Part shown: one piece after another, positions 1 to 60,044 of the stretch
How positions within the stretch are numbered: the stretch's first letter is position 1
Layout: every line of letters starts with the position of its first letter
From: a virus
Lineage: Duplodnaviria; Caudoviricetes
Virus record (IMG/VR): IMGVR_UViG_3300044675_001003
Location: 1 to 60,044 of that record
Direction: 5' to 3' (one strand)
DNA: 60,044 nucleotides
Made by a program: the position numbers and the translations under genes
Notes under the pieces: model-generated
Seen by the model: only the letters and a program-made list of their open reading frames with translations
The model's database searches: none
What the model was told of the DNA's origin: nothing

Positions 1-106
1 GGACACCATCGGCCACAAACCAAGCGGGCAGTATCCGACTGTCCCACGGCTCTGAGATCGTTACTTGCGTACAGACCCGTCAAGAGATTGTGGTTTGGAC
101 TGACTC
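1..106. repeat. Terminal direct repeat / circular assembly overlap (copy 1)
   Basis: 1-106 is identical to 59935-60040; the next 4 nt differ (ATCC vs GTCT). Unit genome length 59934 bp. Confidence 0.95.
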
Positions 107-950
107 ATCCCTGTATTCTTTACAGTATCAAGGCCCCCCTACTGTTTGGTCTAGCCAGCTTCTGGGAGACAACATCTCTATCATTGGCCCTAATGCGGCT
201 GTTATTGCATCGGGCGTGATTTACTGGATGGGCGTGGAGAAGTTCTATAAATACGATGGCCGCACTCAGACTTTGCGTTGCGACTTGCGTCAGCACATCT
301 TCCAAGACATTAACTTATCGCAGGCAGCTCAAGTGTTTGCAGGAACCAACGAAGGCTTTAACGAAGTCTGGTGGTTCTATTGCTCACAAAACAGCACTGC
401 AATTGATCTGTATGTAACGTACAACTACTTAGAAGATGTATGGGCATACGGGACACTAGGCCGGACGGCATGGCTTGACTCTGGCCTGCGTGACCATCCA
501 ATAGCCGCTACATACTCATATAACCTTGTTGACCATGAATCTGGTAATGATGACAACGTAAGTGGTACGCCGGTGGCTATTAATGCCGTCATTGGTTCTG
601 CTGAGTTTGACATTGACGATGGCGATCACTTTGGTTTTGTCTGGAGGATGCTTCCAGACATTACATTCCGTGGATCTAATGCTGCCTCCCCCCAAGTCAC
701 AATGACTTTAATTCCGATGCAGAACTCAGGCTCTGGATATAACAATCCAATATCTGTAGGCGGCAATCCAAATGCGACAGTAACTCGCACATCTACCTCT
801 GTGATTGAGCAGTTTACGGGTCAGGTGTATGTCAGGGTGCGTGGCCGCCAGATGATTATTCAAGTTGAATCTACTCAACTGGGATGTGCTTGGCAGCTGG
901 GCTCACCACGTATTGACATCAAACAAGACGGCAGAAGGGGTAACACATGA
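1..950 (+). CDS. 3' part of tail nozzle/stabilization protein (P22 gp10 / T7 gp12-like); gene starts at 58767 and wraps the contig end
   Basis: In frame with the ORF starting MPLKKLTLKAGVNKENTRY at 58767 (joined length 705 aa). Propeller-like W/G-rich repeats; C-terminal ...RVRGRQ...WQLGSPRIDIKQDGRR; lies just before the ejection genes. Confidence 0.7.
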   Translation, partial: TPSATNQAGSIRLSHGSEIVTCVQTRQEIVVWTDSSLYSLQYQGPPTVWSSQLLGDNISIIGPNAAVIASGVIYWMGVEKFYKYDGRTQTLRCDLRQHIFQDINLSQAAQVFAGTNEGFNEVWWFYCSQNSTAIDLYVTYNYLEDVWAYGTLGRTAWLDSGLRDHPIAATYSYNLVDHESGNDDNVSGTPVAINAVIGSAEFDIDDGDHFGFVWRMLPDITFRGSNAASPQVTMTLIPMQNSGSGYNNPISVGGNPNATVTRTSTSVIEQFTGQVYVRVRGRQMIIQVESTQLGCAWQLGSPRIDIKQDGRRGNT

Positions 951-1288
951 TTGTTATTTCCGAGTTTGAGATCAATCAGGTTGCCTCGCCTAACCTACCG
1001 CTGTCTCCAATACAGTATGACCGGCAGTACGCGGATCAGCTAAATAACGTGCTTCGCCTGTATTTCAACAGGGTTGATGCTATTTTGAATCAGTTAAAGA
1101 CAGATTCTATTATTCCTGCTTTGACTAACTACACAGTGGCAACGTTGCCAAGCGCGGTTACATCTGGTAATGGTGCAAGGTCTTTTGTAACAGATGCACT
1201 ATTACCCACGTTTGGATCAACTGTAGCTGGCGGAGGTGCCGTAGCTACACCTGTGTATTCTGATGGCACCAATTGGAAGGTCGGATAA
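947..1288 (+). CDS. Small tail-associated structural protein
   Basis: ATGA overlap with the upstream gene; coiled N-terminus (LNNVLRLYFNRVD) plus a short YTVATLPSA...PVYSDGTNWKVG beta module common in tail proteins. Confidence 0.6.
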   Translation: MIVISEFEINQVASPNLPLSPIQYDRQYADQLNNVLRLYFNRVDAILNQLKTDSIIPALTNYTVATLPSAVTSGNGARSFVTDALLPTFGSTVAGGGAVATPVYSDGTNWKVG

Positions 1289-4161
1289 TGGCTATTGATT
1301 ATTTTGCACAACAATTTGGTGAAGATTTCTTTGCACCAACCTATTCATCTACAGATGAGCAGGGCAACCCAATTTATGACCAAGTTGCGGCTCCTGCTCC
1401 AATGGCGGCTCCAGTAGCGGCCCCTGTAGCTCCGGTAGCGGAACCTGCATACTTTCAAACTAACCCAGATGTTGCCTCGGCGTATAGTAATTATGCAAGC
1501 CAATACACACCTCAACAGTTTGCTGATTTCCATTACACAAATTATGGCGCTAGTGAAGGCCGTGCGGCTTCTAGCCCAGCTGCCGAACCAATAACCCCTG
1601 TAAGTACACCAACAGCCCCCGTAACTGCGCCGGTTCAGACTGTTTCTGATGCTGATATTCTTGGCTGGTTTAATGCTAATCCTGGAGCCAGTGACACGCT
1701 TATTGCTCAAACAATGCAACAGGCTAACGTTACGCCAGAGCAAGTAGCTAGAGCTACGACAGCAAATTACCAAGATGTAAATAGTAGATATTTAACGGCT
1801 ATTGCAAACCCTGCAACAGTTCAACAGCAAATTATTGCAGACGAACGTAATAGATCGAATGACGGGATTGCATCATTAGCTGGCGGCCAAACTTCTGGTA
1901 TTACAGGTCAAGCTGCAGCTACACGCCAAGTGGCTGGCCCTACCCCTATAGCTGCAGGAGAAGTTCATTTAGGCAACGGCCTATATAGAACTCGGGAAGG
2001 TATTACTGTTGATAGTCAAGGAAAGCCAGTTGTTGACAATACAAAAACTGTTAATGACTTGTATGCCACGATTGGCAGAACTGGTATGGGCACAGACGCA
2101 AGCCAGATTGACAAAGCTGGGTTTGACTACTGGAAGCAAATTGCTGACTCGGGCTTAACTCCAGAACAGCTTAAGCAAAGATTTAACACAGAAGTTAATA
2201 CTTTCTTAACCACTAAACAAACAGATCCTTATTCTCAATATGTAGCTCCAATTTATCTTAAGTCTTTAGCGGGCGACATCTTAAATGACACAACGCTGTC
2301 GGCCTTTGACAAGAACAACAAGATCTTTGAGACTGCCCAGAAGTTTGGCATGAATGATGCCGCAATTGATAAAGCATTTGGTAAGACAGCTGCTGACGCA
2401 TATCGCAAAGATTACGGCAATCAGATTAAGTCTTTTATTGACACAACACTGGCCAAAGATGAAGGTACAACTTTTAATGAGGTTGCAGCCATCCAGCAAG
2501 CAGCGCGAACCTATGGCCTTGATGCCTCAGAGGTAGCCAAGTACTCTGGCATGAACAAAGCCGGTGTAGATACCTTGTTTGGTGCTTATGACAAGGGTCT
2601 TGCCAATATTGCCAAGGGGTTTGAAGATGCTAGGATTAAAGCTGGTACAGATGCTACTGCGCTGTCTGATGCTGAAGCCAACAAAGCCAAGACCATGCTG
2701 GCACTTCAAAGCCAGTACAAAGTCACAGACGAAGACCTTGCCAAAGCCGGCAACACTACAGTTAAAGCTGTTCAGGATTACTTAGCGCCCGTTAAAGAAG
2801 CTCCAAAGACGCTTGAAGCTTTGATGAACGACACCAAAATGTCGGCGTCAGAGATCAGGGCTAAGATTGACGAGCTTAAAGCCAATCCAGCTGTCAGTGG
2901 AATTTACAGTGCGGCCTTGCAAAAGTTCAGCGATAAAGCGGCCAAAGACTACTCTGGTGAATATGGCGGGAAGAAGTTTGAAAGCCTAAATCCTATTGCT
3001 GTTAGTACGGTTCTTGACCAACTTAAAGCCCAGCAAGCCGCTGGTACAGCTCAGTACTATCAAGGTGGTGCTAAAGAAGGTAAGAAGGGCGGTTTTGGAT
3101 CTTTGGATGCAATGACCGAGGACATGGCCAAGAACCTTGTGGCCGCTGGCATTACCGACATTCGTCAGGTGGGTGAGAAGACTGTTACCGTTCCCGGCGA
3201 AATTACTTATGATGAAAATGGCAATGCAACCCAACAGCCAGACCGCACAGAAAAGCAGATTATTAACAAAGTAACTGGCGAGCCATTATCCAAGGCATCT
3301 AATTACTCTGAGCGCACTGTTGGTAATTCATGGTCTGGCACGTTTAAAGGTAAGGGCAACACCGGCTACAACGTCCAGTTTAAAGATGGCAATCCAATCT
3401 TCTACACGACCGGTGCGTCTAGCAGTGATATGCAACAGCTTGCGCCACTGTTGGCTGTGGCTTCGTTTATTCCCGGAGCTGCTCCATTTGTTGCTGGCAT
3501 CAATGCGCTCTATGCAGCCGATCAGGGTAACTGGAAGCAGGCTTTATTAAGCGCTCTTCCTGTGGGCGGTGAAATTGCAAAGACTCTGGGCGCCAGTGCA
3601 AACACATTGGCTAACATTGGTACAGCCTCTAAGATTGCAAACGTAGCAAATGCCATAGACAACAAAGACTTGTTGGGTCTAGCCTTGAGTGGTACAGGTT
3701 TAGCGTCTGATAAGAATTTGTTTGGTGAAGGCGCGTTTAATCCCAAGGCTAATATTCTTGGAAACTTCTCCACCAAAGATTTACTGTCTGGTGCGTCTGC
3801 TCTTAAAGCCATTGATAACAAAGACCTTGTATCACTGGCAAACATTGGTGCCCAGATGTCCGGAAGCAAAGATGCCGCCACAGCTGCCAAAGGTTTGGCC
3901 GTAGTAAAAGCTTTGGAGTCTAAGAACCCAATGGCTATTGCTCAAATAGCTCAGAAGTTCAACTTAACGAATGACGTAATTGGTAAGGCTGGCGGGGGTC
4001 TTGCGTCATTGCCCGGCTTGATAAAGAATGGCAACAAGAATACACTTACCGACAAGAACGCCTTTGATGGGCTTAATGGTAGCTTAGTGGCAAAAATGCT
4101 GAATCAGCAGCCTCCTGCAATACGTGCAGCCATGCTGGAAAAGATAATGCAAGCAGCGTAA
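1288..4161 (+). CDS. Large internal virion/ejection-region protein (~957 aa) with DUF4214-like motifs
   Basis: TAATG coupling at 1286-1290; motifs YFQTNPDVASAY...FHYTNYGASEGR and DLYATIGR...DKAGFDYWKQ; Ala/Gly-rich helical C-terminus. Confidence 0.55.
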   Translation: MAIDYFAQQFGEDFFAPTYSSTDEQGNPIYDQVAAPAPMAAPVAAPVAPVAEPAYFQTNPDVASAYSNYASQYTPQQFADFHYTNYGASEGRAASSPAAEPITPVSTPTAPVTAPVQTVSDADILGWFNANPGASDTLIAQTMQQANVTPEQVARATTANYQDVNSRYLTAIANPATVQQQIIADERNRSNDGIASLAGGQTSGITGQAAATRQVAGPTPIAAGEVHLGNGLYRTREGITVDSQGKPVVDNTKTVNDLYATIGRTGMGTDASQIDKAGFDYWKQIADSGLTPEQLKQRFNTEVNTFLTTKQTDPYSQYVAPIYLKSLAGDILNDTTLSAFDKNNKIFETAQKFGMNDAAIDKAFGKTAADAYRKDYGNQIKSFIDTTLAKDEGTTFNEVAAIQQAARTYGLDASEVAKYSGMNKAGVDTLFGAYDKGLANIAKGFEDARIKAGTDATALSDAEANKAKTMLALQSQYKVTDEDLAKAGNTTVKAVQDYLAPVKEAPKTLEALMNDTKMSASEIRAKIDELKANPAVSGIYSAALQKFSDKAAKDYSGEYGGKKFESLNPIAVSTVLDQLKAQQAAGTAQYYQGGAKEGKKGGFGSLDAMTEDMAKNLVAAGITDIRQVGEKTVTVPGEITYDENGNATQQPDRTEKQIINKVTGEPLSKASNYSERTVGNSWSGTFKGKGNTGYNVQFKDGNPIFYTTGASSSDMQQLAPLLAVASFIPGAAPFVAGINALYAADQGNWKQALLSALPVGGEIAKTLGASANTLANIGTASKIANVANAIDNKDLLGLALSGTGLASDKNLFGEGAFNPKANILGNFSTKDLLSGASALKAIDNKDLVSLANIGAQMSGSKDAATAAKGLAVVKALESKNPMAIAQIAQKFNLTNDVIGKAGGGLASLPGLIKNGNKNTLTDKNAFDGLNGSLVAKMLNQQPPAIRAAMLEKIMQAA

Positions 4162-4173
4162 CTGGAGATTAAT

Positions 4174-5805
4174 ATGGATGATTTTTCTTTTGAAGACTTT
4201 AACTTTGGTAGCGGCAATGAAGAGTATGACTTTTCCGGCTTGTCAGACATTGGGCTTGGAACTGACTTACAAGAATTAGACTTGTCCAGTTTGTTTGGTG
4301 GTGGCGGCCAAGAAATTGACTTTAGCGGCCTTGATAATTTAGACATTACCAATTTGCTAGGAACTGACTTTAGCCAAATACCCGGTGATTTTGGCGAAGA
4401 TCTTGGATATGAGTTAGCTAGAACTTTACAAAGCACTGGACAAGCATCATCGTTATTTTCTGACGATGGCGGATTTAGTATGGATGCGGCGTTTCGCTCT
4501 GCCGCCAATGAAAATAAAGGTGATGAAGAGTCTTTAAACCGTAGTCTTGGTTCAAAAAGAGTCAACCTTGATGAGTATGAAAGAAATCTGCTAGGCCCTG
4601 GTGACTTTGATCAAGCAGCTCCTCCAGCAAACATTGCAGAACTTTTGACTTCAATGAACCCCAGTTCAGCTGAGAACTTGTCTAAAACAGACTTTAATGC
4701 TTTGTATAACGAAGGTTTAACGCCAGAGCAAATTGCTGACCGCGAAAAGCAAATGGACTTTTACAAAGATAAAACCCAAGACTTTGGCGGCGCTGATGTA
4801 ATGCAGTACTTTGACGAGTACGATAAGAACATGACTGACATCATGCAGAACAAGGGTGGGTTTACCAGCCAGTGGCAAGATGTTGGCGGCAATAAGGTCA
4901 TGATTAATGATGACCCACGGGGCGGAAGTACAGCCACGGTCTACAACCCGACTACGGAAAAAACGTCTTTTTTAAATGAAGCTCAAACACAAGCTTTGAT
5001 TGCTAACGGCACCCTTAACACCAAGGGTTCTGGTTATGTTGCTGCCACAGGTGGAGCGGGTTATGTTCCCGGAGGTGGTAAAACCATTGTTAATGCAGAC
5101 GGAACTAAAACCGTTATCACTCCAGACGGTAAAGTTCTTAAAGTTGATACCGATGGCAAAGTAACAGACACCAAAAAAGTTGTTGACGTTAACAATCCAA
5201 AGATTGAAACAGATCCAACCAAGGTTGTTCCTCCCGGAGTGACGCCTAAAACACCTACTACGCCTACTAAGCCAACCGATAAAAAAGACAACAATATGCT
5301 GTTGGCTCTCTTGGCTTTGATGGCCATGATGAACAAGGGTGGTGGTAGTTCTACGGGTTCAGGCGGCACTATCCCCTCGTTACAGGCTGATCGTAAACAA
5401 TTACCTTATGGCCCAGCCTCTGGTTCTAAGGCTCGTCCCGGAGCTGGTGGTGTGACTTACTTCTCACCCACGACCTATTCACAAAGGGCTGCAGGCGGTG
5501 GAATGATGTACGGCGGTGGTGGCATCTCTGATCTGGGTGGTTACTCAGATGGTGGCCGCCTACTCAAAGGCCCCGGTGATGGTGTATCAGACTCAATTCC
5601 TGCGACAATCGGTGGTAAACAACCAGCTCGCTTGGCAACAGGTGAGTTTGTTGTACCAGCAAGAATCGTATCTGAACTAGGTAACGGCTCTACAGAGGCG
5701 GGCGCTAAGAAGCTTTATGCCATGATGGATCGCGTCCAGAAGGCGCGCCGCAAGACTAAAAACGTTGCCGCTGATACAAAAGCGCACAAATACTTACCTG
5801 CTTAA
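4174..5805 (+). CDS. Internal virion/ejection protein with C-terminal GPGDGxSDSIPA...GEFVVP domain
   Basis: GGAG RBS; acidic N-terminus; hydrophobic segment NMLLALLALMAMM; conserved C-terminal motif. Confidence 0.6.
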   Translation: MDDFSFEDFNFGSGNEEYDFSGLSDIGLGTDLQELDLSSLFGGGGQEIDFSGLDNLDITNLLGTDFSQIPGDFGEDLGYELARTLQSTGQASSLFSDDGGFSMDAAFRSAANENKGDEESLNRSLGSKRVNLDEYERNLLGPGDFDQAAPPANIAELLTSMNPSSAENLSKTDFNALYNEGLTPEQIADREKQMDFYKDKTQDFGGADVMQYFDEYDKNMTDIMQNKGGFTSQWQDVGGNKVMINDDPRGGSTATVYNPTTEKTSFLNEAQTQALIANGTLNTKGSGYVAATGGAGYVPGGGKTIVNADGTKTVITPDGKVLKVDTDGKVTDTKKVVDVNNPKIETDPTKVVPPGVTPKTPTTPTKPTDKKDNNMLLALLALMAMMNKGGGSSTGSGGTIPSLQADRKQLPYGPASGSKARPGAGGVTYFSPTTYSQRAAGGGMMYGGGGISDLGGYSDGGRLLKGPGDGVSDSIPATIGGKQPARLATGEFVVPARIVSELGNGSTEAGAKKLYAMMDRVQKARRKTKNVAADTKAHKYLPA

Positions 5806-5814
5806 GGAGCTGTT

Positions 5815-6795
5815 ATGGCCGGAGAAACCCTACCCACAGGATCGACAAACACCCAAGGCCTAGCCGACTGGGCTGCGCCGTACATCACCAACTACTTGGG
5901 GCAGGCTCAAGCTCTGTCTCAGTCGCCCTATCAGACCTACCAAGGCCCACTGACTGCTGGTCAATCCGGTCTTCAGACACAGGCCTTCCAAGGTCTTGGT
6001 TCTTTGACTGTTCCATCAAGCATTGGTGATGCGGCCACTACGGCTGGAAACATTGCCACTAAAGCGCAGGGATTGTCTTACACGCCTACGACTCAATCGT
6101 TTGATGCTACTCAGGCACAGCAGTACATGAACCCGTACTTGCAGGCTTCACTTAATCCTCAGTTAGATGAAGCTCGCCGTCAGTCACAGATTACGCAACA
6201 ACAAAACGCCGCCAAGATGACTCAGGCTGGTGCGTTTGGTGGTGGCCGTCAAGCAATCCTTGATGCAGAAACTCAGCGTAACCTTGGTACACGCCTATCT
6301 GACATTACGGGTCAAGGATATAACACTGCGTTTACAAATGCACAACAACAGTTTAACGCTGATCAAGCTCGCAAAATGCAAGAAGCGCAGTACGGTGCTG
6401 GGTTTGGTTTGCAGGGCTTGCAGACTGGCTTACAAGGTGCACAAGCTCAAGGTAACTTGGGTAATATACAAAACCAAGCAAACCTTTCAAATCTACAGCA
6501 ACAGCTTGCAGCTGGAGCGCAAGAGCGCGGTATCACATCTGAAGGTATTGCCGCTGACCTTGGTGAGTTTGAGAAGCAACGCCAGTTCCCATATCAGCAG
6601 GTTCAGTTCCAACGTGACATGATCTCTGGTCTGCCAACTGGATCGGTCACTAACACCCCAGGCCAGATGTCTGGTATTGGTTCACTGTTATCAGTACTAG
6701 GCGGTGGCACGGCGGCGGCTGGTGCGTTAGGATACAAAAACGTAGGCGAATTATTGACCAGCCTCGGTCTTGATTTAGGACAGAAGACATCATGA
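5815..6795 (+). CDS. DNA ejection/pilot protein (P22 gp7-like)
   Basis: AAGGAG RBS; Q/A/G-rich, YMNPY and GAFGGGRQA motifs; Gly-rich hydrophobic C-terminus. Confidence 0.6.
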   Translation: MAGETLPTGSTNTQGLADWAAPYITNYLGQAQALSQSPYQTYQGPLTAGQSGLQTQAFQGLGSLTVPSSIGDAATTAGNIATKAQGLSYTPTTQSFDATQAQQYMNPYLQASLNPQLDEARRQSQITQQQNAAKMTQAGAFGGGRQAILDAETQRNLGTRLSDITGQGYNTAFTNAQQQFNADQARKMQEAQYGAGFGLQGLQTGLQGAQAQGNLGNIQNQANLSNLQQQLAAGAQERGITSEGIAADLGEFEKQRQFPYQQVQFQRDMISGLPTGSVTNTPGQMSGIGSLLSVLGGGTAAAGALGYKNVGELLTSLGLDLGQKTS

Positions 6796-8357
6796 ATCTT
6801 ATTCAAATCCAAGAGCACCTAAAAGATCTGCCAACACCGGCGATCATGGCCTACGCTAACGGGCAGAACCCACAGGTTCCCCCGTATATGGCTCTTGGCG
6901 AGATGAACCGCCGTAAAGCCATGGAGCAACGTGCAGCTCAAGCCCCCGACTCTTCTGTCAAAGAAAAGTTAGAGAGCGAGTTGTCTCAACAAGTAGCACT
7001 CCCCGGCGTAGGTCAGGGTATGAACATGAGAATGAATCCTGCAGGGATGCCCCGTCCTATGCCTGCGGTACAGCCCCAGATGGCTCCTCAGATGCCAAAG
7101 ATGCCCATTCAGCCGGCAGCGCGTCCCATGCCACCACAACAGATGTCTCAGCCCGGATCTATTCCTGCTGGCGCACCCGGCATGGCCGGTGGTGGACTGG
7201 CTAACTTGCCAATCAGTAATCGTATGTTTAACTACGCGCCCGGCGGTATTGTGGCGTTTGCTGATGAAAGCAATGAGCAGTTGGTTTTGCCTCCTGGAGA
7301 ATCTGTGTCAGGCACATACTTGGGAGAGCAGCCCCCAGAAAAATTGCCAGTAGATTTGGCTAATCAGATTCTGCGTAAGCGTTTGTTGGGACAGGTAGAC
7401 CTGCCACAACCAGTCGATAGAGAGCAAGTTAAAGCTGAAGTGTTGGCTAAGAATCCACAGCTTGCAGGCGTCCTTGATAAGTTACCCGGTGACACATTAA
7501 CAAAGTTAGCTTCCCAGCTTGAACAGCAGAATCTAGCCCAGCGCTCAAGGTTCCAAGAGGGTGAAGGCCGGCAAGGTCTTGCCGCTTTGTCTCAGGCTTT
7601 GATTGCCGCTGGTGAAGCTACCCGTGGCCAGAAAGGCATGGGAGGCATAGGAGCCGCATTTGGTGGCTTTGGTAAGACTTATAACGCTGCTACTGCCGCG
7701 CAAGAAGAACGTGCCGCTAAACAGCAAGCCTTAGAACGTGCTCAGACTATTGAGACAATGAAGCTCCAAGCTGATATTGAGAATATGCGCCGTGCTTATG
7801 CTGAAGGTGACATTGATAAGGCCATGAGACTCAAAGAACAGATCAATGCTCGTGAGGCCAAGATTGAAGAGATCAAAGGCGCTGGCGCTACAGAGGTTCT
7901 TAATCAAGCTGACAAACTCGCCCAGCGCGAAATCCAAGAGGCCCAACGCAAAGCTCAAGAAGCGCGCTACAAGGGGCAGGAAGCGCACGAACAGCGTATG
8001 TATGAGCAAACTAAGCAATCTGCTAACAAGCCCTCAAGGTTCCAAGAGGAGCTTGCGCTATTGCGTAAAGATCCAGAGTTGTTTAGGCAAATGCAAGGGC
8101 AATCCAAGTCTGGCACTTTGACGTTTGAAGATGCCATGAGAATTCTTGTAAAAGATAATCCGGGCGTAGATGTGGAAGAATTAGCGCAAACGGCGCAAAA
8201 AATGGTTAATGCTGCAAAAACAGTTCAGTCTGGGAAAATTATTCCAGAACCCACAAAGCCAGCAAAAGACACTAGAACCTTTTTTGATAAACTTGGTGGT
8301 AAACCAGATCCATCTCTTTTCCCCGCGCTACCCCCAGGTTTTATTCCAGTTAAATAA
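6792..8357 (+). CDS. Internal virion/ejection protein (coiled coil)
   Basis: ATGA overlap; MAGGG and YAPGGIVAF motifs; long Q/E/K/A coiled coil; directly before the giant gene. Confidence 0.55.
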   Translation: MNLIQIQEHLKDLPTPAIMAYANGQNPQVPPYMALGEMNRRKAMEQRAAQAPDSSVKEKLESELSQQVALPGVGQGMNMRMNPAGMPRPMPAVQPQMAPQMPKMPIQPAARPMPPQQMSQPGSIPAGAPGMAGGGLANLPISNRMFNYAPGGIVAFADESNEQLVLPPGESVSGTYLGEQPPEKLPVDLANQILRKRLLGQVDLPQPVDREQVKAEVLAKNPQLAGVLDKLPGDTLTKLASQLEQQNLAQRSRFQEGEGRQGLAALSQALIAAGEATRGQKGMGGIGAAFGGFGKTYNAATAAQEERAAKQQALERAQTIETMKLQADIENMRRAYAEGDIDKAMRLKEQINAREAKIEEIKGAGATEVLNQADKLAQREIQEAQRKAQEARYKGQEAHEQRMYEQTKQSANKPSRFQEELALLRKDPELFRQMQGQSKSGTLTFEDAMRILVKDNPGVDVEELAQTAQKMVNAAKTVQSGKIIPEPTKPAKDTRTFFDKLGGKPDPSLFPALPPGFIPVK

Positions 8358-8371
8358 TTTAGGATTTCATT

Positions 8372-11300
8372 ATGCAACGTGCCGTTAATCCTCAAACTGG
8401 GGAGGTGTTGTTCCTTGTTGACAACCAATGGATCTCTCCAGCGCAAAAAGCTAAGAATGAAAAAGGGGATACGGCATATTTAGTGGGTAACAAGTGGGAG
8501 GTTGTTGAGGCTCCCGTTACCGAGCAACCATCTGGTATTGCATCAGTTGCTCCACGGGCGGCTAACACCATGACTGCAGACGAGTATCTGCAACAAGTCG
8601 CGGCAAGAGAAGCAAGAGGCTATGACAGGACGTTAGGCGGCTCACTTATTGACACTGGTGTCACCTTCCTCAAGGGCGCTATTGGCTTACCAGAAGCGTT
8701 TGTTGGTCTAGCTGATATACCCACGGCGGGTTATGCCGGCAAGCTGTTAGAGCAAGCTGGATACAAGCCTAAAGAAGCCAAAGAGATTCTTGACACCTAC
8801 CTGTCAGAAGCCCAGCAAGCTGCCAACCGCAAACTCAAACAGGCTGAAGGCTTTGGCGGTGCTGTTGCCGCAGCTCTTCAAAACCCCAGCACGATTGCCA
8901 CGGCAGTTGGTGAGTCAATCCCTCAGATGTTGGGCGGTGCGGCTGTTGCTCGAGGCTTGATGAAGGCAGCCCCCGGCCTTGCTCCTTACTTGGCTGGTGC
9001 CGCAGGCGAGGGCTTGCTTGGTGCTGGTGCGGCTGCAGAACAAATCCGCCAACAGTCAGAAGACAAACTCTTGTCAGGCAAGCAAATTGTGTCTGCTCTT
9101 GGTTCTGGTGCTGGCACTGCCGCATTCGGTGCCGCTGGTGGTAAGTTGGCTGCCAAGTTTGGACTTGATGATATTGATACGCTCTTGGCCGCTGGCGCCG
9201 GTAAGGGCGGCGTTAAGTCTGTAAAAGACTTTGCTATTAAAGCCACAGCGTCTGGTATCACAGAAGGCTTGTTTGAAGAGATGCCACAGTCTGCACAAGA
9301 GCAGATGTGGATGAACTACGCCACAGATAAGCCACTGTTTCAGGGTGTCCCAGAAGCTGCTGGAATGGGCTTTGTCACTGGTGCTGCGATGGGTGTTGGT
9401 GCCACTGGTTTAGGCCGCAGAAAACAAACTGAACAAGGCCTTCCTTCTGTTGCCCCAGAAGCTGAATTAACTCCCACACCTACAACCCCCCCAGAAGCTG
9501 GTATTACCTCTTTAATGCCACAGGAGCCAACTCCGCCTGCACCCCCTGCCGGCCCAGCGGAAGCTGTACAAGCGCCGGGATCTGAGGCTATGGATACGCA
9601 GGCCATGCTGGAAGAGCTAATTAACAGTGTTAATTACCCTCAAGAAAAAGCGCCTGAAGTTGTGGCTGAGAAGCAGTTAACACAAGAAGAAATTGACAAG
9701 CAAGATCAGCAAGATAGGTTCCTTGCTGAAATGCAAGATTTGCAAGACGATGTTTCTGATCGTGATGACAAGTATTTTGAGACATCGCCAGCCAAACCTG
9801 AGTCGGTGAAACTGTATCGTGGCGTTCCAAAAGGTCAAGAAGGTCGGGAGACTGTTGGCGGTGCTTTGTTTATGTCGCCAGACCGGGATATAGCAGAGCA
9901 GTATGCTGGCCCCGGCGGAAAAGTTACCGAAGAAAGCCGCACGTTTGACAATATTTTGGATGCCCCAACTTGGGCTAATGCAAAACAAAAGCTTGGTCTT
10001 CCACAGTCAGCAACAATGGCCGATCTGGTCAATGCTGCGCGCGAAGCTGGTCATGATGGTGTGACTTTTAAAACCACCAATGGCCAAGAATACATAGCAA
10101 TTAACAAAGCTCCCAAGGCGCCAACCACCACCCTTGAGACTCGCGAAGAGTACCCAGCCTTGTCTAAGACAGAGGTGGAAGAGCTGGGCCTTGCTCCAAA
10201 GCCAAAGGTTGAGAAGCCCAAAGAGCCAAAGATTGACTACCTAAATCACCCAGACAATGTTGGGAGTGATGCATCCAGTAAGCGTGAGTTTGACAATAAA
10301 GGCAAGCTCCAGGTTGCACCCCAGAACATTGCTGATGGTGGTACGCCATTCAAGTCTAGGGCTGCTGCAGATGTGGCCCGCAAGAACTACCCTGATATGC
10401 GCGTCCTCCCGACTGCAGACAAGAAGGGGTTCATCCTTGCGCCTAAGACGCCCAAGCAAATAGAAGCTGACAAGGCCAAGGCCAAGCGTCTGGGGTTGCC
10501 AATGACAACGACCAAGGGTACCCCTATGGCTGCCCACCAGTTCATCACAAGTGAAGGCGGGATAACCAAAGATGCGATGAAAGACCTTGGCATGGACGAG
10601 AACGTTCGTTCAGGCAATCGTTCGTTGTTTACTGATACCGGCATGAGCGTAGAGCAGGCCTACATGAAGCTTCAAGAGGCCGGCTATCTTGAAGAAGGCG
10701 CTACTCAGAATGACGCCCGTAACTTAATTACAGAAAGCGTTAAGAAGCCTAAGTACCGTCAGCAAGACACGGAAGAAATGACGAAGCGCGCACAGCAGGC
10801 CGACTACGAAGACTACTTAAAAGCCGAAGAAGAGGCATCACTGTACTCGCCCGTTGATGAAGAGATGGGCTATGAGATGGGTGACTTTGATGGCACGGGT
10901 TATGAGTCAGCCAGCCCTGAAGTTCAGGCAGAGGTGCGCGCATTGCTGGCGCAAGCCGATGCTCTTGGAATTAACACAGAATCAATAAAAGAAGAGATCT
11001 TCTATGAAACAGAAAACCAATCAGTCCAAGCCTACTACAAGGCCTTTAAGTCAGCCCTCGAAGATGCCATCACCGCAGGCCGTCAAGATCGCATCGAGGA
11101 TACTGGCCAACCGGGCGGCGAGGGAGCTGGATTTGAGCTCACAGCGCCCACAGCAGACGAGATAAGAACTAAGCAGGCTGAGACAGAGCGCCGCGCCAAA
11201 GAGGAAGAGCGCGCCAACAAAGCCGCTGAAGACAAGGCCCGGGCCGATGAGCAAGCTGCTGAGTTTACCTTGACCGGTAGTGATCGTGCAGCTGACGTTG

Positions 11301-14300
11301 CTGCAGCCCGTGGTCAAAGGGACATCTTTGCCGAGGCGCCAGCAGAAACTCCAGTAGAAACTCCAAAGGCACAGACAGAGCAAGAACGCACTGTTACTCT
11401 AACAAAGAAAGAGTTCCGCGAAGACAAAGAAACTCGCGGTAAGAGCGATCACCCAGCGCTGAAGATGGTGTTTAAGGGTGAGGCGCCAAAGAGCTTAATT
11501 GCCAAGTACGGCGAGAAAGATGTGCGCTTCCTTGGCCGTCTGTTTGATATTGACGTTAAAGACAAGTTCAATGTTGCCAAGAAACTGATTGCAATTGACA
11601 GCGGTCTGAGCTTGATTCGCGGCAAAGATAAAGCTTACTTTGACAAGATGAACAAAGCCCAACTGGGTGAGTTCCTTGAGGCTGTAGGCCAGTCTGCTTA
11701 CGGTCAGAAGTACCAACTGGTAGAGCGCCTGCTGAAGCACGAAGGCAACGTGATGGGCAAGTTCAATGACAACTTGCAAGACCTGAAGCACAGGGCCGCT
11801 GTCCTAAATGAAGCCCGCGCAGGCAAGCCCATCAGCGAAGAGGTGCTGAAAGACTACCCAGATGTGGCTGCATATTCGTTGCCACGCGACTCTGAAGGCT
11901 ATAAAGCTGCCATCCGCACTTTGGCAGTCAGAGCGTTGCCAACGCTTGGCATGGACACACCAGCCACTATTGCGGCCTATCGCGAAGACGCTAAGACTAC
12001 AAAGGATCCTCTTGAGAAAAATGTAGCCAACGACATTGCTGACTACATGGAGAGCTACTACAAGTCTCAGCAAGAGAAAAGCAATCAAACCATGGCCAAG
12101 CTTGGCAGTGGCACTGGCCCAACAATGGGCGAAATGATTGCCGAGAACAAGCGCGTTAAGGCGCAGCTGGCTGCACTTGAGAAGGGCGAAGAAGCGCCCG
12201 TAGACAATAAAAAAGAGATTGCTGACCTACGCGCAGAGCAGAAGGTTTTAATACGTCAAATTATTAAAGCCGGCTTGCAGGAAACCCCAGAGCAAGAAGC
12301 TCGCATGGGCGAGATTAGCAAACGTCTTGATGAGCTTGAAGGTAGGGCGCCAGTTAAGCAAGCTGAGAAGCCAGAAGTTAAACAACGAAGCGTTGAAGAA
12401 ATCAGGAAAGAGCTTGAGGATTTGCAAGATCAAGCCTCAGAAGAATTTAACAAGGACAAGAAAAAGAAGCTTGCTTCCGACATCTATAAGCTGCAAGCCG
12501 AGTTGACTGCTGCCGAAGGTAGGGCTGCAAGAGCAGCTGCAGAAGGCAAATCGCAAAGCAAAAATAAACTAGATGACCCGGCTGAGTTTGAAAAAGCTTT
12601 GAAGGGTTTTGAGGATGCTTATGGCGATCCAGAAAGCGCCCTGTCCGAGCTTAATTATTACAAAAATACTGTTGATAGCTTGATCAAAAAAGGCGGCTCA
12701 ATTTACCGAGTGCTTTTTGTAAAGTCTATCAATGACATTGATGAAAAAAATCTTGGTAACTATTGGACTGTCCATTCATCAAACATTGATAGGTACGGTG
12801 ACAACCTTTCAGACAACGCTGACGAAGGTACGCAGCTGTATGTCGTTCAAGCCAAGGTTCCGCCTAACTCTATATCAAACCAAGGGGTTGATATTAGCGG
12901 GAACCCAGATGAAGAAGAAGTAAACATCGTTGCAAACAAGGACGATATTACTTATACGGTTCATGAGTACAGTAATAAACGGATGGGCCCAGCAATTCGC
13001 GAGCTTGGCAAAACAGAGGCTGAAACCGAAGCGGCAGAAGAGGCAGCAGAAGAAGCCATACGAAACAAGGCAGAGGCTGAAATTGATGAAGGCCCAATTG
13101 GTCAAGCAATTGCCAAGATTGAAAACGGCGACATTGAAACCAAGGCGCAGATACGAAGTCTTATTGTAAAACTAGAACGTGATGGCACCCTTGATGATGT
13201 AGAAGATGTCCGAGAAGGTCTTAGCGATAGAGAGCAAGATGCAAGCGAAGTTCTGGATACCCTGAGTGGTTTGCTAGATGACGCTAGAGATAACGCCATT
13301 GATGAGCGTTTTGACGAATTGCTTGAGGAAAGGGCGCAAGATGAGGTGCTGCCCGCCGAAGAGCCACAGATTGCCGGCCAGGTTGGCTTTGAGCCTTACA
13401 CAATCGAAGGTGACTTCACTGAAGTAGCTGAAGAGCAGCAGCGCTTGATGTTGGAAGACCAGACCGAGAACCTGTCTGATGATCAAGTCTCCACCCTCGA
13501 GAAACACTACGGCGCCACGATTGATTCGGACGAGTTCTTTACCAAGCTGCGTGAGGATGTCACTAACTTTATCGTTAAGGGCGCCACAGCTGTTAACGGC
13601 AAGATCCGCGCGATCATTCGCCAGTTGGCCAATGGTGTTCTGGCTGTAGGTATTGCGTTCAACCCGCAATATATGTCTCAGCCGATAAACGTGTTTATGC
13701 CTGTTGACAACGTGCGTACAGAAGAAGTTCTAGCCCAAGTGCCTGATGCTGCTACAGACAAGATGTCTGAGCCAGCCAAGCGCGCTTTTGCTGTGATCTA
13801 CCCAGCTCTCCAAGAACAGATGGTGGCCAAAGACAAGCTGTTCATCATGGCCGACAAGCCAAGTGGCCGGGTGTTTATATTTAACCCTGATGGTTCTTTA
13901 TTGCTTGAGAAGAAATCCCTGTTTGGCTTGGCCAAGGGTGATCTCTATGTGGGTGACAACGAAAAGCCCCAGAACCGCATTACCCCAGCTGGTCTGTTTG
14001 ACCTGAAGTTTGTTGACGCTGCAAAGGGTGCTGCTGAGAAGCGTACCGCTGGTGACTATGACACTGGTACCGTGCTGGCCATCAACGATCCAGAAGGCAC
14101 AATCACGATCATGCACTCTGTGTGGCTGAAAGAGAAAGACGCCGCACAACGTGCAGCTGCATTGCGTAACGATTCTCCTGCAGATTCACGCTACTCATTT
14201 GGCTGTATCAATGTAGATGCACCGACCTACAAGTTCTTGGTGGACAACCACGCCCAGCAGATGGATGGCGCTGCGCTATTCATCGTGCCAGAGGCTGGTG

Positions 14301-17300
14301 TAGACGTCATGTCGTTCATTACTGGTAAGGGTGCCATGTCAGAAGACTTGGCCCGTATCAAGATTAAGCCAGTCACTAAGGAAGTCAGAACGCCTCAGAG
14401 ACAGGCCACTCAGGCAGAGGCCAAGACCAAGACGCCCGGCAGGGAGCAGCAGTTCTTTAGTCTTGAGAAGCAGACTGGGACGGCGGCGTTTAAGAAGTTC
14501 TTTGGTAACAGTAAGGTTGTCGATGAAAATGGCAACCCGATGATTGTGTACCACGGCACCATTGTTCGACCAGATACCGAAGATGTGAAGGGTATGGGGG
14601 ACATCATGGCGTTTGACCGGATGTTTACTACTCAGTTCCGCAAGCCATCTATTGATACCGTTGGCAGCTTCTTTAGCACCAACCCCGGTGAAGGTGGCGC
14701 CCAGATGTACTCCGGTACTGGCGAAGGCGCTGCGGTCTATCCCGTGTACTTGTCTATCAAGAACCCATACACCACAACATTTGAAACAATGTTAAGACGC
14801 GCCCGCATGATGGAAAACGGCGTGGACGATGGCCGCAAGATTGGTGCAAAAGAAGTTGCAGCCCTGCGTAAGTTCTTAAAGGAAACCGGCAAAGATGGCA
14901 TCCACATCAAGGCCGATCCAAAGAGCGCTGAGTTTAAAGATCAGGACGTCTGGATTGCTTTAGAGCCAGAGCAAATCAAATCAGCCACAGGTAACCGTGG
15001 TACGTTTGATGAGTCTGCCAACATTTCTATGAGCATTGAAGGCAAGAAACTGCCTCCAGGACGTTCGCCAGAGCTGGCCGCTGCAGCCCGCCAAGTCAAA
15101 GAAGGCAAGATGACGGCAGCCGAGTTTGACGAGATGGTCAACAAGTACAGACCTATTCGTCCATACGAAGCACCATTGAAGCCCGCAACAACGGCCCAGA
15201 TGGTTGATGCTTTAAGCTCCGAGAAAAAAGATAAGGTTAACCCTGACATTCCAGAAGGCACCCGTGTTGGCCTGCGCTTAGACATCCCAGCGTTCAATCG
15301 CAAGGGCGTCTATGTTGTGACCATCCACGAAAAAGGAAACGCCAGCGGCCCCGGTAAAGCTATTGGCTATGACAGCGTAGCGGTAATTAACAATGTTAAT
15401 TTCGGTACTGGCAGCCAGAAGAAAGCTTTGAACATTGCTACTGGTGAAGCCAAGGATGCGCTGCAGACCATGGAAGGTGAGTTCGTTAAGAGTGATCCGG
15501 ACGCCGTTTATGCGGCTGCATTGAAGGCCATGGATGACCCATCTTGGACTCAGATTGGTGTAGACCCTACTCGCCACGCTTACTTCTTTGATCGCAATAC
15601 AACCCAGCCGGTTATAGCTGCCGAGCAAGTTATCCAGATTGGCAACACAGTATTAGCCAAGAACGTAACCTACGGCAAGAAAGAAAGCTTCCTCTACAAC
15701 CTTGGCGATGACATGGTCAGGCTTGTTAATCAGATAGCTGACAGCATTGCTGAAAACGAAAAGAAGCGTTCACCATCCTTTAAACGCACAGCCAAGACTC
15801 TTACAAGGCAGCGTGGCGAAGGAAAGATTACTGATGAGGAATACCTCGACCGCATGAATGCCGCCATTGAGGAGGACGAAGAAAGCCGCCTCGATAAGGG
15901 AGTGCCGCAGCGCGTTCGTGGTGCTGACTTTATTCGTGAGAAGTTGCTTAATGCTAAACGCAGGAAAATGATTACTGCAGAAGGCGTTGATTTAGCCGAG
16001 TGGTTTATCCAGCAAAACCCTGCTTTGGTTGACGATCTTGGCATCAGCGTTGTGGGCAAAGGACTGGCCGGCGTTGGCGGTTTCTATAACTCTGACGCTC
16101 GCATCATTAACCTGATCAAAGATGCCGGATCAAGCCAGACGGCTACGCACGAAATCTTGCACCACCTTGAGCGCATGATGCCGACCGACATTCAGAATGC
16201 CATTCGCAAGGCATGGCTGACCCAGCTGCTGAAGGCTAACAAGGCCGCTAAAGACCCAGCCCAGCGTTTGTACTTCATGGCGCTGCTGGATGCCCACATT
16301 GGCAACAACAACCATGATCGCTTGGAAATACCAAAAGACTTAGAGAAGATTTACAAATCAGCCGTAAAGCAAATGCAGTTTGCTAGTGCGCTTGCTGGAG
16401 ATCCTTTTGGTTCGTCAAAGAGTAGCGATTTAGCAAAAAATCTTTTGCTGTATTCACCTACCGTAACGAACGACCTTTACGAGTACTTTGATCCGTCAGA
16501 GTTCTGGGCGGTCAACGGATCTGACATTGTTCAAGCCCGCTACGAGGCTGTTAAGGGCGGCGTGTTGGCCAAGCTTAAAAACTGGCTGCGTGAGTTTACC
16601 CAGAAGATCAAATCATTGCTGGGCCTGAAGTCTGACGCATCCATCATTCGTGCATTGGATAGCTTGGCCAAGTCTGATGGTAAGTTTGTGACCAGAAAAA
16701 TGCTGGGCACCGGCGAGTACCGAAGCATTGAGCGCCGCAACTACGAAGGTGGTGAAGCGCCAGAGCCGGACATGGAAATCCCAGAGATGTCGTTCATGGA
16801 CGATGTGATCTACAAGTACGGCGATAAGCTAATCGACACCAAGCGTTTGATTCAATCTATTCAGAGCACCGGCAGAAAGATTGATGAGCGTTTTGACGCC
16901 TACATGAAGGAAGAGAACTACCATGGCCGTCTGGCCAAGCGTACTAAGAACTTCCTTAATGAAGAAATGCGTCCAGTGCTTGAGGAAATGCAAGAGAAAA
17001 ACGTGACGCTGGATGAGCTCGAAACGTTCTTGCTCAACCGCCACGCCAAAGAAGCCAACGCATACATTGCTAAGATCAACCCAGTAGGTTTTCCAGAGGC
17101 TGGCTCCAGCGTTTCAGATGAGGCTGCCGATAAGTACATGGCGGAGTTGACGCCAGAGAAGCGCAAAGATCTTATGGCCCTTGCAGCCAAGGTCGATGCT
17201 ATTGTCAAAGAGACTCAGCGCGTTTTGGTGGCCAATGGCCTTGAGACTCAGGACACAATTGACGAGTGGAATAAGACATACAAGAACTATGTTCCGCTAC

Positions 17301-19450
17301 AGCGTGACAACCTTGACTTTGTCCACACTGGCCGTGGCGTGATGGGTGGTTTTGGTACCCGTGGTTCAGCTTCTAAGCGCCGTGTTGGTTCTGATAAGCC
17401 AGTCATTGACATCTTTGCCAACATTGCTATGCAGCGTGAGCGCGCTTTGCGTAGGTCTGAGCAGGCCCGTGTTGGCCGCGCTTTGTATGGCATGGCTATC
17501 AAGCATCCAAATCCCGGCTTTTGGTTGGCCATCAATCCTGATGCCATCAAGGACAAGGAAAAGCTGGAAGCCGAGCTTATCTCTCTGGGCCTTACGCCTG
17601 AAGATGCTCGGAGCATTATCCAAGAGCCGCGCCAGCCAATGTTTGATAAGAAGACTGGTCAGGTTAAGTATCAGGTTAACCCCCTGCTGCGCGACAGCCC
17701 TAACGTCTTCCCTATCCGCATTAACGGCGAAGACCGCTTTATCTTCTTTAATCCGAATGACCCCCGTGCATTGCGTATGGTTGAGTCAATAAGGAACCTT
17801 GACACCGAAAGACTGGGCGATGCAATTGGTATGGCCAGCATGGTCACCCGCTGGTTTGCTTCTGTTAATACCCAGTACAACATCGTGTTCGGTGCTGTTA
17901 ACTTCTTGCGCGACCTTAGTGCTGCATCCCTTAACTTGTCAACAACAGAGATTGCTGGCAAGGAAAAGAAAGTGCGGGCCAACGTGCTGCCGGCCCTGCG
18001 CGCAATCTATCGTGATCTGCGCGGTAAAGGTGCGACTACCGAAACGATGGCAGAAATGCAAAATTGGTTTGAGCGTTTCCAGCTGGCCGGCGGTCAGACT
18101 GGTTACCAGAATCAGTTTGCAGAAACAAAACGTAAAGGCAATGTTGTTGAGCAAGAGCTGCGGCGCCTCAACCGTGGCAACGTCAAGAAGTCTGTTGATG
18201 CGGTATTTGACTGGCTGTCAGACTACAACGATGCCATCGAGAATTCGATTCGTTTGTCTGCGTTTAAGGTTGCTGTTGAAAGCGGTTTGAGCGAAGACAA
18301 GGCGGCCAGCATTGCCAAGAACCTGACTGTTAACTTTAACCGTAAGGGTGCTAGGACTGGCTTTATCTCCGCCTTGTATGCGTTCTTTAACGCTGCTGTC
18401 CAAGGTAGTACTCGCATGGTGGAAACTCTGCGCGGGCCCATGGGTAAGAAGATCATCTTTGGCGGTATGCTCCTTGGATCTATGCAGGCCATTGCTTTGG
18501 CCATGGCTGGGTTTGATGATGATGAGCCACCAGAGTTTGTCAAAGACAAAAATCTGATCATTCCAATCCCATTTACAGACAAAAAGTATTTGTCTATTCC
18601 AATGCCATTGGGTTTCAATATGTTCCCCGGCTTTGGTCGCCTTGCCATGGAGACATTGCTCATTGAAACCGGCATGATCAGAAGCCGCAAAGGCCCGGGC
18701 GATAAGGTCATGAGCGCGGTGTCTTTGGTGTTTGATGCGTTCAACCCGCTGGGTGGTTCTGGCAATCCTTTGTTGATGGCTGTGCCCACAATTGGCGATC
18801 CGTTTGCTGCGATCTACAGCAACAAAGATTCCTTTGGACGCCCAATCTACAAGGAAGACAGAGGCACAGCGCCTACGCCCGGTTACGAGCGTTCGCGTGA
18901 GAATGCCAGCATCTTGAGTAAGAAGCTTGCCGAAGCAATTAACTATGTAACTTCGCCAGCAGGCACCAAGCACACTAAAGGATTCTTTAGTCCTACTGCT
19001 GATGAAATTGACTACTTCATTGGTCAGATCACCGGTGGTGTTGGTCGAGAAATCATGAAAGTTGGTGAGTTTGCTAAGTCAAAGGCGGTCACTCAAGAAG
19101 AGGTACCAGCGTACAAGCTGCCGGTGGTTGGCCGCTTCTACGGCGAGGCCGAGTCACCAGCTGCTACGCGATCAAGGTTTTATGAGAATGTAACCGTGAT
19201 GGCCAAGCATGAGTATGAGATCAAGGGCCTGCGTAAGGATAGGATAAGCCCAGCTGAATACGTCAAAGCCAACCCAGAGGCCAGGTTGTGGCAGCGGGCT
19301 AACAATGTTGAGAATCAGATCGTCAAGCTAAATAAAGAGAAGAAAGCGCTGCTTGAGAGGGATGCCCCAAGGGAGGCGGTCAAGCGCAAGGAAGATGAAA
19401 TCTTAAAGAAGATGACTGAGTTCAACAATCAGGTTAGACGGGGCCAATAA
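8372..19450 (+). CDS. Giant polyvalent ejected protein (3692 aa): SAP-like motif, three ART-like domains, YkuD L,D-transpeptidase, zincin metallopeptidase, C-terminal LPD38-like region
   Basis: ART-PolyVal signature FKKFFGNSKVVDENGNPMIVYHGT...VYPVYLSIKNPY...QIKSATGNRGTFD; HSVW...SFGCINV; HEILHH; NLTVNFNRKG...YAFFNAAVQG. Confidence 0.8.
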   Translation: MQRAVNPQTGEVLFLVDNQWISPAQKAKNEKGDTAYLVGNKWEVVEAPVTEQPSGIASVAPRAANTMTADEYLQQVAAREARGYDRTLGGSLIDTGVTFLKGAIGLPEAFVGLADIPTAGYAGKLLEQAGYKPKEAKEILDTYLSEAQQAANRKLKQAEGFGGAVAAALQNPSTIATAVGESIPQMLGGAAVARGLMKAAPGLAPYLAGAAGEGLLGAGAAAEQIRQQSEDKLLSGKQIVSALGSGAGTAAFGAAGGKLAAKFGLDDIDTLLAAGAGKGGVKSVKDFAIKATASGITEGLFEEMPQSAQEQMWMNYATDKPLFQGVPEAAGMGFVTGAAMGVGATGLGRRKQTEQGLPSVAPEAELTPTPTTPPEAGITSLMPQEPTPPAPPAGPAEAVQAPGSEAMDTQAMLEELINSVNYPQEKAPEVVAEKQLTQEEIDKQDQQDRFLAEMQDLQDDVSDRDDKYFETSPAKPESVKLYRGVPKGQEGRETVGGALFMSPDRDIAEQYAGPGGKVTEESRTFDNILDAPTWANAKQKLGLPQSATMADLVNAAREAGHDGVTFKTTNGQEYIAINKAPKAPTTTLETREEYPALSKTEVEELGLAPKPKVEKPKEPKIDYLNHPDNVGSDASSKREFDNKGKLQVAPQNIADGGTPFKSRAAADVARKNYPDMRVLPTADKKGFILAPKTPKQIEADKAKAKRLGLPMTTTKGTPMAAHQFITSEGGITKDAMKDLGMDENVRSGNRSLFTDTGMSVEQAYMKLQEAGYLEEGATQNDARNLITESVKKPKYRQQDTEEMTKRAQQADYEDYLKAEEEASLYSPVDEEMGYEMGDFDGTGYESASPEVQAEVRALLAQADALGINTESIKEEIFYETENQSVQAYYKAFKSALEDAITAGRQDRIEDTGQPGGEGAGFELTAPTADEIRTKQAETERRAKEEERANKAAEDKARADEQAAEFTLTGSDRAADVAAARGQRDIFAEAPAETPVETPKAQTEQERTVTLTKKEFREDKETRGKSDHPALKMVFKGEAPKSLIAKYGEKDVRFLGRLFDIDVKDKFNVAKKLIAIDSGLSLIRGKDKAYFDKMNKAQLGEFLEAVGQSAYGQKYQLVERLLKHEGNVMGKFNDNLQDLKHRAAVLNEARAGKPISEEVLKDYPDVAAYSLPRDSEGYKAAIRTLAVRALPTLGMDTPATIAAYREDAKTTKDPLEKNVANDIADYMESYYKSQQEKSNQTMAKLGSGTGPTMGEMIAENKRVKAQLAALEKGEEAPVDNKKEIADLRAEQKVLIRQIIKAGLQETPEQEARMGEISKRLDELEGRAPVKQAEKPEVKQRSVEEIRKELEDLQDQASEEFNKDKKKKLASDIYKLQAELTAAEGRAARAAAEGKSQSKNKLDDPAEFEKALKGFEDAYGDPESALSELNYYKNTVDSLIKKGGSIYRVLFVKSINDIDEKNLGNYWTVHSSNIDRYGDNLSDNADEGTQLYVVQAKVPPNSISNQGVDISGNPDEEEVNIVANKDDITYTVHEYSNKRMGPAIRELGKTEAETEAAEEAAEEAIRNKAEAEIDEGPIGQAIAKIENGDIETKAQIRSLIVKLERDGTLDDVEDVREGLSDREQDASEVLDTLSGLLDDARDNAIDERFDELLEERAQDEVLPAEEPQIAGQVGFEPYTIEGDFTEVAEEQQRLMLEDQTENLSDDQVSTLEKHYGATIDSDEFFTKLREDVTNFIVKGATAVNGKIRAIIRQLANGVLAVGIAFNPQYMSQPINVFMPVDNVRTEEVLAQVPDAATDKMSEPAKRAFAVIYPALQEQMVAKDKLFIMADKPSGRVFIFNPDGSLLLEKKSLFGLAKGDLYVGDNEKPQNRITPAGLFDLKFVDAAKGAAEKRTAGDYDTGTVLAINDPEGTITIMHSVWLKEKDAAQRAAALRNDSPADSRYSFGCINVDAPTYKFLVDNHAQQMDGAALFIVPEAGVDVMSFITGKGAMSEDLARIKIKPVTKEVRTPQRQATQAEAKTKTPGREQQFFSLEKQTGTAAFKKFFGNSKVVDENGNPMIVYHGTIVRPDTEDVKGMGDIMAFDRMFTTQFRKPSIDTVGSFFSTNPGEGGAQMYSGTGEGAAVYPVYLSIKNPYTTTFETMLRRARMMENGVDDGRKIGAKEVAALRKFLKETGKDGIHIKADPKSAEFKDQDVWIALEPEQIKSATGNRGTFDESANISMSIEGKKLPPGRSPELAAAARQVKEGKMTAAEFDEMVNKYRPIRPYEAPLKPATTAQMVDALSSEKKDKVNPDIPEGTRVGLRLDIPAFNRKGVYVVTIHEKGNASGPGKAIGYDSVAVINNVNFGTGSQKKALNIATGEAKDALQTMEGEFVKSDPDAVYAAALKAMDDPSWTQIGVDPTRHAYFFDRNTTQPVIAAEQVIQIGNTVLAKNVTYGKKESFLYNLGDDMVRLVNQIADSIAENEKKRSPSFKRTAKTLTRQRGEGKITDEEYLDRMNAAIEEDEESRLDKGVPQRVRGADFIREKLLNAKRRKMITAEGVDLAEWFIQQNPALVDDLGISVVGKGLAGVGGFYNSDARIINLIKDAGSSQTATHEILHHLERMMPTDIQNAIRKAWLTQLLKANKAAKDPAQRLYFMALLDAHIGNNNHDRLEIPKDLEKIYKSAVKQMQFASALAGDPFGSSKSSDLAKNLLLYSPTVTNDLYEYFDPSEFWAVNGSDIVQARYEAVKGGVLAKLKNWLREFTQKIKSLLGLKSDASIIRALDSLAKSDGKFVTRKMLGTGEYRSIERRNYEGGEAPEPDMEIPEMSFMDDVIYKYGDKLIDTKRLIQSIQSTGRKIDERFDAYMKEENYHGRLAKRTKNFLNEEMRPVLEEMQEKNVTLDELETFLLNRHAKEANAYIAKINPVGFPEAGSSVSDEAADKYMAELTPEKRKDLMALAAKVDAIVKETQRVLVANGLETQDTIDEWNKTYKNYVPLQRDNLDFVHTGRGVMGGFGTRGSASKRRVGSDKPVIDIFANIAMQRERALRRSEQARVGRALYGMAIKHPNPGFWLAINPDAIKDKEKLEAELISLGLTPEDARSIIQEPRQPMFDKKTGQVKYQVNPLLRDSPNVFPIRINGEDRFIFFNPNDPRALRMVESIRNLDTERLGDAIGMASMVTRWFASVNTQYNIVFGAVNFLRDLSAASLNLSTTEIAGKEKKVRANVLPALRAIYRDLRGKGATTETMAEMQNWFERFQLAGGQTGYQNQFAETKRKGNVVEQELRRLNRGNVKKSVDAVFDWLSDYNDAIENSIRLSAFKVAVESGLSEDKAASIAKNLTVNFNRKGARTGFISALYAFFNAAVQGSTRMVETLRGPMGKKIIFGGMLLGSMQAIALAMAGFDDDEPPEFVKDKNLIIPIPFTDKKYLSIPMPLGFNMFPGFGRLAMETLLIETGMIRSRKGPGDKVMSAVSLVFDAFNPLGGSGNPLLMAVPTIGDPFAAIYSNKDSFGRPIYKEDRGTAPTPGYERSRENASILSKKLAEAINYVTSPAGTKHTKGFFSPTADEIDYFIGQITGGVGREIMKVGEFAKSKAVTQEEVPAYKLPVVGRFYGEAESPAATRSRFYENVTVMAKHEYEIKGLRKDRISPAEYVKANPEARLWQRANNVENQIVKLNKEKKALLERDAPREAVKRKEDEILKKMTEFNNQVRRGQ
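9618..9636. promoter_or_regulatory. Palindrome TAATTAACAGTGTTAATTA (dispersed motif, copy 1)
   Basis: Perfect 19-bp inverted repeat inside the giant CDS; the core ATTAACASTGTTAAT recurs elsewhere. Confidence 0.6.
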
Positions 19451-19736
19451 TCCCCTGCTCAAAGAATAGGCCCAGTGTCTTGCGATGTGCATCCTCCCAC
19501 ATCTCAACACGCTGGGCCTTATCCATCTTAGACCCCTGATCTAACTCCATGTGGCACCGATAGCATAAGGACGCTATGCGGTAATCGTGAGCCTTGAGGC
19601 CCCGGCCCTTGCCGTCCCGTAGTTGGTTGCTGTGGGCGGCTACCACTGTTCCGTCACTCACCCCGCAGTGCTGGCACGGCAGGAGCCTTGCGGCTTTTAG
19701 TAGTTTTTCGTTTCGATACATTTGGTTTACAGTCAT
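19434..19736 (-). CDS. DUF1364/YbcO-like Zn-binding putative nuclease
   Basis: AARLLPCQHC...VVAAHSN...GKGRGLKAHD...LCYRCHMELD; start may be 19721. Confidence 0.7.
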   Translation of the reverse strand: MTVNQMYRNEKLLKAARLLPCQHCGVSDGTVVAAHSNQLRDGKGRGLKAHDYRIASLCYRCHMELDQGSKMDKAQRVEMWEDAHRKTLGLFFEQGIIGPV

Positions 19737-19848
19737 AGCACACCCAGCGGTTGCCTTTTGGATCTACAAGTTTGCCGTGGTCTAAGGGTTTGGAATGCTC
19801 ACAGGTAGCGCAGTAGCGTTTACCGTAGATCCTCATGTTTTCTGACAT
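19654..19848 (-). CDS. Small Zn-finger protein
   Basis: CATC...WVCYDC; resembles 28240..28428. Confidence 0.5.
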   Translation of the reverse strand: MSENMRIYGKRYCATCEHSKPLDHGKLVDPKGNRWVCYDCKPNVSKRKTTKSRKAPAVPALRGE

Positions 19849-20029
19849 TGCGTTTGCCTTTCTTGATTGCGGCCAGTCCTTCTTCGGGCTCTTTTCTAGC
19901 TTCCATCCATTGATCGGCTATTTCGTATGCTGCCTCGGCTAGGTTGTCACCTTCCCTGTTACGGATGATGAGCCCGGCCAAAGCAAACATAGACGCCAGA
20001 TCTCGCAGATTGGTGTCGTGTTCAGTCAT
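19820..20029 (-). CDS. Small phage protein (LRD..A..A...AY..AD family)
   Basis: LRDLASMFALAGL...AYEIADQWMEAR; distant paralogue of 26190..26408. Confidence 0.6.
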   Translation of the reverse strand: MTEHDTNLRDLASMFALAGLIIRNREGDNLAEAAYEIADQWMEARKEPEEGLAAIKKGKRNVRKHEDLR

Positions 20030-20253
20030 TAGTGAACCTCTTTATCGGTATGTTCCTTGCGGATGTTTCTAAGCGTGTCGCGGAAAGCAGCCGTTGCCTG
20101 CTCGTCATCGTCCATGCCCAGCTCTACCAGCAACTCACAAAGAAGCTTACTCAATGAAATGACTGCAACGATTGGATCTTCGCATTCTGTGTTCATCAGG
20201 GCAGAGCTCAGAGCTTTGTCCATGTCCATTACTTGGTCAGTGATGTCTTTCAT
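20029..20253 (-). CDS. Hypothetical protein
   Basis: Translationally coupled to both neighbours; GGAG RBS. Confidence 0.55.
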   Translation of the reverse strand: MKDITDQVMDMDKALSSALMNTECEDPIVAVISLSKLLCELLVELGMDDDEQATAAFRDTLRNIRKEHTDKEVH

Positions 20254-20525
20254 CGCATCTCCAGTTCTTTGATCTGATCGGCCAGCACATCGGCCAAGTA
20301 CTTACCGCGAACGGCAATGTGCTCGATCTCTTTGATGGTGTCGATCTCTTTTATACAGTCTTTGAGCGCCTTGTTGTACCCGGACTTAAAAGTATCGTCA
20401 CCATCAACGATCATGCAAATAGCGTCCCGCACCATGCTGGATGCTTTACGCTGCTTGGCTAGTTCCTTGATCTTGTCGTGATACTCCACTGGTAAATAGA
20501 CGCTGTAAGGGATTAGTTTCTTCAT
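20250..20525 (-). CDS. Ribbon-helix-helix DNA-binding protein
   Basis: KKLIPYSVYLPVEYHDKIKELAKQRKASSMVRDAI has the beta-alpha-alpha RHH pattern; GGAGG RBS. Confidence 0.6.
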   Translation of the reverse strand: MKKLIPYSVYLPVEYHDKIKELAKQRKASSMVRDAICMIVDGDDTFKSGYNKALKDCIKEIDTIKEIEHIAVRGKYLADVLADQIKELEMR

Positions 20526-20944
20526 GCTTTCCTCCAAGCTTCGAAGCTGGTTCGCAATTGATTGAATAAATGGCGGGCTTCTTCGTTGGTCTTAAGCTCT
20601 TTGCGGGACTCTATGTCCAAGTAGGATGCGATCCAACTGGCACAAGCCTTCTCGTTCTTCTCCATTAGCCACTCTTTCTGGTGCAGCCAGTCCCAAAACT
20701 CTGGATCACGGCACAGAATGCCGGCCAGCTTCACCGCATGATCCCCAGGAAACTCGTTCTCTCGGTTCATCGGTTGCTCATCATCACCCAGTCGCACCAT
20801 CACAACAATGTAGCGCGAGCCTACAAAGTCGCGCATAAGGTCGTTGTGCAGCTCGTCAGGGTGAACAGCCAAAGACAGCATATAGCCGTCCTTGGATTGC
20901 TTAAGCCCTGTTTTTATCGCTTCGAACTGTATTGGATCTGGCAA
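20522..20944 (-). CDS. Conserved hypothetical phage protein
   Basis: AGILCRDPEFWDWL...IESRKEL motif typical of phage recombination blocks. Confidence 0.6.
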   Translation of the reverse strand: MPDPIQFEAIKTGLKQSKDGYMLSLAVHPDELHNDLMRDFVGSRYIVVMVRLGDDEQPMNRENEFPGDHAVKLAGILCRDPEFWDWLHQKEWLMEKNEKACASWIASYLDIESRKELKTNEEARHLFNQLRTSFEAWRKA

Positions 20945-21134
20945 TTTGTAACTCCAAGTATTTGATGACGCCTACAGACATGGTCAGCTGCTCTTCCAGC
21001 TTGCCAACCTGTTCCTCAAAGTTGTCAATGATTGCGCGAAACTTAGCCTCATCTTCAATGCATGAATTAAGTGCGTTATTCAGGCTGTTGCAAACCTTCT
21101 CCCAGTCCTGAATGGTTTTTGGTTTCTTAGTCAT
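20901..21134 (-). CDS. Small coiled-coil protein
   Basis: MTKKPKTIQDWEKVC...; start reassigned to overlap the upstream stop. Confidence 0.5.
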   Translation of the reverse strand: MTKKPKTIQDWEKVCNSLNNALNSCIEDEAKFRAIIDNFEEQVGKLEEQLTMSVGVIKYLELQIARSNTVRSDKNRA

Positions 21135-21390
21135 CCCATGGATCCTTCGCGCTAGAGGCCGCTGGGGCTTCCTTCTTAAAGGTATCAAGCTTGAGGGTAA
21201 TCTTGCGTTTGCCGTCTGTATGCTTACCCAGCCAAGCGCCAAGCTTAATAACAATGTGATCTGTGTCTGCGTTTTCAAGCATATCCCGAACTAAGTCGAG
21301 CTCAAGCTTGATGTCGCCTTTCATGTCTGGTTGTGTGTCTGTCTTCTTGTAGTCGTTAGTCCACAAAGTACCGCGATTTGGATAGTCCAT
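21127..21390 (-). CDS. DUF736-like putative ssDNA-binding protein
   Basis: GTLWTN.YKK....PDMKG...GAW, acidic tail KDPWDD; follows ERF. Confidence 0.55.
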   Translation of the reverse strand: MDYPNRGTLWTNDYKKTDTQPDMKGDIKLELDLVRDMLENADTDHIVIKLGAWLGKHTDGKRKITLKLDTFKKEAPAASSAKDPWDD

Positions 21391-21400
21391 TAGTTACTCC

Positions 21401-22108
21401 TTAAAAAAATGATTTCTTAGCTGCTGAAAAGTTGTCAATGACGTCTGCATAAACAGATGGATTCAAAGCCTTAAGCTTGTCGTACATAGGCTTGTTCACT
21501 TGGAACATCTGTTTGAGCTGCTCGGCACTGGTGGCCATGCTGACCTTTAAGCTGTTGGCTGCAACCATCATGTCAACCCATGCTTCTGAACTTTCAGGGG
21601 CGTCAATGATGATCGTCCAAGCATCTGGTTCAACGTGCTGGGGTGGAATAGGGTCTGGGCGCTGTTTAACGGGCTTTTGGGCGGGTTTTGCAGCTGGCGC
21701 AGGGGTTTGTGTGGCCACAGGCTTTGGAGCTTCTACAGGAGGCGCGGAATCTACTGCATCCCCTTCCACAAGCTCCATGGCTGCCATCCATAAATAACGG
21801 CGTTGGTAGCTCAAAGTGGCGCCCAAATTTTGGATGGGGTGTGCACCTTTGAGGTTGGCCTCGGCCATTGGGCTGGTGATCACAATGACTGTGCCGTCAT
21901 CTACATCGGTGATGCACAGCTGGGCATACTCGGTGTTAAACGTCACGACACCGCACAGGCCAAGGTCGTTGAAGATGGTCTGAACATGGGGAATGAAGTC
22001 ACCCAGCTCGAAGTATGAGTAGCCTGCGAATTTATTCTGGCCAGACTTCTTCATGTCTACCGACAGAAGCTTGACCCTCGCTTGCATAAGTTTCTTATGA
22101 ACTGACAT
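21401..22108 (-). CDS. erf: ERF-family ssDNA annealing protein
   Basis: KKSGQNKFAGYSYFELGD...IQNLGATLSYQRRYLW...GDAVD. Confidence 0.85.
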   Translation of the reverse strand: MSVHKKLMQARVKLLSVDMKKSGQNKFAGYSYFELGDFIPHVQTIFNDLGLCGVVTFNTEYAQLCITDVDDGTVIVITSPMAEANLKGAHPIQNLGATLSYQRRYLWMAAMELVEGDAVDSAPPVEAPKPVATQTPAPAAKPAQKPVKQRPDPIPPQHVEPDAWTIIIDAPESSEAWVDMMVAANSLKVSMATSAEQLKQMFQVNKPMYDKLKALNPSVYADVIDNFSAAKKSFF

Positions 22109-22988
22109 TGTTTTCCTTTGTTGATAAATACTCTTTGTATTGGTTACAAAACCTACTGACAGAGCAAAACTCAGCGCATCGCGTTCTCTCTCCCTGCCTG
22201 ACTATGATTTCGTAATCCTTTCCATACTCGGCCACCTTGGCTTGAGCTTCCTCATCGGTATTGCAAACGTTTCTTGCTTTGACATTACCAATCTTTTTCA
22301 CTGCGTATGTTGTAGGCTTCTCCCAAGTCTGGTCGGGCGTACAAAACGGCAGCTCATCCCCTGTCTCCAAGTCAAATAATGCGTTGGAGTGTTCTTTGAT
22401 TCGTTCCTGAATGAATGTTTCGCGCTCTTCCATCGGCCATAAGCGAATGGGGATCACTTTGATCGGTGCGTCAGGGTAGTTGGCCTTCATGGCTGCATCA
22501 CGGCGTGACCAGTCTCTGATGATAGCTACGATCTCAAGCTTGGAAACCTTGGTCTGCTTAACTTTCTCCACAAGCCAAGCGTAGATGTTGAGCTGGTATT
22601 CCCAATCAATCTTCTCATTCATCACAGACCATGCGCCTGTGGTCTTGTAGTCATTGATTGTTAGAGTGCCGTCTTCATTGACGATCTGCAGATCAATAGC
22701 TCCAGAGATAGACCAGCCGTCAATCTTTGTGTGGAGGCGCTCTTCAATCAGGTGGTTCTCATCGGCACCATGCTCAAGAACGCCGTGAATAGCCGTCCCA
22801 AAGATAGACCAGACCATCTCTGTAACGTCAGTCTCGATCTTGTCTTCGTGTAGTTTACGCAGCTGGACAATGCGCGGTGAGTTAATTAACTCTGTTGCAG
22901 AGATGTTGGCCTTACCCTTGGAGTAGGTAGGCCGCTTCATGATATTCACGAAGGTCTGAGGTAGGTTGTATTTGTTTGTGATAATCAT
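22095..22988 (-). CDS. PD-(D/E)XK recombination exonuclease (Cas4-like C-terminal Cys cluster)
   Basis: GTAIHGVLE, ISGAIDL, DYKTT, QLNIYAWL, RCAEFCSVSRFC. Confidence 0.85.
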   Translation of the reverse strand: MIITNKYNLPQTFVNIMKRPTYSKGKANISATELINSPRIVQLRKLHEDKIETDVTEMVWSIFGTAIHGVLEHGADENHLIEERLHTKIDGWSISGAIDLQIVNEDGTLTINDYKTTGAWSVMNEKIDWEYQLNIYAWLVEKVKQTKVSKLEIVAIIRDWSRRDAAMKANYPDAPIKVIPIRLWPMEERETFIQERIKEHSNALFDLETGDELPFCTPDQTWEKPTTYAVKKIGNVKARNVCNTDEEAQAKVAEYGKDYEIIVRQGERTRCAEFCSVSRFCNQYKEYLSTKENNVSS

Positions 22989-23470
22989 GGCCGGCTCCTA
23001 TCTGCAATTTGTTGTAGCTCGCGTTTCTCAATGGTTAGCATTCCAGCCAGCTTTGAGATCTTTGCTTGGGCATCAGCATTCTTTTTGCGGCCTTCGTCAG
23101 TCAGCAGCTCGGTCTTGGTAAAGCTCACGCCCATGGCCATGCGCTTCATCTCTCGGCCAATAGCCTTTACCCCAACATCAACTGCGTGTTGGGTTTGGGA
23201 TTCGGGCTCAATGATGATGTAGTTGCCGGCGTGATCGCTGACCATCAACATACAGTGTGCTGTAAGCAGAATGTCTTTGATCTCTGTGATGCAGCGCAGC
23301 ACCTCAAGGTCATACCGGCGTACATCGTTAATGTCCACTGGCTTTGGAACCTCGCACAATTCAGAAATGTAACTGCGCTTAAGTACGCTGCCGTATGTCA
23401 GGCCGCTGTCCAACAGGGTTCTGACCGCTTGCTTCCAAGCTGGGAATAGTTTTGGGTTTTCGTCACTCAT
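22985..23470 (-). CDS. Accessory protein of the RAMP/pentamer-array locus (predicted winged helix + coiled coil)
   Basis: ATGA-coupled to the RAMP-like gene; YGSVL...L..IKDILL...GNYIIIEP pattern followed by a helical C-terminus. Confidence 0.55.
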   Translation of the reverse strand: MSDENPKLFPAWKQAVRTLLDSGLTYGSVLKRSYISELCEVPKPVDINDVRRYDLEVLRCITEIKDILLTAHCMLMVSDHAGNYIIIEPESQTQHAVDVGVKAIGREMKRMAMGVSFTKTELLTDEGRKKNADAQAKISKLAGMLTIEKRELQQIADRSRP

Positions 23471-24036
23471 GCGAACTCCACATTAAAACGTCCAAAACGT
23501 GGGCGGTAGTCACCCAAACCAATCAAGGCGCCAGCATCAACCAAAGCCTTTTTAACTTCGTTAACATTGACTACATCCTCATTCACCATCACAGTGGCAG
23601 AGAGTGACCAGTTGCGAAAGATGGGGCGGTATCGCATGATCTTGGCCATGCCAACCTTAACGCCACGGGCATCCACATTCTTTGGGTTTTCCCAAAGTTT
23701 CTCTGGAGTTGTGTTCTTAAACCCGTCAAGAGGAAGCTCGTCTTCCAAGACCTGGACGCCTTGCTTAAACTTAACACCCAGCTTCTGGAGCTTGGCTGCA
23801 GCAATCAAGCATGAGTCAAGGTTCTGTGCTGGGATAAAGAATCCAGTGTCTTCGTTCCAGTAGCAGCCGCCAATGAATTCACTCTTGGCAATGGCAATAA
23901 AGTCATCGTCAGTTTTCTTGCGTTTGCCAGTCATCTCTTTATGAGCCTTGGCCAGCGGGTCTAGCGGGTTTGCAAAACGATCAGAGTGCATGAGTAAAGC
24001 AGCTGATCCCGTGATTTTTACAGATATGGATTTCAT
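23467..24036 (-). CDS. RAMP/Cas7-like RNA-binding protein (Vipr-like)
   Basis: N-terminal strand ISVKITGSAALLMH, IPAQNLDSCL helix (RAMP IP-x-S-like), thumb D.R.V.V...IMRYRPIF, C-terminal Gly-rich loop GALIGLGDYRPRFGRF; AGGA RBS; downstream of the pentamer array. Confidence 0.75.
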   Translation of the reverse strand: MKSISVKITGSAALLMHSDRFANPLDPLAKAHKEMTGKRKKTDDDFIAIAKSEFIGGCYWNEDTGFFIPAQNLDSCLIAAAKLQKLGVKFKQGVQVLEDELPLDGFKNTTPEKLWENPKNVDARGVKVGMAKIMRYRPIFRNWSLSATVMVNEDVVNVNEVKKALVDAGALIGLGDYRPRFGRFNVEFA

Positions 24037-24067
24037 TTTTAGTTCCTAAGTTGGTTGATGCACAGTT

Positions 24068-24540
24068 TGCATCGACCATGAAACTGTTGCCAATTTCATA
24101 GCCGCTACATTAGCCCTTGACTCGCCGAACCATTCCTTACCAAGCCCGTCCCGACCCGGCCATGCCTCGCCTTTCCCGGCCAGACCTCTCCGTACCACTA
24201 ACACTCGAAGTGGTACTGTTACCAATACCCTATCGACTGTTGCCAGTTCCATGCCCGACCCGTCCTTACCTTTCTACGCCGTGCCACGCCGGGCCCAACC
24301 GCCCATGCCAAACACTCGAAGGAACACTCTTTAGAATGTTCTATCGGCTGTTGTCAGCCCCTGCCAATCCCCGCCGTGCGATGCAACACCCAACCAGCGC
24401 CGAACCGTGCCGTACCAGACCATGCGATACCCAAACGAAACACTCGAAGGATGACTGTTACCAATCACCTATCGGCTGTTAAGCTCCTTGTTATGCCTTG
24501 CCCGACCGAGCCTGACCGCTCCGCGCCGAACCAAACCACG
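24068..24540 (-). ncRNA. Array of four GG(T/C/A)-NN pentamer tracts, each followed by a conserved hairpin (candidate guide RNAs)
   Basis: Tracts at 24122-24196 (15 in-phase units), 24246-24309, 24356-24435 and 24493-24537; near-identical 42-nt hairpins at 24200-24241, 24311-24352 and 24439-24480; degenerate fourth hairpin at about 24068-24109. Confidence 0.85.
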
Positions 24541-24578
24541 TTGTATAAATTCAATTGATCAGTTACAATCGGCAACAC

Positions 24579-24608
24579 ATTGTACCCACATACTTTCATG
24601 TCTTGCAA
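24579..24608 (-). promoter_or_regulatory. sigma70-type promoter driving the array and RAMP operon
   Basis: Minus strand TTGCAA-18 nt-TACAAT. Confidence 0.65.
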
Positions 24609-24627
24609 TACCTTTTGAAAGAATTTT

Positions 24628-25089
24628 ATGATTAAGATTGGAATAGATCCTGGCCTGTCTGGCGCCATCGTTGTTTTTAACAATGACATCCCAGTGATAT
24701 GGGAAAGGATGCCCACTATGAAAATAGGTTCGGCCAATCGTGTAAATGCTTCTGCGTTGGCTGCAATTATTTGGCCGTTAGCTTCTTCGGGTAAAGAAGT
24801 CAAGGCGTATGTCGAGCTAGTGAGTAGTATGCCCGGCCAAGGCGTGGCTTCGATGTTCTCATTCGGCCACTCAGCTGGTGTGATCCAAGGTGTGCTCGGT
24901 GCGCATGAAGTCCCTGTAATGATGGTTACCCCTCAATCATGGAAGAAGCGCGCGGGGCTGGTTGGCAAAGACAAGGATGCTTCTAGGACGTTGGCCATCC
25001 GGATGTGGCCGTTCTGGAGGGAGCTTGATAAAAAGGGAGCCGGCCAAGCGTATGCAGATGCAGCATTCATTGCACTTTACGGAGATTGA
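24628..25089 (+). CDS. RuvC-like Holliday junction resolvase
   Basis: IGIDPGLSGAI, YVELVSSMPGQGVASMFSFG, PQSWKK, ADAAFIA. Confidence 0.85.
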   Translation: MIKIGIDPGLSGAIVVFNNDIPVIWERMPTMKIGSANRVNASALAAIIWPLASSGKEVKAYVELVSSMPGQGVASMFSFGHSAGVIQGVLGAHEVPVMMVTPQSWKKRAGLVGKDKDASRTLAIRMWPFWRELDKKGAGQAYADAAFIALYGD

Positions 25090-25097
25090 TGTAGAAT
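25070..25097 (+). promoter_or_regulatory. Putative promoter for the small RNA
   Basis: TTGCAC-16 nt-TAGAAT. Confidence 0.45.
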
Positions 25098-25101
25098 AAA
25101 T

Positions 25102-25173
25102 TCCGGCAAGCAGTTGCCACTCTCCTTTGTTGGGTTTGTCCTTTCCCCCGGGCTAATCACTCGGGGGTTTTTT
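25102..25173 (+). ncRNA. ~70-nt sRNA with anti-SD seed (ACTCTCCTTTGTTGGGTTT) and intrinsic terminator
   Basis: 5' hairpin GGCAA-GCAG-TTGCC; single-stranded CU-rich seed; CCCCCGGG...CTCGGGGG-T6 terminator. Confidence 0.6.
25145..25173 (+). terminator. Rho-independent terminator
   Basis: CCCCCGGG-CTAATCA-CTCGGGGG-TTTTTT. Confidence 0.8.
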
Positions 25174-25174
25174 C

Positions 25175-25193
25175 ATATTAACAGTGTTAATAT
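25175..25193. promoter_or_regulatory. Palindrome ATATTAACAGTGTTAATAT (copy 2)
   Basis: Perfect 19-bp inverted repeat. Confidence 0.65.
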
Positions 25194-25301
25194 CAACACG
25201 CATGGGTATTGAGGCACAGGCCCGTTGATTATATTCAGCGAATGCCGGTCAGATTAAGAGCGTGGACGCCTGCTCTCTGGCTACAGTACCCAGCCGTGTT
25301 G
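25194..25301 (+). ncRNA. Putative multi-stem structured RNA
   Basis: Closing stems CAACACG/CGTGTTG and TGGGTATTG/CAGTACCCA enclose two internal hairpins. Confidence 0.45.
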
Positions 25302-25376
25302 GTGGTAAGCGGGTTAGCGCCGCTTGTTTTTCCTTTTTCGGTTTTTACACAAACACTGCTTCATGTGCCCACCAAC
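25298..25376 (+). ncRNA. Structured RNA motif copy A (GG-GTTAGCG-CC loop ... AACAC-TGCTTCAT-GTG)
   Basis: Closing stem GTTGGTGG/CCACCAAC followed by T8; same loops as copy B. Confidence 0.55.
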
Positions 25377-25393
25377 TTTTTTTTCATAGGGTA

Positions 25394-25422
25394 TTGCACA
25401 ACGCAAATATCTTTGATATAAA
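25394..25422 (+). promoter_or_regulatory. sigma70 promoter with extended -10
   Basis: TTGCAC-17 nt-TATAAA preceded by TGn. Confidence 0.65.
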
Positions 25423-25423
25423 C

Positions 25424-25548
25424 GAGCTGTTACTGTTGCGAGTGACAGCTTGAGGCCACTTATGGCTATATTCCGCCTTACCTAATGCTTTCGTGGGAGA
25501 GATATTAGGCAAGGTCGCAACCGGAATGTAGCCTTAAGTGGCCTTTTC
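25424..25548 (+). ncRNA. Leader hairpin plus long bulged hairpin with complementary GTTGCGA/TCGCAAC elements (C4/CI-like antisense architecture)
   Basis: Loop GTTGCGA at 25435-25441; TCGCAAC bulge at 25515-25521 in the stem 25453-25475/25522-25544; another TCGCAAC at 25643-25649. Confidence 0.5.
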
Positions 25549-25554
25549 TATTTT

Positions 25555-25637
25555 GAGACTGGGACTGTGCGGTGGGTTAGCGCCACTGGACGGTAAATGT
25601 TTTGAAAACACTGCTTAATGTGAGCAGTCCCAGTCTC
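25555..25637 (+). ncRNA. Structured RNA motif copy B
   Basis: 13-bp perfect closing stem GAGACTGGGACTG/CAGTCCCAGTCTC; GGTGG-GTTAGCG-CCACT; AACAC-TGCTTAAT-GTG. Confidence 0.55.
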
Positions 25638-25976
25638 TCCTTTCGCAACGTAGCCGTCAGAGCGCGTTAGCTAATGACCTGTATGGGTTGAACTCAAGAA
25701 ACACAGAACCTCGGCGTGACCCGCGCCTCCTAGTAGAGCAATCGAACGGAATAAACAAGGAAGTCGAAAGACACATACCCTAGTACGCTGGGAGTTGATC
25801 GTTAAGGATGGTGCAAACTGACCTTATCGGGATCTCAGGGGAGGGCGGCTTGGCTGGCCGGTAGCTCACTTAACAACTGGGCAAAGCTCCTTGATAATGA
25901 GACGCTGATCCTTTAGCCTCCCAGTGGGGGAGGGAGGGTCAACGGGTAAGAGGGCTTTTAGGTGGTAACATAACAG

Positions 25977-26006
25977 TTGACTCATCGTTTATTCATGAGT
26001 TATATT
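25977..26006 (+). promoter_or_regulatory. sigma70 promoter with overlapping operator-like inverted repeat
   Basis: TTGACT-18 nt-TATATT; ACTCAT-N9-ATGAGT spans the spacer; AGGAGG RBS downstream. Confidence 0.65.
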
Positions 26007-26025
26007 ATTAACACAGGAGGTAAGT

Positions 26026-26193
26026 ATGGAAAACGAAACAACAAGACGCTATCCACGCACTATGCACGAAGCGTTTAACTGCGATAGTGAACCCATCAGT
26101 GGGCCGTATGGCAAGGAGCCAGTCTGGCCTACGTATGCGATCTTCTTCATTGTGATTGTGGCTGGGATCATTTTGTTCTGGAGCAAAGCATGA
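26026..26193 (+). CDS. Small membrane protein (55 aa)
   Basis: AGGAGG RBS; MENETTRRYPRTMHEAF...; C-terminal TM helix; ATGA overlap with the next gene. Confidence 0.65.
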   Translation: MENETTRRYPRTMHEAFNCDSEPISGPYGKEPVWPTYAIFFIVIVAGIILFWSKA

Positions 26194-26408
26194 AAGCATT
26201 CCCAACACCAGCATTCAGCATCAACGATGAAGCGCGCGTCACAGCTGTAGGCGGTGAAGGCGGTATGGATCTGCGGGATTACTTTGCGGCACAGGCTTTG
26301 CAAGCTCTCATCATTCGAGAGGGTAAAGAGTGCAGCGGGGTTATCAATGAAATTACAACAACCGCATACCAATACGCTGATGACATGATTAAAGAGAGGG
26401 AAGTATGA
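26190..26408 (+). CDS. Small conserved phage protein
   Basis: AFP...GMDLRDYFAAQALQALI...AYQYADDMIKER. Confidence 0.75.
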   Translation: MKAFPTPAFSINDEARVTAVGGEGGMDLRDYFAAQALQALIIREGKECSGVINEITTTAYQYADDMIKEREV

Positions 26409-26572
26409 CTGATGACGATGACATCCAAGACTACGTTCGCCCTTGGGTTGACCTAACGCGTAACGAGATATTAGAACTGCTCAACGGGTTTTACGCAGAA
26501 GGTGGCAGAAGCGAACGTGAGATAGCGTTTGCTAGGGTGATTCAAAGGGCGCTCAAGGAGAAGAACACATGA
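26405..26572 (+). CDS. Small protein (W..LT..EI...LKEKNT family)
   Basis: ATGA overlaps at both ends. Confidence 0.6.
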   Translation: MTDDDDIQDYVRPWVDLTRNEILELLNGFYAEGGRSEREIAFARVIQRALKEKNT

Positions 26573-26805
26573 CCCCTGTATTTGTAATTACTTTTGGCGA
26601 TGTGTTTGGATTGATTGCACTTGCCGTTTTCTTGTTGGTTGTTGGTGTTGTTTATGCAAGACAAGCGTGGAGGCAATCAAGATGCAAGCACGATGGTGGA
26701 GTTAACGAAACTATGGCTTGTGATGCTATCTGCAAACAATGCGACAAGAATCTTGGATCTATTGGCAAGTGGCGTGAAGCCAAGCTCAAGGAGAAGAACA
26801 CATGA
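26569..26805 (+). CDS. Small membrane-anchored Zn-finger-like protein
   Basis: N-terminal TM, CKH...CKQC, ends LKEKNT. Confidence 0.55.
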   Translation: MTPVFVITFGDVFGLIALAVFLLVVGVVYARQAWRQSRCKHDGGVNETMACDAICKQCDKNLGSIGKWREAKLKEKNT

Positions 26806-27101
26806 AGCCCGGACAAGAAGCTTGCCTGCGAATGGCAGAGTACCAATACCGATGCCGCAATCAAGAAATGATGTGGCGCTGGCTGTTTACTTGGGCAGCA
26901 TGGTCTGACAATGTTGACTTTTTCTCAGACCCAAGGGTGCCCGTATTCAAGCCTAGAAAGCCTAAGAAACGCTGGAAGAATCTGACCAATACAGAGACAC
27001 TGGCAATCATCAAACAGCTCCCCAGCTGGCCAACAGATCACTTGAACACGTTTATCTTTAAGGTGTTGGTGGAAGAGAAGTTTAAGGAGAAGAACGCATG
27101 A
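26802..27101 (+). CDS. Hypothetical protein
   Basis: WKNLTNTE...FKEKNA C-terminal module; ATGA coupling. Confidence 0.55.
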   Translation: MKPGQEACLRMAEYQYRCRNQEMMWRWLFTWAAWSDNVDFFSDPRVPVFKPRKPKKRWKNLTNTETLAIIKQLPSWPTDHLNTFIFKVLVEEKFKEKNA

Positions 27102-27730
27102 GTTACATCGTGGCATCGCTACCGCCCCTCAAATGTTTTGTTCGTAAAGAGTTTTTATACAACGATCACAAAGGCCATGGCGAGCTGGAGCCGGCAATCT
27201 GGGTCAGCCTTAAAGCTTTGCGCGGGCAAGTGTTCCGCATTGAGTCTTTGCTTCCGGCCTATGGCGCTCTGTACGACAAGCTACCTATCCACGCTTATGT
27301 GTGGCAAACAGAGCACGGCAATTTACCAGTCGATACTCTTCAGCTCTGGGACTGCATGGGCTACCGCTTCACAATCATTGAAAAGATTGGCCTGCGTAAC
27401 CTTGGTGTGAAGTTCTTGGGTAAAGACAGAGAGTGGCACTTTGGTCGCTACCTGTTTACTGTGGACTTCTGCGCTGAAGGTATGGACTTGGATACTGGGT
27501 TTACTGAGCAGGCCGAGGAGCATAAGTCTTTTAACTGGATTGCCCTTGACAACGGCCAGTTCGCCTGCCAGCCCAATAACCGCTGCCTGTGGTATGACCA
27601 GAGCCTTATCCCTGCTGAGACAAAGTTCCCTGACTTTCAGGCTGCACAAAAACTCTGGACTGTAGATGGCACCCGCAAGTGGTCGGCTGGGCAAGATTGG
27701 TTTTACGATATTACGGAGAAGAACTCATGA
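27098..27730 (+). CDS. Conserved hypothetical phage protein
   Basis: VRKEFLY...YGALYDKLP...QLWDC...YLFTVD...EHKS...GQFACQPNNR. Confidence 0.7.
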   Translation: MSYIVASLPPLKCFVRKEFLYNDHKGHGELEPAIWVSLKALRGQVFRIESLLPAYGALYDKLPIHAYVWQTEHGNLPVDTLQLWDCMGYRFTIIEKIGLRNLGVKFLGKDREWHFGRYLFTVDFCAEGMDLDTGFTEQAEEHKSFNWIALDNGQFACQPNNRCLWYDQSLIPAETKFPDFQAAQKLWTVDGTRKWSAGQDWFYDITEKNS

Positions 27731-28050
27731 TCGAAGGCTTTGACCACGTTGGGACAGACCATCAATGCAGCATTTGTCAATGTGATTTCACAGATGACGA
27801 GGGCGGCATTCAAGGTTACATTGGGATTCTTCCGGTGGCCTTTTGCCCTACCTGCTATTCCGGCATATGCGACATGGTTAGCCAGTTCGATGACCGCGAG
27901 TGGGAAGGGCTGACTGACGAGGAAATTGAAGGCGCCATTGACGATGGCTTTGCATTTGGTCTTGATGATGGAAACGTATCAAACCAAGCTGTAATTCGTT
28001 ACGTTCGGGTTATTGAGGCCAAACTTAAGGAGAAAAATTCGTATGAGTGA
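27727..28050 (+). CDS. Zn-finger + WEGLTDEEI...LKEKN protein
   Basis: CSIC...CPTC; ATGA coupling. Confidence 0.55.
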   Translation: MIEGFDHVGTDHQCSICQCDFTDDEGGIQGYIGILPVAFCPTCYSGICDMVSQFDDREWEGLTDEEIEGAIDDGFAFGLDDGNVSNQAVIRYVRVIEAKLKEKNSYE

Positions 28051-28243
28051 ACCAGAGTTAAATATGTGGGAAAGGGCTTTAGGCTGGCGCAAACGTCAGA
28101 TGATTCAGCGCCAGCTTGACCCGATCTCCAACAAGATCAGGAACGACACCTTGGAAGAGGTGGCTAAAGAGTTTGACAACATGAAAAACGGCGGGGATAC
28201 AACGGCAGGGTTTGCCATCTATGTGAGGAGTCTTAAAAAGTGA
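28043..28243 (+). CDS. Hypothetical protein
   Basis: RNDTLEEVAKEF...FAIYVRSLK; AAGGAG RBS. Confidence 0.55.
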   Translation: MSEPELNMWERALGWRKRQMIQRQLDPISNKIRNDTLEEVAKEFDNMKNGGDTTAGFAIYVRSLKK

Positions 28244-28428
28244 ATGGGTTTGCAAAACAACAGCTATCAATCGGAAGTAAGCAGCCGGTGCATCAATATA
28301 AGGAGTGCAATTACTGCAACGAACTAAAGCCGCCAGAGGGTGGCATCCAACTTAGCCATACAAAGTGGCATTGCGCCTCTTGTTGGGCAGGCCGCGCATC
28401 TAAAAGAACATCAACAAAAGGAAAATAA
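28240..28428 (+). CDS. Small Zn-finger protein
   Basis: CNYC...KPPEGG...WHCASC. Confidence 0.55.
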   Translation: MNGFAKQQLSIGSKQPVHQYKECNYCNELKPPEGGIQLSHTKWHCASCWAGRASKRTSTKGK

Positions 28429-29252
28429 TGACCGAAAGAATTAAGCTGCAGAAGATCCGTTTGGACGGCGGCACACAACCACGCAAAGAGATTGACGAGC
28501 CCCTGGTTCAGCACTACACCGAGGTATTGCTAGAGGGCAAAGACAAGTTCCCGCCTATCGACCTTTGGTTTGATGGCAAGTCTTACTGGCCCAGCGATGG
28601 CTTTCACAGATTCCACGCACACAAGCGCGCAGGGTTCTTGGACATTGAGGCTGTAGTCAATCAAGGCACCAAGCGCGATGCTTTCTTGGCCTGCTTGAAA
28701 GCAAACGGCAAGCATGGTAAGCCACGCACCCCCGAAGAGCGCCGCTATGTGGTTCAGATGGCGTTAGAAGACATTGAGCTGGGCGAGAAGACCGATGTTG
28801 AGATTGCCCTGATCTGTGATGTATCGTCAATGACTGTTGGTCGTGTTCGCAAGGCCATGGGATTGGAAGCTGCTTCGCGGGTAGATAAGAATGGCCAGCG
28901 CGTGAACATAACTGGCCGTGGCCCCAAAGCGGCGCCAGAGCCCGAGCCCGAGTACACCGAAGACGATAAGATGCATGAGCTGGCCATCGAGCATACGGCA
29001 TTATCAGAAGAGAATACAAAGCTCAAAGATATGTTGGCCATCCGAACATTGCCTGTGTCTGAGAAGGCCAGGACAGAAGTTCAGGAAACCATAGAGTCGC
29101 TGCGGGCCGAGGTCAAAGATCTTGAGTTCAAGCTGCGTACCATGACCCAATCACGCAATGAGTTCCAGAGTAAGAATGCTGAGATGATCAAGCAATTAAA
29201 CTATTGGAAGAAGCGCGTTGAGAGGGCAGAAAAGGCACTAGAATCTAAATAA
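28428..29252 (+). CDS. ParB/Srx N-terminal domain protein with HTH and coiled coil
   Basis: TQPR...FPPIDLWFDG..YWPSDGFHRFHA; TDVEIALICDVSSMTVGRVRK HTH. Confidence 0.8.
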   Translation: MTERIKLQKIRLDGGTQPRKEIDEPLVQHYTEVLLEGKDKFPPIDLWFDGKSYWPSDGFHRFHAHKRAGFLDIEAVVNQGTKRDAFLACLKANGKHGKPRTPEERRYVVQMALEDIELGEKTDVEIALICDVSSMTVGRVRKAMGLEAASRVDKNGQRVNITGRGPKAAPEPEPEYTEDDKMHELAIEHTALSEENTKLKDMLAIRTLPVSEKARTEVQETIESLRAEVKDLEFKLRTMTQSRNEFQSKNAEMIKQLNYWKKRVERAEKALESK

Positions 29253-29288
29253 ACCGAAGCTGGGCGGTATCCCAGCAGGAGAAATCAA

Positions 29289-30761
29289 ATGCTTAGTTTA
29301 AGACCGCATCAATCAGATGTTGTGGAGAAGCTCGCACAGGGCTTCAAAGACGGCCACAGAAGCCAGCTGCTATATGCCCCCACAGGGTTTGGCAAGACAG
29401 AGGTGGCCATGGCCATCATGCTAGAGCAGGCCAAGCAGCTTAAGAATGTAGCGATGGTGCTAGACCGCATCGTGTTGGTCAATCAAACCAGCACCCGCCT
29501 TGGAAACTATGGAATTAACCATGGTGTTCTGCAGGCGGATCATTGGCGCTACAGGCCTTATGAAAAGATCCAAGTATGCAGCGCGCAGACACTAGAAAGC
29601 AGGGACAACTTCCCTGATGTGTCTATGCTCATCATTGATGAGTGCCATGTGCAGCGCAAGCAGATCATTCAGTTCATCAAAGACCGCCCAGACATGAAGG
29701 TGATCGGCCTCACGGCCACGCCTTTTACCAATGGTTTGGGTGACACCTACACCAATGTAGTTGGCGCCAAGCCTACTGGTGATCTGATCGAAGACAAGTG
29801 GCTAACGCCGCTAAAGATCTACATTGCCAAAGAGATCGACATGACGGGCGCCAAGAAGGTGGCCGGTGAGTGGTCATCTGATGATGTTTCCGAGCGCGGC
29901 ATGAAGATCACAGGCGACATTGTCGAAGAGTGGATTACCAAAACAAACGAAGTGTTTGGTGGCCCACGCAAGACAGTTGTGTTTGCCTCCGGTGTTGAGC
30001 ATGGCCGCGACCTTGTGCGCCAGTTCAACGAGGCCGGTTATAACTTTGTGTCAATCAGTTACAAAGAGGATGACGAGTTCAAAGCCGAGACAATCGAGGA
30101 TTTCAGCAGGCCTGACACAAAAATCAACGGACTAATTGCCACAGACATACTGACCAGAGGTTTTGACGTCCCTGATGTGATGATTGGCGTGTCTGCAAGG
30201 CCTTTTTCCAAGTCATTTAGCAGCCATGTGCAGCAGATGGGCCGGATCATGCGGCCATATGATGGCAAAGACTACGGCCTGTGGTTGGATCACTCGGGTA
30301 ATTACCTGCGGTTTAGGAAAGAATGGGACAGGCTGTTCGATGAGGGCGTGACCGAGCTGGAGAATGGCTCTGAGACAGCAAAGAAAGAACCGACAGAGAA
30401 AGAAAAGACCGAGGCCAAGTGTCCGGCCTGCAAGACTTTGTGGGTCTGGCCTGATCGGGTCTGCGGTGAATGCGGGTTTGAGAAAGCTCAAAAGCAAGTC
30501 CTGAATGTCCCAGGTCAATTAACAGAGTTAGAAATGACCAAGCGCGAGCTGGTCACAGAGAATCAAAAGTTCTATTCCGAGCTGATCTTTTTTGCTAAAG
30601 CGCGGGGTTACAAAGAGGGTTGGGCTGCACATAAATACAAAGAAAAGTATGGCACCTACCCTCGCGGCCTCAATACAAATTCCTTAACGACAAGCTTTAA
30701 GACCAGCGCGTGGATTAAATCGCGCAACATTGCTTGGGCTAAATCGAAGGCCAACAAATGA
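29289..30761 (+). CDS. Superfamily 2 DNA helicase with Zn ribbon
   Basis: APTGFGKT, IIDECH, GLTATP, QQMGRIMR, CPAC...CGEC. Confidence 0.9.
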   Translation: MLSLRPHQSDVVEKLAQGFKDGHRSQLLYAPTGFGKTEVAMAIMLEQAKQLKNVAMVLDRIVLVNQTSTRLGNYGINHGVLQADHWRYRPYEKIQVCSAQTLESRDNFPDVSMLIIDECHVQRKQIIQFIKDRPDMKVIGLTATPFTNGLGDTYTNVVGAKPTGDLIEDKWLTPLKIYIAKEIDMTGAKKVAGEWSSDDVSERGMKITGDIVEEWITKTNEVFGGPRKTVVFASGVEHGRDLVRQFNEAGYNFVSISYKEDDEFKAETIEDFSRPDTKINGLIATDILTRGFDVPDVMIGVSARPFSKSFSSHVQQMGRIMRPYDGKDYGLWLDHSGNYLRFRKEWDRLFDEGVTELENGSETAKKEPTEKEKTEAKCPACKTLWVWPDRVCGECGFEKAQKQVLNVPGQLTELEMTKRELVTENQKFYSELIFFAKARGYKEGWAAHKYKEKYGTYPRGLNTNSLTTSFKTSAWIKSRNIAWAKSKANK

Positions 30762-31543
30762 CATTCGAAGAATTCGCAAGGGATCATGGCCTCATGATCA
30801 AAGACCTAGTGCTAGATCGTTGGGTGCGTGTTGGGACTGATGACCATCCCCGGAAACAAAACGGCGCCTACATCTTTGATGGCCACAAGGGCGCGATCAT
30901 TAACTTTGCTGTACATGACAGGCATATACTTTATAAATCCAGCGAGCCGTTTATACCCGACCCCAATGCTGCGGCCAAGCGGGAAGCGGCCAAGCGCGAG
31001 CACCAGCTGCGTCAGCGTAAGGCTGCAGACAAGGCCGCATTTATTCTGAATAATGCCGTTAAGCAGCAGCACCCCTACTTGATTCGCAAGGGTTTTCCTG
31101 ATCGTGGCCTAGTGTGGAATAGCCTGTTGGTGCTGCCAATGAGGGTGGGCCAGCACTTGGTTGGGTGCCAGCTCATTCAGGAAGACGGCACAAAGCGCTT
31201 TTTGTCAGGGCAGCAGACCAAAGGCGCCAGTCTGGTGATTGATAACAAAGGCCGCAATATTCTCTGTGAGGGGTTTGCTACGGGTATGTCTGTGCGTAGG
31301 GCCATGAAGTATTTGCGCGAGCGCTATACGATTTACGTGTGTTTTTCTGCGGGGAATATGTTAGAAATCGCTAAGAACTTGCGCGACCCGCTGGTGATTG
31401 CCGATAACGATGCCATGGGCGTGGCGACAGCCAAAAAAATAGCCTCGGTCTACTGGTTAGGCGAGGCGGGAGAGGATTTCAACGATACCGAGCAGAGAAT
31501 TGGCACCCAGTTGGCTGCCGAATCCCTGCGCGGGTTGCTGTAG
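30758..31543 (+). CDS. Toprim-domain primase
   Basis: HPYLIRKG, LCEGFATGMS, IADND, GEDFND. Confidence 0.85.
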   Translation: MTFEEFARDHGLMIKDLVLDRWVRVGTDDHPRKQNGAYIFDGHKGAIINFAVHDRHILYKSSEPFIPDPNAAAKREAAKREHQLRQRKAADKAAFILNNAVKQQHPYLIRKGFPDRGLVWNSLLVLPMRVGQHLVGCQLIQEDGTKRFLSGQQTKGASLVIDNKGRNILCEGFATGMSVRRAMKYLRERYTIYVCFSAGNMLEIAKNLRDPLVIADNDAMGVATAKKIASVYWLGEAGEDFNDTEQRIGTQLAAESLRGLL

Positions 31544-31822
31544 TTATTTGCGAATGCCGGGGTCTAGCTCTCCGTCCATGACCATAAAAATCACGCGCTT
31601 GGCGTTATTGATGGCCTCGTTTGCTTGGGCGCTGGCGCCCATAGAGAGCAGCTCTTGCGCGTCAGACATAAGGCCGGCGGCGACCATCAGGGCCCCGGTC
31701 ACTTTGTAAGTGATCGAGTCCTCAACATCTTCCTTGGTAAGCCGGCGCCTTTCGGCGCTTTCTTGTGCTTTTGTTTCCCACATTTTGTCAATGCGGGCGT
31801 ATGAGTCGTCTTGATTTGTCAT
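31544..31822 (-). CDS. Hypothetical early protein
   Basis: GGAGG RBS; abuts the primase stop convergently. Confidence 0.6.
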   Translation of the reverse strand: MTNQDDSYARIDKMWETKAQESAERRRLTKEDVEDSITYKVTGALMVAAGLMSDAQELLSMGASAQANEAINNAKRVIFMVMDGELDPGIRK

Positions 31823-31824
31823 GA

Positions 31825-32445
31825 TTAACCTCCAAAGTTGGGTGGTGAGTGAGTGAAGCCGGCGGCTTCAAAGAATTTATCAATGTTTTCGCATAGGTGA
31901 AAGAACTCGTCTTCGTCTTCTTCGTTGTCGGTAACTGGGTGCAGCTGATCCATGTCTGTGCAGAAATCGACCCCGTCCCTGTAGTGGCCAATGAAGCCCA
32001 CGCCCTGTTCTATGTATGTGGCCTCGACCTTGAATCCCATGGCCTCTAGAGCGTGATAGATGCCCCCGGGCGGGCACCAAGCTGTGTCAAAGTAAATCGT
32101 CACGGCATTACCCTCGATCTCGTAAACCTCGGGGCTGTCTGCAATGCTCATGTCCCACTTGGTGCCCCATTCTGCCATGCAGAAGCCATGCCAATTTTTA
32201 TAGCCGTAATGCTTTAGATTGTCGGCCTCTAGGGCTTCGAGCTCGGCCTGCTCGGCGGTACCTTTGCCAAGAAACCCGGCTGTAATTTTTAAGTCTTCAG
32301 GCACCGGGCGGATCATTTGAAAGATCGCGGGGTTTTCTTTCGCGGCAACAGCGCGCGCCAGCTCTTGCACAATTTCAGCAAGTTTTTTCTCTGAGTCGGC
32401 ATTTGTTGCGACAATTTTTAATGAGTTTGAGCACCAATTTGGCAT
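31825..32445 (-). CDS. YubB/DUF1281 ferredoxin-like domain protein
   Basis: MPNWCSN...WGTKWD...FDTAWCPP...YIEQGVGFIG. Confidence 0.8.
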   Translation of the reverse strand: MPNWCSNSLKIVATNADSEKKLAEIVQELARAVAAKENPAIFQMIRPVPEDLKITAGFLGKGTAEQAELEALEADNLKHYGYKNWHGFCMAEWGTKWDMSIADSPEVYEIEGNAVTIYFDTAWCPPGGIYHALEAMGFKVEATYIEQGVGFIGHYRDGVDFCTDMDQLHPVTDNEEDEDEFFHLCENIDKFFEAAGFTHSPPNFGG

Positions 32446-32469
32446 TTAAAAATCTCCGTTTTGTTGGGT

Positions 32470-32488
32470 TAATTAACACTGTTAATTA
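32470..32488. promoter_or_regulatory. Palindrome TAATTAACACTGTTAATTA (copy 3)
   Basis: Perfect 19-bp inverted repeat just upstream of the RBS of 32445. Confidence 0.65.
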
Positions 32489-32490
32489 GG

Positions 32491-32549
32491 AAATAGCCTC
32501 GTTCTACTGGCTAGAATGGGTCAATAAATAGCCTCGTTTTGCCAGCTTG
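32491..32549. repeat. AAATAGCCTCG direct repeats (also at 31437-31460)
   Basis: 32491-32514 matches 31437-31460 at 22/24; third copy from 32526. Confidence 0.6.
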
Positions 32550-32611
32550 TATGCTGGTCTTGCGGGCTGCCTGTCCGGCCCGGGGGCCGGTGCGTGGTGG
32601 GCGGCGGGTGG

Positions 32612-32800
32612 TTAGTGCTGGGCCTCGTTATATCCCAGCGCGTAGAGTCTGCGGGCCTCGGCCCGGTCGGCCTCTGCTTCGAGGGCCAGCAGAAAATTAA
32701 AGTTTTGCATTGCAGCCCGGGCGCGCGCTGCGTTGTTTTGCATGATGGCCCGGGCCACTTTGTGGCCGGCCTCGGTGTAGGTGTGCTCAGTTTGTTTCAT
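32612..32800 (-). CDS. Small early protein
   Basis: Ala-rich 62-aa ORF in the co-oriented early block. Confidence 0.55.
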   Translation of the reverse strand: MKQTEHTYTEAGHKVARAIMQNNAARARAAMQNFNFLLALEAEADRAEARRLYALGYNEAQH

Positions 32801-32954
32801 TGTGAACCTTCAGGGCCTCGCGGGCCAGCTCAATTGCTACGGCTAAATTTTCCACGCGCGCCGTGTCGGGCATATCGGGCCCGGCTTGCTCGGCGTAGAA
32901 AATAAGCGACTTGAGCGCTTCGCGGATTGTTTCGGGTTTTGTGTGCCAATTCAT
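32787..32954 (-). CDS. Small early protein (55 aa, MNWHTKPETIREAL...)
   Basis: GGAG RBS; fills the gap between neighbours. Confidence 0.5.
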   Translation of the reverse strand: MNWHTKPETIREALKSLIFYAEQAGPDMPDTARVENLAVAIELAREALKVHNETN

Positions 32955-33163
32955 TATTTACTCCATGCGGAAAGCAGCGGGCCGGCGTTGTATGCCGGCG
33001 CTGCAGGGTTTGAGAATAGGCCCGGGCCCCGGGTACGGCGGCCCCAAGCATCGCGGGCTGCAAGATTCACCAGCTGCCCGCGTTTAACTGCGTTATAAAC
33101 TTGATCGCGCGTGTATCCATCGGCCAGCAGCTGGGCCATGGTGCGCGGCTCTGTGATGCTCAT
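32954..33163 (-). CDS. Small early protein, HTH-like
   Basis: TMAQLLADGYTRDQVYNAVKRGQL. Confidence 0.5.
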   Translation of the reverse strand: MSITEPRTMAQLLADGYTRDQVYNAVKRGQLVNLAARDAWGRRTRGPGLFSNPAAPAYNAGPLLSAWSK

Positions 33164-33411
33164 ATGGTGCAGCAGCCACAGCATGGCGCATCTTCACAGC
33201 GGCCCTTTTTGTTGCGGTAGAACTCTCGGCCCGAAAAGTTAAAAACATCGCTTACGCGCGGGCTGGTCGTTGTGAATTGGATTGTGTCGGCGTCCGGCTC
33301 AAGCTGGGCCGTCCGGGTATTGGTGTCGTAAATGATGAAATCCCCGGGGTTTATGCGGGCGCCTGATAGGCTGCATTTGCCGGGGTATTTAGCGCGCATT
33401 GTTTTCAGCAT
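33160..33411 (-). CDS. Small Cys-rich early protein
   Basis: MRAKYPGKC...I.PGD.I...GRCEDAPCCGCC. Confidence 0.65.
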   Translation of the reverse strand: MLKTMRAKYPGKCSLSGARINPGDFIIYDTNTRTAQLEPDADTIQFTTTSPRVSDVFNFSGREFYRNKKGRCEDAPCCGCCTI

Positions 33412-33414
33412 GAT

Positions 33415-34107
33415 TTAACCTTTCAGAATAGGGATAACTTTACGGGCCAGCTTGTCGGTTTGCGCGGCCTTGCTGCCATGGGCGCGAAAACCTACAATAA
33501 AATCGCGGTCTGAGCGGCTGCACCATGGTTCAAAATTGCCGCATGATTCACAGGTGACCTCTTCGCGGGTTTGGGCCTCACAGATCACGATCAAGCGCCC
33601 GGCGGGGGTGTGGCTCACTTTTGGGGTATCCATGGGCACCACAGCGGCCACAGGGCCGGCGCCGGTGGCTGCCAGCTGGTCGGCGTGGCCGGCGTTGTCG
33701 GCGCTTAAATTGATCGTAAAGCCCCAGCTGTTGGCGTGTTTAACCCACTTGAGCGCTTCGGGCTGGTGTTTGTGGGTGTAGGTGAACCCGCGCCGGCCCC
33801 GGTTGGCCTTCACGATTAGGCCCAGCGCGTGGGCGTCTACTTTTTCACCCTTACCGGGCAGATCACCCACTACAGCAAAACGCCACACTTGGCCCGGGGG
33901 CAGGCTCTGAATGTGGCCGGCCAGCTGCTGCACCGGGGCGCCGCGCTGGGGCACCTTGTCCCAGCTCATGCGCGTGTGGAAATCTTCACCATAGCAGCCG
34001 GCCCGGTAAAGGGCGCAGCCGGGCGGGCAAGTTTCCCGGAGGTTGTAAGTAACAGGCAGCGGGCCGGTTTTGCGGTTGCCGCTGTTGCGAATGAAAGTGT
34101 AGAGCAT
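33415..34107 (-). CDS. Cys-rich Fe-S/Zn protein (DUF7227/gp88-like)
   Basis: SGNRKTG...TCP..C.....CY, WR..V.GDL, FTYTH, GFTINLSA, CEAQ...CESC.....C, F.AHG. Confidence 0.65.
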   Translation of the reverse strand: MLYTFIRNSGNRKTGPLPVTYNLRETCPPGCALYRAGCYGEDFHTRMSWDKVPQRGAPVQQLAGHIQSLPPGQVWRFAVVGDLPGKGEKVDAHALGLIVKANRGRRGFTYTHKHQPEALKWVKHANSWGFTINLSADNAGHADQLAATGAGPVAAVVPMDTPKVSHTPAGRLIVICEAQTREEVTCESCGNFEPWCSRSDRDFIVGFRAHGSKAAQTDKLARKVIPILKG

Positions 34108-34110
34108 GGT

Positions 34111-34326
34111 TCAGGCCTCCAGCGTTGCGCGGTCTGCGAGAGCTTCGGAAATGACGCCGGCGCGCTGCAGATAATCCACAAAATCAACAAAAGCGCAGCG
34201 GGTATCAATTGGATAAACCAGCTGGGCCGTTTTGTCGCTGCGGTTTGGGCTGTAGCGGTAGCGGCGGCGTGGTAAGTCCGGGAAAGCTTCCCAAAATGCG
34301 GCGCGTATCTGTTTTTGATTGGTCAT
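34111..34326 (-). CDS. Small early protein
   Basis: TNQKQIRAAFW...DTRCAFVDFVDYL...ISEALADRATL. Confidence 0.65.
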   Translation of the reverse strand: MTNQKQIRAAFWEAFPDLPRRRYRYSPNRSDKTAQLVYPIDTRCAFVDFVDYLQRAGVISEALADRATLEA

Positions 34327-34328
34327 GA

Positions 34329-34487
34329 TTAAAACCCCTTTGTAAAAATGTCGAAGTAAAAAAGGGCGCCCACAGTAAGGGCGCCGGCCACTAGCAAAAC
34401 GGCGAGAAAATCAAAACCAGCAGCGGCCCGGGCTTCGGCGCGCTCTGCTGCTGGGCTGTAGTGTTGGCGGTGTCGATGGTGTTTCAT
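34329..34487 (-). CDS. Small membrane protein (52 aa)
   Basis: ATGA overlap; hydrophobic C-terminal helix. Confidence 0.45.
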   Translation of the reverse strand: MKHHRHRQHYSPAAERAEARAAAGFDFLAVLLVAGALTVGALFYFDIFTKGF

Positions 34488-34687
34488 TGGTCGGCCCTTT
34501 CAAGCTGTTCGTTAAGCTGCTGCAGCACAGCGGCCCGGGTGCCGGTGAAACCTTCTTTTTTGAGGATTGCGTAAGCGCTCGGGCCCCGGCTGCGTTTCAT
34601 GCCGGCAATCTCAAGCTTGAGAGCTGCGCGGAGGGTGGCCAGCCTAAAGCGGGCTATTTGGTCGGGTGTAGTTAATACGGCGGTCAT
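34484..34687 (-). CDS. Small early protein
   Basis: QIARFRLATLRAALKLEIAGMKRSRGPSAYAILKKE. Confidence 0.65.
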   Translation of the reverse strand: MTAVLTTPDQIARFRLATLRAALKLEIAGMKRSRGPSAYAILKKEGFTGTRAAVLQQLNEQLERADQ

Positions 34688-34698
34688 TGTTTGCCCTT

Positions 34699-35037
34699 TC
34701 AATAGTTGTATGACACTCGGAGATAAACGGAATATTCGCGGGCGCTGGTGCGCTTTACGCTGGCGCTGGTGCTCGGGCACCCGCAGCAGTCGTGCTCATG
34801 TCTGCAGCTGCTGCCGCCCATGGTCGCGGCGATGGCCCGGGATAGGTCGCGGCCCTTTAGGCTGCTGGGCGCGATAACCTTTGCAAGATAGGCGCCGCCG
34901 TCATCGTATCCGTCAGGCTCGCGCGTCATGCGCTGCTGCAGTAGTTTTGCGGTGCCAATATGGGCCCAGCTGTCTAGGCCGGCCCAGCCATCGCGGTAGG
35001 TGTTTGTCTCGCGTTCGAATAATTCAAGTGTTGTCAT
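34699..35037 (-). CDS. Early protein with SCRHEHDCCGC motif
   Basis: Start MTTLELFERE after AAAGGA RBS. Confidence 0.6.
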   Translation of the reverse strand: MTTLELFERETNTYRDGWAGLDSWAHIGTAKLLQQRMTREPDGYDDGGAYLAKVIAPSSLKGRDLSRAIAATMGGSSCRHEHDCCGCPSTSASVKRTSAREYSVYLRVSYNY

Positions 35038-35062
35038 GGTTTTCCTTTTGGTTGGTTGGGGG

Positions 35063-35707
35063 TTATGCATCGTCAAGCATGAGGGCTGCGCGCTCGGCGT
35101 AGTCGGCCCGGGCTTCGCGCTCGAGTTCGCGCCGGCCTTCGTGGTCGAGCTCGTGCAGCTGGTCGCGTATCTTCCCGAGTCGAACCTTGGCCAGCAAAAC
35201 GGCGCCGCTGCCAATATCCCAGCCGGCGGCCCAAGCGGCCCGGCGGTCGGCCTCTTCGGCCCTGTAGTCGGCAAGGGCCAGCTCTTCGAGCGCTTCCAGC
35301 TCTTGAACTGTGGTGTTTAGATTCTTAAGCGCTGCCAGCTGTTGGCCGATTCCCAGCCCGGCCAGCGGGCGTGATACGTTAGGCCAGCCCTCTACAGCTG
35401 CGGCGTAATGCTTACCGGCCAGCACAGTAATGGCCCGGCCCTTGTGCTGCTGCAGCTGCTGTTCTGTCATCGCGGCCCAAACGGCGCGCTGGTGAGTGCT
35501 CATGTCACTAAGGGCGCGATTGTAGGGCTGCAGCTGGCGCGTAGTGCTGACGGCGCCATGTAGGGCCGAGAGAATGATTACATCAGCGCCGGCGCGCTCT
35601 GCTGCTGCCATGGCCAGCTTGAAAGCTTGGCCCTGATACAGCTCTGCAGCTGGGGCGGCGTGGTCAAGCTTGGCATTGCTGCAAGCGATTAGGTAGAGTG
35701 GTTTCAT
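35063..35707 (-). CDS. DUF6884-family protein
   Basis: LIACSNAK...AAELYQG..F, ILSALHG, PYN, LAGKHY, PLAGLGIGQQL. Confidence 0.75.
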   Translation of the reverse strand: MKPLYLIACSNAKLDHAAPAAELYQGQAFKLAMAAAERAGADVIILSALHGAVSTTRQLQPYNRALSDMSTHQRAVWAAMTEQQLQQHKGRAITVLAGKHYAAAVEGWPNVSRPLAGLGIGQQLAALKNLNTTVQELEALEELALADYRAEEADRRAAWAAGWDIGSGAVLLAKVRLGKIRDQLHELDHEGRRELEREARADYAERAALMLDDA

Positions 35708-35743
35708 AGAGTTCCTTTCGGTTGGGGTTAAACATGAATAACG

Positions 35744-35773
35744 ATTCCATCATGTCATGTGTTGACCTGTCAA
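35744..35773 (-). promoter_or_regulatory. Putative early promoter
   Basis: Minus strand TTGACA-18 nt-TGGAAT, upstream A-tract, overlapping TTGAC-NN-GTCAA palindrome. Confidence 0.5.
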
Positions 35774-36063
35774 GGGGTTTTTTTACAGTTAACGCAAAAT
35801 ATTTTCTCGGGCGTTGCGTATAGGCTGCAGCTCTAAGGGTGACAGCATGGGCCAGCAAATAACCAGGGGCAAAGCAGCGCGTTTTTTTGGGTCGAATTTT
35901 TGGCCGGTTTTAATCCTGGTGATCTGTGCCGGTGCATTTATTCGGTGCTGCAGCTGCTGTGATGGGATAACACCAGCCCGGCCCAGCTGGTGCGAGTGGT
36001 TTGCATTGCAGCGCGGGTTTTGTTATCTTCGGGTCATTCTTATTTTGTACCCACAAAAACACC

Positions 36064-36825
36064 ATGCCCCAAAAATTGTCACGCGCGCAGATCAAGGCCG
36101 GATTAGATCAAGTTCCTATTGAGTCGCTGTTAAGCAGCGGAGAGGGTAAGACACCCAAGATATCCAGTAAGGCCAAAGCTTTCGCTCATGCCGTTGCACT
36201 GGGTAACACTAAGGCTGCAGCATACCGGCAAAGCTATAACCCAAAGCCTGCTAAGTCAACCATTGTCACGGCGCCATATAAGCTTGCAGCGGATGCGCGA
36301 ATACAGCGTGAGATCGAAGCGTATAAGCTGGCAATAGAAGCGGAGAAACATCGGACACCCGCACAATTGAAGGCCCTGCTGGTGCAGCAGCTGGTAGAGC
36401 ACACACTAAACCCAGAGTTCCCACCGGCCCAGCGCATGCGAGCGCTGCAGCTCATCGGTAACCTATTCGAAGTGGGCGCTTTCCTTGAGCGCAAAGAGAG
36501 CACAGTCATTCACAAGAGCGCTGACATCCGGGCGCGCTTGCTCGATCGGCTGCAGGCCCGGGCGCCCAGCGCTGGCCCAGCTGCAGAAGCGCTAGATTTG
36601 CTGGAAGAAATCCGGGGCGGCAGCACTTCGGAGGCTGCCAGCGGCGCACCCACCGCACCCGGGGCCCCGCCTGCAGGCCCCCGCGCGCCGGGCGCCCTAT
36701 CACATACTGTTTCTGACATTCAATCATCAGACTCTAGCGTTTCACTCATTCAATCACCAGAAAAAAAAGAGGGGGTACCCCCTACAAAATCTGATGACCA
36801 AGTGCTGGACTTCGATAAGGAATGA
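36064..36825 (+). CDS. terS: Terminase small subunit
   Basis: ISSKAKAFAHAVALGNTKAAAYRQSY HTH, RMRALQLIG, disordered tail; upstream of TerL. Confidence 0.7.
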   Translation: MPQKLSRAQIKAGLDQVPIESLLSSGEGKTPKISSKAKAFAHAVALGNTKAAAYRQSYNPKPAKSTIVTAPYKLAADARIQREIEAYKLAIEAEKHRTPAQLKALLVQQLVEHTLNPEFPPAQRMRALQLIGNLFEVGAFLERKESTVIHKSADIRARLLDRLQARAPSAGPAAEALDLLEEIRGGSTSEAASGAPTAPGAPPAGPRAPGALSHTVSDIQSSDSSVSLIQSPEKKEGVPPTKSDDQVLDFDKE

Positions 36826-36864
36826 CCCCCCCATGTGTTTCTGTACAAAAAAAGGGTGGGGGGT

Positions 36865-36881
36865 AATTAACAGTGTTAATT
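36865..36881. promoter_or_regulatory. Palindrome AATTAACAGTGTTAATT (copy 4)
   Basis: Perfect 17-bp inverted repeat in the terS-lexA gap. Confidence 0.65.
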
Positions 36882-36955
36882 CGAACCTTGCATGAAACTT
36901 ACAAGTTAATTAGAAAATGATTCAACAAACTTACGATGCGTGTATAGGGGCGTGT

Positions 36956-37180
36956 ATGACTGAGAAGCAAAGGACTGTGTTCCTTGTGATAGATGAGTAT
37001 TGGAGGAACTTTGGATATGGGCCTTCTATAGATGACATCATGTTCCATACAGGGGACAGAGGGCGGGGGAATGTTCATCGGGTTGTGAAGAAGCTCTGTG
37101 ACTTAGGGATATGCAGGAGAGCTAAGAATTCGGCACGTAGTGTGCGCCCGTCTTACTTAAAGTTAAGGAACCTTCCTTGA
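36956..37180 (+). CDS. LexA N-terminal-like winged-helix DNA-binding protein
   Basis: MTEKQRTVF..I..Y....GYGPSIDDI.......GNVHRVVKKL...G.......ARSV; no peptidase domain. Confidence 0.75.
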   Translation: MTEKQRTVFLVIDEYWRNFGYGPSIDDIMFHTGDRGRGNVHRVVKKLCDLGICRRAKNSARSVRPSYLKLRNLP

Positions 37181-38760
37181 ACAAAAAACAACAGCTTGAA
37201 AAGCAGGAAGAGATAGATCTGTTTGTCAGGAGGGTGATGTTTGCTCTTAACCTCCCGAAAGCAGAAGCCGAGACTGCCGCTGAGACTTTCTTTAAGATGC
37301 CTTCTAACGAACAAGCCTCTTACCTTGACGACCTAGATGCATTAGAAGCCAGCCAACAAAGAGAAGAAGCCTTTGATGATTTTAATAAGTTCGCCCACGC
37401 CATGTGGCCGGGGTTCATTGACGGACGCCACCACAAGGTAATGGCTAAGAAGTTCGAAGAGATCGCGACTGGAAAGATTAAGCGTCTGATCATCAATATG
37501 CCACCTCGGCATACGAAGTCTGAGTTTGCTTCTTATATGCTGCCGGCTTGGTTCTTGGGACGGGATCCTAGTAAGAAGATTATCCAGTGCTCCAATACAG
37601 CAGAACTTGCAGTAGGCTTTGGCCGTAAGGTTCGTAACTTAGTAGCCAGTGAGCCGTTTTCTAAGATATTCCCCAATGTTAATTTAAGGTCTGACAGTAA
37701 AGCGGCTGGCCGTTGGTCTACGAATAAGAACGGAGAGTACTTTGCGATTGGTGTAGGCGGTACAGTGACGGGTAAGGGTGCTGACCTACTGATCATTGAC
37801 GATCCCCATTCTGAACAAGAAGCTGCCCTTGCCGCTGGAGATCCTACTGTCTTTGATAAAGTCTACGAGTGGTACACCTCTGGCCCGCGCCAGCGTCTCC
37901 AGCCTGGAGGTGCGATCATTGTCGTGATGACACGCTGGGCCAAGAGAGATCTGACTGGCCGGATCTTGCAGTCTGCGATTGACAAAGACGGGAATGACGA
38001 TTGGGAGGTGATTGACTTCCCTGCGATTCTCCCGAGTGGTAATCCCCTATGGCCAGAGTTCTGGAGCCTAGAAGAGCTCCACGCTCTACAGTCTGAACTG
38101 CCTGCGGCTAAGTGGAACGCCCAGTACCAACAAAGCCCGACCAGTGAACAAGGCGCGATTGTTAAGCGGGAGTGGTGGAAAGAATGGACAGACGAAGACC
38201 CGCCTAAATGTGAGTTTGTGATCCAGTCTTGGGATACGGCGTTTACAAAAAACGAACGCTCTGACTATTCCGCCTGCACGACTTGGGGGGTTTTCTATTT
38301 GAATGAAAACCAGAATGACGCGAATATTATTTTGCTGGATGCGTTTAAAAAACGCATGGAATTCCCAGAGTTAAAAGAAAAAGCCTTTAATCACTACAAA
38401 GAGTGGGAGCCAGATGCGTTTATCGTTGAGGCAAAGGCGTCCGGAGCGCCATTGATTTATGAACTACGGGCGATGGGAATTCCTGTTCAAGAGTTTACGC
38501 CGTCTAGAGGTAATGATAAGATGGTGAGGATCAATTCTGTATCTGATTTGTTTGCCAGCGGTAAGGTTTGGGCGCCACCTACGCGCTGGGCTGATGAGTT
38601 AATGGAAGAAATGGCTGCGTTCCCAAACTCAGACCACGATGACTTAGTTGACTCTTCTACGCAGGCTCTGATAAGGTTCAGAAAAGGCGGGTTTATACGC
38701 TTGCAGACAGACGAAGAGGACGAAGTTCGCTCGTTTAGACGCAAAGTTTCTTACTACTAA
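37177..38760 (+). CDS. terL: Terminase large subunit
   Basis: NMPPRHTKS Walker A, LLIIDDPH Walker B, QSWDTA, HDDLVDS nuclease. Confidence 0.95.
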   Translation: MNKKQQLEKQEEIDLFVRRVMFALNLPKAEAETAAETFFKMPSNEQASYLDDLDALEASQQREEAFDDFNKFAHAMWPGFIDGRHHKVMAKKFEEIATGKIKRLIINMPPRHTKSEFASYMLPAWFLGRDPSKKIIQCSNTAELAVGFGRKVRNLVASEPFSKIFPNVNLRSDSKAAGRWSTNKNGEYFAIGVGGTVTGKGADLLIIDDPHSEQEAALAAGDPTVFDKVYEWYTSGPRQRLQPGGAIIVVMTRWAKRDLTGRILQSAIDKDGNDDWEVIDFPAILPSGNPLWPEFWSLEELHALQSELPAAKWNAQYQQSPTSEQGAIVKREWWKEWTDEDPPKCEFVIQSWDTAFTKNERSDYSACTTWGVFYLNENQNDANIILLDAFKKRMEFPELKEKAFNHYKEWEPDAFIVEAKASGAPLIYELRAMGIPVQEFTPSRGNDKMVRINSVSDLFASGKVWAPPTRWADELMEEMAAFPNSDHDDLVDSSTQALIRFRKGGFIRLQTDEEDEVRSFRRKVSYY

Positions 38761-38768
38761 GGATACAT

Positions 38769-41195
38769 ATGTCCATTGAAAAATCACTTTACGCCGCACC
38801 AGAGGGTATCGAAGCCCTAATGCCTGAGACTGAAGAGGATGGCGGCATTGAAATTGAGATTGTTGACCCTGAAGAGGTGACAATTAGTATGGGTGGGATG
38901 GAAATTACCATTGACGGCTCAGAAGAAGATGACTTTGACGCCAACTTAGTTGATTATTTAGACGAATCTATCGTTACTGGGATAGTGACTGACCTGATTG
39001 GTGACTATGACGATGACGTCAACTCCCGTAAAGACTGGATGCAGACCTATGTAGACGGCCTTGAGCTCTTAGGGATGAAGATTGAAGAGCGAGCAGACCC
39101 TTGGATTGGTGCTTGCGGTGTCTACCACCCCCTACTCTCTGAAGCTTTGGTCAAATTCCAAGCTGAAATCATGATGAGCACGTTTCCCGCCGCTGGGCCG
39201 GTGAAGACCCAGATCATTGGCAAGGAAACCCAAGAGAAAAAAGACGCCGCTGTTCGTGTTCAGGATGATATGAACTATCAACTGACAGATGTGATGACAG
39301 AGTTCAGGCCAGAGCACGAAAGAATGGTCTGGGGTCTGGGATTGTCAGGAAACGCTTTTAAGAAAGTCTACTTTGATCCAAGTTTTGACAGACAAACATC
39401 AATATTCGTCCCGGCTGAAGATCTGGTTGTGCCTTACGGCGCGTCCGACATTCAAACGTCCCCTCGCGTTACGCACGTTATGCGAAAAACGGAAAACGAG
39501 CTGCGTAAATTACAGGTTGCTGGATTCTATGCCGACATTGACCTTGGAGAGCCCAACAACTCGCTGGATGAAGTAGAGAAAAAGATTGCAGAAAAGATGG
39601 GATTCCGAGCTTTGTCGGATGACCGCTACAAAATCCTTGAGATGAACGTGGAGCTCGACCTTGAAGGCTACGAGCACACCGATAAAGACGGCGAACCTAC
39701 AGGAATTGCCCTGCCCTATATTGTTACTGTCGAATACGGAAGCATGAAGTGTCTGGCTATCCGCAGAAACTGGAAGCAAGGCGACAAACTCCACACTAAG
39801 CGCCAGCATTACGTCCATTATGGTTACGTCCCAGGCTTTGGCTTCTACTGCTTTGGCCTGATTCACCTTGTTGGCGCATTTGCCAAGTCTGGTACGTCAA
39901 TTTTGCGCCAGCTGGTGGATGCTGGTACTCTGGCCAACTTACCCGGCGGATTTAAGACCCGTGGCCTGCGGGTCAAGGGTGACGATACCCCAATCGGCCC
40001 AGCTGAGTGGCGCGATGTAGACGTTCCAAGCGGATCTATTGCAGAGAACATCATGCCTCTGCCATACAAAGAGCCATCACAGGTTCTAGCTTCTTTACTC
40101 GATAAGATTGTTGAAGAAGGCCGTAAGTTTGCCTCTGCAGCTGACATCCAAGTTGCCGATATGTCTGCTAACTCTCCCGTTGGCACCACGTTGGCCATCC
40201 TTGAGCGCCAGCTTAAGGTAATGACCGCTGTTCAGGCGCGCATTCACTATTCCTTTAAGCAGGAACTTGCCCTATTAAGAGACATCATCCGTGACTACAC
40301 ACCGCCTGAGTACTCTTACCAGCCAGAAGAAGGATCCCGCAAAGCCAAACAGTCTGATTACGATTTGGTCGATGTGATCCCTGTGTCTGACCCTAATGCG
40401 GCCACGATGGCGCAGAAGATTGTTCAATATCAGGCGGTGATCCAGCTGTCCCAGCAAGCCCCACAGATCTATGATTTACCACAGTTACATAGACAGATGC
40501 TTGACGTCCTCGGAATTAAGAACGCCCAGAAGCTGGTGCCTCTACCAGACGATGAGACACCAAAAGACCCAGTCAGCGAGAACATGGCTGCACTAAAAGG
40601 TATGCCATTAAAAGCTTTTATTTACCAAGACCAACAAGCTCACATTGCGACCCACCAGACGTTCATGCAAGACCCATTGATCATGAAGACCATAGGCCAG
40701 AACCCTATGGCCAACCAGATCATGGCCGCTATGCAGGCTCACATTGCAGAACACTTAGGCTTCCACTATCGTCAGTTAATAGAGAAGCAAATGGGTGTGC
40801 CGATGCCCGGCCCGAACGAGAAGTTGCCAGAGGATGTGGAAGTCCAGCTGTCACAGCTCATTGCACAGGCAAGCGCCCAGTTACTGCAGGCCAATACCGC
40901 ACAAGCCCAGCAGGCTCAAGCGGCGGCATTGCAACAAGATCCATTGATTCAGATGCAACAGCAGGAGCTGGCGCTTAAGGGTCAAGAGGTACAGCGTAAG
41001 GCTCAGAAAGATGCTACTGATGCCCAGCTAAAACAATCGCAGCAGCAGATCGAACGTGATCGTATCTCTACCCAAAAGGAAATTGATATGGCGCGGATCC
41101 AAGCTACGGTACAAAAAGATCAGATGGAACTAGCCCAAGACGCTCAGACAGAGAAGAACAAACTTATGGCTGACATGATGAGGAATAAACAATGA
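38769..41195 (+). CDS. Portal protein (P22-like with C-terminal barrel)
   Basis: 808 aa after terL; FKKVYFD, Q-rich coiled C-terminus. Confidence 0.85.
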   Translation: MSIEKSLYAAPEGIEALMPETEEDGGIEIEIVDPEEVTISMGGMEITIDGSEEDDFDANLVDYLDESIVTGIVTDLIGDYDDDVNSRKDWMQTYVDGLELLGMKIEERADPWIGACGVYHPLLSEALVKFQAEIMMSTFPAAGPVKTQIIGKETQEKKDAAVRVQDDMNYQLTDVMTEFRPEHERMVWGLGLSGNAFKKVYFDPSFDRQTSIFVPAEDLVVPYGASDIQTSPRVTHVMRKTENELRKLQVAGFYADIDLGEPNNSLDEVEKKIAEKMGFRALSDDRYKILEMNVELDLEGYEHTDKDGEPTGIALPYIVTVEYGSMKCLAIRRNWKQGDKLHTKRQHYVHYGYVPGFGFYCFGLIHLVGAFAKSGTSILRQLVDAGTLANLPGGFKTRGLRVKGDDTPIGPAEWRDVDVPSGSIAENIMPLPYKEPSQVLASLLDKIVEEGRKFASAADIQVADMSANSPVGTTLAILERQLKVMTAVQARIHYSFKQELALLRDIIRDYTPPEYSYQPEEGSRKAKQSDYDLVDVIPVSDPNAATMAQKIVQYQAVIQLSQQAPQIYDLPQLHRQMLDVLGIKNAQKLVPLPDDETPKDPVSENMAALKGMPLKAFIYQDQQAHIATHQTFMQDPLIMKTIGQNPMANQIMAAMQAHIAEHLGFHYRQLIEKQMGVPMPGPNEKLPEDVEVQLSQLIAQASAQLLQANTAQAQQAQAAALQQDPLIQMQQQELALKGQEVQRKAQKDATDAQLKQSQQQIERDRISTQKEIDMARIQATVQKDQMELAQDAQTEKNKLMADMMRNKQ

Positions 41196-41392
41196 TCGAC
41201 AAATACCTAAAACTTCTAGCTTCAAAGATAGATGACAAAGTATCCCAACTCCAAATGTCAATAGCCGATGGCAAGGCTGAAGATTTTGCGGAGTACAAGA
41301 AGATGTGCGGAGAGGTGAAAGGTCTACTCACTGCACGTTTATACATCATAGACCTACAAGAAAGAGTCAATCACGATGACGATGACGAGTGA
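41192..41392 (+). CDS. Small conserved head-module protein
   Basis: G.AEDFAEYKKMCGEVKGL. Confidence 0.65.
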   Translation: MIDKYLKLLASKIDDKVSQLQMSIADGKAEDFAEYKKMCGEVKGLLTARLYIIDLQERVNHDDDDE

Positions 41393-41798
41393 GATTTCTA
41401 ATCTCGACATAACCAAGGCCGTGGATTTATCCAAGATCTTGAACACAAAACCAGAGGAGAAGGCTAAACAACTTCCCCGCCCATCTGGTTACAGAATTCT
41501 TTGTGCTATCCCAGAGATAGAGAAAGAATACGGAGAGTCCGGACTCGTAAAAGCGGAAGAAACTCTCATGATTGAGGAAACCCTGACTACTGTGTTATTC
41601 GTAGTAGACATGGGCCCAGACTGCTACAAAGACGCAAGCCGATTCCCATCTGGCCCGTACTGCAAGAAGGGTGACTTTATCTTGATTAGACCTAACTCAG
41701 GAACCCGACTGGTCATTCACGGCAAGGAATTCCGTGTGATCAATGACGATTCTGTTGAGGGCGTAGTAGACGATCCACGTGGCATCCGCCGCAAATAA
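41376..41798 (+). CDS. GroES/Cpn10-like co-chaperonin
   Basis: PSGYRILC...SGLV...VVDMGPDCY...KKGDFIL...GT...GKEFRVINDDSVEGVV. Confidence 0.85.
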   Translation: MTMTSEISNLDITKAVDLSKILNTKPEEKAKQLPRPSGYRILCAIPEIEKEYGESGLVKAEETLMIEETLTTVLFVVDMGPDCYKDASRFPSGPYCKKGDFILIRPNSGTRLVIHGKEFRVINDDSVEGVVDDPRGIRRK

Positions 41799-41806
41799 GG
41801 AGCGAC

Positions 41807-42748
41807 ATGAGTACATTTAAATTTCCCGATGAACAGGATGACGTAAAAGTCACCACAGAAGACGATCAAACTGATGAACAGATCATCATTGACGTAGAAG
41901 ACAACACTCCAGAGGAGGATCGCAATAAGCCTCCCATGGAAGAGAAGGTCAAAGAAGAGCTGTACAACGATGAGCTCGAAGACTATTCCAGTAAGGTTAA
42001 GAAGAAGCTAATCCAGATGAAACGTCTGGCTCACGAAGAACGCCGCGAGAAAGAGAACGCCGTGCGTGAGCAACAAGAGGCTATTAACTTTGCTCAAAAG
42101 GTAATGCAAGAGAACCAGCGCCTTAAGTCCAATCTTAATAACAGTGAGAAGAACGTGCTTATGAGCGTTCAAAAAGCTGTTGCCATGGAGATGGAAGCGG
42201 CCAAGCGCGCTTATCGTGAAGCCTATGATTCTGGCGACACTGATAAGGTGATGGAAGCCCAAGAGCGTCTGACTCAAGCAACCTTGAAAACCGAAAAAGT
42301 AAAGAATTTTCGTCCACCTGCTTTACAAGAGGAAGAAACTCCTGTACAAATGCAGTCACAGCCGGCACCACAGTTCCGTCCTGATCCCAGCGCGCAAGCA
42401 TGGCAACAGGAAAATCCGTGGTTCGGAGAAGATGAAGAGATGACCAGTTTAGCTCTAGGCCTCCACGAAAGGCTCAAGCGCGAAGGTGTTCAGGTTTCAT
42501 CACAAGAGTATTATCGAAAGATAGACGCTACTATCCGCAAGCGTTTCCCCGAGAGATTCGAGGAAGAAGCGGAACAAAATGAGCGCCCAGTCGCTCGCAG
42601 AAGTTCGGTGGTAGCACCGGCTACAAGGTCAACTGCTCCTAAGAGGGTTCGTTTGAATCCGTCTGAAATGAGTCTGGCCAAGAAACTAAATTTAACGCCC
42701 GAGCAATATGCCAAGGCGAAACTCGAAATGGAGGCCAATAATGGCTGA
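41807..42748 (+). CDS. Scaffolding protein
   Basis: Acidic coiled coil, WQQENPWF, C-terminal AKKLNLTPEQYAK. Confidence 0.7.
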   Translation: MSTFKFPDEQDDVKVTTEDDQTDEQIIIDVEDNTPEEDRNKPPMEEKVKEELYNDELEDYSSKVKKKLIQMKRLAHEERREKENAVREQQEAINFAQKVMQENQRLKSNLNNSEKNVLMSVQKAVAMEMEAAKRAYREAYDSGDTDKVMEAQERLTQATLKTEKVKNFRPPALQEEETPVQMQSQPAPQFRPDPSAQAWQQENPWFGEDEEMTSLALGLHERLKREGVQVSSQEYYRKIDATIRKRFPERFEEEAEQNERPVARRSSVVAPATRSTAPKRVRLNPSEMSLAKKLNLTPEQYAKAKLEMEANNG

Positions 42749-43190
42749 AAACAGAAAACCGCGTGAACTTGAAGATAGATTGATGGCTGAACGTCCTAAA
42801 CAGTGGCAGCAGGCCGAACTTCTACCTGAACCAGACAAGCACCCGGACTACGCTTATCGTTGGATTCGTGTTGCTAATTTGAATGCAGCTGACCCTCGTA
42901 ACCTTTCAAGCAAATTGCGTGAAGGCTGGGAGCCAGTTACTTTAGAAGAGCAGCCAAAATTTAGACTGTTAGCCGATCCAGCAAGTCGATACAAAGACAA
43001 TGTTGAAATTGGCGGGTTGTTACTCTGTAAGACCCCGAAAGAGTTTATTGATCAGCGCAATGCACACTTTGCAAAGATTACACAATCTCAGACGGATGCT
43101 GTAGATAATAGCCTTATGCGTCAGAGCGATCCGAGAATGCCTCTCTTTAGGGAGAATAAATCCTCGTCTAGCTTTGGTAAAGGTACTTAA
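42741..43190 (+). CDS. Conserved head-module protein
   Basis: YRWIR...REGWEPV...IGGLLLCKTP; GGAGG RBS. Confidence 0.7.
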   Translation: MAENRKPRELEDRLMAERPKQWQQAELLPEPDKHPDYAYRWIRVANLNAADPRNLSSKLREGWEPVTLEEQPKFRLLADPASRYKDNVEIGGLLLCKTPKEFIDQRNAHFAKITQSQTDAVDNSLMRQSDPRMPLFRENKSSSSFGKGT

Positions 43191-43209
43191 ATTTAAATAG
43201 GAGTCTTTT

Positions 43210-44043
43210 ATGGCTTTCCCCGTTGTTTCGGCCCCTTATGGCCTAAAGCCGGTCAATCTGATCGGTGGTCAGGTATTTGCTGGTTCTACCCGCAACTATC
43301 CGATCCAGTATGGTTACGCTACGAACATTTTTTACGGTGATATCGTAAACATTATTCGTGGTTCTATTGTAGATAACGCAGATACTACTGACTCTACCGG
43401 CACCGGTATTGTTGGTGTGTTCTTGGGTTGTTCTTACACTAACCCCACAACTAAGCAAAAGCAATTTGCACAATACTGGCCCGCCGGTACTGCTGCAGGT
43501 GATTGCCAAGCTATCGTCTGCGATGATCCTGATACAGTGTTCAAAGTGGTGATGTGCTCTGCAACTACAGTTATTGCCTCTGCTGCTAACGCCATGTTAG
43601 GTCAAAACTTTGGTTTGATTCAGAATGCAGGTAACGTTAACACAGGTAATTCTGCTGTTGCCGCCCTGTACGCTTCATCTACCACAAGTGCAGACTTGGC
43701 TTTGCGTGTAGTTGGTTTGGTTGGAGAGACTTCCGTTACAACTAGCGTGACTGGCTCATCTTCTTCTACTACTATTACTTGCTCGGCTTTGCCTAACGCA
43801 TTGGTAGTTGGTACAGATGTGGCTTACATAGCCGCTAATGGTCAATTGGTTCAAACTGGTTCGTACGTATCTGCGGCTGCGGCTGCTGGTGCAACGTCAG
43901 TGACCATCAACTCGACTATTGCAGTCCCCGGCAGTGTGACCGCTATTCCTAGCGCTTCCACTATTGTTTTTACTCAGTTTCCAGAAATGCTTGTCAAATT
44001 AAACTTTGGCACACATTCCTACTACACTGCCACTGCGGTCTAA
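43210..44043 (+). CDS. Capsid decoration/cement protein
   Basis: APYGLKPV...IFYGD.V...GVFLGCSYT...DDPD..F; directly upstream of the major capsid gene. Confidence 0.65.
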   Translation: MAFPVVSAPYGLKPVNLIGGQVFAGSTRNYPIQYGYATNIFYGDIVNIIRGSIVDNADTTDSTGTGIVGVFLGCSYTNPTTKQKQFAQYWPAGTAAGDCQAIVCDDPDTVFKVVMCSATTVIASAANAMLGQNFGLIQNAGNVNTGNSAVAALYASSTTSADLALRVVGLVGETSVTTSVTGSSSSTTITCSALPNALVVGTDVAYIAANGQLVQTGSYVSAAAAAGATSVTINSTIAVPGSVTAIPSASTIVFTQFPEMLVKLNFGTHSYYTATAV

Positions 44044-44054
44044 GGAGCTAAATC

Positions 44055-44963
44055 ATGGCAATTTCACGCGCACAACTACTTAAAGAGTTGCTCCCCGGTC
44101 TGAACGCTTTGTTCGGTCTGCAGTACGCTACTTACGATCAAGAGCACAAAGAGATCTACGAAACTGAGACATCAGAGCGTAGCTTCGAAGAAGAGACTAA
44201 ACTCTCTGGCTTCTCTGCCGCACCAGTCAAAAATGAAGGCTCTGCCATCAGCTATGACAATGCACAAGAAGCATGGACTGCTCGATACAACCACGAAACC
44301 ATCGCTTTGGGCTTCAGCTTGACTGAAGAGGCTATCGAAGATAACTTGTATGACTCACTGTCTGCTCGTTACACGAAAGCTTTGGCCCGTGCTATGGCTT
44401 ACACCAAGCAAGTTAAAGCTGCTGCTGTTTTGAATAACGGCTTCAGTAATGCTTACGCTGGTGGTGACGGTGTTGCTTTGTTTAGCGCATCACACCCCTT
44501 GGTGTCTGGCGGTACTAACAGCAACATTCCTACTACCCCAGCCGATTTGAACGAGACTTCTTTGGAAGCCGCCGTTATTCAAATCAGCTTGTGGACAGAT
44601 GAGCGTGGCTTGTTGATCGCAGCTAAACCCAAGAAATTGGTTGTTCCTTCTTCATTGCAATTCGTTGCTACCCGCTTGCTCGAAACGGAACTCCGTGTCG
44701 GTACAGCTGATAACGACATCAACGCAATTAAGAACAACGGTTCAATTGCTGAAGGTTACTGTGTAAACCACTTCTTGACCGATACTAACGCTTGGTTCTT
44801 GACCACAGACGTTCCTAACGGCATGAAGCACTTTGTTCGTTCACCCTTGGCTAACTCCATGGACGGCGACTTCGATACAGGTAACGTTCGTTACAAGTCT
44901 CGCGAGCGTTATTCTTTTGGCTGGTCAGATCCATTGGGTATGTTCGGCTCTGCTGGTGCTTAA
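44055..44963 (+). CDS. Major capsid protein (Mu gpT-like, HK97 fold)
   Basis: MAISRAQLLKELLPGLNALFG...DGVALFSASHP...DFDTGNVRYKSRERYSFGWSD. Confidence 0.9.
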   Translation: MAISRAQLLKELLPGLNALFGLQYATYDQEHKEIYETETSERSFEEETKLSGFSAAPVKNEGSAISYDNAQEAWTARYNHETIALGFSLTEEAIEDNLYDSLSARYTKALARAMAYTKQVKAAAVLNNGFSNAYAGGDGVALFSASHPLVSGGTNSNIPTTPADLNETSLEAAVIQISLWTDERGLLIAAKPKKLVVPSSLQFVATRLLETELRVGTADNDINAIKNNGSIAEGYCVNHFLTDTNAWFLTTDVPNGMKHFVRSPLANSMDGDFDTGNVRYKSRERYSFGWSDPLGMFGSAGA

Positions 44964-44975
44964 TCAGCGGTAAAG

Positions 44976-45002
44976 AAAAAGGGGGCTTCGGCTCCCTTTT
45001 TT
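44976..45002 (+). terminator. Rho-independent terminator after the major capsid gene
   Basis: AAAAA-GGGGGC-TTCG-GCTCCC-TTTTTT. Confidence 0.85.
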
Positions 45003-45003
45003 G

Positions 45004-45032
45004 TTGCATTGTTTTTATTGAAGTGGTATAAA
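45004..45032 (+). promoter_or_regulatory. sigma70 promoter with extended -10
   Basis: TTGCAT-17 nt-TATAAA with TGn. Confidence 0.6.
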
Positions 45033-45040
45033 CATATTAA

Positions 45041-45115
45041 TCCGGGCTTATCCGGTGCATTAGACAGTCCCGGCTGACGACATACAGACTAATGCACTTA
45101 ACTTGTATGTAAGGA
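45041..45115 (+). ncRNA. Pseudoknotted structured RNA downstream of gpT-like capsid gene (likely Mu-gpT-DE motif)
   Basis: Interleaved pairings CCGGG/CCCGG, GTGCATTAG/CTAATGCAC and ACATACA/TGTATGT next to the AAGGA RBS. Confidence 0.65.
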
Positions 45116-45121
45116 ACCATC

Positions 45122-45700
45122 ATGGCAAATACCACGTTCTCCGGCCCAGTCATATCTAACAATGGCTTTATTGGCGGAACAGCTTCTTCTCCCATCGTTG
45201 AAACCACCGCAGGCAATGTGTCTGAATCGTACGTTACGACTTCAGCCGCTACGGGTGATACACGTTTGTCGTACAACCTGTTGACTTTTACCTCTACAGG
45301 TTCTGGCGAAACTATCCGTGCTTTGACTCGCGTCACTGGCGCTGGTGGTGCTACAGGCGGCACGATCAACGGCGCTCACATCAGCTTGAGCATCAACGGC
45401 TCTGGCACCATCTCTGGCGCAGGTAACGCTCTTCGCGCTACTTTGGGCGGCACATCTACAAACCCCGGCGGTACGATTGCAGCTATTCAAGCTGACTCTA
45501 ACTTTGCTTCTGGTGGCTCTTGGACTGGCGCTTCGTTTATTCGCTTTACAAACAGCGGCACTGGCACAGTAGCTAACTTGTTTAACGTTCCATCTGGCAT
45601 GATTACAGCCAATACCCAAGGCGCAGCTACAAACTCATTGAAGATTGTGGACAGCGCAGGTACTGCGTACTACATCATGTTGACTACAACAAACAGTTAA
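45122..45700 (+). CDS. Virion structural protein (head fibre/spike-like)
   Basis: MANTTFSGPVIS.NGF start; G/T/S-rich beta repeats. Confidence 0.6.
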   Translation: MANTTFSGPVISNNGFIGGTASSPIVETTAGNVSESYVTTSAATGDTRLSYNLLTFTSTGSGETIRALTRVTGAGGATGGTINGAHISLSINGSGTISGAGNALRATLGGTSTNPGGTIAAIQADSNFASGGSWTGASFIRFTNSGTGTVANLFNVPSGMITANTQGAATNSLKIVDSAGTAYYIMLTTTNS

Positions 45701-45701
45701 T

Positions 45702-45872
45702 ATGCAGATCACCAAGGAATTCTTGGAGTCTGAGATTAGTGAACTTGAGACTGAAGCACAGAAGGCCCAAACCTTTTTGACTCAGGCTCAAGCCACAATC
45801 CAAGCGTACAAGATGCTCATAAACAGGCTAGAAGCACCAGAACCGGAGCAGCAAAATGACGATGCAATATGA
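45702..45872 (+). CDS. Small coiled-coil protein (fibre chaperone-like, 56 aa)
   Basis: MQITKEFLESEISELE...; open frame between structural genes. Confidence 0.55.
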   Translation: MQITKEFLESEISELETEAQKAQTFLTQAQATIQAYKMLINRLEAPEPEQQNDDAI

Positions 45873-46341
45873 CGTAGAGTCGTATCACAATACCGTTTCG
45901 GGCGTAGCCGTGCCGTATCGCACCCGCTTGAAGGGCGTTGTGCTCTCTCCTTCAACATCTACTACATTCAACATAGCTTTCGCCAATAATGTGGCCCAGT
46001 CTGGGACGTATGACATTCCCGGAACAACAACTTGTACGGTGACCATCGCAGGTCATGGGGTTGCTTTAGGTTCACGTGTGTGGCTACAGTTTGATGGCGG
46101 TGACGCCGTTAGCAATATATATGTGGTAACAGCAGTAACACAGAATACTTTTACGGTGACAACAGGGGCGTTAACCACCTCTGGTGACGTGGTTGTGTAT
46201 AACCAAATTTTAGTTGAGCTTGATTGTTCAACTGGCACTTCGTTCTATACGTTGATTCCGGGCGAAGGCATCTTGGCTTTAGATGGTATTTATGTTGGGT
46301 TGCCAACAAATACCGTAACCTCAACCATTTTTTATGGGTAA
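45856..46341 (+). CDS. Virion structural protein, paralogue 1 (E1-FCCH-like insert)
   Basis: MTMQYDV...TRLKG...TVTIAGHG...IPGEGI...TIFYG. Confidence 0.65.
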   Translation: MTMQYDVESYHNTVSGVAVPYRTRLKGVVLSPSTSTTFNIAFANNVAQSGTYDIPGTTTCTVTIAGHGVALGSRVWLQFDGGDAVSNIYVVTAVTQNTFTVTTGALTTSGDVVVYNQILVELDCSTGTSFYTLIPGEGILALDGIYVGLPTNTVTSTIFYG

Positions 46342-46351
46342 GGGGTAAGCC

Positions 46352-46834
46352 ATGACAATGCAGTATGACGTTAAAGCAATCCATCAAAGTGCTTCGGGCA
46401 CGGCGGTAAGTTACGCTACACGGTTAAAAGGCATTACTGTAACTTCTGGCACATCTTCAATACGTAATATGGCTGTTGCCGATCCTACAGTGAGCAAATC
46501 AGGCACATACAGCCAAACAACAACCACAATTACCGTGACCATTACTGGACATGGGCTGGTCAACGGTCAACGTGTTTTTTTGGATTTTACAACCGGCACA
46601 TCAAGAGATGCAGTATTTGCAGTAACGGTAACAAATGCAAACGTGTTTACTGTAACTTCTACAACCGCTAGTACATCCGGCAACGTGACTATGTACACAA
46701 CTTTGTTGTTGGAATTGGACACATTCAGCACGGTAGGCTTGCCAATCAAGATTCCCGGTGAAGGTATTTATTGCCCCAACGGTGTTTACGTTGGCCTTGG
46801 TAATTCTGTAACGGCGACAATTTATTATGGCTAA
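46352..46834 (+). CDS. Virion structural protein, paralogue 2
   Basis: MTMQYDV...TRLKG...TVTITGHG...IPGEGI...TIYYG. Confidence 0.65.
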   Translation: MTMQYDVKAIHQSASGTAVSYATRLKGITVTSGTSSIRNMAVADPTVSKSGTYSQTTTTITVTITGHGLVNGQRVFLDFTTGTSRDAVFAVTVTNANVFTVTSTTASTSGNVTMYTTLLLELDTFSTVGLPIKIPGEGIYCPNGVYVGLGNSVTATIYYG

Positions 46835-47072
46835 GAGCCCAGCATGGCAGAGGAAAGAGGGAAAGAGTCCAACTGGTGGCTTGAATGCCAAGGGACGCGC
46901 CTCCGCCAAAAAGCAAGGTATGAATTTGAAACCTCCCCAGCCGGAAGGCGGAGCTCGAAAAGACTCATTCTGTGCCCGGATGGAAGGCATGAAGAAGAAA
47001 AATACCAGCGAAAAGACGGCAAAAGATCCAGACTCACGCATAAATAAGGCATTGAGGAAATGGAAATGCTAG
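46827..47072 (+). CDS. DUF6321-like basic protein
   Basis: MAKSPAWQRKEGK...GGLNAKGRAS...SFCARM...KALRKWKC. Confidence 0.75.
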   Translation: MAKSPAWQRKEGKSPTGGLNAKGRASAKKQGMNLKPPQPEGGARKDSFCARMEGMKKKNTSEKTAKDPDSRINKALRKWKC

Positions 47073-47308
47073 ATCTGAGTGTTGTTTGGTCGGCGATATT
47101 AACACTGTTAATATCAATCTTAGGCTATGTGATGAATGAGAAGTTCCGTGAGCTGGCTCGTATTAGCATATTGCTCAACAAAACCCGTGAGGAGGTTGCC
47201 CGTGATAACGTTACTCAAGCAGAAATTGACCGCATTTCGAGTCACATTGACCAACGCTTTAACAAGCTTGAAGAAAAAATTGACCAGCTTATTCGGCAAG
47301 GGCGATAA
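47060..47308 (+). CDS. Small membrane + coiled-coil protein
   Basis: N-terminal TM, LLNKTREEVAR...LEEKID. Confidence 0.65.
   Translation: MEMLDLSVVWSAILTLLISILGYVMNEKFRELARISILLNKTREEVARDNVTQAEIDRISSHIDQRFNKLEEKIDQLIRQGR
47095..47115. promoter_or_regulatory. Palindrome GATATTAACACTGTTAATATC (copy 5)
   Basis: Perfect 21-bp inverted repeat within a CDS. Confidence 0.6.
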
Positions 47309-48015
47309 TGCCAAGCAAGAGTAAAGCTCAACACAATTTCATGGCGGCGGTGGCTCATAACCCAGCGTTTGCCAAGAAAGCAGGCGTCCCACAGTCTGTG
47401 GGTAAAGATTTTAATGAGGCCGACAAGGGCCGTAAATTTTCTAAAGGTGGTGACACTATGGCTGAAAATAAAAAACTTAGCGTTGGTAAATCTATTAAAG
47501 ATTACGAAGACATCATGGACGATGTAGCTCAAGTAGAAGCAGGTATTTATACAGACCCTAAAACTGGCAAACAAATGTCTAAAGTTAGAGGTCTTGGCCC
47601 TAGCATGGCTGCTCGGCGTCTTGAAAAAGATTCTGATAAAGGCCGTTTTGCTGCTCCCGGTCAAGGTGATGTTGGTCAATTTCTTAAAAAAGGTGGCAAT
47701 GTGAAAAAAATGAATATGGGTGGATACGCAGACGGCGGTATGCCAATGGTCATGAAAGATGGAAAAAAAGTTCCAGCTTTTGCGGCTGACGGTAAGGGCA
47801 AGATGGCTAAAGGCGGCATGGCTAAAGCAGACATGAAGCAAGACAAGTCAATGATGCAGAAGGCCGTGAACAAACACGAAGGCCGTTTGCACAAAGGCTC
47901 AACCATGACCAAGCTGGCTGGCGGTGGATTTACAAAGTCTGCTAATGGTATTGCCCAGCGCGGCTTGACCAAAGGCACTCAAGTTGTAATGAAGCGCGGC
48001 GGCGGAAAGTGTTAA
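47308..48015 (+). CDS. Lys/Gly/Met-rich protein with repeated xxKGG motifs
   Basis: MPSKSKAQHNFMAAVAHNP; FSKGG, LKKGG, MAKGG, MKRGG. Confidence 0.65.
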   Translation: MPSKSKAQHNFMAAVAHNPAFAKKAGVPQSVGKDFNEADKGRKFSKGGDTMAENKKLSVGKSIKDYEDIMDDVAQVEAGIYTDPKTGKQMSKVRGLGPSMAARRLEKDSDKGRFAAPGQGDVGQFLKKGGNVKKMNMGGYADGGMPMVMKDGKKVPAFAADGKGKMAKGGMAKADMKQDKSMMQKAVNKHEGRLHKGSTMTKLAGGGFTKSANGIAQRGLTKGTQVVMKRGGGKC

Positions 48016-48024
48016 GGAGCTGAT

Positions 48025-48333
48025 ATGCGTGAAGACCCATACGTATACGGCGGTTCTACCGACATGGAACTTGAGCTAGAAGACAGACTTCGAGAAAAAG
48101 CCGGTGCTGGCCGTGGCGGTCAAGGCGGCCCTACAGCTAAAGAACTGGCTGACTATGAGCGCAAAATGAATCGTGGCATTTTTACTGAAGGTATGAAGCC
48201 ACCTCAAGATGTTGATGGTGGTTCAGCTGCTCCTAAAAAGAAAGTTGTTAAGAAAGCCAGTGGCGGTATGACGGCTTCAAAACGTGGTGATGGTATTGCA
48301 CAGCGCGGTAAAACGCGCGGAAAGATGTGTTAA
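48025..48333 (+). CDS. Small basic protein
   Basis: KKASGG...ASKRGDGIAQRGKTRGKM. Confidence 0.6.
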   Translation: MREDPYVYGGSTDMELELEDRLREKAGAGRGGQGGPTAKELADYERKMNRGIFTEGMKPPQDVDGGSAAPKKKVVKKASGGMTASKRGDGIAQRGKTRGKMC

Positions 48334-48336
48334 ATC

Positions 48337-48588
48337 ATGATGGCTAGTCGCGGTATGGGCGCTATGCGCGCCAGCAAAATGCCCAAAGGTGTACGCAAAG
48401 AGCGTAGGGATGACACCGACTTTACTGAATACGCTAAAGGCGGTGCAGTTTGGGAAAAGCCACGGCCCAAAGATCTTGGCGCTCCTAAGAAGTTGAGCCC
48501 AGCCAAGAAAGCCAAGGCAAAGGCGGCAGCTAAAGCAGCTGGCCGTCCTTACCCTAACTTAGTTGACAACATGAGGGCTGCAAAATGA
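48337..48588 (+). CDS. Small basic protein
   Basis: MMASRGMG...YAKGG...GRPYPNLVDNM. Confidence 0.6.
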   Translation: MMASRGMGAMRASKMPKGVRKERRDDTDFTEYAKGGAVWEKPRPKDLGAPKKLSPAKKAKAKAAAKAAGRPYPNLVDNMRAAK

Positions 48589-48719
48589 TTACTATGGAAG
48601 CAATTCACATGACTGATTGTGCCATTCGTGAAGATGGCCCATGCACTTGTGGTACCGAAGAAGTGCTTGAAGAGTTAGCTTTAGAAGAAGCTAATTTGGA
48701 AGAAGAACATGGCTACTAA
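48585..48719 (+). CDS. Tiny acidic HxxxC...CxC protein (44 aa)
   Basis: HMTDCAIREDGPCTCG; overlaps both neighbours. Confidence 0.45.
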   Translation: MITMEAIHMTDCAIREDGPCTCGTEEVLEELALEEANLEEEHGY

Positions 48720-48885
48720 AAACTGGATTGCTGGTGCAATTAAGAAGCCTGGAGCTTTGCGTTCTGCTTTGGGTGCCAAGAAAGGCGAGCCCATTCCCGC
48801 AAAGAAACTTGCTGCAGCCGCAAAGAAACCCGGCAAGATGGGCCAGCGCGCTCGTCTGGCTCAAACCCTTAAGGGCATGAAATGA
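48709..48885 (+). CDS. Small basic protein (58 aa)
   Basis: KNWIAGAIKKPGALR..LG.KKGEPIP...RARLAQTL. Confidence 0.65.
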   Translation: MATKNWIAGAIKKPGALRSALGAKKGEPIPAKKLAAAAKKPGKMGQRARLAQTLKGMK

Positions 48886-49811
48886 CAACTACAGGAACCA
48901 CAGCCTTTAACATGGAGTTCACCGAGCTCGCTGAAGAGGCGTGGGAGAGAGCTGGCCGTGAGATGCGTACTGGTTATGACCTACGCACAGCGCGCCGTTC
49001 TCTCAACCTGATGACGATTGAGTGGGCTAATCGCGGCATCAATATGTGGACGATTGAGACAGGGACAATTACTCTGACTCCGGGACTGGCCACATACGCT
49101 CTGCCTTTAGATACGATTGACTTGCTGGATCATGTGATCAGAACGCAGGCCAACAACTCATCAACTCAGGCAGACTTGAGTATTACCCGCATCAGCGTTT
49201 CAACTTATGCAACGATCCCTAACAAGCTGGTTCAAGGCAGGCCGATCCAAGTCTGGATTCAGCGTCTTTCTGGTGAAACTAATCCCACTGACATTGTACT
49301 TAGTGGCAACATCACATCGACCGACACATCAATCACGCTTAGTTCGGTGGTTGGACTAGCTGGTTCTGGGTTTATTCGCCTTGGCACTGAAGACATTTAC
49401 TACACCTATATCAGTGGTAATGTGCTGGGCGGTGTATTCCGTGGCCAGAACAATACGACAGCTGCAGCACAGACAGATGGAACTGCGGTGTTTGTGCCCC
49501 AGTTGCCCGCTGTAACAGTGTGGCCTACTCCTGATAACTCACAGCAGTATCAGTTTGTGTACTACAGAATGCGCCGCATCCAAGACGCTGGCGCTGGTAT
49601 ACAGACATCCGATATGAATTTCCGCTTCTTACCATGCGTAGTGGCCGGATTAGCCTACTACATAGCCATGAAGGTGCCTGAGTTACAAGGCCGTCTGGAT
49701 ATGCTTAAACGGGTCTATGACGAACAATATGCTCTAGCGGCTCAAGAGGATCGCGAGAAGGCTACATTGAGGTTGGTGCCTCGTATAGCGTTCATTGGTG
49801 GTGGTACTTAA
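48882..49811 (+). CDS. Head-tail adaptor / tail tubular protein
   Basis: AEEAWERAG...ARRSLNLM..EWANRG...VWPTPD...RFLPC..AGLAYY. Confidence 0.65.
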   Translation: MTTTGTTAFNMEFTELAEEAWERAGREMRTGYDLRTARRSLNLMTIEWANRGINMWTIETGTITLTPGLATYALPLDTIDLLDHVIRTQANNSSTQADLSITRISVSTYATIPNKLVQGRPIQVWIQRLSGETNPTDIVLSGNITSTDTSITLSSVVGLAGSGFIRLGTEDIYYTYISGNVLGGVFRGQNNTTAAAQTDGTAVFVPQLPAVTVWPTPDNSQQYQFVYYRMRRIQDAGAGIQTSDMNFRFLPCVVAGLAYYIAMKVPELQGRLDMLKRVYDEQYALAAQEDREKATLRLVPRIAFIGGGT

Positions 49812-50194
49812 TGGCAACACCGTTTGCATCCGGTAAATATGCTATTGCCGAATGTGATCGGTGTGGGCAGCGCTACAAGTTAAAGCAGTTAAAGATGGAG
49901 GTCATCAAGACCAAGCTTTATCAGCTCAAGGTTTGTGATGCTTGCTGGGATCCAGATCAGCCGCAGTTGCAGTTGGGTATGTATCCTGTTTATGATCCAC
50001 AGGCTTTGTATCAGCCACGGCCAGACATAACGTATGTGACGGCTGGCTTAAATGCAAGTGGCAATTTAACAGGTGGTTCTCGGGATATTCAATGGGGCTG
50101 GGCACCGGTAGGTGGGGCAAGTAGTTTTGATGCAAGTCTGACACCAAACTACTTGGTGGCAACGGCATTTGTTGGTACAGTAACGGTAAATTAA
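49811..50194 (+). CDS. Conserved Zn-binding tail-module protein
   Basis: FASGKYAIAECDRCG...VCDACWD..QPQL. Confidence 0.65.
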   Translation: MATPFASGKYAIAECDRCGQRYKLKQLKMEVIKTKLYQLKVCDACWDPDQPQLQLGMYPVYDPQALYQPRPDITYVTAGLNASGNLTGGSRDIQWGWAPVGGASSFDASLTPNYLVATAFVGTVTVN

Positions 50195-50204
50195 GGAGCT
50201 AAAC

Positions 50205-50393
50205 ATGGCATATACAAAATCAGCAGACGGCATTGCTAAAAAAGGTAAGACTGATGTTCACATCTTTCCTAACAGTGGCCCTTCTGCCAAAGAAACAAAG
50301 GGCGGAACAGGTAAGGGTAAGGGTAAAACCAACTCTGACATGAAGACTATGGGTCGTAATTTGGCAAAGATTGCCGCACAGAAGCGAGGCTAA
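50205..50393 (+). CDS. Small basic protein
   Basis: AAGGAG RBS; ADGIAKKGKT...GRNLAK. Confidence 0.55.
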   Translation: MAYTKSADGIAKKGKTDVHIFPNSGPSAKETKGGTGKGKGKTNSDMKTMGRNLAKIAAQKRG

Positions 50394-50394
50394 C

Positions 50395-50658
50395 ATGGCT
50401 AAATACAGCAAAATGATGATGGGTAAAGAAGTTGGCGATGCCAAAGTCTATGCTCCTCCGCACACGATGAAGGGCGAGAAAGTCGCTCCTAAAGAGAATC
50501 CTGGCTCTGGTAAAAACTTGAGCCGTGCTGACACTGTGGAAATGACTGTTGGTAATATCAATAAGTCTAATGGTGGCGAGCCTAAGACGTCCGGCATCAA
50601 GATGCGCGGTACTGGTGCGGCTACTAAAGGCTTGATGAGCAGAGGCCCGATGGCATGA
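50395..50658 (+). CDS. Small basic protein
   Basis: KTSGIKMRGTGAATKG...RGPMA. Confidence 0.6.
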   Translation: MAKYSKMMMGKEVGDAKVYAPPHTMKGEKVAPKENPGSGKNLSRADTVEMTVGNINKSNGGEPKTSGIKMRGTGAATKGLMSRGPMA

Positions 50659-51494
50659 ATTACGCCGACCTTGTCACGCAGGTAAGCGATTACTGCGAGA
50701 ACTCTTTCCCAACTGACAATATGAATACGTTCATTCGTCAGGCGGAGCAGCGCATCTATAACACCGCGCAGCCTGCTAACTTGCGAAAGAACGTGACGGG
50801 CGCATTAACCACTGGCAATAAGTACCTTCAGTGTCCATTAGACTTTTTGTCTGTATACAGCCTTGCCGTATACCCGTACAACACTACGACAGCTACAGGA
50901 ACGTCTGGTCAAAAGACGATTGTGGTAACTAGTACGACAGGTATTGAAGCAGGTCAACAAGTGACTGGTACAGGTATTGGTACAAATGCACAAGTTAGAA
51001 GTATTGCGGGCACTACGGTCACATTAACAGTGGCTAATAGCGGCACCGTGTCTGGTGCTGTGGTGTTCCAAGGTGATTACCTGTACTTACTTAACAAAGA
51101 CGTTAACTTCATTCGTGAGGCCTATCCTCTGTCAGCACAATTAAGTGAGCCGCGCCACTATGCAATCTTTGGCCCCCGATCAGACGATGTAAACGAGTTG
51201 ACGTTCATTGTTGGCCCTACTCCAAGTGCCGCATACATTGCAGAACTTCACTACAACTACTACCCCGAGTCAATTGTTACCGCCGGCACCACTTGGCTGG
51301 GTGATAACTTTGATTCTGTATTGTTGTATGGAACTATCTGTGAGGCTTACACCTACATGAAGGGTGAGGCCGATATGGTTCAGCTTGCTCAAAGCCGTTA
51401 TGTACAGGCTATTGCTCTGTATAAGAACTTGGCAGACGGCAAACAACGTGCTGATGCGTACAGGGATGGACAAGTTCGGACGGCAGTCTCATGA
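50655..51494 (+). CDS. Tail tubular/adaptor protein (gp4/gp11-like)
   Basis: MNYADL...FIRQAEQRI...GPTP...TWLGDN...LLYG...EAY.YMKG. Confidence 0.65.
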   Translation: MNYADLVTQVSDYCENSFPTDNMNTFIRQAEQRIYNTAQPANLRKNVTGALTTGNKYLQCPLDFLSVYSLAVYPYNTTTATGTSGQKTIVVTSTTGIEAGQQVTGTGIGTNAQVRSIAGTTVTLTVANSGTVSGAVVFQGDYLYLLNKDVNFIREAYPLSAQLSEPRHYAIFGPRSDDVNELTFIVGPTPSAAYIAELHYNYYPESIVTAGTTWLGDNFDSVLLYGTICEAYTYMKGEADMVQLAQSRYVQAIALYKNLADGKQRADAYRDGQVRTAVS

Positions 51495-51907
51495 GTATTA
51501 TTCAAACACAGACCACCAGCTTCAAGGCGGAGCTGTACCAAGGTATTCACGACCTTACTACAGACGTTATCAAAATTGCTTTGTACACGGCCAGCGCCGA
51601 TTTAAACGAAGCAACCACGATCTACTCGTCTACCAATGAAGTAGTGGCATCTGGTTACACAGCTGGTGGGTCTATCTTGACGCCGATTACAGTAGCATCT
51701 TCTGGGTATACGGCCTATGTTGGGTTTCCTAACGTATCTTGGAATGCCGCATTAACAGCAAGATGTGCTTTGATCTATAACGTCACACAGGGTAACAAGT
51801 CTGTGGCCGTGCTTGATTTTGGATCTGACAAGACATCAACAACCACGTTCACTATCACAATGCCAGTAAATGGCCCAACCACTTCGTTAATTAGGAGTTC
51901 AAATTGA
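51491..51907 (+). CDS. Tail-associated structural protein
   Basis: TSFKAEL..G.HD....KIALYT...NEV...GYTAGG...VLDFGSDK. Confidence 0.6.
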   Translation: MSIIQTQTTSFKAELYQGIHDLTTDVIKIALYTASADLNEATTIYSSTNEVVASGYTAGGSILTPITVASSGYTAYVGFPNVSWNAALTARCALIYNVTQGNKSVAVLDFGSDKTSTTTFTITMPVNGPTTSLIRSSN

Positions 51908-52095
51908 TTGTTACTACAACCAAAGGCGACATGGACGAATCATTGCTTGAAAAGCGTGAAGGTTCATTGGATAATGACAACGAAACAACCACATGGGTGG
52001 AGTATTGGTTGGACGGCGAATTAGTACATCGTTCTGCTCATGTGGCTTTGAAAAAATCCATGTTAGCGGGTCTTGAAGCAGCATCACTAGGATAA
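51904..52095 (+). CDS. Small conserved protein
   Basis: TTKGDMDESLLEK...WVEYWLDGELVHRSAHV. Confidence 0.6.
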   Translation: MIVTTTKGDMDESLLEKREGSLDNDNETTTWVEYWLDGELVHRSAHVALKKSMLAGLEAASLG

Positions 52096-52098
52096 ATC

Positions 52099-52599
52099 AT
52101 GGCGAATACTCAAAGTATGTGCACCTCTTTCATGGGGCAGTTATTGAATGGCGGTCACCAATTTGGCACTATTACGTTGACCAGCAGGGGTAGTTTGACT
52201 GCCCCAACTGTAGACACGTTTAAGGCGGCTTTGTATTTGGTGGGTGCCACTGTTAACGCATCAACCACTGCTTACAGTGCGAGCAATGAAGTGTCGTCAG
52301 CCAACTATTCGGCTGGTGGTGTGGTAATTACCAACGCCAATGTGCCTGTAGCTACAAACGCTTCAGCTACCGCAGGGGTGGCTTATTGGACTCCTTCGGC
52401 AAGTATTGTCTACGGGGCCACGGCAACACCTGTAACCTTTGCTGCTTTTGATGCGGTGTTGATTTATAACTCCACACAGGGCGACACAGCGGTTAGCGTT
52501 CACACATTCAGCAGCCAGACCATTACGTCTGGGGTGTTTACGTTGACGATGCCGACAAGTTCAACGACAACTGCGTTATTGCGTTTGTCTACAACTTGA
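52099..52599 (+). CDS. Tail-associated structural protein (paralogue of 51491)
   Basis: CTSFM..LL.G.H....FKAALY...NEVS...YSAGG...LIYN. Confidence 0.6.
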   Translation: MANTQSMCTSFMGQLLNGGHQFGTITLTSRGSLTAPTVDTFKAALYLVGATVNASTTAYSASNEVSSANYSAGGVVITNANVPVATNASATAGVAYWTPSASIVYGATATPVTFAAFDAVLIYNSTQGDTAVSVHTFSSQTITSGVFTLTMPTSSTTTALLRLSTT

Positions 52600-52603
52600 T
52601 GTC

Positions 52604-53323
52604 ATGTCTCTTGGATGGGGCGATGGTACATGGGGTAGTAGTGTCTGGGGCGGCGGTGAACTTGCCATCACGGGCGTTGAAGCAACGGGCGCAGTTGGGT
52701 TAGTAAAGGTAAGTGTTGAGGTAGCTCTCTCAGGTGTAACGGCATCTGGGTTGGTTGGGACGGTTGTAGCAAGCACTGAGACAGCTATCACAGGCGTAGC
52801 GGCAACGGGAGCCGTAGGGTCAGTAGGTATTGAAAAAGCAATAGCCCTGACAGGTGTTCAAGCAACCGGCGAGGTCGGAACGGTAGTAAGTAGTACAGCG
52901 ATAGCTCTGACGGGTGTATCGGCAACGGGTGATGTAGGAACGGTCGTACCATCGTACATTATTGTTGAGAATGGGACTTTTGCCAGCGGGTTTGTTGGGA
53001 CGGTGGTTCCAGCGTTCTCCGTAGCTTTGACAGGTGTGGTATCGGCGGGTGCGGTTGGAACACTGGGTGTTTTGCATTCTCCGGCTTTAACGGGTGTAGC
53101 TGCAACAGGCGCAGTTGGGTCGGTAGGAATTAACAAGTCAATAGCCTTAACGGGCGTATCGGCAACTGGAGCGGTTAACGCATTTTCACAGGCGTTTGGG
53201 TGGAGTGTTATAGATGACACGCAGACCGCAAACTGGCAGAATATTGGTAACACGCAGACTGCAAGCTGGCAGAATATTGGTAACACACAGACAGCGGCAT
53301 GGGCTGATGTTTCAACGAATTAG
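52604..53323 (+). CDS. Repeat-rich fibre protein (~20-aa ALTGVxATGxVGxV repeats)
   Basis: N-terminal GWG...WG...WG; about 9 repeats; C-terminal 11-aa TQTAxWQNIGN repeats. Confidence 0.65.
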   Translation: MSLGWGDGTWGSSVWGGGELAITGVEATGAVGLVKVSVEVALSGVTASGLVGTVVASTETAITGVAATGAVGSVGIEKAIALTGVQATGEVGTVVSSTAIALTGVSATGDVGTVVPSYIIVENGTFASGFVGTVVPAFSVALTGVVSAGAVGTLGVLHSPALTGVAATGAVGSVGINKSIALTGVSATGAVNAFSQAFGWSVIDDTQTANWQNIGNTQTASWQNIGNTQTAAWADVSTN

Positions 53324-53332
53324 GAGTTTTAA

Positions 53333-55738
53333 ATGACTACAGGCGCAACGGGACAATTAGGTTTAGCTCTACCAGTACAGGGTGAACTCTCCGGCACATG
53401 GGGCGATACCGTTAACAATGGTCTAACGCAGTACATCAATATTGCTATTGCAGGCACTTTGACCTTAACAGGTGATGGCGCGGTAACTCTGGCGAACACC
53501 ACTGGTGACGCTTCAGCTTCTAATGTCACATCCACCCTTACGGGCGCGGGTACAGTTACAGCCCAGTTTGCTATTGTTCGGGTCACAGGTACGCTAACAA
53601 CTGCCAAGGTAGTCACTGGCCCTAGCTACAGCAAGACATACACAGTGGTGAACGCTGCCACGGGCGGTATTGTTACGTTTAAAGCATCAGGCCAGACTGG
53701 TGTATCTGTTGCTGTAGGCGAGACAGCGTTTGTTTACTTCAACGGCACTGACTATGTGAAGGTTGTTGGTACGGCTACGGCTGGCGCGGCTGGTGGTTCT
53801 AACACTCAGGTGCAGTTCAACAGTTCTGGCGTATTGGCTGGTTCTTCTGCGTTTACTTTTGTTGGTGGCACTACTGTAACGATGGCTAATGATGCCTCTA
53901 TCAGCGGTCTGACTGTTGGTAAAGGTGCAGGTGCTGTATCTACTAACACGGCATTGGGTGCTAGTGCTATGACAGGCTCTGGTGGTGAGAACACAGGTAT
54001 TGGTAGTTCAGCACTGGGTTCAAACACAACTGGCGTACAAAATGTGGCAGTAGGTAGATTGGCTTTACAACAATCTACAACAACTCAAGATAGTGTTGCT
54101 GTTGGTTATGCGGCATTGCAGACTTCAAGCACAGGAGGCTACAACACGGCAGTAGGTTCATTAGCCCTAAATGCCAACACCACCGCTAATTTTAATAACG
54201 CACTTGGTTATAACGCATTAACAGGAAACACAACTGGGGCAAGCAATAACGCTTTTGGTGCGGCGGCATTAGGGGCAAATAGCACAGGCTCTAATAATGC
54301 CGCTTTTGGTCATCAGGCTCTTAACCAAAACACCACAGCATCTAACAACGTTGCTATTGGTCATCAGGCGGCTTACAGCAATACAACTGGGACAATGGTA
54401 GCAATGGGTTACCGTGCGCTTTACTCAAACAGCACAGGAGGTAACAACACTGCTGTAGGTTATGAGGCGATGTATGGTAATGGTACTGGAGGAAACAACA
54501 CTGCCTATGGTTTTAACGCCCTGTATACCAATGGAACAGGCGGTAACAATACAGCTATTGGGTTGCAAGCATTAGTATCAAACAGCACAGGCAATAACAA
54601 TACCGCTTTAGGTGCTTCCGCACTCAACAACAATACCGCTAGTAATAATATTGCAGTTGGCTACCAAGCTGGATATACCAATTCAAGTGGTCAATACATG
54701 ACCGCAGTCGGTTATCAAGCGGCACACTTAAACACTACTGGTGAAGTTGCCGCAGTCGGTTATCAAGCGGCATTTAGCAATACTACGGGTACGGCAAATA
54801 CTGCTTTTGGGCGCTACCGTCCTTTGTACGCTAACACTACTGGAAATAATAATACTGCTATTGGCGATCAAGCACTTCTCAGCAATACCACAGCATCTGA
54901 CAACACTGCGGTTGGATATAGCGCACTTTCCTCCAACACTACAGGTGCAAACAATGTCGCTGTTGGTGCTATTGCATTAGCTAACAACACCACAGCATCT
55001 GCCAACACTGCTGTAGGTTATCAGGCGTCATACAGCAATACGACTGGACAAATAACTGCAATTGGATATCAGGCCGGTTATTCCAACACAACGGGCATTC
55101 AAAGTACTTTTGTTGGCTATCAGGCTGGCTTAAACACAACTGGTACTGCAAACACGTTTATTGGTGCGGGTACTAATTCAGCCGCAGGTTACTCTGTTAC
55201 CACAGGTACAAAAAACACCATCCTTGGTGGTTATTCTGGAAACCAAACATTACCTTACACAGGAAATACTTTAGACATAAGAACATCTAGTTCCAACATT
55301 GTACTTAGCGATGGTGATGGAAATGCTTGGTTTTATATCAACTCAACTGGTGTAACGAGAGCCGAAGGGGTTACATCAAATACGACTGCTAATGCGGCAA
55401 ATGTCCAATGTGATGCTAGTGGTGCATTAAGAACATCAACATCCGCACTTAAATACAAAACAAATATTCGGGATATTGCATCAATAGACATTAATAAATT
55501 TAGACCCGTTATTTACAACTCTCTTTGTGAAGATGATGACAAAACGAAAGACCATTTTGGTTTTATTGCTGATGAAGTAGACCAACAAGGAATTAAACAA
55601 TTAGTCAGCTACAACGCACAGGGCGAGGTTAATGGTTTCCAATATGAACGTATGACTGTTGTTTTAACTAAAGCCCTGCAAGAACAACAAGCAATTATTG
55701 AATCACTCAAGGCACGTTTGGATGCCGCTAATCTTTAA
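53333..55738 (+). CDS. Tail fibre with beta-roll repeats and C-terminal intramolecular chaperone (peptidase S74-like)
   Basis: GELSGTWG..VN N-terminus; many NTTG..NTA.G..AL repeats; SALKYKTNI...GFIADEV...YERM. Confidence 0.85.
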   Translation: MTTGATGQLGLALPVQGELSGTWGDTVNNGLTQYINIAIAGTLTLTGDGAVTLANTTGDASASNVTSTLTGAGTVTAQFAIVRVTGTLTTAKVVTGPSYSKTYTVVNAATGGIVTFKASGQTGVSVAVGETAFVYFNGTDYVKVVGTATAGAAGGSNTQVQFNSSGVLAGSSAFTFVGGTTVTMANDASISGLTVGKGAGAVSTNTALGASAMTGSGGENTGIGSSALGSNTTGVQNVAVGRLALQQSTTTQDSVAVGYAALQTSSTGGYNTAVGSLALNANTTANFNNALGYNALTGNTTGASNNAFGAAALGANSTGSNNAAFGHQALNQNTTASNNVAIGHQAAYSNTTGTMVAMGYRALYSNSTGGNNTAVGYEAMYGNGTGGNNTAYGFNALYTNGTGGNNTAIGLQALVSNSTGNNNTALGASALNNNTASNNIAVGYQAGYTNSSGQYMTAVGYQAAHLNTTGEVAAVGYQAAFSNTTGTANTAFGRYRPLYANTTGNNNTAIGDQALLSNTTASDNTAVGYSALSSNTTGANNVAVGAIALANNTTASANTAVGYQASYSNTTGQITAIGYQAGYSNTTGIQSTFVGYQAGLNTTGTANTFIGAGTNSAAGYSVTTGTKNTILGGYSGNQTLPYTGNTLDIRTSSSNIVLSDGDGNAWFYINSTGVTRAEGVTSNTTANAANVQCDASGALRTSTSALKYKTNIRDIASIDINKFRPVIYNSLCEDDDKTKDHFGFIADEVDQQGIKQLVSYNAQGEVNGFQYERMTVVLTKALQEQQAIIESLKARLDAANL

Positions 55739-55753
55739 ACTGAAAGGTAAATC

Positions 55754-56269
55754 ATGACCTTGACGCAAAAAGAAGCCAACCAACTGTTTGAATACAGGGA
55801 TGGTGAGTTGTTTTGGAAACCAAGAATCATGTCCCGTGGTAGGCCAAGTGTCTTAACTGGGCAGAAAATTGGTTGTCCAAACGGCAGTGGTTATTTAACA
55901 ATGGTGCATAACAAGCGCAAGTACTACCTGCACCAGTTGGTTTTTCTTATGCACCACGGGTATATCCCGTCAAACATAGACCACATTGATGGCGTTGGGG
56001 CTAACAACAGAATTGAGAACCTGCGTCAAGCATCTGTTTCTGAAAATATGTACAACACAAAAATAAACACTGTTAATACCAGTGGATTTAAAGGTGTACA
56101 TTTCAATAAACAAAAGAGAAAATGGCAGGCCAAACTTTGGGTGCGTGGAACACAAATAGCACGGGTATTTGAAACAAAAGATTTGGCTATTGAATTTATG
56201 GATTTACTTCGTGAAGTGGCACACGGTCAATTTGCCAATCATGGTCATCATCAAGGAGCATCAGCATGA
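55754..56269 (+). CDS. HNH (+AP2-like) homing endonuclease
   Basis: HQLVFLMHHG...IDHIDG...NNRIENLR...N..NTSGFKGV..KWQA. Confidence 0.85.
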   Translation: MTLTQKEANQLFEYRDGELFWKPRIMSRGRPSVLTGQKIGCPNGSGYLTMVHNKRKYYLHQLVFLMHHGYIPSNIDHIDGVGANNRIENLRQASVSENMYNTKINTVNTSGFKGVHFNKQKRKWQAKLWVRGTQIARVFETKDLAIEFMDLLREVAHGQFANHGHHQGASA

Positions 56270-56583
56270 CTCAATTTACTACGACAATCACCGCAATGTA
56301 CACTTTGCAAACTCCCGATCCAGATTACGTTGTTAACGTACTGTATGAAGTCACTGGCGTAGATGGCACTTACACCGCCTCTATCGGTGGCAATACACAA
56401 TTTAACTCTGCTGACCAAGAGGGTGCAATAACTCCTTATGCTGACCTGACAGAAGCAATCGTCATTGGTTGGATTCCTGAGTCTGCCATTACAAGCGCAC
56501 AGCAGTGTGTGCAGGGACAACTGGATTCTTTAGCGAACCCGCCTGTCAGCCCTGCCAACACACCGCTTCCTTGGTCAGCATAA
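56266..56583 (+). CDS. Tail fibre assembly-like protein
   Basis: PYADLTEA.VIGW...PLPW. Confidence 0.6.
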   Translation: MTQFTTTITAMYTLQTPDPDYVVNVLYEVTGVDGTYTASIGGNTQFNSADQEGAITPYADLTEAIVIGWIPESAITSAQQCVQGQLDSLANPPVSPANTPLPWSA

Positions 56584-56630
56584 CGAGAAGCCACCACTCG
56601 TTCTTGGTGGCGCATTAAAGGAAACACGAT

Positions 56631-56861
56631 ATGGCAAACCAACAATCCCAAATCGTAACTATAGACGGCGTTGAGTTCAAAGTTGAAGACATGACGGAGC
56701 AACAGACCATGTTGCTGAATCACGTTGCAGACCTTGAGCGCAAGATTGGTTCAACTAAATTTCAGATGGATCAGTTAAACGTAGGCAGAGATGCCTTCTT
56801 CACAATGTTAAAGACAGCGTTAGAAGCCAAGCCTGAAGAGGCTGACGTAACCGTTAACTGA
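56631..56861 (+). CDS. Small coiled-coil chaperone-like protein
   Basis: VTIDGVEF..EDMT.QQ...DLERKI. Confidence 0.6.
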   Translation: MANQQSQIVTIDGVEFKVEDMTEQQTMLLNHVADLERKIGSTKFQMDQLNVGRDAFFTMLKTALEAKPEEADVTVN

Positions 56862-56959
56862 CCATGTGGGACTGGGCTGAAGCATTCATTGCGGCGGCCC
56901 TTATTGTGGCCTTTGTCATCTATGGTACGTACGTGATTGCGTGGACTTTGGTGTGATAA

Positions 56960-57112
56960 ATGCGTTGGCTATTGATGCTCTTTTTGGTGTTTCTACCGGG
57001 AGCAGCCAGCCAAGATAGGAAGACTGAATACCGCTGTGTGCGGTGGGCGTGGACGGGTGATGTTTATAACCGCAAAGTTGTTTGCCTACAGTGGGAAAAG
57101 GTTAAAAGATAA
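56960..57112 (+). CDS. Small secreted protein (50 aa)
   Basis: Signal-like N-terminus; EYRCVRWAWTGDVYNRKVVCLQW. Confidence 0.5.
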   Translation: MRWLLMLFLVFLPGAASQDRKTEYRCVRWAWTGDVYNRKVVCLQWEKVKR

Positions 57113-57606
57113 TGTTGGATCCGATCACGGCGCTAGAAGGATTGCAAACTGCAATCAGTGTCGTTAAGAAAGCTAGTAAAGTCGCTAGTGATCTGGCAGG
57201 TCTAACGCCGTCAATAGCCAAGCTTTTTGATGCAAAGAGCACCGCTACCAAGGCCATGCTTCAGGCCAAGCGTACAGGGGGTAAGTCTAACCTTGGCGCG
57301 GCGTTACAAATTGAGATGGCTTTAGATGAAGCCAAGCGGTTTGAAGAACAGTTAAAGATGCTTTTTATGCAAGCTGGTCGCATAGACGTGTGGAATGCAA
57401 CCAAAGCCCGTCAAGCTGAAATGGACAGGGATGATGCCAAAGAGATGGCGGCCTTACACGCTGAAGAAAAAAGGCGCAAAGAGGCTGAAGCCGAACAGAT
57501 GCAATGGGCGGCTGCCATTGTTATTATTGTGATGTTTATTGGTGCTGTTGGTTGGGGTATTAATGAAGTTTCTGATCTGTGTGCCAGATCAAGGTGTGGG
57601 CGGTGA
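57112..57606 (+). CDS. Lysis-module membrane protein
   Basis: MLDPIT...; coiled coil and C-terminal TM. Confidence 0.55.
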   Translation: MLDPITALEGLQTAISVVKKASKVASDLAGLTPSIAKLFDAKSTATKAMLQAKRTGGKSNLGAALQIEMALDEAKRFEEQLKMLFMQAGRIDVWNATKARQAEMDRDDAKEMAALHAEEKRRKEAEAEQMQWAAAIVIIVMFIGAVGWGINEVSDLCARSRCGR

Positions 57607-57752
57607 ATGAGTACCAAAAACAGTTTGACCTTTTCCTTAAAGTTTTTGTCAGGCTGTGCATTGCGTGGTGGGTACTTGGACTGCTCCGGTTTCTGCCAGA
57701 TGAGTTGGCGGGAAAAATTGTCGATAAACTACTTGGAATGATAGGACTGTAA
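57603..57752 (+). CDS. Small membrane protein (49 aa)
   Basis: GTGA/TAATG coupling; hydrophobic. Confidence 0.45.
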   Translation: MNEYQKQFDLFLKVFVRLCIAWWVLGLLRFLPDELAGKIVDKLLGMIGL

Positions 57753-58255
57753 TGCTTTCACTATTCTCAACACTTGGCGGTTTGCTCATATCGGGCTTAC
57801 CCAAACTGCTAGACTTTTTCCAGAACAAGGCTGACCAGAAGCATGAGTTGGCTCTTGCCCGTGTCCAAGTAGAACTACAGCTACAGATGATGGCTCAAGG
57901 CTTTGCGGCCCAAGAGCGCATGGAAGAAATTCGCACCGACCAGATTGCTATGGAAACAGACGCGCAGATGACCGTTGCCGCCTATGACCACGACAAGAAG
58001 ATCATGGAAGAAGCCAGCCGCTGGGTTGTAAACTTTGTGGGCACTGTGCGCCCGATGGTCACCTACATCTTTGTACTGGAACTCTGCGCTATCAATGCTT
58101 GGATCGCCTATTACGTCTACAGCAACCCACGGCTTGTCTTGAGCATGGAAGACCTGATTCGTGTATCTGACATTATCTTCTCTACAGACGAGATGGCTAT
58201 GCTGGGCGGCATCATTGGTTTCTGGTTTGGCTCAAGAAGCTGGAGCAAGAAATGA
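57752..58255 (+). CDS. Holin-like protein (3TM type)
   Basis: QNKADQKHEL...VRPMVTY...IIGFWFGSR; directly before the endolysin. Confidence 0.6.
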   Translation: MLSLFSTLGGLLISGLPKLLDFFQNKADQKHELALARVQVELQLQMMAQGFAAQERMEEIRTDQIAMETDAQMTVAAYDHDKKIMEEASRWVVNFVGTVRPMVTYIFVLELCAINAWIAYYVYSNPRLVLSMEDLIRVSDIIFSTDEMAMLGGIIGFWFGSRSWSKK

Positions 58256-58758
58256 AATTAGGCAAAGCTGGCGCTGATTTGATGCACCAGTGGGAGGGGT
58301 ATCGCACTAAGCCGTACCTCTGCCCAGCCCATATTTGGACAATTGGCTACGGCCATGTGTTGTACCAAGAGCAAATTAGATTACCAGTGGTGCGCGTAGA
58401 GGGCAAAGAAACGCCCATGATCCGCAAAGAGATGCCACTGAAACCGGAGGACAACCGTGTCTGGACTAAAGAAGAGATCTATAAATTATTCAACGATGAC
58501 GTCGCTAGTTTTGAACGTGGTGTTCTTAGACTTGCTCCCCCTGTTGCTAGTCGTCAAGGCGCTTTCGACGCGTGCGTCAGCTTTTCCTTCAATGCCGGAT
58601 TGGGTGGGTTTCAGCGCTCTTCTATTCGGATGAAGATCAACCGTGGTGACTGGGAAGGCGCAGCCAATGCCCTCTTGCTGTATTGCATGGGTGGTGGCAA
58701 AATACTAGCAGGGCTAAAAAAGCGCAGGGACGCTGAAAAAGCACTGTTTCTATCTTAG
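58252..58758 (+). CDS. Endolysin, GH24 lysozyme
   Basis: EG.R..PYLCPA..WTIGYGH...FDACVSFSFNAG...GLKKRRDAE. Confidence 0.9.
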   Translation: MKLGKAGADLMHQWEGYRTKPYLCPAHIWTIGYGHVLYQEQIRLPVVRVEGKETPMIRKEMPLKPEDNRVWTKEEIYKLFNDDVASFERGVLRLAPPVASRQGAFDACVSFSFNAGLGGFQRSSIRMKINRGDWEGAANALLLYCMGGGKILAGLKKRRDAEKALFLS

Positions 58759-58766
58759 GACTGCCA

Positions 58767-60044
58767 ATGCCTCTTAAAAAACTAACCCTGAAAGCTGGTG
58801 TAAACAAAGAAAACACCCGCTATACCGCTGAGAACGGATGGTATGTATCCGACAAGATGCGGTTTCGTCAGGGTACGCCTGAGAAAATTGGCGGTTGGGT
58901 TCGTATTTCTTCGTCTATCTTTCAAGGCGTGTGCCGTTCTTTATGGAACTGGGTCACATTAACATCGTTAAATTTAATTGGTGTGGGCACTAATCTAAAG
59001 TTCTACATTGAACAAGGCGGTGCGTATAACGACATCACGCCCATCCGCGCATATTCTACGATCAATAACAACCCGTTTGCCCTAACTGCCTCTACCACTG
59101 TTACAGTGACTGATACGGCTCATGGATGCTACACGGGCGACTTTGTTACTTTTAGCGGGGCTACAGATATTGGCGGTGGTGGGACTAACGTCACGGCAGC
59201 CGTCTTAAACCGAAACTTCCAAGTTACGGTTATTGACGCAAACACGTACACAATCGTTATATCTGTAACCCCAAACGCCACGGCTATTTCGGCTTCTCCC
59301 GGAGGCGGGAGTGGTGTCATAGCGGCTTATGAAATTCATACTGGCCCTGCGTATGCGGTGGCTTTGACAGGCTGGGGCGGTGGTGCTTGGGGTGCTGGAA
59401 CATGGGGCGTTGGAGTCACAACAGTTAATGCTATCCAGTTGTGGAGCCAGAATAACTTTGGTGAAGATCTAATCTACGCTCCAAGAGGTGGTGGTATTTA
59501 CTACTGGTCTGCTCAGATTGGTGTTACGCCTCTGGTGTTTACAGTAACTATTGCTACTCCTGCTGTGTTAACTGTAGCTTTGAGGAACGGCACAGCGGTC
59601 GTGTTAAACACAACAGGCGCTTTGCCAACTGGTTTGTCTGTAGGCACGGTCTACTACGTAGTGGGAAGCTCTGGCACAACTTGTAATCTATCGGCTACTT
59701 TTGGCGGTGCGGCTATTAACACCAGCGGTTCTCAGTCGGGGACTCAAACAATCTCCGCCAGAGGCATTGATATTACCCAATTAGGTGGAGCATCAGACTG
59801 CCCGACCGTTCAAAATTTAATTTTTGTTGCTGATGTAAGCCGGTTTGTGTTTGCGTTTGGCTGTAACGATTACGGCAGTACGGTTCAAGATCCTATGTTA
59901 CTTCGTTGGTCTGACCAAGAATCAGTGACAAACTGGACACCATCGGCCACAAACCAAGCGGGCAGTATCCGACTGTCCCACGGCTCTGAGATCGTTACTT
60001 GCGTACAGACCCGTCAAGAGATTGTGGTTTGGACTGACTCGTCT
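58767..60044 (+). CDS. 5' part of tail nozzle/stabilization protein (continues at 1-950)
   Basis: MPLKKL...RFRQGTPEKIGGW; open to the end of the window and in frame with the overlap. Confidence 0.75.
   Translation, partial: MPLKKLTLKAGVNKENTRYTAENGWYVSDKMRFRQGTPEKIGGWVRISSSIFQGVCRSLWNWVTLTSLNLIGVGTNLKFYIEQGGAYNDITPIRAYSTINNNPFALTASTTVTVTDTAHGCYTGDFVTFSGATDIGGGGTNVTAAVLNRNFQVTVIDANTYTIVISVTPNATAISASPGGGSGVIAAYEIHTGPAYAVALTGWGGGAWGAGTWGVGVTTVNAIQLWSQNNFGEDLIYAPRGGGIYYWSAQIGVTPLVFTVTIATPAVLTVALRNGTAVVLNTTGALPTGLSVGTVYYVVGSSGTTCNLSATFGGAAINTSGSQSGTQTISARGIDITQLGGASDCPTVQNLIFVADVSRFVFAFGCNDYGSTVQDPMLLRWSDQESVTNWTPSATNQAGSIRLSHGSEIVTCVQTRQEIVVWTDSS
59935..60040. repeat. Terminal direct repeat / circular overlap (copy 2)
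   Basis: Identical to 1-106. Confidence 0.95.

What the first reader, a model, noticed from the sequence alone, without database searches (positions are those of the whole stretch)
24068..24480. Hairpins between the tracts show covariation and GNRA-type loops, fixing the - strand as the functional RNA
As minus-strand RNA, the three 42-nt units share outer arms AACAG(U/C)CGAUAG...CUUCGAGUGUU. Their inner stems change compensatorily: GGUA-UUG[GUAA]CAG-UACC, AACA-UUC[UAAA]GAG-UGUU and GUGA-UUG[GUAA]CAG-UCAU. A degenerate fourth, AUGAAA-UUG[GCAA]CAG-UUUCAU, sits just before the RBS. The G-U pairs and GNRA loops work only on the - strand. Inference: these are processing or capping handles analogous to CRISPR repeats.
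Basis: partly seen in the sequence, partly recalled or inferred. Interest (0 to 1): 0.75.

Follow-up and report, generated by a model that had tools for sequence, protein, structure and literature searches.

The report
VIPR guide-RNA tail hairpins
The hairpins are the structured 3' tails that end each guide RNA in a phage-borne VIPR system, a recently described CRISPR-related RNA-guided DNA-silencing system, so the feature is real but already explained in kind.

Summary
On the minus strand, three 42-nt hairpin units and a fourth variant alternate with four G-rich tracts that have a strict 5-nt period (GG-H-NN; 11, 15, 13 and 17 units). They lie directly upstream of a 189-aa gene. That protein matches the solved "SUSP1 Vipr protein" (E 1e-58) and folds like Cas7/Csm3. 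The locus is therefore a VIPR system, described in 2026 preprints. The tracts are vrRNA guides and the hairpins are the vrRNA 3' tails.

In 52 distinct homologous tails, aligned without using any structure, 96.2% of cells pair (84.6% in shuffles; 0 of 500 shuffles reach it). Four inner-stem pairs each show 3-5 pair types. A U·G wobble is kept in 51 of 52, which fixes the strand.

Three corrections:
- Only 3 of the 4 window loops are GNRA, and 32 of 52 in relatives.
- The "degenerate" fourth hairpin is a conserved terminal-tail variant (24 distinct sequences, three covarying helices).
- The 5' arm AACAG can also form a small hairpin with the end of the tract. This hairpin is conserved across clades and excludes the closing stem.

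The capping role is inferred from SUSP1 cryo-EM. Processing is untested, and I found no targets. This is a new member of a known kind.

The parts
24579..24608 (-). Promoter-like site (TTGCAA, 18 nt, TACAAT) upstream of the array
   Evidence: 9 of 12 matches. The count of such sites in the region is not above shuffles. The -10-like GGTACAAT/GGTAGAAT recurs at the same place in L007, L015, L017 and L025. Its function is inferred.
24483..24537 (-). vrRNA1 guide tract: 11 pentamers (10 GG-H-NN plus one degenerate AACAA)
   Evidence: Parsed; period-5 signal.
24439..24482 (-).
   Evidence: (52 bits).
24356..24431 (-). vrRNA2 guide tract: 15 pentamers with a 1-nt insertion and 3 degenerate units
24311..24355 (-). 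Tail 2 (inner stem GAACAUUC[UAAA]GAGUGUUC). The small hairpin P1, GCUG-ACAA-CAGC, at 24347-24358 overlaps the last pentamer.
24246..24309 (-). vrRNA3 guide tract: 13 units, one of them 4 nt long
24200..24245 (-). Tail 3 (inner stem GGUAUUG[GUAA]CAGUACC). P1, ACUG-GCAA-CAGU, lies at 24236-24247.
24112..24196 (-). vrRNA4 guide tract: 17 pentamers, one degenerate
24057..24111 (-). Terminal tail variant with three helices. P1' is GCUA-AUG-UAGC at 24104-24114. A 13-bp hairpin with a GCAA loop lies at 24074-24103. A 6-bp hairpin, GAUGCA-AACUG-UGCAUC, lies at 24057-24073.
   Evidence: -28.8 kcal/mol, z -3.98; 24 distinct homologues, 94.9% of cells paired against 80.7% shuffled, and 11 of 23 pairs changed on both sides.
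24044..24047 (-). AGGA ribosome-binding site of vipr
   Evidence: Read directly. An AGGA/AAGGA occurs at the same place in relatives.
23467..24036 (-). vipr: 189-aa RAMP (Cas7-like) protein
   Evidence: Profile against PDB 36pp_D 'SUSP1 Vipr protein', E 1e-58; single sequence, E 1.3e-46. AlphaFold2 pLDDT 91.7. Foldseek top hits are Csm3/Cas7 of types III and VII. phrog_4652.
22985..23470 (-). vap candidate: 161-aa accessory protein
   Evidence: phrog_5926. Homologous to the gene directly after the vipr homologue in LESphi2 (E 4e-24), Medea1 (E 1e-12) and wV8 (E 1e-7). No Pfam or PDB sequence match.

Best explanation
The region 24057-24537 (minus strand) is a four-unit vrRNA array of a VIPR system (Viral Interference Programmable Repeat). 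It sits upstream of its own vipr and vap genes and is probably co-transcribed with them.

Each unit has two parts:
- a guide tract of 11-17 GG-H-NN pentamers, which Vipr protomers coat as a helical filament, leaving the NN dinucleotides free to read double-stranded DNA by the published one-base-skip rule;
- a structured 3' tail, which is the hairpin of this finding.

The tail marks the 3' end of each guide. It most likely caps the Vipr filament and makes the RNA competent for complex formation, as the pseudoknot tail does in phage SUSP1.

**Shown here:**
- homology of the protein;
- the period-5 tracts;
- the strand;
- the tail's secondary structure, by covariation;
- co-occurrence of all of these across 77 of 80 related loci.

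**Taken from the literature on a homologue:** filament formation, the DNA-reading rule, 3' capping and silencing of competing mobile elements.

**Inferred:** co-transcription from one promoter, and excision of the four units.
For: **Protein.**
- The A1 profile hits the solved SUSP1 Vipr chain at E 1e-58 over residues 1-188; the single sequence gives 1.3e-46.
- In that alignment the thumb segment (M-R-Y-R-P-I-F against M-S-Y-R-P-I-F) and the G-loop segment (G-D-Y-R-P-R-F-G-R-F against G-D-W-R-P-R-F-G-R-F) are conserved.
- The confident model (pLDDT 91.7) matches Csm3/Cas7.

**Tracts.**
- GG autocorrelation is 42, 38 and 33 at lags 5, 10 and 15, against 2 at lags 2 and 3.
- G power at period 5 is 3.17, against a shuffle mean of 0.22 and a maximum of 1.98 in 2000 shuffles.
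- Position 3 of the pentamer is C/T in about 77-80% and A in about 20%. Positions 4-5 are near uniform.
- No such tract occurs anywhere else in the 60-kb record on either strand.

**Association.** Tracts lie on the gene strand beside the homologue in 77 of 80 IMG/VR loci and in 3 of 3 named phages.

**Tails.** Covariation as. A sequence-only model finds 74 tails in 84 sources, all next to tracts.

**Literature.**
- vrRNA is 9-16 YNNGG repeats followed by a conserved structured tail of about 40 nt. The locus is typically vipr plus vap.
- The tail caps the 3' end in cryo-EM (passages).
- A vrRNA that shares the consensus tail is described as competent for Vipr complex formation (passages).
Against: - No RNA ends could be mapped. 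The RNA-library runs that hold relatives are kept only as contigs with small shares.
- No target was found for any of the four guides.
- The tail here is not the SUSP1 pseudoknot. The tail model found nothing in the wV8, LESphi2 or Medea1 loci, so the capping role is an extrapolation across clades.
- For the P. fulva system, the cryo-EM preprint states that no marker like the 3' pseudoknot was available (passage).
- One tract has 17 units, against the 9-16 reported.
- A occupies the 'Y' position in about a fifth of the units.
They may already describe tails of this clade, or contradict details given here.
Confidence: 0.87

Rival explanations
1. The hairpins are only cleavage signals for a host RNase (RNase III or RNase E type) or for Vipr/Vap. 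They separate the units of a precursor, are trimmed off, and play no part in the mature complex.
For: - Four units follow one promoter-like site, with no terminator-like site on the minus strand between 24579 and 24036. Some form of excision is therefore needed.
- Other VIPR types separate their units with hammerhead ribozymes.
- The text I read gives no processing mechanism for type II arrays ('processing' occurs only for sonication; no occurrence).
Against: - In SUSP1 the tail stays on the mature vrRNA and is seen at the end of the filament.
- Sharing the tail is described as what makes a solo vrRNA competent for complex formation.
- Conservation here covers the loop-proximal A-U, U·G and U-A pairs and the CGAUAG/CUUCGAG internal loops. 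That points to recognition of a retained shape.
Confidence: 0.07
2. The repeats act as DNA, for example as operators, iterons or an origin in the divergent region between the recombination operon and the RuvC-like gene.
For: - The region lies between divergent genes.
- The adjacent genes are recombination genes: PD-(D/E)XK exonuclease, Erf and RuvC-like.
Against: - Compensatory changes keep the pairing, with G·U pairs in 98 of 771 cells. This is an RNA signature and is strand-specific.
- In other phages the same tract-plus-tail arrays travel with vipr into unrelated neighbourhoods: next to tail genes in Medea1, next to cI/cro in LESphi2, and downstream of vap in L042-L083.
Confidence: 0.02
3. 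The hairpins are transcription attenuators or terminators that set the ratio of guide RNAs to vipr mRNA.
For: - In the clade with downstream arrays, the last unit ends in a hairpin followed by a U run.
- The terminal tail here sits just before the ribosome-binding site.
Against: - No U run follows any of the four window tails.
- The scan finds no terminator-like site on the minus strand within the array.
- vipr has no promoter-like site of its own between the array and its start.
Confidence: 0.03

Closest known systems
SUSP1 (coliphage) type II VIPR: vrRNA with a 3' pseudoknot tail
   Same: - The Vipr protein is homologous (E 1e-58).
- The locus is vipr plus a small accessory gene.
- The guides are GG-pyrimidine-NN pentamers, each followed by a conserved structured tail of about 40 nt.
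- The arrays hold several units.
- In both, the first helix of the tail uses the last G-rich bases of the tract. For the SUSP1-like phage wV8 this is my own reading of the sequence.
   Different: - The tail fold differs. Here it is a 4-bp tetraloop hairpin plus a long bipartite hairpin. No pseudoknot was detected, and the tail model finds no hit in wV8.
- Homologues in Felixounavirus-type phages are only about 41% identical.
- The whole array lies upstream of vipr. In SUSP1, one vrRNA is upstream and three are downstream.
- A is tolerated at the pyrimidine position in about 20% of units.
- The inner stem differs from tail to tail within an array, whereas the SUSP1 tail is called invariable.
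Pseudomonas-type VIPR loci (P. fulva prophage clade of the preprints; here phages Medea1 and LESphi2 and loci L042-L083)
   Same: - These are closer in protein sequence: 58.5% and 46.6% identity.
- The tails start with the same GGGCUG-NNNN-CAGC hairpin, followed by a variable hairpin.
- The vap homologue is shared.
   Different: - Those tails carry a third hairpin (GAUGCG-loop-GCAUC type), which the three internal window tails lack. Only the window's terminal tail has it.
- Most of those arrays lie downstream of vap.
- I did not fetch the P. fulva locus itself.
Class 1 CRISPR crRNA with a repeat-derived handle (Cas7 backbone, Cas6-type hairpin)
   Same: - A RAMP/Cas7-fold protein coats a guide at a fixed period.
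- A conserved structured element bounds each variable guide.
- Units are arranged in a tandem array.
   Different: - The period is 5 nt, with a fixed GG in the guide itself.
- The guide reads DNA non-contiguously.
- The 'repeats' are only 65-76% identical to each other.
- No Cas1, Cas2 or Cas6 match was found among the 10 neighbouring ORFs scanned.
- The system is encoded by a phage.
Ribozyme-interspersed VIPR arrays (types I and V of the preprint)
   Same: Structured RNA elements sit between successive guide tracts and define the unit boundaries.
   Different: Those elements are hammerhead ribozymes that cleave themselves. No Rfam family, hammerhead included, reaches its threshold anywhere in the window.

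Membership tests
VIPR system | A Vipr protein: a minimal RAMP homologous to a characterised Vipr | tested here: met
   PDB 36pp_D 'SUSP1 Vipr protein': E 1e-58 with the profile and 1.3e-46 with the single sequence over residues 1-188. Foldseek top hits are Csm3/Cas7.
VIPR system | Thumb and glycine-rich loop residues that hold the GG of each repeat | tested here: met
   The thumb R-Y-R and G-loop G-D-Y-R-P-R-F-G-R-F segments align with the SUSP1 chain. They are invariant or nearly so in 36 homologues. The preprint names R136, Y176 and R177 (passage). I could not match its numbering exactly.
VIPR system | A small accessory gene (vap) next to vipr | tested here: met
   The 161-aa ORF overlaps the vipr stop codon. 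It is homologous to the gene in the same position in LESphi2, Medea1 and wV8. Identity with SUSP1 vap1 itself was not tested.
VIPR system | vrRNA guide of about 9-16 tandem YNNGG (GGY/NN) units on the vipr strand | tested here: met
   The tracts hold 11, 15, 13 and 17 units. The period-5 signal lies far above shuffles. Position 3 is C/T in 77%, and positions 4-5 are near uniform. One tract exceeds 16 units.
VIPR system | A conserved structured 3' tail after each tract | tested here: met
   (covariation in 52 internal and 24 terminal tails).
VIPR system | Discrete ~100-nt RNAs that co-purify with Vipr | not testable with these tools
   Only contigs of RNA-library runs with small shares were available, and they carry no end information.
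VIPR system | Natural DNA targets that match the NN code with one skipped base | tested here: inconclusive
   The local scan of 491,974 bases gives scores no higher than guides with shuffled unit order. Four exact 10-unit patterns gave 0 hits in IMG/VR. The genome collection gave no answer. Mismatch-tolerant searching of host pangenomes was not possible.
SUSP1-clade vrRNA tail | An H-type pseudoknot tail with the SUSP1 consensus sequence | tested here: not met
   The window tails fold as nested hairpins. The model built from them finds nothing in the wV8 locus L003.
CRISPR array | Near-identical direct repeats separated by unique spacers, with cas adaptation or processing genes nearby | tested here: not met
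   The repeat copies are 65-76% identical to the reference copy. The intervening sequence is period-5 GG tracts of 55-85 nt. There is no Cas1, Cas2 or Cas6 Pfam match in the 10 neighbouring ORFs at E up to 0.01. The rest of the window was not scanned for cas genes.
Any Rfam family | A covariance-model match at the gathering score | tested here: not met
   0 matches in the whole window on both strands.

The most novel reading that the evidence does not exclude
In this clade the tail may be a two-state switch and not a static cap.

- **State 1:** they pair with the last bases of the guide tract, forming hairpin P1 (CUG-NNAA-CAG). Pair 6-17 is AU 31, GC 12, GU 8, other 1. Pair 9-14 is GC 39, AU 10, other 3.
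- **State 2:** they pair with the 3' end GAGUG, forming the closing stem. Pair 14-51 is CG 40, UG 7, UA 5, other 0. An A at column 51 occurs only together with a U at column 14.

When Vipr protomers take up the last pentamer, P1 would open and the closing stem would form. Filament completion would then be coupled to capping, or to release of the unit from the precursor.

In addition, the inner stem differs between the tails of one array in 21 of 22 arrays, yet recurs at the same array position in different phages. It may keep neighbouring units from mispairing or recombining, or it may address each unit separately.
Probability: 0.2. Interest if true: 0.55.

Novelty: new member of a known kind. 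Interest (0 to 1): 0.35.

Why it matters
VIPR was described only in 2026 preprints, as a phage-borne, CRISPR-related way of reading DNA with a gapped RNA code. Its experimental work rests on SUSP1 and one Pseudomonas prophage.

This locus adds the following:
- A well-populated third clade: about 40 related contigs with arrays upstream of vipr.
- A tail with a different fold, supported by far more covariation than the five-sequence alignment used for SUSP1 in the preprint's methods.
- A conserved terminal-tail variant that links the array to the vipr message.

These results give concrete structural constraints for two open questions: what Vipr recognises at the end of a guide, and how arrays without ribozymes are cut into units. 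In the text I could read, the second question is still open.

For the scan itself, the result is that a reader working from sequence alone rediscovered the system's RNA handle.

Tried and rejected
- **Rfam and tRNA.** Rfam at gathering scores gave 0 matches. The tRNA/tmRNA search gave none.
- **DNA-level similarity.** A search of 23400-25100 against phage records found only short matches in the flanking genes, none in the array.
- **Literature.** A search for 'GGNNN' with 'phage' gave nothing relevant. The identity of the system came from the PDB sequence search.
- **Earlier readings dropped.** I considered a TRAP-like or CsrA-like protein-titrating RNA, a G-quadruplex array, a Rho-loading site on the plus strand, N4-type hairpin promoters and a ToxI-like antitoxin repeat. 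I dropped all of them once the protein was identified and the tracts were seen to follow the gene in 77 of 80 loci.
- **Target search.** Self and related loci gave scores at the level of guides with shuffled unit order. Exact 10-unit patterns for vrRNA1, vrRNA3 and both halves of vrRNA4 gave 0 hits in IMG/VR. The genome collection gave no answer twice. Natural targets therefore remain unknown, and this says nothing against targeting.
- **Public runs.** 9 runs hold small shares of the region. I laid four of them at 85% likeness. All are contigs, mostly of relatives, and give no ends and no strand, so there is no expression evidence either way.

Full report
**What is in the sequence.**
Read on the minus strand, the 591-nt region between the RuvC-like gene (24628-25089, plus strand) and the first gene of a minus-strand operon (start at 24036) has the following order:
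- a promoter-like site (24608-24579);
- a leader of about 40 nt;
- four G-rich tracts, each followed by a hairpin;
- a ribosome-binding site.

They share AACAG(C/U)CGAUAG and CUUCGAGUGUU and differ in the inner stem. The fourth hairpin lies at 24074-24103.

The tracts have a strict 5-nt period. GG-to-GG autocorrelation is 42, 38 and 33 at lags 5, 10 and 15, against 2 at lags 2 and 3. The spectral power of G at period 5 is 3.17, against a mean of 0.22 and a maximum of 1.98 in 2000 shuffles. The tracts parse into 11, 15, 13 and 17 pentamers of the form GG-H-NN. No other such tract exists in the 60,044-bp record on either strand.

**What the neighbours are.**
The record is a whole virus genome with terminase, portal and helicase genes.
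- The gene after the array encodes a 189-aa protein. It has no Pfam match and belongs to phrog_4652.
- The next gene encodes a 161-aa protein of phrog_5926.
- These are followed by a PD-(D/E)XK exonuclease, Erf and an HNH protein.

A profile of the 189-aa protein and 35 homologues matches one solved chain, 36pp_D, named 'SUSP1 Vipr protein', at E 1e-58 over its whole length. The single sequence gives 1.3e-46. The AlphaFold2 model is confident (pLDDT 91.7). Its best Foldseek matches are Csm3/Cas7 subunits of type III and type VII CRISPR complexes.

**Identification.**
Three 2026 preprints describe VIPR systems.
- For 10.64898/2026.04.26.720920 I read the Results, methods sections 25-27, and some further passages.
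- For 10.64898/2026.04.26.720927 and 10.64898/2026.10.15.759431 I saw the listing abstract and passages only.
- A fourth preprint, 10.64898/2026.10.21.760802, recovers VIPR arrays by their 5-nt period (passages only).

According to the first preprint:
- VIPR loci are mostly viral and consist of vipr, an accessory vap gene and vrRNAs.
- A vrRNA has 9-16 YNNGG repeats followed by a conserved structured 3' 'tail'.
- The NN dinucleotides read double-stranded DNA with one skipped base per unit.
- The complex silences competing phages and satellites.
- The authors compare the tail to the repeat handle of a crRNA.

[quoted passage not shown] The third preprint treats the shared tail as what makes a vrRNA competent for complex formation. 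Every sequence-level feature fits the window. The hairpins of the finding are the vrRNA tails.

**Association across relatives.**
tblastn finds the protein in 130 phage records. In LESphi2, Medea1 and wV8 the homologue is followed by a homologue of the 161-aa protein and is flanked by period-5 GG tracts plus hairpins.

Of 80 IMG/VR loci fetched with the protein alignment, 77 carry tracts of at least 7 phased GG on the strand of the gene. L052, L061 and L073 carry none. Tracts on the opposite strand occur only in L002, L033 and L045. In L033 they belong to a second, inverted array with its own tails.

Close relatives (70-100% protein identity) carry the array upstream, as the window does. The 55-60% clade mostly carries it downstream of vap. 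In the close clade, position 3 of 778 pentamers is C/T in 80% and A in 20%, and positions 4 and 5 are near uniform.

**Test of the hairpin.**
I avoided fitting the alignment to the structure.
- I built a sequence-only model from the three window units with flanks.
- I searched the window and 83 loci with it and found 74 matches at E up to 0.01.
- I extended the matches to full width, removed L004 (identical to the window) and duplicates, and set aside 7 rows that lack the type-1 3' arm (3 from L041 and 4 terminal-type rows).
- I aligned the remaining 52 distinct tails with MAFFT.

- It pairs in 96.2% of 771 cells, against 84.6% in shuffles (0 of 500 shuffles reach it) and at most 45.8% when partners are slid.
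- Pairs 24-41, 25-40, 26-39 and 30-35 have 3, 5, 4 and 4 pair types. None of these cells is unpaired.
- Pair 20-45 switches from A-U to G-C in 2 rows.
- The loop-proximal A-U, U·G and U-A pairs are invariant, or nearly so.
- The U·G wobble is present in 51 of 52 rows. G·U pairs make up 98 of 771 cells (my count). On the other strand these would be mismatches.
- RNAalifold predicts the same hairpin on its own, without pairs 12-53, 13-52 and 23-42.

The rows are related to each other, so the shuffle counts are not probabilities. The variety of pair types and the slid controls are the stronger evidence.

1. **GNRA loops are frequent but not required.** They occur in 3 of 4 window loops and in 32 of 52 loops in relatives.

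2. **The fourth hairpin is a conserved terminal tail, not a decayed copy.** 24 distinct sequences share it. It has three helices: a 4-bp hairpin, a 13-bp hairpin and a 6-bp hairpin. 94.9% of cells pair, against 80.7% shuffled, and 11 of 23 pairs changed on both sides. It ends 9 nt before the AGGA of vipr.

3. **The 5' arm AACAG has a second possible partner.** The last bases of the tract form CUG-NNAA-CAG (P1). Pair 6-17 is AU 31, GC 12, GU 8, other 1. Pair 9-14 is GC 39, AU 10, other 3. P1 is also present in the terminal tail (100% paired). By reading, it is present in Medea1, LESphi2 and the downstream-array clade as GGGCUG-NNNN-CAGC.
   - P1 and the closing stem use the same CA bases, so they cannot coexist.
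   - Pair 14-51 of the closing stem also covaries (CG 40, UG 7, UA 5, none unpaired). An A at column 51 occurs only with a U at column 14.
   - Naked-RNA folding prefers the closing stem.
   - I cannot decide between them. A switch tied to Vipr binding of the last pentamer is my most novel reading.

4. **The inner stems differ within an array.** They are all different in 21 of 22 arrays with more than one hit. This count includes the window's twin L004 and several near-identical loci. The same variant recurs at the same array position in different phages.

**Mechanism, with its status.**
- **Shown here:** the protein family, the guide-like tracts, the strand, the tail structure and their co-occurrence.
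- **From the literature on homologues:** Vipr protomers polymerise along the GGY/NN tract, the NN bases read DNA, the tail caps the 3' end and transcription of the target is silenced.
- **Inferred:**
  - One promoter-like site, positionally conserved in relatives, drives the array and vipr-vap as one transcript. I infer this because there is no terminator-like site on the minus strand between them.
  - The units of 99, 121, 110 and 140 nt must then be cut out. How that happens is not stated in the text I read.

**What remains open.**
- No targets were found, and the larger collection did not answer.
- No RNA ends could be obtained.
- Supplements that may list this clade, its type and its tails were closed.

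**Verdict.**
The kind of element has been in print since April 2026. This is a new member, with a distinct tail fold, of a known kind.

Noticed in passing
window 24246-24309 (-); L017 about 2370-2430; L005 about 2213-2270: The guide tract of vrRNA3 recurs almost unchanged in other phages, but joined to a different tail. In L017 it precedes the terminal tail. Guide and tail modules therefore seem to be reshuffled between array positions.
   Followed up: partly
window 24483-24537 (-); L007, L015, L020, L025 (first or third tract): The first guide tract is largely conserved among related phages while other guides differ. This suggests a shared target.
   Followed up: no
L033 850-1330 (-) and 2000-2470 (+): One contig carries two arrays in inverted orientation, both with tails matching the window's model.
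   Followed up: no
window 19434-24036 (-) and 24628-25089 (+): The VIPR cassette heads a recombination operon (PD-(D/E)XK exonuclease 22095-22988, Erf 21401-22108, HNH 19434-19736) and faces a RuvC-like resolvase. In other phages the cassette sits in quite different neighbourhoods, so it behaves as a mobile module.
   Followed up: partly
window 8372-19450 (+): A single 3692-aa ORF matches only PHROG families of unknown function (phrog_14770, E 1.5e-172, over its last 880 residues). My first guess of an N4-type virion RNA polymerase was not tested.
   Followed up: no
L043, L047, L053, L067 (about 3900-4060): In the clade with arrays downstream of vap, the last unit ends with GGGCCG-NAAA-CGGC and a hairpin followed by a U run. 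This looks like an intrinsic terminator that closes the operon.
   Followed up: no
window 24236-24247 and 24213-24228 (-), and the same in relatives: The motif UGG-NAA-CAGU occurs twice in most tails: once in P1 and once at the tip of the inner hairpin. This hints at a duplicated recognition element.
   Followed up: no

Follow-up and report, generated by a model that had tools for sequence, protein, structure and literature searches.

We describe a conserved, structured element, read as plus-strand RNA, which carries an invariant core that is predicted to be unpaired and complementary to ribosome-binding sites, and which comparison among related phages shows to be tied to the 3' end of a ruvC-like gene. 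The explanation that we favor, and which we put forward tentatively, is that this is a 3'-UTR-linked base-pairing small RNA with an anti-Shine-Dalgarno-like seed, constituting a new family in uncultured lake phages. Given the complementarity of its core to a ribosome-binding site, the element probably dampens the translation of some early phage genes.

The window, by which we mean the whole stretch of 60,044 bp that was analyzed, is the complete record of a tailed phage and contains genes for the large terminase, the portal and the major head protein. The large terminase is 52–56% identical to those of Pelagibacter phages HTVC027P and HTVC023P and of the lake phage DSL-LC04, and near-identical DNA was found in lake-water metagenomes. 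A search of sequencing runs identified 22 DNA runs (lake water or metagenomes) that match window DNA, together with two RNA runs containing 6% of the sampled words, which are represented by assembled contigs of relatives and cannot show RNA ends. The run contigs examined are mostly 85–95% alike to the window and are uninformative on RNA ends, strand or level at 25102-25173. With regard to a host, the element pattern gave four matches in genome contigs, all of them unrelated sequence as judged by context.

The element sits in the early and DNA-metabolism region of the genome. A leftward recombination module (19820-24036) encodes a PD-(D/E)XK exonuclease, Erf and an SSB-like protein, and is followed by a 590-bp repeat-rich spacer, the rightward RuvC-like gene, the element, and an 850-bp non-coding stretch, beyond which a set of rightward small early genes begins at 26026. 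The gene at 23467-24036 had been labeled a RAMP gene in the earlier note; we have dropped this label, as only phrog_4652 (function unknown) matches the product, with no families from either Pfam or NCBIfam. Elsewhere in the genome, positions 8372-19450 form one open reading frame of 3692 codons. The element itself, at 25102-25173, starts 13 nt after the ruvC stop and is therefore also the ruvC 3' UTR and terminator. The features of this region are as follows.

24628-25089, plus strand: RuvC-like Holliday-junction resolvase gene (phrog_1770, E=1e-33)
25070-25075, plus strand: possible weak -35, TTGCAC, inside the ruvC 3' end, with a 16-nt spacer to TAGAAT
25090-25097, plus strand: invariant TGTAGAAT, containing the -10-like TAGAAT; candidate promoter element or processing signal
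25105-25118, plus strand: 5' hairpin, GGCAA / GCAG loop / TTGCC (scan and folding)
25119-25144, plus strand: unpaired C/U- and G/U-rich stretch (core 25122-25131, tail 25132-25144)
25122-25131, plus strand: invariant core CTCCTTTGTT (majority fraction 1.00)
25145-25173, plus strand: intrinsic terminator with an 8-bp G+C-rich stem, 7-nt loop and T6 (scan and folding)
25178-25190, no strand assigned: palindrome TTAACAGTGTTAA adjoining the terminator

The small-RNA-like unit proposed earlier, made up of a 5' hairpin, an unpaired anti-Shine-Dalgarno-like stretch and a terminator, is present and strongly conserved among relatives; its 18-mer seed CTCTCCTTTGTTGGGTTT was located at 25120-25137, and both the hairpin and the terminator of the putative RNA were recovered by scan and by folding. 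The terminator stem-loop spans 25145-25167, has G-C at seven of its eight pairs, and is followed by T6, so that 25145-25173 has the G+C-rich hairpin and T-run on the transcribed strand that define a Rho-independent terminator; no T-run follows the hairpin on the minus strand. All 23 distinct variants that we collected (see below) fold as hairpin, unpaired core and terminator, with a mean unpaired probability of the core of 0.46–0.97 over the variants and 0.55 in the window. The arrangement looked for in small RNAs, with an accessible and conserved seed between conserved structures, is found here in the form of an invariant 10-nt core and two maintained hairpins.

Pairing is well preserved across the alignment, with 91.9% of the cells paired as opposed to 31–59% when the partners are slid by one to three columns. 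For the terminator alone the figure is 92.4%, and two of its pairs have changed on both sides in a compensatory manner. Hairpin 1 is paired in 91.1% of cells over the 23 variants and includes wobbles, with C-G replaced by U-G in 10 of the 23 variants and A-U by G-U in two. As these wobbles would be mismatches on the other strand, they point to the plus-strand RNA as the selected molecule. We also considered a minus-strand reading, in which the complement resembles a ribosome-binding site, but it has neither a usable start codon nor a conserved frame (0–29 codons across loci), and the hairpin-1 wobbles, which are unpaired on that strand, contradict it as well.

Occurrence of the element was assessed in several ways. 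A RuvC protein search returned 44 viral-contig loci, of which 27 were examined; the element is 3' of ruvC in all 16 of those with RuvC identity of at least 69%, and in none of the 11 more distant ones (49–61% identity). A DNA pattern search identified 33 viral contigs, including one chance match by context and two copies cut by a contig end, and the 23 distinct variants were taken from the remaining viral contigs together with the window. A looser pattern in which TGTAGAAT was not required gave 119 matches in metagenome contigs, 80 of which were listed; 19 of these 80 loci match a covariance model, and the other 61 are chance matches to the 18-base pattern. Among the matches listed, all 19 metagenome copies carry TGTAGAAT in spite of its not being required, and all 19 follow a RuvC homologue (69–86% identity). 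Altogether, the element is present in 31 related viral contigs and at least 19 metagenome contigs, each time directly 3' of ruvC. The covariance model finds a single copy in the window (100.7 bits, the next best being 10.4) and one copy in each of five larger relatives.

Both TGTAGAAT and the core are invariant in all 23 distinct variants. Among 17 aligned sequences, conservation is 1.00 for TGTAGAAT and the core, 0.94 for the hairpin and 0.71 for the tail after the core, as compared with 0.79 for ruvC third codon positions and 0.61 for the sequence past the palindrome. By this comparison the element is conserved beyond neutral drift, and is thus real and under selection. The tail is variable, and in relatives reads GGGTTTG, GGATTG, GGTTG, GAGGTTTAC, TTAAG, AAT or TAT. 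TGTAGAAT, which has a single copy in the window, overlaps the ruvC stop in three different registers with its position kept, which indicates a nucleic-acid signal and not a coding constraint.

A promoter dedicated to the RNA, as suggested in the earlier note, is plausible on these sequences and is borne out in part: TAGAAT at 25092-25097 is present and is invariant in relatives, but the -35 is weak, and a consensus scan reported no promoter at 25070-25097. The TTGCAC candidate matches a -35 at three of six positions (read by eye), and its TTGC is invariant in 17/17 aligned sequences, where it also encodes Ile-Ala; in the type represented by L002, L056 and L074, the candidate -35 is displaced by a 9-nt deletion. 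A conserved CCGG lies 6–8 nt downstream of TAGAAT (read by eye). TAGAAT is followed without a gap by the predicted 5' hairpin in the GGCACC subtype, an arrangement that fits a ruvC 3' UTR better than a separate start. The terminator is common to the ruvC mRNA and the putative small RNA, and ruvC has no other.

Several further features of the flanking DNA were noted. The palindrome adjoining the terminator is, judging from its recurrence, probably a protein-binding DNA site and not part of the RNA. Palindromes of the form TTAACA(G/C)TGTTAA, often with AT-rich palindromic flanks, occur as 13-mers at 9621, 15387, 25178, 32473, 36867, 47099 and 56064; with up to two mismatches there are 20 strand-matches against 1.5 expected, and the sequence was also noted in G001, G003 and G005. 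Some copies are intragenic, one is directly after the small RNA terminator, and one is directly before the leader of the gene starting at 32445. Relatives have palindromic variants (TTTTCAGTGAAAA, TTATCAGTGATAA, CTAACAGTGGTAG), each in several copies within its own genome. The palindrome resembles an operator or a centromere-like site to which a DNA-binding protein of the phage would bind, and the product of the ParB-like gene (28428-29252) is a candidate for this protein.

On the other side of ruvC, the spacer at 24040-24600 contains three copies of a 51-nt unit, spaced 111 and 128 nt apart, plus C-rich short repeats; in relatives this position is instead occupied by a short leader and by an additional gene, which is the first leftward one. 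Back-to-back promoter-like sites occupy 24543-24608 between the leftward module and ruvC, one on the minus strand (TTGCAA-18-TACAAT, 24608-24579, from the scan) and one on the plus strand (TTGTAT-17-TACAAT, 24543-24571, by eye), and the block GGCAACACATTGTACCCACATA between the module and ruvC is nearly invariant in relatives. Within the 850-bp non-coding stretch, a promoter-like block (TTGCAC-17-TATAAA, 25393-25421) is kept in relatives and stands directly after the small RNA terminator in L046 and L077. It is followed by a hairpin with 23-bp arms (25453-25544, 91% complementary) and then a T-rich run, and there may be a second non-coding RNA of ∼130 nt within 25379-25560. An RNA-library contig of a relative spans 25655-25959. 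Direct repeats at 25311-25324 and 25574-25587, and at 25351-25367 and 25606-25622, are spaced by ∼255–263 nt and suggest a duplicated module inside the non-coding stretch. Further rightward, small genes in series (starts 26569, 26802, 27098 and 28043) share a coding junction, ..AAGGAGAAGAACACATG.., which encodes ..KLKEKN and then a stop that overlaps the start of the following gene; this cassette for translational coupling recurs, and is also seen in relatives (L004-L013 and L042).

The invariant core, in RNA form CUCCUUUGUU, is exactly complementary to AACAAAGGAG, which consists of a Shine-Dalgarno sequence extended on its 5' side by A/C-rich bases. We searched 32 relative loci (330.5 kb) for the core complement, allowing at most one mismatch, and counted 74 occurrences at ribosome-binding positions, defined as directly before a reading frame of at least 40 codons, and 15 elsewhere, with ∼20 expected overall from composition. 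These sites precede about ten gene families, among them the gene after the exonuclease (erf or its replacement), the phrog_4652 gene, the first leftward gene after the leftward promoter, the first rightward small gene, the ParB-like gene and the homologue of the gene starting at 32445. As they are found at ribosome-binding sites of both strands, the proposal that targeting is restricted to leftward genes is not supported by the relatives. In the window the same 10-nt complement with at most one mismatch is not enriched (5 versus 5.1 expected), and the complement of the 18-mer has no other copy with three or fewer mismatches.

We also examined the relatives for co-evolution of the seed with its putative partners. 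At leaders with the core motif, pairing extends into the tail by 1.37 nt with a phage's own seed versus 1.36 nt with swapped seeds, and at the first leftward leader the own seed does no better than others, the mean fraction of other seeds that are equally good being 0.54. The extended seed claimed earlier is thus not supported in its GGGUUU half, which varies among relatives and has no own-genome advantage over swapped seeds. In some relatives (L055:2489-2821, L052:1255-1587 and L076:517-858) the first leftward gene beside ruvC, which is absent from the window, encodes a 110–113-aa protein with an RNA polymerase alpha C-terminal domain (PF03118, E=1e-14), and its ribosome-binding site in relatives, CAAAGGAGAG, is a 10-nt match to the small RNA.

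Pairing in this genome was evaluated with RNAduplex, using the 26-nt unpaired stretch as the seed and 76 initiation regions taken from heuristic gene calls with two manual edits. A C/U-rich RNA of any kind will seem to pair with Shine-Dalgarno sequences, and seeds with shuffled flanks were used for comparison. The natural seed averages -14.4 kcal/mol over all initiation regions versus -12.7 ± 0.67 kcal/mol for flank-shuffled seeds (p=0.01). The longest contiguous Watson-Crick helices are 11 bp at the leader of the 32445 gene and 10 bp at erf, with the other 74 regions reaching at most 7 bp; seeds in which the CTCCTTT block was fixed and the flanks shuffled (400 shuffles) have a mean of 0.095 regions with at least 10 bp (p=0.005). 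Two other scoring schemes were discarded, namely RNAduplex with a 32-nt seed and 52-nt targets, which was replaced as it gave long looped duplexes, and Smith-Waterman scoring with G-U pairs, which was inflated for many ribosome-binding sites. The candidate target sites in the window, and one weak match, are listed here.

32455-32471, minus strand: leader of the 32445 gene (AACCCAACAAAACGGAG), best candidate target; 11-bp helix plus GGAGA
22112-22122, minus strand: erf ribosome-binding site (CAACAAAGGAA), candidate target; 10-bp contiguous helix
26010-26019, plus strand: ribosome-binding site of the first rightward small gene, start 26026 (AACACAGGAG), candidate target; one mismatch to the core complement
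28412-28423, plus strand: ribosome-binding site of the ParB-like gene (phrog_1033), start 28428 (CAACAAAAGGAA), candidate target
24044-24054, minus strand: leader of the 24036 gene (CCAACTTAGGA), weak match; rank 22 of 76, longest helix 7 bp

The duplex with the 32445 leader has an energy of -21.9 kcal/mol and ranks third of the 76. The erf ribosome-binding site falls inside the end of the exonuclease gene, and this junction sequence is conserved in many relatives. At the first rightward gene, L056 has an exact core complement, and most relatives conserve the site; homologues of the ParB-like gene in L054, L061, L064, L065 and L073 carry AACAAAGGAA, which in L054, L071 and L073 also takes the place of the window sequence in the homologous leaders of the 24036 type.

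The earlier note had drawn a broader conclusion from six minus-strand leaders, proposing that an 18-nt seed including GUUGGGUUU pairs with CCAAC-N-GGA leaders of the leftward genes, that of the 24036 gene included, and shuts all of them off. All six leaders (of the genes starting at 32445, 35707, 35037, 31822 and 24036, and of erf) exist and read as quoted, and with these six the natural seed gives -17.1 kcal/mol versus -11.1 ± 1.7 kcal/mol for flank-shuffled seeds, a comparison that is partly circular because the leaders were picked for that match. Their ranks among the 76 regions are 3, 9, 21, 22, 26 and 40, such that four are ordinary by energy; by helix length, the 32445 gene and erf stand out as complementary to the RNA but the other four do not, their helices being no longer than 7 bp. 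CCAAC is present at -30 to -7 in 5 of 22 minus-strand genes, with 0.69 expected, and in 1 of 54 plus-strand genes, but the nominal p of 5e-4 becomes 0.52 upon Bonferroni correction over 1024 five-mers, and CCAAC-N0-6-GGA is not enriched in the window (10 observed versus 11.3 expected). The homologous leaders in relatives often lack CCAAC, and this, together with the variable GGGUUU tail and the presence of the motif on both strands in relatives, makes the coordinate shut-off of leftward genes improbable in our estimation. We note that four of the CCAAC leaders lie in a G+C-rich leftward module at 32001-36000 (57–58% G+C, as opposed to 46–52% elsewhere), which may be of separate origin.

In the explanation that we favor, a small RNA of ∼70 nt would lie within the ruvC transcription unit, at its 3' end. 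This RNA would originate either by initiation near G25105 at a dedicated promoter, whose -10 would be TAGAAT (25092-25097), or by processing of ruvC mRNA, and its 3' end would be that of the ruvC terminator. Pairing in trans with early ribosome-binding sites of the AACAAAGGAG type would block access of the ribosome; the best targets in this genome would be the 32445 gene and erf, and the gene at 26026 and the ParB-like gene at 28428 would be weaker ones. Because ruvC is a DNA-processing gene, the RNA would be expected to accumulate after early transcription, and so to help lower early translation.

The possibility that the element acts purely in cis, as a ruvC 3' UTR and terminator module lacking any targets in trans, is unlikely but stays serious because the element was never found apart from ruvC. 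Such a module could act by stabilizing the mRNA, by binding a protein, or by shielding the transcription of ruvC from the rightward promoter region next to it. Its position directly after ruvC in 16/16 close RuvC loci and, among the matches listed, 19/19 metagenome copies is as this would predict, as are the inclusion of the only ruvC terminator within the element, the abutting of the 5' hairpin on TAGAAT in one subtype, the lack of covariation between seed and leaders, and the arrangement in L046 and L077, where the terminator runs straight into the conserved promoter-like block. However, neither a terminator nor a stabilizer needs an invariant unpaired 10-mer, and the same can be said of TGTAGAAT, which ignores the reading frame. 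A cis role also does not account for a core that is exactly complementary to a recurrent ribosome-binding motif in the same phages, and the ruvC initiation region is outside the 25 best partners of the seed among the 76 regions compared with RNAduplex.

We also considered a resemblance of the element to the last ∼27 nt of 16S rRNA; the GGTAAC subtypes show it more strongly than the window copy, in which it is weak. A small RNA mimicking the 16S 3' end (the 3' strand of its final helix and the anti-Shine-Dalgarno tail) could be a broad competitor of ribosomes for Shine-Dalgarno sequences in phage or host, or could titrate a factor recognizing the 16S tail. In local alignment with the final 45 nt of E. 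coli rrsH, the GGTAAC subtypes score 24–28 (background p≤0.002) and many other variants 18, and the invariant GCAGTTG and CAC(T)CTCCTT coincide with the matching 16S blocks. The window copy scores just 16, though (background p=0.085), one of 10,858 background windows also reached 28, and the comparison was chosen after the sequence had been seen; in addition, Rfam searches listed no rRNA family for the element stretch, and the pairing partners in the hairpin differ from those in the rRNA helix. Mimicry of this general kind therefore seems to us highly improbable. A more specific version, which is speculative and to which we would give little credence, is that an uncultured and widespread group of lake phages carries a ruvC-fused miniature look-alike of the 16S 3' end, a hairpin plus an anti-Shine-Dalgarno tail lengthened by UUUGUU, which as a ribosome competitor would selectively withdraw early-gene ribosome-binding sites of the AACAAAGGAG type from translation. 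Were this true, the look-alike would be an RNA counterpart of the protein-based early shut-off in T4. Lastly, the element could be a functionless DNA relic, an antisense copy of the first leftward leader left behind by insertion or duplication of the ruvC cassette. In relatives, the plus-strand sequence immediately before ruvC indeed reads ACTCTCCTTTGGTTATAAT or TTCTCCTTTGTTGTATAAT, such that near-identical C/U direct repeats flank ruvC, but a relic would be expected to decay, yet the core is invariant in 23/23 variants when the adjoining tail varies, and is placed between two structurally maintained hairpins; we consider this extremely improbable. In the trans-acting explanation, the near-identical C/U blocks flanking ruvC in relatives, of which the upstream one is antisense to the first leftward leader, suggest that the RNA may have arisen by duplication of the antisense strand of its target.

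In the whole window, no Rfam family was found at the gathering threshold, and neither a tRNA nor a tmRNA was found; with a loose E-value there are only weak, terminator-driven matches (RF02278, PsrR1, AgvB and anti-hemB). The best of these for the element is RF02278 (Betaproteobacteria toxic small RNA), but at 19.7 bits (E=0.035 in a 121-nt search) against a gathering score of 50, we do not consider the element to be a member. Both are short RNAs in which a UCUCC-type C/U motif is followed by a terminator, and the match is confined to these two parts. The portion of the source cited here states the function of the RF02278 family in Burkholderia as unknown (PMC4603805).

There are parallels with small RNAs derived from the 3' ends of genes. 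In enterobacteria, DapZ and MicL are made from an internal promoter, and CpxQ and SroC by processing. Like these, the element is at the 3' end of a protein-coding gene with which it shares a terminator, and it has an unpaired seed between a 5' structure and a terminator hairpin with a U tail; it also has a candidate -10 placed, as in 3'-UTR-derived small RNAs, where the upstream reading frame ends or after that point. It differs in being phage-encoded, in having a seed that is anti-Shine-Dalgarno-like and not gene-specific, and in that its promoter or processing site is putative, and it has no sequence similarity to any of the four (no Rfam match at the gathering threshold). GcvB pairs, through a G/U-rich seed, with C/A-rich elements that precede the Shine-Dalgarno sequence. 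In the seed described here, UUUGUUGGGUUUG is likewise G/U-rich, and most of the match to the 32445 leader is to a C/A-rich stretch ahead of its Shine-Dalgarno sequence, but the G/U-rich tail is unconserved in the element and the conserved part covers the Shine-Dalgarno sequence itself. T4 RegA and RegB are proteins that take part in the shut-off of early mRNAs; early phage messages would similarly be silenced here at their ribosome-binding sites, with an RNA as the proposed effector.

Searches of the literature on phage small RNAs that act at ribosome-binding sites or have an anti-Shine-Dalgarno sequence, supplements aside, yielded no ruvC-linked phage small RNA. As described in the relevant part of one source, few phage-encoded regulatory RNAs are known, and these mostly come from prophages of model bacteria (PMC4933390). 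The lambda small RNA LPR1/PreS regulates host genes, according to the cited part of a preprint (bioRxiv 10.1101/2024.10.31.621285), and the PAK_P3 RNAs sRNA1 and sRNA2 are intergenic, with perfect 11-nt matches given in the cited part as the sole target evidence (PMC4933390). All of these, and the element with its putative transcript, are short phage RNAs for which base pairing has been proposed or shown; unlike the element, none of the lambda and PAK_P3 RNAs is described in those parts of the sources as linked to ruvC or as having an anti-Shine-Dalgarno core.

The element is thus a clear and conserved candidate for a regulatory RNA in an uncultured lineage of freshwater phages, with a simple seed and named candidate targets. 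If the trans-acting explanation is true, it would show that phages can use an RNA directed against ribosome-binding sites to schedule the shut-off of their early genes, and the element would provide a new RNA family for the annotation of metagenomic phages.
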